This document shows, piece by piece, positions 1 to 32,000 of a stretch of DNA of 32,000 bases. The stretch is from Haloquadratum walsbyi C23 (GTDB lineage: Archaea; Halobacteriota; Halobacteria; Halobacteriales; Haloferacaceae): the NCBI RefSeq assembly GCF_000237865.1, contig NC_017459.1, forward strand, positions 960,001 to 992,000, read 5' to 3'. The position numbers and the translations under genes are program-made. Each line of letters starts with the position of its first letter. Positions within the stretch are counted from its first letter, which is position 1. Below the pieces are notes generated by a model. That model saw nothing but the letters and a program-made list of their open reading frames with translations. It searched no databases and was not told where the DNA came from.

Positions 1-2
1 AG

Positions 3-284
3 GAAGAGGTTCGAAGGGAATATGAAGAATATGCTCAAGAGGTACTCAGTGAAGCCTGTGAATTAGCAGCAACCCATGACGTCGATTGTCGGGAGGTCAC
101 GCGAACTGGGTCCCCAAGTGAGGAAATCACTGATTATGCTGAGACAGCCGATATTGATGTCATTGCGATCGGTTCAGCATATCGTGGGAAAGTCGGAGCA
201 CTTATTGGCGGAACCGCAGAGAAAGTCGTTCGATCATCAACAACGCCCGTGATTACTCATCGAATGGATGCAGACAGTATCTGA
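3..284 (+). CDS. universal stress protein (UspA family), C-terminal part; the 5' end lies outside the window
   Basis: Frame 3 is open from the window edge to TGA at 282-284. The translation ...DVIAIGSAYRGKVGALIGGTAEKVVRSSTTPVITHRMDADSI carries the UspA C-terminal G-x2-G-x9-G(S/T) ... EKVVR motif. It is absent from the ORF track because there is no Met in the window. Confidence 0.8.
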   Translation, partial: EEVRREYEEYAQEVLSEACELAATHDVDCREVTRTGSPSEEITDYAETADIDVIAIGSAYRGKVGALIGGTAEKVVRSSTTPVITHRMDADSI

Positions 285-417
285 AATCACGTATTAGTGA
301 TATACGGGTATTTCTATCGACTATGACTATCTCAAAATATACAATCATATCCATATGTATAATCAATTACAACCAGTATATACCAACTTTATATGATAAT
401 CAAGATATATGAATTAA

Positions 418-588
418 TTAGTCACTGGATTGATCAATCAACTGAGTTTCTCTGAGGTATATAATAATACTCGCGCTAAGAAATACAACACCAGCTACAG
501 CAAACTCGCCACCTGATAGAGCAATTAGCGCAATAATAAACAAAATAACGACAACTCCTGCAGCAAGCGTCGCAAGCATCTCTACCAT
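418..588 (-). CDS. possible small membrane protein (56 aa, two hydrophobic segments)
   Basis: Hand translation of the minus strand gives MVEMLATLAAGVVVILFIIALIALSGGEFAVAGVVFLSASIIIYLRETQLIDQSSD, from ATG (586-588) to TAA (418-420). It is below the ORF-track size cutoff. The hydrophobic helices are the only support. Confidence 0.3.
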   Translation of the reverse strand: MVEMLATLAAGVVVILFIIALIALSGGEFAVAGVVFLSASIIIYLRETQLIDQSSD

Positions 589-1055
589 GTCGGTGCAATG
601 ACCGGTGAAATAACAAAAGAGTACTGCTGCGTCAAGATGGATATCTCAGCATATCAATCGACGCCGCATCATGCCAATTCATGATACTTATCGAAGAAGA
701 TGAGGAATATATCACCCATTGATACGTTCTAATACCTATCACTGCTCGCGCATGCTTTTTTAATAGTATATCACGGCTATGACGACCGAAAATGCCGAAA
801 TCATCCGATTCAGACGCTAAAAAGCCCAAGATTTAATAGAGATAAACAGTTGCTTAATATTGAGCTTGTATAACATATGGCTCGGCGTGATGTACGATCT
901 GATATATGCGCATAAAACACTCTCATCAAGAATCAGGAGAGTCGCTGAAAGTAAGAATATCAGATAATCTACGCGATCACGCCTATAAATGTTCCAATAC
1001 ACGCAAACGATGATACTGAATCAACAATATCGACGACTAATCCTGGAGGTATCGT

Positions 1056-2828
1056 ATGGCAAGTAGTGATGACGAGATGTCCGATGGGTTGCAGGTTGAA
1101 CTCTTTCATCCGGACTCTGACCGCGAGCCGGGTGACACCAATATCCAACGACTTGGGTTTGATATTCATCCAGTTGTCTTCCCCATTTCACTTGTTGTGA
1201 TCGTTGCATTTGTTGCAGCAACAATCGCCCTTGGTGAACAAGCAGCAAGCGTTTATAGCGATATTTTCAGTTTCGTTAACGGTAATTTCGGTTGGTTCTA
1301 CATTACCTCAGTGAATCTGTTTATTCTAACAGTAATATATTTCGCTGCAAGTAAATACGGAAACATTCGGATCGGTGGTGTTGAGGCTGAAAAAGAATTT
1401 AGTGACTTCTCTTGGATGGCGATGTTATTCAGTGCCGGAATGGGTATTGGATTGATGTTTTTCAGTGTCGCTGAACCGATGTGGCACTTTGGTAGTTCCG
1501 CATCGGATTTCATGGTTGTTCCACCAGCGTTTGATGCTGCTGGCGGAACAGCTGCAGCCGCAACTGCCTCAATGGCGACAACGTTCTTCCACTGGGGACT
1601 TCACCCATGGGCTATTTATGCACTTGTCGGGCTTGGGCTTGCGTTCTTCTCATTTAATCGCGGACTACCACTCACTTTCAGATCGATTTTCTGGCCGCTT
1701 CTTGGTGAGCGTATATATGGATGGCCTGGTCACGTAATTGATCTTGTAACGGTTTTCGCAACACTATTTGGCTTGTCAACGTCTCTTGGATTGGGTGTCT
1801 CACAAGTCAATACTGGACTTTCATATGTTCTTGGTGATACACTTGGGCTAGTTAATATTCCGACCGGGACAATCCCACAAGTACTACTCATTGCTGGTAT
1901 TACCCTGATTGCGACTGCCTCTGTCGCTGCAGGACTTGATGATGGTGTTCGGCGCCTGAGCACAGTGAATCTATACTTGATGTTTGGACTCCTTGGATTC
2001 CTTATTATCGTCGGACCGACAGTGTATATTTTTGGTTCATTCGCTGATGGACTTGGTGCATATCTTGGAAGTATCTTTAGCCTGAGCTATTTCACCGGCA
2101 CAATTGGCGGTGCAGCCGCATTAGGCGGATACACAGTGAAAGGCTGGATGGGTAGTTGGACTATTTTTTATTGGGGCTGGTGGATTGCATGGTCACCATT
2201 CGTTGGTATGTTTATTGCTCGGATTTCGAAAGGGCGAACCGTCCGTGAGTTCGTGATGGGTGTGCTCGTCCTTCCATCATTATTCTCATTCATGTGGCTT
2301 TCAACGTTCGGCGGGTCTGCTCTTTGGGTTGAGCTTCAGGGTGCTGGCGGTGTTGCCTCCGCAGTCGCGAATCAGGGACAAACAATCGCGATGTTTGCAA
2401 TGCTCAATCAGTTCCCACTCGGTGCGCTTTCAGGACTACTCGCAACGGTGCTTGTGATCACATTCTTTGTCACCTCTTCAGACTCTGGATCGCTTGTGAT
2501 TGATCATCTAACCTCTGGTGGCAAACATGACGTTCCAAAAACACAACGAATCTTCTGGGCGGTCACCGAGGGAACCGTTGCAGCGACATTGCTCATCGGT
2601 GGTGGTCTTAGCGCATTGCAGACGGCATCAATCACAACTGGACTTCCGTTTGCGGTAATTCTAGTGCTGATGTGCTATACGGTGTATCTTGGACTTGATA
2701 ATGAATATGAGATACTCGCTTCAGAGCAGTTTGCTGAGCGCGCACAAGAGTCAGATGACGTTGACGTTGTTTCTGGCGTTGACCCACAAGATGTTAGTGG
2801 AGGTGCAGACGTCGAAAGTAGCGACTGA
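1056..2828 (+). CDS. BCCT-family (betaine/carnitine/choline) secondary transporter
   Basis: The 590-aa polytopic protein has BCCT hallmark segments WMAMLFSAGMGIGLMFFSVAEPMWHF and WTIFYWGWWIAWSPFVGMFIARISKGRTVREF, plus an acidic C-terminal tail. Confidence 0.9.
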   Translation: MASSDDEMSDGLQVELFHPDSDREPGDTNIQRLGFDIHPVVFPISLVVIVAFVAATIALGEQAASVYSDIFSFVNGNFGWFYITSVNLFILTVIYFAASKYGNIRIGGVEAEKEFSDFSWMAMLFSAGMGIGLMFFSVAEPMWHFGSSASDFMVVPPAFDAAGGTAAAATASMATTFFHWGLHPWAIYALVGLGLAFFSFNRGLPLTFRSIFWPLLGERIYGWPGHVIDLVTVFATLFGLSTSLGLGVSQVNTGLSYVLGDTLGLVNIPTGTIPQVLLIAGITLIATASVAAGLDDGVRRLSTVNLYLMFGLLGFLIIVGPTVYIFGSFADGLGAYLGSIFSLSYFTGTIGGAAALGGYTVKGWMGSWTIFYWGWWIAWSPFVGMFIARISKGRTVREFVMGVLVLPSLFSFMWLSTFGGSALWVELQGAGGVASAVANQGQTIAMFAMLNQFPLGALSGLLATVLVITFFVTSSDSGSLVIDHLTSGGKHDVPKTQRIFWAVTEGTVAATLLIGGGLSALQTASITTGLPFAVILVLMCYTVYLGLDNEYEILASEQFAERAQESDDVDVVSGVDPQDVSGGADVESSD

Positions 2829-3289
2829 ACCAACCTCTACTCTGAACTAATTTTTCAAATATATTCTCACAATACTGCATTTATTTTATTTAATTCGCGA
2901 TTAGCAAAATGAAAAATGTGTATGAACGTTTCATACTGATTAGTGCAAGTCTTTACCGCCGTGATTATCCGTGTCGGTGATTGGAGCCGCTGAATCCGCG
3001 TCATTCGACACCGTCGGTGAAACTATTCGAACTAATCACTATCACGCATAAGATTAAAATCCTGAGTTTGCTACCGTCTTGCTACGCAGTATTATAAGGA
3101 AAGATGACCACACGATATAGTCTCGAAAATTTAACTATTCTATTATCCCTCGTTCATCAAAAATTCTTCATTCGGCGAAGATACGGTTGCTCAGTGATTT
3201 CGGATCTCTCCATGTAAACAAATATTAACCAAACTAATATCAAAATTACTAAATTTTCACACTTATACATGATTAAGGAGAATACCTGC

Positions 3290-3299
3290 GGGTTAAGCC
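3290..3299. repeat. target-site duplication (left copy) of the Tn5-like IS
   Basis: GGGTTAAGCC lies immediately left of the left IR. The identical 10-mer is at 4962-4971, immediately right of the right IR. Confidence 0.85.
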
Positions 3300-4961
3300 C
3301 TGTCTCTTACCCATAAGTCCTAATGGAAGAGTAGACGAACCAAGATTGGTAGATGGGGCGTCGCTCACGGAGTTGGAAGCCAGAACTCGATGAAGATGGG
3401 CAGCTGTGTGACATGGATGTTTCAGGATGGATTCAAACGGAGTTTCGATCAGCCGAGTTTGGAGACAAGCGCCTGAGTGACCGACTAGTACAACTTGGGG
3501 ATGAACTCGGCAGCTCGCCTGCCGAGTCCATCCCTGCTGCCTGCGGAGACTGGGCGTCCACAAAAGCTACATACCGATTTTGCGATAATGAGAGTGTGGA
3601 TCCCAACGAGATTCTCTCTGCTCACAAGCAGCAACAGCAATCAAGAGTGAGTCGGTCAGACGAACTCCTGATTGTCTCCGATACCACCGAACTCGTGTTT
3701 CCGAGACATCCCTCCAAGGAGGGTCTCGGTGATATTGGCAACTCTGAGATGGATCTCGAAGGTATCAAGCTTCACTCCACGATCGGAATCGATCCACGGA
3801 CCCATCGAATGACTGGGGTCATCGATCAGCAGCCGCTGATCGAGGACCAGCAGGCCGATGAGAAGTACGATGCCAACGGCAAAGCAGAGCCGATTCAACT
3901 TGACAGTGAACATGAGAAATGGAGCCGTGGCGACAGGCAAGCCAGAGACTGGCTTGCCGACGATATCCGCCCGCTATTTATCCATGACCGAGGCGCAGAT
4001 TCATTCGCGTTCTACGAGGAAGTCACCAGAGAGATGGAAAATGCTGGCTTCATCATCCGAGCGAGTCAAAACCGACGGATTTGGACTGATGATGGTGAAT
4101 CTGGAAAACTCTTTGACTGGAGCAGCGACCTTGCCGAGCAAGGTCGCAAAACAATCGAGATTCAACAGGGAGGTGGGCGCGAAGCGAGAACAGCGGAGTT
4201 GTCGATAGCCACTGGAACGTGTGAGTTGCGCGCGCCAAAGAATAATCCTGAACAAGAGGGTTCAATCGAGGTGAATGTCGTGAGAGTCGACGAGGTCGGT
4301 GAAAATGACGACCCGATTCAGTGGGTGTTGCTCACCACTGAATCGGTCGAAGAGTTTGAGGAAACGCTGACACTCATCGACTATTACGGCCTCCGCTGGC
4401 GAATTGAAGACTGGCATAAAGTGCTCAAGAGTGGCTGTAATATCGAAGAACGGCAACTGCAGACTTGGGAGCGGATGGAAGTGTTGTTGAGCATGTATTC
4501 AGTGATCGCGTGGAAAGTTCTGGAGCTACGAGAACTTGCTCGTGGTGATAGTTCAGTATCTCCGGCGGTCCTGCTGAGTGAGGCAGAGCGCACAATTCTG
4601 GAAACGAAATTTCCAGAATTGAGCGGTCAAGATGGGAAATCATACGCAGTGAGCGTGGCTAAACTCGGCGGTTATCTTGATCGTGGCTCAGATCCGCCAC
4701 CAGGGTGGGAGACGATGTGGAAAGGACTCCAGAAGCTACGCATGTGGGCTGAAGGATACGAACTCGGTGCTGAATGAGCCGCGAAGCGGGCTCATTTAGC
4801 AGAACCCGCCGAAATAACGAGTTCAACTGAGCTTTTCAAGCGGCTTCATGGATACTTCTCTAATCTTGGGCAGATACTGATGGAAATTTGATTGATTTCT
4901 TCTTTTCATGCCTGATTTGGTTGAAATTACCCTCTAGTATTGAGTTATGGGTAAGAGACAG
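3300..4961 (+). mobile_element. IS4-family insertion sequence of the IS50/Tn5-like type (1662 bp), apparently intact
   Basis: Perfect 17-bp terminal inverted repeats are present: CTGTCTCTTACCCATAA (3300-3316) and TTATGGGTAAGAGACAG (4945-4961). A 10-bp direct repeat flanks the element, and it holds a single DDE transposase ORF. Confidence 0.9.
3353..4777 (+). CDS. IS4-family DDE transposase (Tn5 Tnp-like)
   Basis: Catalytic contexts are LIVSDTTEL, FIHDRGADSFAFY and YYGLRWRIEDWHKVLKSGC (the Y-x2-R-x3-E-x6-K signature of IS4/Tn5 transposases). The true start may be the internal Met at 3413 (MDVSGWIQTEF...). Confidence 0.9.
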   Translation: MGRRSRSWKPELDEDGQLCDMDVSGWIQTEFRSAEFGDKRLSDRLVQLGDELGSSPAESIPAACGDWASTKATYRFCDNESVDPNEILSAHKQQQQSRVSRSDELLIVSDTTELVFPRHPSKEGLGDIGNSEMDLEGIKLHSTIGIDPRTHRMTGVIDQQPLIEDQQADEKYDANGKAEPIQLDSEHEKWSRGDRQARDWLADDIRPLFIHDRGADSFAFYEEVTREMENAGFIIRASQNRRIWTDDGESGKLFDWSSDLAEQGRKTIEIQQGGGREARTAELSIATGTCELRAPKNNPEQEGSIEVNVVRVDEVGENDDPIQWVLLTTESVEEFEETLTLIDYYGLRWRIEDWHKVLKSGCNIEERQLQTWERMEVLLSMYSVIAWKVLELRELARGDSSVSPAVLLSEAERTILETKFPELSGQDGKSYAVSVAKLGGYLDRGSDPPPGWETMWKGLQKLRMWAEGYELGAE

Positions 4962-4971
4962 GGGTTAAGCC
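4962..4971. repeat. target-site duplication (right copy) of the Tn5-like IS
   Basis: GGGTTAAGCC is identical to 3290-3299. Confidence 0.85.
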
Positions 4972-5048
4972 GTAGGATGAATCCGACACCCCGAAGGAAA
5001 TCTGCGCTGCAATAGCCATGCTGAGATTTGTTACTCCAGAGCTTGAAG

Positions 5049-5516
5049 TGACAGGCAAGCCTATCTATAGATAGGAATCAGATCGGGAACAGGGCAGGGC
5101 GATTCCGGTCACTCCGACGATGGCGGCCTGTCCGCCCCAAGCACTCAGACAGGAATCGGAACCCAGTCAGGTGAACGGTCGGTTCCTATGCTGAACCGGT
5201 GCAGATGCAAATGCAGTGCCCGACTGCTTGAAAACACCGCAGAAAGTAACTCCGAGTCCACAGAAGTCTGCCGGACTCCCCAGGGCAAAAACAACGTTGG
5301 GAGTCCGAACACGATAGAACATAGGAGTACCGGGGGCTGAGATGTGGCACTCCCAGCAGTCCCAGCAGTCCCACTCGACTCGCCACAGTCCGTGAACCCC
5401 ACACTGACTCTCACTGTGCCGGGGTTCGGTGGAACTGCAAACCTGAAATCTCCACCATTCACGCTCACGCTTACGCTCACGATTCCTCCACACGTTTGCA
5501 CAGAGGAGGATATCAA
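5049..5516 (+). repeat. GC-rich structured non-coding repeat, copy A (candidate PATE-like IS200/IS605-derived element or ncRNA)
   Basis: It is colinear on the same strand with 22614-23060. There are long identical blocks, for example 31 nt at 5113-5143 = 22672-22702. Conserved hairpins carry compensatory changes. No reading frame is conserved. The element ends GGAGGATATCAA at 5505-5516. That it is a repeat is certain; its functional class is inference. Confidence 0.6.
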
Positions 5517-5522
5517 TATGAC

Positions 5523-6056
5523 TCACCGGTTCGGTCCGTGAATCCATACTCGAACGGACCCACCAATCCCAACCGCCGCAGGTATCCCCCACACGGCAGC
5601 AGCGATCAAAGCAGGGAGCACAACCCACCCAATAGCAGCGACACCGGTAATAAATCCAAGTGAAACCCACGGGTCAGTCAGTTCAAGTGTTTCACTCAGC
5701 CCAATTCCGAGCACAGCGAACCCTCCTCCAGTAAGCGTTCCAAGACTGATAACAAGTGCAACAATACCACCGATTCCAAGTATATTCGCAACCACTCCTA
5801 TGCCGGTATTAAGTTGAGCGAGCTGTGTGTACGTATATACGATAGCTAAGCTAACCAAACCGAATGCAATGAACCCATATATGATGGCAACGAACGGCTG
5901 TGTCATTGACCGATCAAGTGCGATCTTGAGCTGCGATCCATAATGATATTGCACAGCACTTCCACCTCCAACGCCCAGGAAAAATGCACAAACAGCACGA
6001 ACGACTCCTGGTCCTGCAAATAGTTGTTCAAGTAAGGATTCTATAACCACATTCAC
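5523..6056 (-). CDS. hypothetical Gly/Ala/Ile-rich integral membrane protein (about 5 TM), directly downstream of folCP
   Basis: The 177-aa ORF has several hydrophobic helices. It starts 14 nt after the folCP stop on the same strand. No family was recognised. Confidence 0.6.
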   Translation of the reverse strand: MNVVIESLLEQLFAGPGVVRAVCAFFLGVGGGSAVQYHYGSQLKIALDRSMTQPFVAIIYGFIAFGLVSLAIVYTYTQLAQLNTGIGVVANILGIGGIVALVISLGTLTGGGFAVLGIGLSETLELTDPWVSLGFITGVAAIGWVVLPALIAAAVWGIPAAVGIGGSVRVWIHGPNR

Positions 6057-6069
6057 TCCTTATTATTTA

Positions 6070-8631
6070 TCATCTGTCATCTGCCTCTGTTTCTGCGTCT
6101 ATCTCTGTTGTATCATCTTCAGCCCGATATGGATGTTTTGCGGCAGCTGCTGCCCGAACTGCAGCCGCATTCTCGCCAGCATCATGTACCCGCACGACAT
6201 CGGCTCCGCGGTCTGCTGCGAGTGTGGTCACTGCAATCGTTGCTGAGAGTCGTTCATCATCCGGCTGGTTCATCGTTGCAAGCATTGATTTCCGTGAATG
6301 TCCAACTAGCACGGGACATCCAAGCGCTTCAAACTCATCAATTCGGTCAACCAGCTCAAACGACTCCGCCGGTGATTTCCCAAACCCACATCCTGGGTCA
6401 ACAATAATCTGATCACGTTGAATGCCTGCTCGCTCGGCACGAAGTAACTGCTCAGTGAGTTCATTCATAACATCTGTGACGACATCATCATACGTTGCAC
6501 GCCGGTCAGGATCGACTGGTGCTGAAAGACTATGCATGAGCACCAATTCAGCATCATGCTCGGCAACAACGAATGGCATCTCAGGATCATCGAATCCAGA
6601 GACATCATTAACGATATCAGCGCCTGCGGACAGCGCAGCATCAGCAACTGCTGCTTTCCGCGTATCAATGGATATTGGCACCTCTAAATTCGATAACGCT
6701 TCGATTACTGGCACAATCCGATCAATTTCCTCAGAAATAGGTACGGGCTCTGCTCCAGGTCGAGTACTTTCACCCCCAACATCAAGAATATCGACACCGG
6801 CATCAATCATCGTATTAGCCTGATCCATGGCTGCATCGACTGAATTGTATTCACCACCATCATAGAAGCTATCTGGTGTAATATTCAAAATTCCCATCAC
6901 CGCAGTTCGTGTATCGTTAAGCCCAGAGACAGAGACAGGTGTTGTTTCAGTGAGCTGCCGCTGTAACTGTGATCCAACATGACGCAGTCCGTGCCCAGCG
7001 TCAACGAGCGAGTCGGATAATGTCATCAAATCCCTTGTTGTTCCACCAAAGACAATCGCCGTGAGCTTCTGTGGACTGCCAACTGTTGTTTGATGACAGA
7101 AACCACCACCAGCAGCAACATGATCGGCGAATATTTCGACTTGTGCTGGACGAAGCGTTGTTCGAAAGCACTGTGTGGTTACGTCGGCTTTATCCGTCTC
7201 AAACATTGCTTCTGCGTACCCTGGGTTTACTCGCTCGCTTACAGCATTATCACTCTCTTTCCCAACGCCAATATCGATACTCGATGAGCGATTGACAGGG
7301 ACAAGCAATCGTGTCCATCTATCACGAGCCTCTGCAACAGCATATAGTGATCCTGTTACTAGCACGAGATCATCCGATCTAGCTCCAGCCGTTTCGATTG
7401 CTTCCTCTGTTGCCTCGGGAACTGATTGGATAGTCTCGACCGTTTTTGCATTCATTTGAAGAATAGGCGCCAACGTCTCTGCTGTTTCAGCGCGCTCGAC
7501 AGCTGGTTCTGTTGCGTATGCAGTCGTAATTGAAGGCAGTGATTGTATCATCGCCTCATGATCTTTGTCTTGCATCGCTGCGAAGACGACGTGTAACTCA
7601 TCATACTCGTATCGTTCGAGTAATGATCCAAGTGTTGCCGTTGCTCCAGGATTATGCGAACCATCAAGCACAACGCGTGGGCTGTGTGACATCAATTCAA
7701 ATCGCCCTGGCCACGTTGCCCCACGCAATCCAGTTTCGATAGTATCAATCGAGACATCTTGCACCTGCCGGGCAAGCGTTGCAGCAACCCCTGCGTTGGT
7801 TGCTTGATGAGCTCCAACAAGTGGTAGATGTGTTTCGACCGCCCACTCAGACCCAACGATTGAAACAGCGCTCTCGATTGGTGAGGATATACCTGTCTCC
7901 GTCGCAATAATATCAGCCTCAGAGTCACTATCATTCCCGACTGTAATCACATCCGTTTCCTCACGGATAGCAGCAAGTGCATCGCCTGTTGTTCCAGTAA
8001 TCAGAGGGGCTTCGCTTGGGGCAACCTGCGCCTTATCACGTGCAATGACATCGACAGTCTCACCCAGTAGCTCTGTATGTTCAAGACTAACACTTGTCAC
8101 AGCACTTGCAATCGGGTCGACAGCACTTGTTGCATCATATCGACCACCGATACCAACTTCAAGAATGGCGATATCAACATCCATCGCCGCGAAATGTGCA
8201 AGCGAAACAGCAGTTAGTGCCTCAAAATGTGTCGGCTCATCATTATCAGCCCGAAGTGTTTCGAGACACGGGACAAGTCGCTCAACATATTTACTCACAT
8301 GCTTCTTTGCGATTGTTCGTCCTTCCACGCGGATTTGCTCGCGAAAATCGTTTAATCCGGGCGACGTGAATAATCCGACTCGAAGACCGGCATCATCAAG
8401 AATTTGTTCAAGCATACGCGCGGTGCTCCCTTTCCCATTCGATCCAGCAATCTGTACGCAGTCGATTGAGGCATGGGGATTGTCAAGGTGTGCAAGCATC
8501 CGCGCGGTCGTCTCAACCCCGAGTTTCGGCCGACGCTGTTGGAGTCCAGTAAGCACGTCGGCAGCCTCATGATAGTCCATACCACGTATCGTTGATTGAC
8601 CCATGATTACATTGTCGCCTTCGTACGTCAT
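6070..8631 (-). CDS. folCP: bifunctional folylpolyglutamate/dihydrofolate synthase (FolC, Mur-ligase fold) fused to dihydropteroate synthase (FolP)
   Basis: The N-terminal half has the FolC P-loop IAGSNGKGSTARML. The C-terminal half has the DHPS pterin-binding motifs MGILNITPDSFYDGG, DVGGESTRPGAEPV and DPGCGFGK. The start may be an internal Met (MDYHEAADVL). Confidence 0.9.
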   Translation of the reverse strand: MTYEGDNVIMGQSTIRGMDYHEAADVLTGLQQRRPKLGVETTARMLAHLDNPHASIDCVQIAGSNGKGSTARMLEQILDDAGLRVGLFTSPGLNDFREQIRVEGRTIAKKHVSKYVERLVPCLETLRADNDEPTHFEALTAVSLAHFAAMDVDIAILEVGIGGRYDATSAVDPIASAVTSVSLEHTELLGETVDVIARDKAQVAPSEAPLITGTTGDALAAIREETDVITVGNDSDSEADIIATETGISSPIESAVSIVGSEWAVETHLPLVGAHQATNAGVAATLARQVQDVSIDTIETGLRGATWPGRFELMSHSPRVVLDGSHNPGATATLGSLLERYEYDELHVVFAAMQDKDHEAMIQSLPSITTAYATEPAVERAETAETLAPILQMNAKTVETIQSVPEATEEAIETAGARSDDLVLVTGSLYAVAEARDRWTRLLVPVNRSSSIDIGVGKESDNAVSERVNPGYAEAMFETDKADVTTQCFRTTLRPAQVEIFADHVAAGGGFCHQTTVGSPQKLTAIVFGGTTRDLMTLSDSLVDAGHGLRHVGSQLQRQLTETTPVSVSGLNDTRTAVMGILNITPDSFYDGGEYNSVDAAMDQANTMIDAGVDILDVGGESTRPGAEPVPISEEIDRIVPVIEALSNLEVPISIDTRKAAVADAALSAGADIVNDVSGFDDPEMPFVVAEHDAELVLMHSLSAPVDPDRRATYDDVVTDVMNELTEQLLRAERAGIQRDQIIVDPGCGFGKSPAESFELVDRIDEFEALGCPVLVGHSRKSMLATMNQPDDERLSATIAVTTLAADRGADVVRVHDAGENAAAVRAAAAAKHPYRAEDDTTEIDAETEADDR

Positions 8632-8785
8632 CTTATGATTGATATTGTCGTTGTCTCCCCCTATCGACTCATCACATTGAAATTTTTACATTACGTGGTG
8701 AGTACAGTATCAATAAACCCGTTTTCTCCCGTTTCTGTCACCTTCGCCAACACTCTTAGGCAGCGGTCATTGAGTATTCGAATAG

Positions 8786-10528
8786 ATGACAAACGACTCG
8801 AAAGATACTGACCTGAGTGAGGATGATGGATTTCCAACCGACTATGAAATCGCACAGAACGCAGATATGACTCCTATCTGGGATCTGCTTGAACCATGGG
8901 ACCTCGGAAATGACGATCTCTCATATTATGGCGAGTATACAGCAAAGCTGTCACACGACGCTGTTGATCATCTTCGTGAAGAAGCTAAAACCCGAGAAAA
9001 TAATCTTATATTGGTGACAGGGATGACACCAACACCAATGGGTGAAGGAAAAACTGTGACGACTGTCGGATTGGGACAAACACTGAATCATCTTGATGAA
9101 GAGGCGATGATTGCGATTCGCGAACCGTCACTTGGACCAGTATTTGGTGTGAAAGGAGGCGCAGCTGGCGGAGGATATTCCCAAGTACTCCCAATGGAAG
9201 AAATCAACCTCCACTTCACTGGTGACCTCCACGCACTCACATCCGCACATAATCTTATTGCAGCGATGCTTGATGCCAAACTCTCCCAAAGCGATGAGTT
9301 CGATGTCGATGTCAATGATATTTCGTGGCCTCGAGCGCTTGATATGAATGATCGTGCACTCCGAGAGACCGTCATTGGACTTGGCGGCGAGAGCGGTGGC
9401 ATCCCGCGTGAAGATGGATTTCTCCTGACAGCTGCCTCCGAATTAATGGCTGTTCTTTGTCTATCAAGCGATCTTGAGGATCTCAAGATGCGTGTGAGCC
9501 GCATAATCGTGGGCTATGAAAACGATGGTGAACCAATCACGGTTGATGACATTGATGCAACTGGTCCAGTTACGATGCTACTTCGTGATGCTATCGAACC
9601 AAACGTTGTTCAAACAATTGAAGGAACACCCGCGTTCGTGCATGGTGGTCCGTTTGCGAATATCGCACATGGAACTAACTCACTGATTGCTGATAAAGCC
9701 GCCTTTGGTATGGGTGATTACCTTGTTACTGAGGCTGGATTTGGTTCTGACCTTGGTGCTGAGAAGTTTATGAATATTGTTTGTCGACTTGGGGATATGA
9801 CCCCTGATGCAATCACGCTTGTTGCATCTGTCCGTGCACTCAAGTATCACGGTCTTGATATGTGGCCGGCAGATATCGACGAGATCAATGGAGCTGGAGT
9901 TGACGCACTGGAAGCAGGATTTGTGAATCTTGATAAGCACGTCACCAACTTACAGAAATTCGGCATACCGGTAGTCGTTGCAGTCAATCGCTTCCCAAAC
10001 GATACTGATGCTGAGGTTAATGCTGTTCTCAATCACTGTCGAAATGACCTCAATGTCAAGGCTGCATCGTCCACTGTTTTCGCAGAGGGTAGTGAGGGGG
10101 GTGTTGAACTTGCAGAACGTGTTATTGGTGCTGTTGAGTCAAGTGATCCAGAGGATTTCGAATATCTGTACCCGGCTGATGCGACAATCAAAGAGAAAAT
10201 CGAGACTGTCGCAACAGAGATATACGGTGCTGGTAGTGTTAATTACTCCACAGATGCTGAGGATGATATCGAACGCATGCGCGAACTTGGATTCGACACT
10301 GTTCCAGTGTGTCTGTCAAAAACTTTCCACTCATTGACTGATGATGCCCGTCAGAAGGGCGCACCAACCGGATGGACACTTAATGTTCGAAAGCTCTATC
10401 CATCTGCCGGTGCCGGATTCATTGTTGCACTCACTGGCGACGTATTAACCATGCCTGGTCTTCCTGCCGATCCTGCAGCAGCGGATATGGACATTGATGC
10501 TGATGGAGATATCACCGGACTCTTCTGA
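8786..10528 (+). CDS. fhs: formate-tetrahydrofolate ligase
   Basis: The 580-aa protein has the FTHFS signature VTGMTPTPMGEGKTVTTVGL and a conserved FVHGGPFANIAHG block. Confidence 0.95.
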   Translation: MTNDSKDTDLSEDDGFPTDYEIAQNADMTPIWDLLEPWDLGNDDLSYYGEYTAKLSHDAVDHLREEAKTRENNLILVTGMTPTPMGEGKTVTTVGLGQTLNHLDEEAMIAIREPSLGPVFGVKGGAAGGGYSQVLPMEEINLHFTGDLHALTSAHNLIAAMLDAKLSQSDEFDVDVNDISWPRALDMNDRALRETVIGLGGESGGIPREDGFLLTAASELMAVLCLSSDLEDLKMRVSRIIVGYENDGEPITVDDIDATGPVTMLLRDAIEPNVVQTIEGTPAFVHGGPFANIAHGTNSLIADKAAFGMGDYLVTEAGFGSDLGAEKFMNIVCRLGDMTPDAITLVASVRALKYHGLDMWPADIDEINGAGVDALEAGFVNLDKHVTNLQKFGIPVVVAVNRFPNDTDAEVNAVLNHCRNDLNVKAASSTVFAEGSEGGVELAERVIGAVESSDPEDFEYLYPADATIKEKIETVATEIYGAGSVNYSTDAEDDIERMRELGFDTVPVCLSKTFHSLTDDARQKGAPTGWTLNVRKLYPSAGAGFIVALTGDVLTMPGLPADPAAADMDIDADGDITGLF

Positions 10529-10555
10529 AAAACACATAAACACGTTAGTCAGTCT

Positions 10556-10582
10556 CTTTAATTTTCTTTATTTTCTTTTTGA
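10556..10582 (+). terminator. oligo-T tract downstream of fhs (archaeal-type terminator candidate)
   Basis: TTTAATTTTCTTTATTTTCTTTTTGAC follows the fhs stop within about 30 nt. Archaeal termination commonly uses T-runs. Confidence 0.3.
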
Positions 10583-10639
10583 CTGAGTTCCGAGAACGTG
10601 CTTCTCTATATTGTCTCGCTTTTTGTGAATAAATATTAT

Positions 10640-11175
10640 ATACAATCGGTAAACAGACGAATCGCCTCCGGGGTCAGATCGAACCCTCGAGACATCAGCA
10701 TGGACTCCCGTCCTATGCCTGAGTAGTAGTAGGAGAGTTGTACCCCCCACTCACGTTCAATGTCCCCCAGTTCAAGCGCATATCTACAGGTGCGCTTCCA
10801 TTGTCTGCGTTTTATTGACGACATAGATACCTCAAATTGACATTCTTCAAACCATTTCATTTCGCGTGGTTCTCACACTCACACTGCTGGTGCCCGAAAG
10901 ACTCCGGCTCACGGTTATTATCGTGTGGGTAAATCCGTCGAACACCGCCTCGACACATTGCGCGGACCAACCTGCACGGCTTCGACACTGTGTTCCTCGG
11001 GTATTCGGCGTATTCGAAGAGGCGTCGGAACGCCCAAAATGCTGTCACGTCGCCTCTGGAACGGTCTCCCGAAATAGCTCAACTCTTTGACCGCAATATG
11101 CGAACAGCCGTTCGCGACGGTCTCTCAGTGAGTTCGCTCGTCACCATGTGCGGAGTCCGTCACGTAACTTGCTCC
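10640..11175 (-). pseudogene. tnpB: 3' remnant of an IS1341-type tnpB (IS200/IS605 family) plus its downstream end region
   Basis: Minus-strand fragments lie in shifting frames: ...WAFRRLFEYAEYP..., ...GVRRIYPHDNNREPESFGHQQCECENHAK*NGLKNVNLRYL. These resemble the TnpB WxFxxL, zinc-finger and HAD-NAAKNI-RY (RuvC-III) region. There is an in-frame TGA at 10857-10859 and the first zinc knuckle is lost. The segment is more GC-rich than its flanks. Confidence 0.5.
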
Positions 11176-11181
11176 AAGGAA

Positions 11182-11562
11182 TCACTCAACAGTCGCAATT
11201 GCTTCAATTTCGACGGCTGCGCCCTTTGGTACAGCTTCGACACCGACAGCACTTCGGGCTGGTGGATCCGAATCAAAGAATGAACTATATGCTTTATTAA
11301 ACGAATCGAAATCCTCGATATCATCAAGAAACACGGTCGTTTTGAGAATATCTGTAGGTCTAAGCTCTTCTGATTCAAGCACTGCAACAATATTTTCAAG
11401 ACACTGTGTGGTCTGGCTTGCAACAGACGCTTCATCAAGCAACTCACCGTCGCTCGTCATTGGTAACTGTCCGGCTGTAATGAGTATCTCACCGTTTGTT
11501 GCTGCTTGACTATATGCTCCAACTGCGGCAGGTGCATTATCTGTCTCGACTGTTTCTTTCAT
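11182..11562 (-). CDS. RidA/YjgF/UK114-family enamine/imine deaminase (endoribonuclease L-PSP family)
   Basis: The 126-aa protein has a typical N-terminus APAAVGAYSQA and C-terminus PARSAVGVEAVPKGAAVEIEAIA. Confidence 0.9.
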   Translation of the reverse strand: MKETVETDNAPAAVGAYSQAATNGEILITAGQLPMTSDGELLDEASVASQTTQCLENIVAVLESEELRPTDILKTTVFLDDIEDFDSFNKAYSSFFDSDPPARSAVGVEAVPKGAAVEIEAIATVE

Positions 11563-11795
11563 GCATCCGCTGATTTACAGGGTTGGTATAAAAGTGCAAT
11601 CGTTGCGTCTATTGTTTGACACAGCCTGGCGGTTGAGTGATGATCTGTGTCCTCACGGAGCGTCACATTCAGTCTCAACTGTGATACGCAAATATTCGAT
11701 CTACATTTAATCCAGGAAAACGGCTGAAGCGCCTTGGCAATCGTTCAAAGATAACGAGTATATTAGTCCAATTTAATTAAATTACAATTTGGAGT

Positions 11796-12029
11796 TCACC
11801 GCTCTGTCTGTGTCCTATGGGCAGCATCCCATCCTTCGAAGATTCCATATTCAGTCATCGTTGTCATCCCGGCGATCGCTGCTCGAAGGCTAATTCCAAT
11901 GAGTGGAACATCCGCGACAGTAATAATCACGTCTGCCTGAACAACCGCACCCTCTCGAAGTAGCACGTCGATAAATTCAACGATCGCGTGTGTATCATTT
12001 TTTGTTGGCTTCATACATTTTGATTCCAA
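11796..12029 (-). CDS. gvpM: gas vesicle protein GvpM (GvpA/J/M family)
   Basis: It has the GvpA-type core IVEFIDVLLREGAVVQADVIITVADVPLIGISLRAAIAG and is the last gene of the cluster. The likely real start is the Met at 12014 (MKPTKND...). Confidence 0.85.
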   Translation of the reverse strand: MESKCMKPTKNDTHAIVEFIDVLLREGAVVQADVIITVADVPLIGISLRAAIAGMTTMTEYGIFEGWDAAHRTQTER

Positions 12030-12053
12030 TCAGATGTGATTAGCATACATATA

Positions 12054-13034
12054 CTACCCAATATTTGGCGCGAATGTGTATGGTGGCCATGGACCTGTAA
12101 ATGTTACACTGACACCGTCCCGATCAACAAATTCATCCAATCGGTTGCCAAGCGCAGCCTCCGCATCCGCTGATACTCGAACAGCCAACCGTTCAATCAA
12201 TTCCTTGTCTTCGTCTTCGTTTCGCTTAGTATCGCTCGTAGTCTCGCAATCTGACGTGTCGGTCTCACCATCGTTTCCCTTGATCTCACGATCACTTAAT
12301 CCTCCAATGTCAATATCTTGGCTCCCTTGTTCAGTTATTTCTGCTGCAAGTGGCTCAACGCTCGTCTGTAATACCTCGATTAATTCGTTCCGACGTTCAC
12401 TACGCAGTGTAGCGAGTCGCCGTTTATACTGCTTATTCAATAAAAATGCTGTTCCTTCGTTCGCGCTTGTCCGTTGATCCTCAATTCGCTGTAACTCTTC
12501 ATCGGTTTTGACTGCCAATGATTCAAACCGATTTGCATCCCAAACAAGCCCGATCCGGTATTCCCACGTCCCAGCGAGTGTCATTAATGCTGAGTATATC
12601 TGATCATAATTATCGTGCACCCATGCTTGGACGCTCTGATCACCACCCTCAAAAACAGTATTGAATCGAAGTGGAAGTGGTGTATCATATATTGATCCCG
12701 CAGCATCAACGACTCGTTGATGACTGAGGATCCGTTGTTGTACAGTGGCTAAATTAGGTGCTTCATACGTCTGTGTACATGAGTGTACAACAGCCCCAAC
12801 ACGACCACTCGAATCGATTACGTCCCCCTTTGCATGGACAATCGAAGGTGATGCTCCCTCAATTCCATCTGTCCCAATTTCATCGTCAGACGGTGGTTCA
12901 GACATATGTGACCCTGTATCGACTAAGCAGTAGATATATCGTCCATTATCTATGTTAGTTGATCTTGCATCTGTCTGTGACTCGTCACCCACATTGTTAC
13001 TCTTCTCGACGCTGGAGAATGAATCATCAGTCAT
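12054..13034 (-). CDS. gvpL: gas vesicle protein GvpL (GvpF/L family)
   Basis: It has the N-terminal GRYIYCLVD and C-terminal VTFTGPWPPYTFAP motifs of the GvpF/L family, and it sits between gvpK and gvpM. Confidence 0.85.
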   Translation of the reverse strand: MTDDSFSSVEKSNNVGDESQTDARSTNIDNGRYIYCLVDTGSHMSEPPSDDEIGTDGIEGASPSIVHAKGDVIDSSGRVGAVVHSCTQTYEAPNLATVQQRILSHQRVVDAAGSIYDTPLPLRFNTVFEGGDQSVQAWVHDNYDQIYSALMTLAGTWEYRIGLVWDANRFESLAVKTDEELQRIEDQRTSANEGTAFLLNKQYKRRLATLRSERRNELIEVLQTSVEPLAAEITEQGSQDIDIGGLSDREIKGNDGETDTSDCETTSDTKRNEDEDKELIERLAVRVSADAEAALGNRLDEFVDRDGVSVTFTGPWPPYTFAPNIG

Positions 13035-13163
13035 TGATACATCGCTTTTGTTAAGCCGTGATCCTCTGTCTGCTCAGGTGTGTCTGCTGTGTCTGCTGTC
13101 TCCGCTGTCTATTATGGAATGGTATCTGGTTTATTCCCCCTGTGTTTGTAGTAGTATGTGCTG

Positions 13164-13568
13164 TCATTCTGATTGAATATTATCTGTGTAATTTGAGGGT
13201 ATATCCTCAGTCTGTGTGCTATCAAATATTGACATGAAATCATGTGCCTCCGCCGTTTCCGCTGTTTCGTCGTTTTGATATGTACGCGTTTGTTTGATTG
13301 CACCGCGGACCACATGATCAAGATCACGCTTGAATTCAGTCACATCATCATCAATATTTTCACGCTGTTTGAGCTGTTCAACTTCTGTCTCAATTGCTTG
13401 CAGTTGTCGTCCCAGTCGCTCAACTTCAGCATCCGAGAGATTTCCAGACTCCATTCGTCTCACTGCTTCTTGTTCAAGAGCCTCAACCAGTAACTCAACA
13501 ACACTTACAACAAGCGCAATGATGCCCCCACTGACATCGCTATCCTGATTATCAAGTGTGAGTTCCAT
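13164..13568 (-). CDS. gvpK: gas vesicle protein GvpK
   Basis: It has the GvpK core [43 protein letters not shown] and is in the expected position. Confidence 0.85.
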
Positions 13569-13570
13569 GC

Positions 13571-14074
13571 TTACTCACGCTCTGAGCCTGATTCATCATC
13601 ACCGCCACTGTACCCATCCGCCGAAGATTCTACTGTACGCTCCTCCGTCATTATCCTTGATTCGGAGACACCTGTCCCAGCCGATGAATTATCCGATTCT
13701 TCAATATGCTCCGTATTCGCACGAGGCTCTGCTGTTGCGTTAACATCCGCGCTTGTGTCGACGTTCATCCTCGGATCATCGTTTACATTTGCAGCCTCCT
13801 CAACACGTTCCATATCGGTTCCTGTCGGGAATTCAAGCCCATATTTCGCGGCGGTTTCAAATGATGCGATTGCCGCTCGAAGCTCGATGCCAAGCAACTC
13901 AGTATCACCGACACTGACCGCAACATCTGCATTCACGACAACGCCTTTATCAAGTAACATCTCAAGCATCTCTGCAAGATCACCCTGCGAGCGTGTTGGT
14001 TTTGGGTCACTTACTATCGTTTGAATTAGTAGATTGCTTAGCGCGGTAGAATCGGAGACCAAAGAGTCGCTCAC
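13571..14074 (-). CDS. gvpJ: gas vesicle protein GvpJ (GvpA/J/M family)
   Basis: It contains [62 protein letters not shown]. The only upstream ATG, at 14074, overlaps gvpI by 68 nt. Confidence 0.9.
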
Positions 14075-14360
14075 TCGGGGAGATCTGTGAATACCGCGGC
14101 GCTGTGGGAACGGTCGAGTGAGCGTTTCGAGCTGCGTTCTGCTCGTTTGTCTTCTGCGTTGGAACGGTTGAATAAGCTGAGGGATTTCGATTCATCGAGT
14201 CACTAGTATGACCTCGTGCCTTTTCGGATTGCTCTCGGTTCTTTTTTCGTCGTTCTGCCAACTTCTGACGCTGCTGAAGTAGCTTTTGACGTGCTTTATT
14301 CCGGTTTTGCTCTGCTTTCCTTACTGCCTGTTCTGCTTTTTTGTGATGTATATCTGTCAT
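14007..14360 (-). CDS. gvpI: gas vesicle protein GvpI (small, very basic)
   Basis: It has a Lys/Arg-rich N-terminal half (KKAEQAVRKAEQNRNKARQKLLQQRQKLAERRKKNREQSEKAR) and lies between gvpH and gvpJ. The assignment rests on position and composition. Confidence 0.6.
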   Translation of the reverse strand: MTDIHHKKAEQAVRKAEQNRNKARQKLLQQRQKLAERRKKNREQSEKARGHTSDSMNRNPSAYSTVPTQKTNEQNAARNAHSTVPTAPRYSQISPSERLFGLRFYRAKQSTNSNDSK

Positions 14361-14483
14361 ATATTACTTTCCAATCTCAACCATGCATTACTCTCAATAT
14401 AATTTATATCTCATTGCTGGTGGTATAACCAGCGTGGTCACCACCGTACGCCCGGTCATACATAACATAGTAATCAAATTGTA

Positions 14484-15149
14484 TTATTCTTCTCTCTCTT
14501 GTAGATGCACTGTAAGGACGTGGTTTTTGAATCGAGTATCACTAATCTGAATCCCGCTCGGAATTGCGATCCGCTCTGTTATTTCACCTGTATTAGTATA
14601 CTCACCCTGCTGTGTGTTATCGATTGGCTTTGATTTGGTCATATCACCAGGAGATTTATGTGCAATCATAATAACAAGTTCGCCTCGGTCTGAATCAATC
14701 TGCACATCTACCATTTCTGCATCTACGTCTGGCAGATCTGCAATCACGTCTAATCCATCCTTTCGTGGTTGAACCTGGATATGTGGCGCACACCCTGTGG
14801 TATTAGCCTGCGGTTCATCGTTATCGTCTATCTCACCCGAGAGATTACCTGCCTGTATTTTTGTTTTCCTATCTTTTTCCGTTTGTAAGTGTGAATCAAT
14901 CCCAATAGAGATATCATAGTCGTAATCAATCGAAAGTTGTCCACTAGTGGCTGTTCCGCCTCGAGATCGACGACCGTCCTCGTGCTGCTCAATCTGTGCA
15001 AGTTCTTCGATGACTAGTTTGAAGCGATTGAGGATTTTTCTGAGAAACGTCCGTGGTTTTTTATTATCGTTGAGTGCGTCATTGTGCTCTGGACTGCCGA
15101 TATCATCATTATCATTATAATTATTATTATTATTGTCTGGTGGCATCAC
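14484..15149 (-). CDS. gvpH: gas vesicle protein GvpH (Hsp20/alpha-crystallin-like C-terminal domain)
   Basis: The C-terminal block DVIADLPDVDAEMVDVQIDSDRGELVIMIAHK ... FKNHVLTVHL is sHsp-like. Its ATG overlaps the gvpG stop in a 4-nt ATGA overlap. The N-terminus contains a poly-Asn run. Confidence 0.7.
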   Translation of the reverse strand: MMPPDNNNNNYNDNDDIGSPEHNDALNDNKKPRTFLRKILNRFKLVIEELAQIEQHEDGRRSRGGTATSGQLSIDYDYDISIGIDSHLQTEKDRKTKIQAGNLSGEIDDNDEPQANTTGCAPHIQVQPRKDGLDVIADLPDVDAEMVDVQIDSDRGELVIMIAHKSPGDMTKSKPIDNTQQGEYTNTGEITERIAIPSGIQISDTRFKNHVLTVHLQEREE

Positions 15150-15397
15150 TTTTTTACCTCAATTTTATCTCCCATCTGGGATTTAATCTCATCAGCTAAC
15201 TTCAGTTGTAACTCAAGTTCTTGTTTTCGCTCACGGTACTCTTCTTCTGAGCGCTCATCAATCTCATATAGAAGCTGATTTTCCTTGAGTTCATCACGAA
15301 TTCCATCAGTGTCGTACAGTTCATCAAGTGCCATTGTCTGAAGAATATCTAGTAATGATAAAAATGGATTAATCAATAAATCATCAACAAGTAACAT
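15146..15397 (-). CDS. gvpG: gas vesicle protein GvpG
   Basis: MLLVDDLLINPFLSLLDILQTMALDELYDTDGIRDEL... is a typical GvpG N-terminus. It lies between gvpF and gvpH. Confidence 0.8.
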   Translation of the reverse strand: MLLVDDLLINPFLSLLDILQTMALDELYDTDGIRDELKENQLLYEIDERSEEEYRERKQELELQLKLADEIKSQMGDKIEVKK

Positions 15398-15400
15398 GTA

Positions 15401-16051
15401 TTACCGACCTCCTCTTCCTGCTTGTTGGTCTGCACCGATGTGAATATCGACAAAATTGTATGGTGCCCACGGTCCGGTGTATTGAATCGTTACATCATCC
15501 CCATAGTCACTATTTATTTCGTCGATTGTATCATCAAACGCAGATTGTTTTGTGCGTTCGACGAGATATGATCGATTCAAAATGAGTCGATCACTGAAGA
15601 GATCATCATCGGTTTCATTGATACTTACTGATGAAAGACGTTCATTGAGATCTGTACGGAGCGATGACTGATCGATTGATTCGTCGCCTGTTGAAACGAC
15701 CTTCACACCCAATTCAATTGTCCCCTCAATATCATTTAATGCGCTTCGCAATGCTCGTCGTGCTCCCCGGAGGATCCCTTTGAGTGTTCGTCCATTTTTG
15801 AATGCCATTCCAAAACTCATTGGGACAATCGTCCGACCATCATCATATTCAAGAACTTGTTGCAGCACATTATTATGCTTTGTAACAGCCTCATCAGTTC
15901 GCTCAGGGTCTGTAGTATCGATATCAGAAACAACAGCTGATAATGAACGATACTCGACTGTGTATATTTTATCTGCACCGCCAACCCCATCGGCAACGAG
16001 TTCAATATCTTCCTGTTCAACGACGCCATATGTGTATAAATTATCACTCAT
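15401..16051 (-). CDS. gvpF: gas vesicle protein GvpF (GvpF/L family)
   Basis: It has the motifs LYTYGVV, VPMSFG and QYTGPWAPYNF and is the first gene of the FGHIJKLM block. Confidence 0.9.
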   Translation of the reverse strand: MSDNLYTYGVVEQEDIELVADGVGGADKIYTVEYRSLSAVVSDIDTTDPERTDEAVTKHNNVLQQVLEYDDGRTIVPMSFGMAFKNGRTLKGILRGARRALRSALNDIEGTIELGVKVVSTGDESIDQSSLRTDLNERLSSVSINETDDDLFSDRLILNRSYLVERTKQSAFDDTIDEINSDYGDDVTIQYTGPWAPYNFVDIHIGADQQAGRGGR

Positions 16052-16075
16052 AGGTGATTGATGGTGTGATAGTCG

Positions 16076-16081
16076 CTATAA
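16076..16081 (-). promoter_or_regulatory. candidate TATA box for a leaderless gvpF-M transcript
   Basis: The minus strand reads TTATAG, centred about 27 nt upstream of the gvpF ATG (16051). This spacing is typical for haloarchaeal leaderless mRNAs. It is a pattern match only. Confidence 0.3.
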
Positions 16082-16317
16082 CACTGCACTGATAAATCGA
16101 TTATCATAATCTGATACTATCAATCATGTCTACCTCAAAGTTTATTGATAGATGACATGATGATCTTGCACTGAACTCGATGATAAATAATGTAACGGTG
16201 GGTGTACAAACTGATATCACCGTTGTTAATTTCCCATATATGATATCAATCTTATCTATTCTATTTTATAAAATGTTCAAAACGTCTCATAATAGCCAAT
16301 TATAGCATTATACCCGA

Positions 16318-16364
16318 TGAGCAGGCGCAAAACCTCGCGCTATTTAGGGCGGGGAGGATGTCAA
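16318..16364 (+). repeat. 47-bp mini-element that joins the left and right termini of the GC-rich repeat family
   Basis: The sequence is TGAGCAGGCGCAAAACCTCGCGCTATTTAGGGCGGGGAGGATGTCAA. Its first ~30 nt match 22399-22426 (TGAGCAGGCGCAATACCACGCCCTTTAG). Its last 12 nt are identical to 23049-23060 and differ by one base from 5505-5516. Confidence 0.45.
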
Positions 16365-16434
16365 TGCTAAGGCTGTAATCTTGACTTTCAATCATCTATG
16401 ACCCTCTGAGTTCATTTGGAGGAGGATATCGAAG

Positions 16435-17262
16435 TCATATCGTTGTCCTCTCGAGTTCAGCCTTGGATATCAAATGCTTTGCAATCTTCTCAAATCGTTC
16501 ATCCATATCGGTTGTTTCAGTATGCTCAAATACTGATACACTATTCGCCCAGGCACGCTTCAATGCAACCCGGTTTCGAATCTCCCATAATGGTAATGAA
16601 GCAAATTCTGAATCAAACCATGATCGAAGCCGATTTGCTTCACCATCGACTTCGATTCGATTCAATACAACGCCAATAGGGTCAATTCCGATACCGTATC
16701 CTGCCTCAATTGTCTCGATATGATCGAACAAGATATTGAGTGCATGCTGTGAACTAGCCTCTGCAAGCGCGGGAATAAGGATGTTCCGGCAAGCTAATAA
16801 TGCATTATCAGTGAGCATTCCAAGCGACGGTGGCGCATCAACAATAATGAAATCATAATCTCCTATGTTTGTGTTTGTATTCATGTCATCACCATATTCT
16901 TCGAGTGCCTCAAACAACATCCACAACCGTTCTCGCCCACGCATCGCCGTCTGGAGGTCTGCTTCGGCATTGAACATGTCTATATGCGATGGTATCACGT
17001 CAAATTCCGTATGTTCATAGATTAGATCATCAATCGAAATAGCACTACTGGTGTTGATCTCAGTCAGTGCATCATACAGTGACCGCTCTTCGGTGGTATA
17101 TTGGGCTTCGAGACCCAGCCCAACTGTCCCATTCCCTTGTGCATCAAGATCAACGAATAATACCTCGCATCCAGCCGCCGCAAGCGCGCCAGCGACATTG
17201 ATCGCTGTGGTTGTTTTTCCAACTCCACCCTTCTCATTTGCGACGGCAATTCGAAACGTCAT
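16435..17262 (-). CDS. ParA/MinD/Soj-family P-loop ATPase (orphan; no ParB-like partner seen)
   Basis: It has the deviant Walker A IAVANEKGGVGKTTTAINVA, the A' motif FVDLDAQGN and Walker B DFIIVDAPPSLG. I place the start at Met 17262 (MTFRIAV...) because a TATA-like TTTTAATTATA sits about 27 nt upstream. The 26-aa extension in the ORF track (to 17340) is Cys/Trp/Arg-rich and atypical. Confidence 0.85.
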   Translation of the reverse strand: MTFRIAVANEKGGVGKTTTAINVAGALAAAGCEVLFVDLDAQGNGTVGLGLEAQYTTEERSLYDALTEINTSSAISIDDLIYEHTEFDVIPSHIDMFNAEADLQTAMRGRERLWMLFEALEEYGDDMNTNTNIGDYDFIIVDAPPSLGMLTDNALLACRNILIPALAEASSQHALNILFDHIETIEAGYGIGIDPIGVVLNRIEVDGEANRLRSWFDSEFASLPLWEIRNRVALKRAWANSVSVFEHTETTDMDERFEKIAKHLISKAELERTTI

Positions 17263-17288
17263 TGATATCACTCTTTTTGCTGACCACG

Positions 17289-17299
17289 TATAATTAAAA
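17289..17299 (-). promoter_or_regulatory. candidate TATA box for the ParA-like gene
   Basis: The minus strand reads TTTTAATTATA and ends 26 nt upstream of the ATG at 17262. It is a pattern match only. Confidence 0.3.
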
Positions 17300-17339
17300 T
17301 GACCGATAATCGTTCGTCTACGTCCACAAACAAGTCCCA

Positions 17340-17800
17340 CGTTTAATACTCGATATTTTAGGCAGGGAGACCGGCAGATGGACCCAGTAAACAGCCTCGG
17401 GCACGGTGACCCGATCCGAGGCTTTTGTAATTCCCTTAGCCGTGCGCTCGCACTCCCTGCTCGGCAAGCAAGCGGGAACGCACCAGACTTGTCCGTGCTT
17501 GGTGGTGTCGGCTTGCTCCCCCGCCATCAGGGTCATTTTGTTCTCGCCACCAGTCAAGAAGTGACTGGTAGGAGTCCCATGTTTGGAGTGCTTTTCTGAC
17601 GACCGCGCAGTTGTTGTTCCGTAGGAAGTCGTTGCGGTCAACCTCTCGCTGTATCTCGGTGCGATTGTATTCTTGCTGTTTGAGGCGGATAGTGTCGTTG
17701 AATATCTCGCGTGAGTTGAGGCGGGCCGTCGTGAAGCCATGACCGTTCACCAGACGCTGTGTGGAGCCGCGTGTGAATGGTTTTCGTGGCCTCTTCACCC
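17340..17800 (-). pseudogene. tnpB: tnpB (IS1341-type) N-terminal fragment, frameshifted and truncated
   Basis: The minus-strand fragment ...NSREIFNDTIRLKQQEYNRTEIQREVDRNDFLRNNNCAVVRKALQTWDSYQSLLDWWRE resembles the N-terminal helical region of haloarchaeal TnpB. The reading frame then breaks, and no RuvC or zinc-finger part follows. Confidence 0.5.
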
Positions 17801-17846
17801 ATGTTGTGACAACCGTTTCAGACTGGGATAACTATAGGTATGAGGG

Positions 17847-18499
17847 ATGGGAGAGTATCGTAGTCATGCAGATTCGGTTAGTTCCTGCAAGTATCGCCAC
17901 TCGGTTCTCGATGTCGTGGAAGCCGATATGCGAGAATTTTTGATGAGACTGCCGACCACTTCAGGCCTGTCTCTTACCCACAAATCGAGTCAGGATTTCA
18001 GCGGAATGGGATCGCCGAGCACGACTGAAATCCTCGGTATCTACAGTTTCAGGATCTCTTTGGAACAATTGTAGTGGAGTTGATTACCGGCGTTCTGTCA
18101 CCCCCACAGCCGATATCACTGTCTGAGTCGCTTCTCGCCTCGATTTGCTGCGTTCAAAATATCTCTGAGAGCGTCTGAAATGTCCGGTTACGACTCCACG
18201 AACTTATGGGTAAAAGACAGCACTTCAGGCACGGGAGTTTGGCGTTGGAGATCGCGGACGAAGACGAAGACGACCACGTACACTTGTTTGTGCAAACTGA
18301 CTCGAAGCACAGTCTAGCGGATATTGCTCGGCAGTTCAAGTTACACCCGGGTAAGCAGTTGCTGGAGCGGGATCCCGAGATTCGGGAGTCGTATTTCTGG
18401 GGTGGTGGATTCTGGACGGTAGAATACTACGTGGGAACGACGTGACGGGAGCGGTGTCAGAAAGTGGTTGAACGGTATATCGAGGAGACAAAACACTGA
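17847..18499 (+). pseudogene. tnpA: IS200-type tnpA (Y1/HUH transposase), disrupted by a MITE, a frameshift and an in-frame stop
   Basis: The left part reads ...CKYRHSVLDVVEADMREFL.... The right part reads ...LALEIADEDEDDHVHLFVQTDSKHSLADIARQFK...FWGGGFWTVEYYVGTT*RERCQKVVERYIEETKH, with the HUH motif HVHLFV and the catalytic-Tyr region YYVGT. The halves are separated by 17967-18220, the frames differ by 1, and there is a TGA at 18443-18445. Confidence 0.7.
17967..18220. mobile_element. 254-bp MITE with Tn5-like IS termini, nested inside tnpA
   Basis: The ends are CTGTCTCTTACCCACAA... and ...CTTATGGGTAAAAGACAG, which match the IRs of the IS at 3300-4961 with 1-2 mismatches. It is flanked by an identical 10-bp duplication CACTTCAGGC (17957-17966 and 18221-18230). 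It has no ORF. An internal 10-bp stem AGGATTTCAG/CTGAAATCCT is present. Confidence 0.75.
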
Positions 18500-18506
18500 T
18501 TCGAGT

Positions 18507-18525
18507 GTCGGGCTTCACCCCCGAC
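18507..18525 (+). repeat. subterminal hairpin of the IS200/IS605 remnant
   Basis: GTCGGGcttcacCCCCGAC lies just after the tnpA remnant. IS200/IS605 ends carry such imperfect palindromes. A second inverted repeat GTGAAAC...GTTTCAC follows at about 18538-18570. Confidence 0.4.
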
Positions 18526-18843
18526 CCCATGGTACTCCGTGAAACATTTTGAACCATCGGTTTCACACAACAGTATCGGCAGCTACTCTATGACAAGATT
18601 TTGGATTGAATTCCTCAATAAGTTTTCATGAGCAGTAGTGGGTCGGGGAACTCGGCTTCATAGGTTGTTTAGATATTAAGATCTCTCCATATTTCTCTAA
18701 AAATCATTTTGAGTTATAACATATCTAATCATTCAAATGAATAAAACAGCTCACAACGACGTACTGTTGCTTCCCGCCTCTGATTTGCCTGTTCTACCTA
18801 TCTCAGTAATTTGAGGAGTCGACACGCGATACTGCTTCTAATA

Positions 18844-19422
18844 TTATAGTTCTTCTTTCATATCGCCACGCTGATATCGTTCAACGAGTTCATATCCAGC
18901 CACATTTCCTGTCGAAGTAAGATTGATCTCATATCGACCAATGATATCCTGCGTATCTGGCACAGCACGTCGTTCAACGAGTTCAATCACCGTCCGCCAT
19001 TCATTATTATCATCTGCTTCGACCTTGATTACACTTTTAAAATCATGTTCAAACAATTCCTCAGCAGCTGTCTTCGCACACTCTTGGGCTTCGATAATAC
19101 CAATAGATTCGACAGTTTCAGTCTCACTCACTGTCTCAGCTTGGTTTTTATTTCCACGTTCCTCAGACATCATCTCGGACTCCTCGCTATCACGACCCCC
19201 ATCAGTTCGAATCATCACTGGATTAAAGCTTGATGAACATGTGTTATGTTGATTGGAATCTGATTGGACAACCAAACTGTCGACATCATACTTGTCATAG
19301 TTATCACTACTCCACCATGCCGGTCTATCCTCCGTATCATGGTCAATAACACATTGATGACTGTAGTTGCTCGTGTTCCATCTGTCATCGCATTTTGTTT
19401 TGTTTGACATTGTTGGAGGCAC
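18844..19422 (-). CDS. gvpO: gas vesicle protein GvpO
   Basis: The C-terminal half EWRTVIELVERRAVPDTQDIIGRYEINLTSTGNVAGYELVERYQRGDMKEEL matches the conserved GvpO core. The N-terminal ~90 aa are a poorly conserved extension, so the start is uncertain. Confidence 0.85.
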   Translation of the reverse strand: MPPTMSNKTKCDDRWNTSNYSHQCVIDHDTEDRPAWWSSDNYDKYDVDSLVVQSDSNQHNTCSSSFNPVMIRTDGGRDSEESEMMSEERGNKNQAETVSETETVESIGIIEAQECAKTAAEELFEHDFKSVIKVEADDNNEWRTVIELVERRAVPDTQDIIGRYEINLTSTGNVAGYELVERYQRGDMKEEL

Positions 19423-19434
19423 TTTTATCGTAAT

Positions 19435-20511
19435 TTATGACACGGTAATGTCAGTGTTTTCAATGACGGTCTGAACTTCCGTTCGAAGTGTTTGAACTTC
19501 ACTATACTGAGCGACTTTTGATGCCAGTGCATCGACAGAGAGTTCAACGAGTGCTTGTCTATCAATTGTATCGACTGTACCTGCACCTTCCGCCACCATG
19601 ATTGCTGCTCGCGTTCCGACATTAATCTGAAGCCGATCGCGTAACTCCCGGATTATTTCGACAAGCTGTCTGGTCTCAATGCCGATATCACCGTCAGTTT
19701 GTGCATCGACAATTTCAACCTCAGTTTCAAAGTCATAAAAATCCATATAGACACCGATAAGACGATCCAATAATGCATCTTGTGGTTCATGCACGCCAGC
19801 GTACTCGACAGAGTTTGAGGTTAATATCGCTCTGAATTCGGGGTGGACATCAACATACCGTGATTCACCACGCTGTCCTGGAAGCTCTAAAACGCCTTCT
19901 TCAAAAACAGATAATAAGACATTGTTTGCAACAGGCTTGGTTCGTGAGAATTCATTGTATACAAGTGTTGCACCTTCTTCAACGGCAAGTGTCAGTGGAT
20001 TATCAACCCATCGATCCTTGACTATCTCTTTACTCTTCAATACATTGTGTATATACTGATCACGCTCTGATATCCGCTCTTTTTCTGCGTATTCACCGAC
20101 AAGATCGCTTGTTGAGAGTTCTGTGTCACCATTAATCCAGACAACCGGTTGATTACGCTGACGGGCAACATGCATCGCAAGCGCGGTTTTTCCACAGCCC
20201 GTCGGACCAATTAAATGAACCGGACGGTCAACGGTGAGCCATCGTTCCATTCGCTGGCGAACGTTCTTCACTGCATCAGTCTCGATGAATTCACGCTCTT
20301 TTGGAATGAACTCATCTTCAAGCTCCCTAGTAGTGCCAGCGCTTCTGGACGTTCCTGGCTGGTTTGACCCTGATGTTGTGGTTGAACCACCATCGCTTTC
20401 GGCTCGTCTTAAACGCTCGATAGACTTATTTTCACGACGACGCTTCTTATTTTCGCGTGATGATCGAATCTGTGATCCACGCACCTTCCGCTCGCGAGAG
20501 TTCTTTGTCAT
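19435..20511 (-). CDS. gvpN: gas vesicle protein GvpN (AAA+ ATPase)
   Basis: It has Walker A LIGPTGCGKTALAMHVA and Walker B region TLVYNEFSR, plus a basic Lys/Arg-rich N-terminal extension. Its ATG overlaps the gvpC stop (ATGA). Confidence 0.9.
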   Translation of the reverse strand: MTKNSRERKVRGSQIRSSRENKKRRRENKSIERLRRAESDGGSTTTSGSNQPGTSRSAGTTRELEDEFIPKEREFIETDAVKNVRQRMERWLTVDRPVHLIGPTGCGKTALAMHVARQRNQPVVWINGDTELSTSDLVGEYAEKERISERDQYIHNVLKSKEIVKDRWVDNPLTLAVEEGATLVYNEFSRTKPVANNVLLSVFEEGVLELPGQRGESRYVDVHPEFRAILTSNSVEYAGVHEPQDALLDRLIGVYMDFYDFETEVEIVDAQTDGDIGIETRQLVEIIRELRDRLQINVGTRAAIMVAEGAGTVDTIDRQALVELSVDALASKVAQYSEVQTLRTEVQTVIENTDITVS

Positions 20512-21662
20512 TGTATTTCGTCATCTGGTCGGAGTGGGACATCCTCACCATACTCCGCACGATAATCTTGAATCGACATGCCATGTGTCTGCAGATGCGG
20601 TTCTGTGATCGCATGATAATGTTCACCGCAAACACGGCAAGTGACCATACCATCTGGAGTATCAATTGTTAGTTCAGTAGTGTCTGTTGTTGTATCTGAC
20701 TCTGACTCAGCATCAATATCAATACTCTCTGTTGTACCTTCACTGGTGCTGATATCATCCTCAGTTATAGATTCGGCTGAGGCGGAAGTTGTCTCGAATT
20801 CTGCCTCAGCCCTACTCACGTTTCCCTCATCACCTACTGTATTTACTTCTACTTGCTCTGTTTGTTCTGATTCAGACTTGATCTCAGCATCACTCTCAGT
20901 GTCCGACATTCCATAGAATGTTTCGACGTATGTAGCGAACTCCTCAGCTGTCACCTCAAACTCAGTGCTGAAATCCTCGATGTCGGACTCAAATGCACCG
21001 ACTGCATCAATTAATGCTTGAACTTCGACAGTATGGAACTCTGATTGATACGACTCAAATGCATCCGTAACGGCTTCAAATGCCTCTTTTTCTGCAGCGA
21101 CATCAGCATGAATTGCATCAACATCAGCGGCGAATGCCTTAGAATACGCATCAAATGCTTCTTCGACGTCATCAAATGCATCCTCAACTGAGTCAATGGC
21201 TGTGAGGAGGTCATCGATATCCTGAATCTGAGCGACATCAGCATCGAATGCCTCAGCATATGCATCGAATTCCGCACCTGTTTCAGTAATTGCAGTCTGG
21301 AATTCCTCAATCGCCATAAGAAGATGATTTACATCTTGTAACTCAGAAACATCAGCATCAAACGTATCTTGATATCTCTCAAATGCAGCGCGAAGAGCCG
21401 CGATATCGTCCTGACGTTGGGAAACATCCTGAAGAACTGCAGCCACTGCTGCGTCGAATGTATCATTATACTGGACGAATACATCTCTCGCCTCTGCAAT
21501 CTCTGTCTCGAATGTCTCAAACGCCGCGTGGTACTCACTGACGTCGCGTTTTGTCTCAACGTCTGCTGCGAAGTCATCAGCATACCCTGCGAATTCACGC
21601 TGGGTTGTTCTAAACTCTTCAGAGGTTGCCTCTATATCGTCGCGTTTTTTTCTTACACTCAT
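20508..21662 (-). CDS. gvpC: gas vesicle protein GvpC (acidic, 6-7 imperfect ~33-38-aa repeats) with a C-terminal Cys2His2 zinc-finger-like domain
   Basis: Repeats are of the type (E/A)F(D/E)xYxxxFxADVxxxxDV.... It lies between gvpA and gvpN. The C-terminus reads CRVCGEHYHAITEPHLQTHGMSIQDYRAEYG. Confidence 0.85.
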   Translation of the reverse strand: MSVRKKRDDIEATSEEFRTTQREFAGYADDFAADVETKRDVSEYHAAFETFETEIAEARDVFVQYNDTFDAAVAAVLQDVSQRQDDIAALRAAFERYQDTFDADVSELQDVNHLLMAIEEFQTAITETGAEFDAYAEAFDADVAQIQDIDDLLTAIDSVEDAFDDVEEAFDAYSKAFAADVDAIHADVAAEKEAFEAVTDAFESYQSEFHTVEVQALIDAVGAFESDIEDFSTEFEVTAEEFATYVETFYGMSDTESDAEIKSESEQTEQVEVNTVGDEGNVSRAEAEFETTSASAESITEDDISTSEGTTESIDIDAESESDTTTDTTELTIDTPDGMVTCRVCGEHYHAITEPHLQTHGMSIQDYRAEYGEDVPLRPDDEIQ

Positions 21663-21719
21663 GATTATGGTAATAAACTACGATTAAAAATTTGGGAATT
21701 AACGGTTGGTTCACAGTTC

Positions 21720-21747
21720 ACTCTAAACGACGTCCGATGGCTCGTCG
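21720..21747 (-). terminator. hairpin plus T-run immediately after the gvpA stop (candidate attenuating terminator between gvpA and gvpC)
   Basis: The minus strand reads CGACGagccatcggaCGTCG followed by TTTAG, starting 2 nt after the gvpA TAA (21749-21751). A further T-run (AATTTTTAA) lies downstream. Confidence 0.35.
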
Positions 21748-21748
21748 G

Positions 21749-21967
21749 TTACGCCTCGGCGCCGGCAGTGAGTTCTGCTTGTTCAATCTTTGCGATCTCT
21801 TCTGCGTAATGCAAGAAGGTATCGACTGAAGCAACCACAACGCGCGCTTCAACGGTTAGAATTTCTATACCTACAAGTGAAATGCGTGCAAAGGTATCAA
21901 CGACAATTCCTTTATCGAGCACGCGATCAAGAACTTCTGCTAAACTGGATGAGTCAGGTTGTGCCAT
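21749..21967 (-). CDS. gvpA: major gas vesicle structural protein GvpA
   Basis: The 72-aa sequence [58 protein letters not shown]... is an unmistakable GvpA sequence. Confidence 0.97.
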
Positions 21968-22011
21968 AGTTGGTCTTGGGTCGTACCCAGTGTGACAAAT
22001 TCCACTGAAGG

Positions 22012-22019
22012 TTAAAAGG
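22012..22019 (-). promoter_or_regulatory. candidate TATA box of the gvpA promoter
   Basis: The minus strand reads CCTTTTAA and ends 44 nt upstream of the gvpA ATG, implying a 5' UTR of about 20 nt. It is a pattern match only. Confidence 0.3.
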
Positions 22020-22398
22020 CTCTTGGTCTCATAATTATTTTGCCGATAATGAGTGTCATAGATTCTTAATGTGGCTCTATGCCGTATTTTGATTTTACAT
22101 TATAAACATACTATACCATATTGATTTGAGCATGAAATAGTTGTTATACCTATGAAGCTGATATTAAATATATTGAGGTCGTCGGGCTCTTGAGGTAAGA
22201 TATGAGTAAATCCTCAACTTCTTATATGAGTGACTGGCATGTTAGATGAGACAGGATTGAAAATAAAGAGAAATATTATCTTACAGAATCTAAAGGGCAT
22301 GTCCTGAGGGCTTGACCCTGCGGCGATTCACTTGGACGTATCTGTATCATCTATTTCATCTCGCCACGATCAGTGATATGGAGATTACGCTTATATGC

Positions 22399-23060
22399 TG
22401 AGCAGGCGCAATACCACGCCCTTTAGTGATTCAACAAACTTCTGGGTGAACTAATTCACTCAGTCGATGCGAGAGAACTATTCTGACTGATGCATGTCTA
22501 CTCAAGCACCCACTTCTTCTGTGAGCTACTACAGGCCGTGGATACGCGCCGTCACGCCCTCCAAAATCCTACTGTCATCGCTCGATTTAAATTTCAAAAT
22601 ACACATATTTAAATGACAGGCAATCACACAATAAAAGAGGAATCGGTTGGAAACAGAGCGATTCCCGCCAGTCCGACGATGGCGGCCTGTCCGCCCCAAG
22701 CAATAAGACAATCATCGGAACCAGTCTGGTGAACGGTCGGTTCCGATGCTGAACCGATGCAGATGCAGATGCTGTGCCCGACTGCTTGGAAGCAACATTG
22801 AAAGTAACTCCGAGTTTGCTAACGCCTGCCGAACTCCCCAAGGCAAAAACAACGTTTGGACGCCGTACATGGTCGAGAATAGGAGTAGGAGTACCGGCGG
22901 CTTGGCACCGCCAGCAGTCCCACCCGCCCCCGCACCCGTCTCAGACCGCGAACAACCCTTCAGATTCGCACTGGCTGGTTGTTCGGTGGGGGTGGGAGTG
23001 TTGAACCTGAAACTCCCACCGCTCGGGATTCCTCCGCGTGAACCCGGAGGAGGATGTCAA
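22399..23060 (+). repeat. GC-rich structured non-coding repeat, copy B (core 22614-23060; possible full element from 22399)
   Basis: The core is colinear with 5049-5516. The left terminus TGAGCAGGCGCAATACCACGCCCTTTAG (22399-22426) and right terminus GGAGGATGTCAA (23049-23060) are both shared with the 47-bp mini-element at 16318-16364. Confidence 0.6.
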
Positions 23061-23092
23061 AAACAAAACCAATACTGTAATATCGACACATC

Positions 23093-23662
23093 TCAGTCAG
23101 CGATTGACATACAAAAGTTCTTAATCAATTGCTTGCCTGCGTTCGTAAGAATACTTTCGGGGTGGAATTGAACGCCATGATGCGGTTTATCAGGATGTCT
23201 AACACCCATGACAACACCCTGCTCATCATCTGTTGCAGCCGTCTCGATAAGCGGCGTGGGAACATCTTGTCGCTCAACTGCTAATGAATGATATCGCCCA
23301 ACATCGAATGGATCGGATATATCATCATATAAATTGCTTCCGTCATGTCTCACTTTTGATGATTTACCATGAACAACAGCAGGCGCATGCCCGACTGGTG
23401 CGCCATGTGCTGCACAAAGTGCTTGATGACCTAAACAAACACCTAAAACCGGATACTCCAGTTCAGCAAAGACGTCTATCGATATCCCAGCTTCTTGTGG
23501 CGTCCCAGGACCTGGTGAGATAACAATCCCATCAGGGTCGAGTGCATAGATGTCATCTAAGTCGATTGCATCATTACGTTGGACTGTGACTTCGTCGAAC
23601 TCCCCAACGTACTGAACGAGATTGTACGCAAACGAATCGTAATTGTCGATAACAAGAATCAT
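23093..23662 (-). CDS. pabA: class-I glutamine amidotransferase, aminodeoxychorismate/anthranilate synthase component II
   Basis: It contains ILVIDNYDSFAYNLVQY, the catalytic GVCLGHQ and the HPES motif. The choice of pabA over trpG is inferred from the folate-gene neighbourhood. It overlaps the stop of the upstream component-I gene by 4 nt. Confidence 0.8.
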   Translation of the reverse strand: MILVIDNYDSFAYNLVQYVGEFDEVTVQRNDAIDLDDIYALDPDGIVISPGPGTPQEAGISIDVFAELEYPVLGVCLGHQALCAAHGAPVGHAPAVVHGKSSKVRHDGSNLYDDISDPFDVGRYHSLAVERQDVPTPLIETAATDDEQGVVMGVRHPDKPHHGVQFHPESILTNAGKQLIKNFCMSIAD

Positions 23663-25344
23663 GATGAATCACCGGTTTCTATTCCATCTCTCTCTGATTG
23701 TATTGATGCGCCCTGCTTTGCTGCTGATTCGTCTAATGTATTCCCTGTTGTGCCGACAGTAAGTGATCCTCGCTCACCAAGTGCCGTATCAACGGCTCTT
23801 ACGAGTCCCCGTGCCTTATCTAATGTCTCTTGATATTCATGATCAGGAACGGAATCATGAACGATTCCAGCACCAACCCGGAGACGATATTCATCACCAT
23901 GTCGCACAAGTGTTCGAATTGTAATATTCAATACTGCGCGGTCATCGAATCCAAAGATTCCAATACTCCCTGTGTACGGTCCTCGACGCGTTGTCTCAAC
24001 TTCATCGATAAGCTCCATTGTCCGTGGCTTTGGTGCACCAGTGATTGTTCCACCAGGGAAGACCGCTGCGACAGCATCGGCAATTTGTGTTTGTGGCTGT
24101 CGCTGCCCCTCAATGAGTGAGACAAGATGCATTACCTCAGAATATCGATCAACACGACGGTACTCCGAAACATCAACGGTTCCATACTTGCAGATTTTCC
24201 CAAGATCATTTCGCTCAAGATCGACAAGCATCGCATGTTCAGCACGCTCTTTGCTATCTTCTGTGAGGTCCGTTTCAAGATCGATATCATCTGCTGATGT
24301 TTCACCCCGTGGTCGCGTTCCAGCGATTGGTTCGGTGCTCACTCGCTCACCATCGACTGATAGTAATAGCTCTGGACTCGCACTGACAAGATCAACACCG
24401 GGGAATTCGATTAGCCCGGAGTATGGAGCAGGATTCACCTCTCGAAGTGCATCAAAAGTTGTGACAGGGTGAATTGCAGCGGGTGCACTCAAACGATGTG
24501 AAACATTTGTCTGGAACGTATCTCCATCTCGGATATATTCCTTGATCTGCCGGACGCGATCTTCAAACGCTGCCGTCCCGCATTCACTCTTGAATGTTAT
24601 TGCATTGTTTGCTGCAGACACCGATGGTTCATCTACGGAAGTGGTGCCGGTATCAATACGGGATACGAGATCGCGTGCATGCGCAAGTCCGCGCTCATAC
24701 ACATCTCCTATATTCGTGTCTGCTTCAATTACAGGACACGCTGTAATGTGCATTGTTACAGATCCATCCGAACGTGGTTCTTCCCATGCAGCGACACGGT
24801 CGAAAACTCCAATCTGTACTCGTGGGAGGTCACTCGGTGGCGTTGTCTGTGGGATTGATTCAAGTTCCCGAGCAACATCATATGAGAGCCATCCAAACGC
24901 ACCACAAGGATATGGGACCGTACAGCCCCCACGAATGAGTGTCTCGCGATCTAAGATACTATCGAGTTCATCAAGACTTGGTCCGCGACCCTGGCTTCTC
25001 TCATCACCTCTTTCAGCCATACTTTCTTGTTGAGGGGGATGTTGTCCAATTGATGCTGCTGACCCAGTCACCTGAATACGCTCAACTGGGTCGATTGCAA
25101 AGTATCCCCACCCGGACTGTCCACCGGTGGTCTCTAAATATATTCCATCATCAGTATCTGTCCTCGCTCGTCGATACGCTGTGAATGGGTCTTCAGTAGT
25201 GAATTCTATTTCAATTGGAACGCGCGCCCCTGCGGGTGCTTGTGCTGCTGTTTCTGTAAACGTCGCTTCATCTGTAACGACTGTAACCTCATGCATGTCC
25301 GATGATATCTCCTGTAATTCGGTAACGTCACCGAATATATCCAA
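23659..25344 (-). CDS. pabB: chorismate-utilising enzyme, aminodeoxychorismate/anthranilate synthase component I
   Basis: It has the C-terminal catalytic blocks FPGGTITGAPKPRTMELIDEVE and RGPYTGSIGIFG. The pabB versus trpE assignment is an inference from context. Confidence 0.8.
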   Translation of the reverse strand: MDIFGDVTELQEISSDMHEVTVVTDEATFTETAAQAPAGARVPIEIEFTTEDPFTAYRRARTDTDDGIYLETTGGQSGWGYFAIDPVERIQVTGSAASIGQHPPQQESMAERGDERSQGRGPSLDELDSILDRETLIRGGCTVPYPCGAFGWLSYDVARELESIPQTTPPSDLPRVQIGVFDRVAAWEEPRSDGSVTMHITACPVIEADTNIGDVYERGLAHARDLVSRIDTGTTSVDEPSVSAANNAITFKSECGTAAFEDRVRQIKEYIRDGDTFQTNVSHRLSAPAAIHPVTTFDALREVNPAPYSGLIEFPGVDLVSASPELLLSVDGERVSTEPIAGTRPRGETSADDIDLETDLTEDSKERAEHAMLVDLERNDLGKICKYGTVDVSEYRRVDRYSEVMHLVSLIEGQRQPQTQIADAVAAVFPGGTITGAPKPRTMELIDEVETTRRGPYTGSIGIFGFDDRAVLNITIRTLVRHGDEYRLRVGAGIVHDSVPDHEYQETLDKARGLVRAVDTALGERGSLTVGTTGNTLDESAAKQGASIQSERDGIETGDSS

Positions 25345-25498
25345 ATTTTCGGGGAGAGATTAACAAAAGACTTCCGTGAATGCTGCATACGAACATTATT
25401 TATTACCATATTGAAATGATGAGTGACGATATGAACTAGATAATGTCAACGTATTATCCAAGGACTGGATATGAAGACGCTAATATCATACTTCCGCA

Positions 25499-26401
25499 GT
25501 GAGAATGAATAATATGGAATATCGGTACGCTGGTGACGCCAACGAAAAGTTGTTTGAGGCTTATCAGTCGGATACTGACCCGTACCCGACAAACGTCTCT
25601 GTTTGCTTTCCAGAGCGCGAGCATCGCCGTGGTGAAATATCTTATCTTCAGGAGCTATTTTTTCCAACCTGTTGGAACGCACCTGAACTGATTCGTGATG
25701 AATTAGCTATACTCGATACACTTGATGAACTTGGTAATCTCTTTCATGCGGGAATCTGCCCATATCCAGGCGTTAATGCCGATGAAGTCGTTACAAATGT
25801 TCTTGATACGCTTCCAGAGATACGAACATTACTCAAACGAGATGCTGAAGCTGCATACAAAGGTGACCCTGCTGCAAAAAGTTATACTGAAATCATCCGG
25901 TCATACCCTGGCTTCCTTGCAGTCGCAATGCAGCGAGTTGCACACATTATGTATCAGGAAGGCGCAGTTGAATATGCACGAGAGCTAACAGAATACGCAA
26001 AAACACAAACAGGGATTGATATTCACCCAGGTGCTGAAATTGGTGAATATTTTTTCATTGACCATGGAACAGGCGTTGTTATCGGTGAAACCGCAACTGT
26101 CGGTGATTGGGTGCGACTATATCAAGATGTAACCCTTGGGGCGCTTCATTTTGAACAAGAAGAGGGAGAGCAGCATGCACTGAAGAAGGGATATAAGCGA
26201 CATCCTGATATTGGCGCTCATGTTGTCATCGGAGCCGGAACTAAAGTTCTTGGTCCGGTGACTGTCGGAGATCATGTGAGTATCGGTGCCAACTCATGGG
26301 TCACTGACGATGTTCCAGATCACACGAAAGTATACATCACAAATCATCCGACTCAAGAACGGAAGCGGTATGAGGAAGGAAATGGTGCTCAAATAAATTG
26401 A
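25499..26401 (+). CDS. cysE: serine O-acetyltransferase (left-handed beta-helix, hexapeptide repeats)
   Basis: It contains DPAAKSYTEIIRSYPGFLAVAMQRVAH and TGIDIHPGAEIGEYFFIDHGTGVVIGETATVGDWVRLYQDVTLG ... KRHPDIGAHVVIGAG. The start may be Met 25514 (MEYRY...). Confidence 0.8.
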   Translation: MRMNNMEYRYAGDANEKLFEAYQSDTDPYPTNVSVCFPEREHRRGEISYLQELFFPTCWNAPELIRDELAILDTLDELGNLFHAGICPYPGVNADEVVTNVLDTLPEIRTLLKRDAEAAYKGDPAAKSYTEIIRSYPGFLAVAMQRVAHIMYQEGAVEYARELTEYAKTQTGIDIHPGAEIGEYFFIDHGTGVVIGETATVGDWVRLYQDVTLGALHFEQEEGEQHALKKGYKRHPDIGAHVVIGAGTKVLGPVTVGDHVSIGANSWVTDDVPDHTKVYITNHPTQERKRYEEGNGAQIN

Positions 26402-26512
26402 TATTAGCATACATTTGCGTATGATTATTCTCAATATGACAGACAAGAACGAAAATATCGGCGTCGGTTCATACGTCATGCATCGTCTTTCACAAACATC
26501 TGCCTTTCATCA

Positions 26513-28465
26513 TTGTATTTTATATCAGTGACAGATCAGAGTACCGATAATGGCGGCTTTAGCGATATTCGACAACATGTCGACGGGCACCCAATGACTA
26601 GCTTACTCGGGTACGCGCGTCCATACTGGCTCCGACTTCTGCTTGGTGTGCTCGCCGCAATTGGCACCCGTGGTGCCCGACTTGTCCCACCCATTATCAT
26701 TGCGACAACGATTGATCGCGTTGTGCTTGGAAGCGGTGATCCCGGATTATTATCTGATCTTGGGCTTTTTACTGCAGGGGAAATCACAGGTACCGCAGCG
26801 CGTATCGCCGTTCTTGAGCAACTTGTCGTCATCGCCGCACTGGCATATCTTATCCGCTCTATTACTCGTTTTGGATCGCGCTATCTGCTCCAGTCATCAG
26901 CGCAGAAAATCCAACGTGATCTTCGTAACGATACATATGATCACCTCCAACATCTCTCAATGGATTTCTTTGCATCACATCAAACTGGAGGGATGTTGTC
27001 AATTCTCAATAGTGATATCAACCGTCTTGAACAGTTTCTTAATACAGAGTTTCGACAACTTATTCGGGTTGTTGCAACTGTGAGTGGTATTGCGGTTGTT
27101 CTCTGGTATTATGCACCGACACTCGCACTCATTGCACTCGCACCCGTTCCGCTGATCGGTATTGCGAGTGCTGGGTTCCTCCAATGGATTGAGCCGCGGT
27201 ATAAATCGATTCGAGAAACAGTTTCACGGCTTAATACCCGACTTGAAAATAATCTTGGTGGTGTCGCTGTTGTCAAGGTATTCAATCGATATGCGTTTGA
27301 GCGTGACCGCGTTGCTGAACAGAGTCGTAGTTACCACGATGAGCAGGTTGCTGCACTCCGTATCCGTCGGGCGTTTTTCGCTGGTCTTCGGTTGCTTACC
27401 GGCATTGTGTTTGTTCTTGTGTTACTCATCGGTGGACGCTCGATAATCACCGCATCTACCAGCGAGCAAGCAGTCATCTCGACAGGTGCATTTGCAGCGT
27501 TCTTCCTATACCTTCGTCGACTTTACTCACCGATGCGACGAATCGGTCGATCTGCAAATAAATACCAACTTGCTAAATCAAGTGCTGAACGTGTCTTTGG
27601 ACTTCTTGGACAAACACCGACAGTTACTGAACCAGCAAACCCTGTTATCCCAGATAACATTGATGGACAAGTAACATTTGAAAATGTGCACTTCAGCTAC
27701 ACGGATCGTGAGTCAGTGCTTACAGACATCTCAATTGATGTCCCACCAGGAACAACAGTTGGACTTGCTGGCGCGACTGGAGCCGGGAAATCAACACTTG
27801 TGAAACTGGTCTCCCGGCTTCACGACGTGGATTCAGGAACAATTCGCATTGACGGTCGAGACATTCGCGAGTATGACCTCCAAGCGCTTCGTGATGAGAT
27901 TGCTGTTGTTGAGCAAAATCCATATTTATTCTCGGGGACAGTTGCTGAGAATATTGCATACGGTGACAGTGACGTTCTTGAATCCGAGCGTCAAGGATCA
28001 TCTTCACATCGTGACGCGGTTGTTGAAGCCGCAAAAGCAGCAGCTGCAGATGAATTCGTCTCTGCTCTCCCATCAGGGTATGACACGCAAATCGGTGAGC
28101 GCGGAATCAAGCTTTCAGGCGGTCAAAGACAGCGCGTCGCGATTGCTCGCGCGCTACTTAATGACCCATCAATTATCGTTTTTGACGAAGCAACAAGTGA
28201 TGTTGATACGGAGACAGAAGAGCAAATTAAACAGAGTATTGATCGGCTGATTGCAGACCGGACAGCATTTGTCATCGCTCACCGACTTTCAACAATCAGA
28301 GATGCTGATCGTGTTATCGTACTTGATGATGGCGAAATCATCGAGTCTGGAACACATGAGACACTTATTGAAGAATTCGGAGCGTATGCAGCACTGTGGG
28401 ATGCGCAAGTCGAAGCCAACACGGCTGACGATAGATCCCGCCCAGTTACAACGGAATCAGAGTGA
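26513..28465 (+). CDS. ABC exporter, fused transmembrane and ATP-binding domains (MsbA/MdlB type)
   Basis: It has six predicted TM helices followed by an NBD with Walker A GATGAGKST, signature LSGGQRQRVAIARA and Walker B IIVFDEATS. The start is probably the internal Met (MTSLLGYARPYW). Confidence 0.9.
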   Translation: MYFISVTDQSTDNGGFSDIRQHVDGHPMTSLLGYARPYWLRLLLGVLAAIGTRGARLVPPIIIATTIDRVVLGSGDPGLLSDLGLFTAGEITGTAARIAVLEQLVVIAALAYLIRSITRFGSRYLLQSSAQKIQRDLRNDTYDHLQHLSMDFFASHQTGGMLSILNSDINRLEQFLNTEFRQLIRVVATVSGIAVVLWYYAPTLALIALAPVPLIGIASAGFLQWIEPRYKSIRETVSRLNTRLENNLGGVAVVKVFNRYAFERDRVAEQSRSYHDEQVAALRIRRAFFAGLRLLTGIVFVLVLLIGGRSIITASTSEQAVISTGAFAAFFLYLRRLYSPMRRIGRSANKYQLAKSSAERVFGLLGQTPTVTEPANPVIPDNIDGQVTFENVHFSYTDRESVLTDISIDVPPGTTVGLAGATGAGKSTLVKLVSRLHDVDSGTIRIDGRDIREYDLQALRDEIAVVEQNPYLFSGTVAENIAYGDSDVLESERQGSSSHRDAVVEAAKAAAADEFVSALPSGYDTQIGERGIKLSGGQRQRVAIARALLNDPSIIVFDEATSDVDTETEEQIKQSIDRLIADRTAFVIAHRLSTIRDADRVIVLDDGEIIESGTHETLIEEFGAYAALWDAQVEANTADDRSRPVTTESE

Positions 28466-28486
28466 ACACTAGATGAGCTAGGCTAT

Positions 28487-29134
28487 TCATTCCAGCTTAT
28501 ATTTTCCTATTATCTCAGAGTTGAGATCGAATCTGCGTTTGGACATCCTCTTGCCTACTGCTTCCGATTCTGGCTTTGAGAGTTCGGTCAAGGAGTCAAT
28601 AACACTCTGTACGCCAAGCCAGTGCGTGATCATTCCATCATCTCTTCGAAGTGGAGTGATTGAAAGCCGGGTTCGAAATGGTACTCCATTATACCGATAA
28701 TTCCATAGCGTGACTGTTACGGGTTCCCAGATTTGGGTCGCTTCTCGGAGCGCGTTGATTGCTGAGGCCTCCGTCATCGGACCCTGGAGTATCCGAGGAT
28801 TCGATCCGCGGAGTTGCGATAGAGTATAGCCGGTTGTTTCTCGGAACGTTTGATTCGCATATCGAATTGGGTTATCCTCATATGCGGGTCCAGTGAGTGT
28901 AAGTCCAAATTGAATATTATCAAGAACCTGGAGTCGCCATCGCAGCATCATCTCACGTGCGCTAACGTTTTCACCGCTCTTTGATCTGATATTATCGACA
29001 TTATCTTGGAGAATTTCTTGATTTATGTTATCAAGATGACCTGCATCTATCAGATCTGAGAGAGTCCCCCGAAACTCCTGCTGATTGGACCTAATTGTAT
29101 CAATAAGCCGATTTCGAAGTACCGACTGCCGCAT
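28487..29134 (-). CDS. short LOV-type PAS domain protein lacking the adduct-forming cysteine; no output domain
   Basis: Residues ~70-180 align along their full length with phototropin-type LOV domains (DNPIRYANQTFRETTGYTLSQLRGSNPRILQGP...VTVTLWNYRYNGVPFRTRLSITPLRRDDGMITHWLGVQ). The canonical GRNCRFLQG motif reads GSNPRILQG, with the Pro codon at 28796-28798. Confidence 0.8.
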   Translation of the reverse strand: MRQSVLRNRLIDTIRSNQQEFRGTLSDLIDAGHLDNINQEILQDNVDNIRSKSGENVSAREMMLRWRLQVLDNIQFGLTLTGPAYEDNPIRYANQTFRETTGYTLSQLRGSNPRILQGPMTEASAINALREATQIWEPVTVTLWNYRYNGVPFRTRLSITPLRRDDGMITHWLGVQSVIDSLTELSKPESEAVGKRMSKRRFDLNSEIIGKYKLE

Positions 29135-29253
29135 AATTATGTACTTCGGTGGATTGAGGAAATTTTTATTACTATTGATGTTATCTTATATATGACAACA
29201 GACATTGTGATAAATACCGGGGGACTCAAACCGATTGACTTCATATTAACCCT

Positions 29254-29880
29254 ATGACAACGCAGAGTATATCACCGCTTCTTTCTGAGAAAGACCGAGC
29301 AAAACGAGATGCTCGATCTGATACTGCATTTTATGATACTCCACGATTTGTGACACATGCAGACGATGGATTTCTAACCCGACTCACTGATACATATTCA
29401 TCGGTCCTTTCACCTGATGACCGCATCTTCGATGCGATGAGCAGTTGGATCTCACACCTTCCAGATGATATTTCATATGATCATATCATTGGTCATGGGC
29501 TTAATGCAGCCGAACTCAGCGAAAATGAGATACTTGATGAATGGTTCTGCCAGGATTTAAATCAAAATCAAGTGCTTCCACTCCAAGACAATTCTGTTGA
29601 TGCTGTCACTTGTGCTCTTTCTGTGCAGTATCTTCAATATCCTGGTCGTGTGTTTGATGAGTTTGCTCGTGTGCTTGATGATGATGGTGTAGTTATCGTC
29701 AGCTTTAGCAATCGAATGTTTCCCACAAAAGCCGTTCGCGCATGGCAGGCAGGTTCAATGGACGAGCGACATGGTCTTGTGGACCAATACTGTACAGCAG
29801 GTGGCCTCACGACGACACAGCGAATTTCATGTCGTCCAGAGGCGGACCCGTTCCGCGCTACCGTTGCGCGGAATCAGTAG
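29254..29880 (+). CDS. class-I SAM-dependent methyltransferase-fold protein (type 11-like)
   Basis: It contains FYDTPRFVTHADDGFL ... MSSWISHLP ... LPLQDNSVDAVTCALSVQYLQYPGRVFDEFARVLDDDGVVIVSFSNRMF, a conserved methyltransferase-domain pattern. Confidence 0.65.
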   Translation: MTTQSISPLLSEKDRAKRDARSDTAFYDTPRFVTHADDGFLTRLTDTYSSVLSPDDRIFDAMSSWISHLPDDISYDHIIGHGLNAAELSENEILDEWFCQDLNQNQVLPLQDNSVDAVTCALSVQYLQYPGRVFDEFARVLDDDGVVIVSFSNRMFPTKAVRAWQAGSMDERHGLVDQYCTAGGLTTTQRISCRPEADPFRATVARNQ

Positions 29881-30084
29881 ATTCAGTCATACATAAAAAA
29901 ATTAAAACAAGAACGTCAGGGGATCATTATCGAAACATTCCGTACATGCACTGTCACCGAGTTGAGAATCAAACATATTTCTCAATATCGGGACACCGAT
30001 TGATCGACCGTTTAATATATTGGGTTCGTTCGAATGAATTACGTCATGAAACTGTCTATGAGTGCAGTGATTCATAAAGTAATT

Positions 30085-30567
30085 TTAAACGTCATTTTCA
30101 TTTGGCATATCGTGTGAATCTGACTCATCAACTTCGGAATCGGTGTTTTCTGTGTCTGTGGCTTCAACAGGAATCTCCTGACGTTGGCGAAGTGATACAA
30201 GCTGTTTTTCTGCTGCAGGTTTCAACGAGAAACTCCCGTTGATATCTGCTGGCTCACGACCGTGCACGACTCGACCAAATGGTCCGGATACGACAGGATA
30301 TAGACCTTCGAGTGTTTCCACCAGTGGTTTCGCAGCGTTATATTCTTCAAGAATACGTCGTATCGTCGCAGCGCCGACATAGATTGTTTCATCTTCGATG
30401 AGTGCGAATACAAATGGATGTGCATTAAATTGGGCTTCCAATATTTGCTGCACTGATTTGGACTCCCACCGAATTGGTCGAACATTAGAAAGACGGCATG
30501 TTACCGTCGCTGCAGCCGCACGAAACGCTGGGTTACTTCCGTCGTATACGAGCAGTGAGTCAGCCAC
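30085..30567 (-). CDS. hypothetical protein; possibly a DUF393/DCC-type thioredoxin-fold protein without the CxxC motif; acidic C-terminal tail
   Basis: LLVYDGSNPAFRAAA...IRWESKSVQQILEAQ...FALIEDETIYVGAATIRRIL resembles the layout of DCC thiol-disulfide oxidoreductases (YDGxCxxC...), but Cys-x2-Cys is replaced by SNPA. The family call is tentative; coding status is likely. Confidence 0.4.
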   Translation of the reverse strand: MADSLLVYDGSNPAFRAAAATVTCRLSNVRPIRWESKSVQQILEAQFNAHPFVFALIEDETIYVGAATIRRILEEYNAAKPLVETLEGLYPVVSGPFGRVVHGREPADINGSFSLKPAAEKQLVSLRQRQEIPVEATDTENTDSEVDESDSHDMPNENDV

Positions 30568-30721
30568 ATATTCTGTATATACGTAATACTTCTTAATGGT
30601 GAGGCTTTTATTTCCATATGCTGAATTTTGTGCGTCGATGATGGTACTGTTTCGATGGAGTGTCTCATACGGTTATACAGATATATGCAGATATATGTGA
30701 GTCCACTGTATTATATCATAT

Positions 30722-30892
30722 ATGCCAATACGGACTGATATTATCAACGGCATTGTTTCGACCGTGATTAGTGTCGTAGCAACAGTTGCGATGGCTGATA
30801 GTGATGATACATGGGATCTAAGTGATGTTGTCCTTGCAGTTGCTGTTTCGGCGTTTCTTTCTGGGTTCTTTACAAGTTACTTCGCCGAATGA
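30722..30892 (+). CDS. possible small membrane protein (56 aa)
   Basis: Hand translation gives MPIRTDIINGIVSTVISVVATVAMADSDDTWDLSDVVLAVAVSAFLSGFFTSYFAE, with two hydrophobic segments. It is below the ORF-track cutoff. Confidence 0.3.
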   Translation: MPIRTDIINGIVSTVISVVATVAMADSDDTWDLSDVVLAVAVSAFLSGFFTSYFAE

Positions 30893-30992
30893 TTATTATC
30901 TGATTTGACACATACGTATCAGAGTTATATTGAAATAGTACAGTAGTCATCCAGCTACATATACAGCGTCGGCACGTACAGTAGATATATTC

Positions 30993-31718
30993 ATGACTCA
31001 GCGATCAGGTCGCTTTCGAGTCTACCGTGTTGTTCCATCAGTGCCACATCTCAATCTGCAAGCAGTTGACGAGCTAACGCTCTATACGGTCTATGAGTCA
31101 GGATATGAAACGATACAGGAGTCAGTTGACACACTTCGGACTGGCGATTTAATCGAGGCAACGATTTCAGGTGACCCAGCAGATGATGCAGAGGCGTGGC
31201 GGTTGACAGCGATTGATCGCATTGGTGGCGTGCGTATGGACTTTGCAGTCAATGCAACGCTTCCAGCAGTCGCTAATACCTGCTGGGAATCCGGTCAGTC
31301 CGAACCACGGTGTGTGACACTCGCCAATCAGGATGACACTCAGTCAAATTCTGGTCCCGACGGTGGCTTTGAGTCATCGACAGACACTGACTCGGCACCC
31401 CCCATTGGGGCTTGCTGTGTCCAACCTCGAGCGGGGCTTCCTGATGGTGCATTCATTCCAAATATTCTCACTGGCACGCTTCCGCTTGAATCAGTGTTAC
31501 AGTCTGTGCCTGGGACTGATGATCCGGCTGTCACCGCATTATTCATTGATCCCGCCCGCCCAAGCGCCGACAACTATGAGATACCATTTGGCGTTGTTCT
31601 GTTATTCACCCAGTCTGATACGGATCTTCGAAAGCGACTTTATCAGCAGTATGACTGCCCAACTGAGCCTGATTCTGACATCGATACCCGACCATCATTT
31701 GATCCATATGCGATGTAA
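30993..31718 (+). CDS. hypothetical acidic protein (241 aa)
   Basis: It is a long ORF with haloarchaeal acidic composition. No family was recognised. Confidence 0.55.
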   Translation: MTQRSGRFRVYRVVPSVPHLNLQAVDELTLYTVYESGYETIQESVDTLRTGDLIEATISGDPADDAEAWRLTAIDRIGGVRMDFAVNATLPAVANTCWESGQSEPRCVTLANQDDTQSNSGPDGGFESSTDTDSAPPIGACCVQPRAGLPDGAFIPNILTGTLPLESVLQSVPGTDDPAVTALFIDPARPSADNYEIPFGVVLLFTQSDTDLRKRLYQQYDCPTEPDSDIDTRPSFDPYAM

Positions 31719-31777
31719 TCAACCTGATTATAATTTTCTGCCAGGCAAATTAATATCATTCAAGCCATAGCTATCAT

Positions 31778-32000
31778 ATGAATAAGAAAGCTGTACAACG
31801 TGCATGGGAGGATATCGCCGAGACGTACGCACAACGTCGTGATCCAAACGGTTCTGATGCAGACCTTGTTTTTGATCTTCAATCAATGGTCGGTCAGGAT
31901 GCGACTATTCTTGATGTTGGATGTGGTGATGGAGCGCGAACGCTAGATAATCTCTCTGAGTCAGGCACTAACGTTGGGCTTGATATCGCTCGACAAAATC
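31778..32000 (+). CDS. SAM-dependent methyltransferase, N-terminal part; the 3' end lies outside the window
   Basis: The ORF starts at ATG 31778. The translation MNKKAVQRAWEDIAETYAQRRDP...ATILDVGCGDGARTL contains methyltransferase motif I (ILDVGCGDG). Confidence 0.75.
   Translation, partial: MNKKAVQRAWEDIAETYAQRRDPNGSDADLVFDLQSMVGQDATILDVGCGDGARTLDNLSESGTNVGLDIARQN

Follow-up and report, generated by a model that had tools for sequence, protein, structure and literature searches.

The window analysed here comprises 32,000 nucleotides of the Haloquadratum walsbyi C23 chromosome (960001-992000) and carries two long, related repeats, copies A and B. These raise the questions of what kind of element they represent, and whether the pairing conserved within them serves an RNA, single-stranded DNA or neither. 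The copies are colinear on the same strand, with 83-87% identity in long blocks (MAFFT alignment and repeat search); the 31-mer at 5113-5143 is identical to 22672-22702, and four further identical blocks were confirmed. All coordinates and motifs quoted in an initial annotation of this region proved exact, including the TGA at 5338-5340 and both small tandem duplications in copy A. The extent it gave to the repeats was right at the TCAA end but not at the starts (5049 and 22614), as both copies begin some 100 nt earlier, directly after a TTATA sequence. Only the 3' ~450 nt had been taken in, and nested insertions of ISHwa2 and HqIRS42 had been missed.

Identity and extent of the two repeats

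Copies A and B are palindrome-associated transposable elements (PATEs) of the HqIRS56 type, gene-less elements of the IS200/IS605 type that are already catalogued in Hqr. walsbyi. HqIRS56 and HqIRS56-type PATEs were described by Dyall-Smith et al. 2011 (PMC3119063). The outer parts of the two copies, in window coordinates, are as follows.

3263..3267, plus strand: TTATA target and presumed TAM, directly 5' of copy A (from sequence)
3268..3299 and 4972..5516, plus strand: copy A, 577 nt without ISHwa2
3268..3299, plus strand: copy A left end, part 1, as far as the subterminal hairpin's loop (CCTGCGG...)
3300..4961, plus strand: ISHwa2, a Tn5-type IS of 1662 bp inside the left-end hairpin of copy A; not PATE sequence
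4972..5047, plus strand: copy A left end, part 2, comprising the hairpin's 3' arm and a box rich in A/T (ATTTGT...), from alignments
22391..22395, plus strand: TTATA target and presumed TAM, 5' of copy B (from sequence)
22396..22423 and 22532..23060 (span 22396-23060), plus strand: copy B, 557 nt without HqIRS42
22396..22423, plus strand: copy B (HqIRS56) left end, part 1, from the published HqIRS56 5' end
22424..22531, plus strand: HqIRS42, a small mobile repeat of 108 nt in the left-end hairpin loop of copy B; not PATE sequence
22532..22612, plus strand: copy B left end, part 2; a TTTAAA box precedes the conserved core

The published 3' end of HqIRS56 (45 nt) is identical to the last 45 nt of copy B, and the first 23 nt of this copy (TGCTGAGCAGGCGCAATACCACG) equal the published 5' end, with differences confined to the hairpin-loop bases that follow. 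In length, copy B without its nested repeat falls within the 532-574 nt published for HqIRS56, and copy A without ISHwa2 is compatible with the heterogeneous HqIRS56-type group of 466-688 nt (PMC3119063). An ORF-less, IS200/IS605-derived element had been suggested from the sequence, and the match to the HqIRS56 termini, which are common to tnpB-bearing elements, bears this out. Strain C23 has about 82 HqIRS56-type PATEs, the most abundant PATE family of Hqr. walsbyi, and three ISHwa21-type elements with intact transposase genes. HqIRS56 is paired with ISHwa21 in Table S9 of PMC3119063, and according to the same source the IS200-type tnpA genes of C23 are all pseudogenes. Members of the family occur beyond Haloquadratum, in many Halobacteria, and among the sequences retrieved here HqIRS56-type PATEs are more numerous than their tnpB-bearing relatives. 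Differences between the C23 and HBSQ001 orthologues amount to 5% and are patchy, a pattern expected of gene conversion.

Target site, termini and nested insertions

The TTATA that precedes both copies also precedes the other PATEs of the family and the tnpB-bearing relatives, and is the target listed for HqIRS56 in Table S9 (PMC3119063). Both copies terminate in ...GGAT(G/A)TCAA, the end of copy B being GGATGTCAA. Two empty-site alleles of the copy B locus, recovered from metagenomes (L009 and L011), read CGCTTATA joined to AACAAAACC, i.e. TTATA runs straight into the right flank of copy B (with a 1-nt ambiguity in a run of A), so that copy B was inserted without target duplication. An empty site for copy A was looked for and not found. 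Terminal inverted repeats are absent: in the repeat search no inverted pair joins the ends of either copy, and the left termini (CATGATTAAGG... and TGCTGAGCAGG...) and ...GGAT(A/G)TCAA are not mutual reverse complements. There are subterminal hairpins on the left (CCTGCGG...CCGTAGG in copy A, CCACG...CGTGG in copy B) and hairpins on the right (TCCTCC...GGAGGA and TCCTCCG...CGGAGGA, respectively). The latter lie where they had been placed originally, and in 102 sequences pairing of the right-end helix amounts to 97%.

The left-end hairpin is interrupted in both copies. ISHwa2 is flanked in copy A by a 10-bp target duplication (GGGTTAAGCC, at 3290-3299 and 4962-4971), has the inverted ends CTGTCTCTTACCC, and matches the Pfam families Tnp_DNA_bind, DDE_Tnp_1 and Dimer_Tnp_Tn5; it is recorded at C23 963300-964961 (1662 bp, overlap 10, 'in_repeat') in Table S5, row 190 (PMC3119063). 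It is missing from the orthologous HBSQ001 locus, and there (L003), as in other strains, 3268-3299 runs unbroken into 4972 onward. HqIRS42 is recorded at C23 982424-982531, likewise 'in_repeat' (Table S5, row 194; PMC3119063), and is missing from the orthologous HBSQ001 copy (L010). Because the left-end hairpin is disrupted in both, copies A and B may no longer be mobile. The left end of copy A is 83% identical over 42 nt to that of a tnpB-bearing element (L013), and its ATTTGT... box resembles a putative promoter box, ATTTTACAAT, upstream of tnpB in that element. Judged by this resemblance it may be a promoter, and the TTTAAA box of copy B is a candidate for the same role.

Coding potential

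The view that selection acts on a fold rather than on a protein, put forward in the initial annotation, agrees with every search for coding sequence. Translations of 10 ORFs had no Pfam match, the family alignments lack a 3-nt periodicity, and tblastn with TnpB against the repeats returned nothing better than E > 6. A small protein or decayed gene on either strand, such as the minus-strand ORF 5145-5516 or the minus-strand peptide AWGGQAAIVG..GIAL, is highly improbable. Minus-strand ORFs of 84-167 aa do exist, gene callers predict ORFs on orthologous copies in some metagenome contigs, and the peptide is hydrophobic, common to A and B, and was at first taken for a C-terminal membrane anchor. 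Reading frames and stop codons are, however, inconsistent between the copies, the peptide has no Pfam match, and the changes that it shows in relatives (IV to SA or SE) are non-conservative for a protein but compensatory for a helix (CGAU/AUCG to CGGA/UCCG). A scan of viral contigs gave a single irrelevant match.

Conserved folding and its strand

Compensatory pairing had been proposed from the two copies, and with relatives added it lies far above chance. Among 25 family members, 95.6% of the 76 predicted pairs are paired, as against 31-46% when the partners are slid, and values this high were reached in none of 500 shuffles; the covariation controls used here remove the effect of relatedness incompletely. 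One alignment (A5) was fitted to the structure of the model itself. Changes on both sides occur in 27 of the 76 pairs. The P5 hairpin has at least seven different stem sequences at one position, and GAACCCC/GGGGTTC (5394-5400/5421-5427) of copy A is indeed replaced by CGAACAACC/GGTTGTTCG (22949-22957/22977-22985) in copy B. One helix is doubtful. The letters and coordinates of the GGAATC/GATTCC stem are correct and RNAalifold keeps it, yet it shows only one-sided changes and no covariation. An alternative helix, xGGAA/UUCCx with GGC/GCC, overlaps and competes with it and has compensatory variants in alignment A3; these were judged by eye, since MAFFT shifts the helix between subtypes.

Folding is biased towards the plus strand, which is the sense strand of tnpB. 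There are 150 G-U cells against 33 A-C cells, and the consensus folding energy is -71.1 kcal/mol for the plus and -52.5 kcal/mol for the minus strand. As the transposase TnpA uses this same strand, the bias does not separate RNA from top-strand DNA, and G-T wobble pairs would be equally compatible with a folded top strand of DNA. A rival explanation is that the conserved pairing serves single-stranded DNA only: in peel-and-paste transposition the folded top strand would present the left and right ends to TnpA side by side, and there would be no functional RNA. The strand bias is as expected from this, and transposition of IS200/IS605 elements through top-strand end hairpins is an established mechanism (PMC3119063, PMC10055086). 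Such an explanation is nevertheless unlikely, given that G-U is the dominant state at several pairs (of 25 sequences, for example, 18 have GU at one pair and 19 have UG at another), which is stable in RNA and a mismatch in DNA, and that the 3' part of the repeats is homologous to a region yielding experimentally observed sotRNA/omegaRNA transcripts (below). We also know of no requirement of TnpA beyond subterminal hairpins.

Homology of the 3' module to tnpB-linked guide-RNA scaffolds

The 3' part of each copy, and the flank that transcription past the right end would add, are as follows.

5244..5516, plus strand: copy A 3' module, omegaRNA/sotRNA-like scaffold and right-end hairpin, ending TCAA
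22802..23060, plus strand: copy B 3' module, omegaRNA/sotRNA-like scaffold and right-end hairpin, ending GGATGTCAA
5517..5536, plus strand: copy A flank, candidate guide upon transcript read-through (nominal 20 nt; following the TnpB/omegaRNA model, PMC10055086)
23061..23080, plus strand: copy B flank, candidate guide (nominal 20 nt)

The initial annotation had raised the possibility of a TnpB guide-RNA scaffold ending at TCAA, and had recommended comparison with the 3' ends of IS1341-type tnpB elements. A covariance model of 185 positions (R1), constructed from 28 such tnpB-linked 3' ends and including no PATE, aligns from end to end with both copies: copy B at 22802-23060 with 80.9 bits (E = 1.7e-23, positions 1-185 of 185) and copy A at 5244-5516 with 32 bits (E = 1e-8, positions 1-185 of 185). 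It has no further match in the window. The Rfam family sot0042 (RF02656) matches copy B with 30.6 bits (E = 2e-6), under its gathering score of 88, and does not match copy A at E <= 10; at gathering thresholds Rfam finds nothing in the whole window. Other families that appear at permissive E-values (mir-2765, rpfG, malK-II, snR40 etc.) are noise, and only sot0042 is credible.

In sequence and structure alike, the 259-273 nt at the 3' end of the copies are thus homologous to the terminal ~185 nt of IS1341-type elements with tnpB, a stretch that consists of the 3' end of tnpB and the right end and is the source region of sotRNA/omegaRNA. Helices common to PATE and tnpB-linked sequences covary (32 of 39 pairs in 102 scaffold sequences), and plus-strand frames of the 3' module still have brief remnants of the C-terminal end of TnpB (SNSES, DRSTG). 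In L013 and at more than 15 tnpB-bearing loci TTATA is again the target, and the right end and both classes of left end recur. The flank to the right of copy B is also the one next to the intact 438-aa tnpB element in L013, and it directly follows TTATA in L009 and L011. Neither the copies nor the rest of the window contain tnpB, and any TnpB would therefore have to act in trans. The loci of copies A and B are not mentioned in the available parts of the Hqr. walsbyi transcriptome literature.

Taken with the termini, these data indicate that copies A and B are probably non-autonomous IS200/IS605 PATEs that TnpA would mobilise in trans and the transcript of which would be an omegaRNA-like guide scaffold for TnpB. 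According to this model, a TnpA transposase of the Y1 type, provided in trans, would move the PATE as single-stranded DNA by means of both end hairpins. A promoter at the left end would drive an RNA of ~410-470 nt through the right end and into the flank, the 3' part of this RNA being the omegaRNA scaffold and the flank the guide. TnpB, encoded by one of the small number of ISHwa21-type elements that are intact in this genome, could then load the PATE RNA in trans and, after excision, cut the vacated site (TTATA and flank), so that homologous recombination in this polyploid archaeon would restore the element.

Comparison with known systems

Among the closest counterparts are the haloarchaeal sotRNA and the TnpB omegaRNA (reRNA), reportedly described by Gomes-Filho et al. 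in 2015, by Karvelis in 2021 and by Meers in 2023. The PATE scaffold lies on the same strand and in the same position as omegaRNA and sot0042, ending at the TCAA of the right end, and has in common with sotRNA the motif AAGUAACUCCGAG at the 5' start, AUAGGAGUACCGG, a UUGGCAC hairpin, GCAAACC and the terminal hairpin. Unlike these RNAs, the PATE has no tnpB in cis. Its scaffold also has an additional hairpin of ~50 nt (CGGACUCCC...GGGAGUCCG) and further expansions relative to the tnpB-linked form, and consequently measures 259-273 nt rather than ~185.

Short, abundant, non-autonomous and mobilised in trans, PATEs resemble MITEs and REP/REPIN sequences. MITEs have terminal inverted repeats related to those of a DDE transposon and generate target duplications; the present element has neither, whereas the nested ISHwa2 has inverted ends and a 10-bp duplication. 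REPINs are far smaller and depend on RAYT transposases for their mobility.

Copy B shares the target, the 3' end and (loop aside) the 5' end of HqIRS56, and both copies are largely ordinary members of their group. The idea that PATE-carried omegaRNAs are used in trans has also been published already: PATE-like elements of the IS605 family in Geobacillus stearothermophilus are stated often to encode omegaRNAs that depend on TnpB supplied in trans by other elements (Meers et al. 2023, PMC10055086). Those elements are bacterial and unrelated in sequence to haloarchaeal PATEs, and a large conserved additional RNA domain is not reported in the accessible part of that study (PMC10055086). The portion of PMC3119063 that is available covers the termini and copy numbers of HqIRS56 and its targeting by other elements, and does not describe a consensus structure of the interior, the tnpB homology of the 3' half or occurrence in other genera. 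For the HqIRS56 family, the results above provide direct computational evidence that the 3' half of the PATE is a covarying homologue of the tnpB-linked scaffold.

The PATE-specific 5' module

Unlike sotRNA, the PATE scaffold is preceded by a structured module of ~175 nt.

5048..5243, plus strand: copy A 5' structured module, ~175 consensus positions, PATE-specific (nhmmer E = 5e-39)
22613..22801, plus strand: copy B 5' structured module (nhmmer E = 3e-41)

The helices of this module covary in the family alignments. Outside PATEs it had no match by blastn, nhmmer or R1, with tnpB coding sequence, the 5' UTR of tnpB elements and a second omegaRNA considered as sources. The full core of ~410 nt, 5' module included, is retained in at least 10 haloarchaeal genera.

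This retention bears on the suggestion that internal deletion in tnpB elements gave rise to the copies, which would now be inert and without present function, their similarity reflecting only recent duplication and gene conversion. PATEs are known to arise from IS605-type transposons by core deletions (PMC3119063), and both the traces of the TnpB C-terminus and the gene-conversion-like patches between strains are in keeping with such an origin. Inert remnants are nonetheless very unlikely to have kept, across so many genera, a core that includes a module with no counterpart in tnpB elements and that has compensatory changes in many helices. The seven strain-specific insertions of HqIRS56 in each strain (Table S8; PMC3119063) point, moreover, to recent mobility.

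The conserved structured 5' domain is possibly the one new point of this analysis. It may be an RNA domain in its own right, structured and so far undescribed, that is joined to the 5' side of the omegaRNA scaffold in PATEs alone and that could either benefit the gene-less elements or have been co-opted by the host; this reading is tentative and less likely than not. Joined to the scaffold of an omegaRNA-like PATE transcript, it might stabilise the guide RNA or assist in competition for scarce TnpB. Should the domain give gene-less elements a means of exploiting TnpB, it would illustrate how competition for RNA-guided nucleases works among non-autonomous elements, and it could be of use in designing stabilised guides for TnpB editors of haloarchaea. 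A covariance model of the 5' module (R2) was set aside, as misalignment of the variable hairpins limited it to 14 pairs. Within the module, the 5' ACAGG may form a pseudoknot with a CCUGU hairpin loop.

Identity and boundaries of the two elements

The coordinates and motifs quoted for both copies in the initial annotation proved exact on re-reading the sequence, copy A does carry both small tandem duplications, and pairwise alignment recovered a colinear, same-strand repeat (~5048–5516, copy A, versus 22613–23060, copy B). A repeat search of the window gave a 167-nt block with 83% identity and a 69-nt block with 87%. The repeat itself stands, but the 5' starts originally assigned mark the beginning of a conserved core, not of the element. 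Table S9 of Dyall-Smith et al. (2011, PMC3119063) describes HqIRS56 as a homogeneous PATE (palindrome-associated transposable element) of 532–574 bp, with a 5' end of TTATA followed by TGCTGAGCAGGCGCAATACCACGATCTTCAGGCCGTGGATACGCGCCGTCA... and a 3' end of ...CCACCGCTCGGGATTCCTCCGCGTGAACCCGGAGGAGGATGTCAA. Copy B ends in exactly the published 45-mer, and upstream (22391–22423) reads TTATA followed by TGCTGAGCAGGCGCAATACCACG...; the 108-nt HqIRS42 sits in the loop of its left-end hairpin, after which the element resumes with ...AGGCCGTGGATACGCGCCGTCACGCC. Copy A is a heterogeneous member of the HqIRS56 family. Its left end is unbroken in HBSQ001 and other strains (TTATA followed by CATGATTAAGGAGAATACCTGCGGGTT(A/C)AGCCGTAGGATGAATCCGACACC...), while in C23 the hairpin is split by ISHwa2, which has Tn5-type ends (CTGTCTCTTACCC), the Pfam domains Tnp_DNA_bind, DDE_Tnp_1 and Dimer_Tnp_Tn5, and a target duplication, GGGTTAAGCC.

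Elements and nested insertions in the window
3268–3299 and 4972–5516, plus strand: copy A, with ISHwa2 between the two parts
3300–4961: ISHwa2, 1662 bp, exact counterpart of the Table S5 entry
22396–23060, plus strand: copy B, published termini, HqIRS42 nested
22424–22531: HqIRS42, 108 bp, exact counterpart of the Table S5 entry

The Table S5 entries (PMC3119063) are ISHwa2 (C23 963300–964961; 1662 bp, overlap 10 bp) and HqIRS42 (982424–982531; 108 bp), both labelled 'in_repeat'. Their exact correspondence places the window on the plus strand of the C23 chromosome at 960001–992000. The element family, both loci and their nested insertions were already catalogued in 2011. Judging from their split left-end hairpins, both window copies are probably immobile, and could still be transcribed.

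Insertion sites and population variation

Haloquadratum walsbyi HBSQ001 (AM180088.1), like many metagenome contigs from salterns, has unchanged versions of the proteins flanking both copies; a 1662-bp insertion present in the window is missing from HBSQ001. Two metagenome contigs (L009, L011) carry the flanks of copy B as ...CGCTTATA joined to AACAAAACCAATAC..., with the element absent. Presence and absence are thus precise, 3' of TTATA and without target duplication (1-nt ambiguity in an A run), and insertion 3' of the target without duplication is a hallmark of IS200/IS605 elements. Table S8 (PMC3119063) lists ~82 HqIRS56-type copies in C23, and seven strain-specific HqIRS56 insertions in each strain.

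At the copy B site the population holds three alleles, namely empty, PATE, and a tnpB element (contig L013). Orthologous PATEs of C23 and HBSQ001 (3268–5516 versus L003; 22396–23060 versus L010) are only 94–95% identical, with indels and clustered substitutions, compared with ~99% for their 2-kb flanks; patches in these orthologues match variants of other copies and so suggest that paralogous PATEs have undergone gene conversion. Across metagenome contigs the left-end side of each PATE runs into wholly different genes while the right flank is constant (copy A, L001–L007; copy B, L012–L014), and this could reflect genuine recombination at the PATEs or, alternatively, chimeras assembled across a repeat of ~80 copies.

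Relationship to tnpB-bearing elements

Contig L013 carries an intact 438-aa tnpB (Pfam OrfB_IS605, Cas12f1-like_TNB), and its right flank is that of copy B.

Element at the copy B site in L013
6603–8130, minus strand of the locus: full IS1341-type element with the 438-aa tnpB, abutting exactly the right flank of copy B

This element matches the left-end class of copy A (83% over 42 nt) and has the right end in common (90% over 41 nt), and its last ~185 nt share a colinear motif series, AAAGTAACTCCGAG, GATAGGAGTACCGG, TGGCAC and CTGCAAACC. A right-end pattern scan of species-representative genomes returned at least 120 loci from many Halobacteria, of which ~30 among those listed bear tnpB, the stop codon lying mostly 51–69 nt before the right end. 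Relatives with tnpB and the same termini, as the initial annotation had anticipated, do exist: TTATA and both left-end classes of copies A and B are present among them.

A covariance model, R1, was built from 28 tnpB-linked 3' ends alone, to the exclusion of PATEs. It gave exactly two matches in the window, both full length and on the plus strand.

R1 matches (3' modules)
22802–23060, plus strand: copy B, 80.9 bits, E = 1.7e-23
5244–5516, plus strand: copy A, 32 bits, E = 1e-8

For 102 distinct R1 matches, from PATEs as well as tnpB-linked sequences, an alignment fitted to the model had 32 of 39 pairs changed on both sides, and 91.6% of cells were paired, versus 40–55% when slid. Rfam sot0042, which represents a transcript overlapping a Halobacterium IS1341-type tnpB in the sense direction, independently matched 22856–23051 in copy B over the full length of the model (30.6 bits, E = 2e-6; short of the gathering score, 88); copy A had no Rfam match. 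The sot0042 consensus opens with AaGuAUCuCCGAguCC, similar to the AAGUAACUCCGAGUC conserved where the PATE 3' module begins. Relative to tnpB-linked scaffolds, that of the PATEs is locally expanded and includes an additional hairpin (CGGACUCCC...GGGAGUCCG). The idea of an omegaRNA within PATEs was already stated in 2023.

Structure, strand and coding capacity of the core

Twenty-five cores (GTGACAGG to TCAA, typically 403–412 nt) gave an RNAalifold consensus of 76 pairs. Paired cells amounted to 95.6% (31–46% when slid), double-changed pairs to 27 (5–14) and the covariation score to 0.238 (0.02–0.07), values attained by none of 500 shuffles. The compensatory stem GAACCCC/GGGGTTC versus CGAACAACC/GGTTGTTCG was borne out, and the same helix has more variants, e.g. 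GAGCAUCC/GGAUGCUC and GGACUA/UAGUCC. Paired positions held 150 G-U and 33 A-C cells, and the consensus folding energy was -71.1 kcal/mol on the plus strand versus -52.5 on the minus.

Column variability showed no 3-nt periodicity, reading frames and stop codons vary among copies, and the ten longest ORF translations of either strand gave no credible Pfam match (two returns, both far below family cut-offs). One minus-frame peptide common to both copies, AWGGQAAIVG..., changes non-conservatively in relatives; the peptide-changing substitutions are compensatory in a helix (CGAU/AUCG to CGGA/UCCG), with both sides changed in 11 of 37 sequences. Taken together, the interpretation first offered, an ORF-less IS200/IS605-derived PATE under selection as a folded nucleic acid and possibly a TnpB guide scaffold, is supported.

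A PATE-specific 5' module

Using nhmmer, 65 instances of the 5' module (first ~175 consensus positions) were found among the matches listed; each lay in the setting of a PATE, and no element carrying tnpB contained one. Among the hosts are Haloquadratum, Halorubrum, Natrinema, Natronomonas, Halobellus, Halovenus, Haloterrigena, Halosimplex, Halorarius and Halonotius. Its P5 hairpin keeps the same position with at least seven different stem sequences, and the helix around an invariant GGCGG-CCUGU-CCGCC hairpin covaries. A 5' ACAGG could base-pair with the CCUGU loop of this hairpin, and in 37 sequences one of the pairs varies to G-C twice and to G-U twice; a pseudoknot between ACAGG and the loop is tentatively possible.

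ACAGG and CCUGU loop
5051–5055 with 5126–5130: copy A
22616–22620 with 22685–22689: copy B

No Rfam counterpart of the module was found. Two aspects may be new, namely a conserved and structured 5' domain specific to PATEs, and how widely the family is spread among Halobacteria.

Two microsatellite-like hexamer expansions vary in copy number among copies and strains (also in L007, L104, L124 and L135): (TGCAGA/T)n in the 5' module (5198–5214), and (CGCTCA)n just upstream of the right-end hairpin (5460–5481).

Proposed mechanism

To the anatomy, homology, covariation, strand bias and empty site observed here, a mechanism can be added from established IS200/IS605 and TnpB literature (PMC10055086; PMC4615843). 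TnpA, supplied in trans, would act on both end hairpins. Transcription would start at the left-end A/T box (ATTTGACAAT, resembling ATTTTACAAT upstream of tnpB in L013) and continue through TCAA into the flank, and the transcript may serve as guide RNA for TnpB of the three ISHwa21-type elements, which Table S8 (PMC3119063) lists for C23 with intact transposase genes. TnpB would then cut the vacated TTATA-plus-flank site, and recombination would restore the element.

Neighbouring features

An IS200-type Y1 transposase (tnpA) gene remnant (17900–18446; Pfam Y1_Tnp, E = 1.7e-13), with the HUH motif HVHLFV and EYYVGT, is split at 17964–18220 by a 257-bp MITE, probably HqIRS35, that has ISHwa2-like ends and has duplicated 10 bp of its target (CACTTCAGGC). 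Such a remnant agrees with the published account (PMC3119063) of all IS200-type tnpA genes in C23 as pseudogenes. Downstream, in a G+C-rich palindrome, is a small mobile repeat (18530–18637), which row 192 of Table S5 (PMC3119063) gives as HqIRS43/HqIRS42 'switch repeats', a location that matches the reported targeting of IS605-type end hairpins.

Folate genes and the whole gas-vesicle (gvp) cluster lie between copies A and B, which bracket ~17 kb in the same orientation (3268–23060) and share runs of identity as long as 31 nt. In principle, the gas-vesicle cluster could be lost if the two copies recombined, although no evidence was seen that it happens. Beside gvpA and an AAA_5 gene, a minus-strand ORF (20508–21662, 384 aa) contains degenerate 21-nt-phased direct repeats (21055–21462), which seem likely to encode repeats within a GvpC-like protein.
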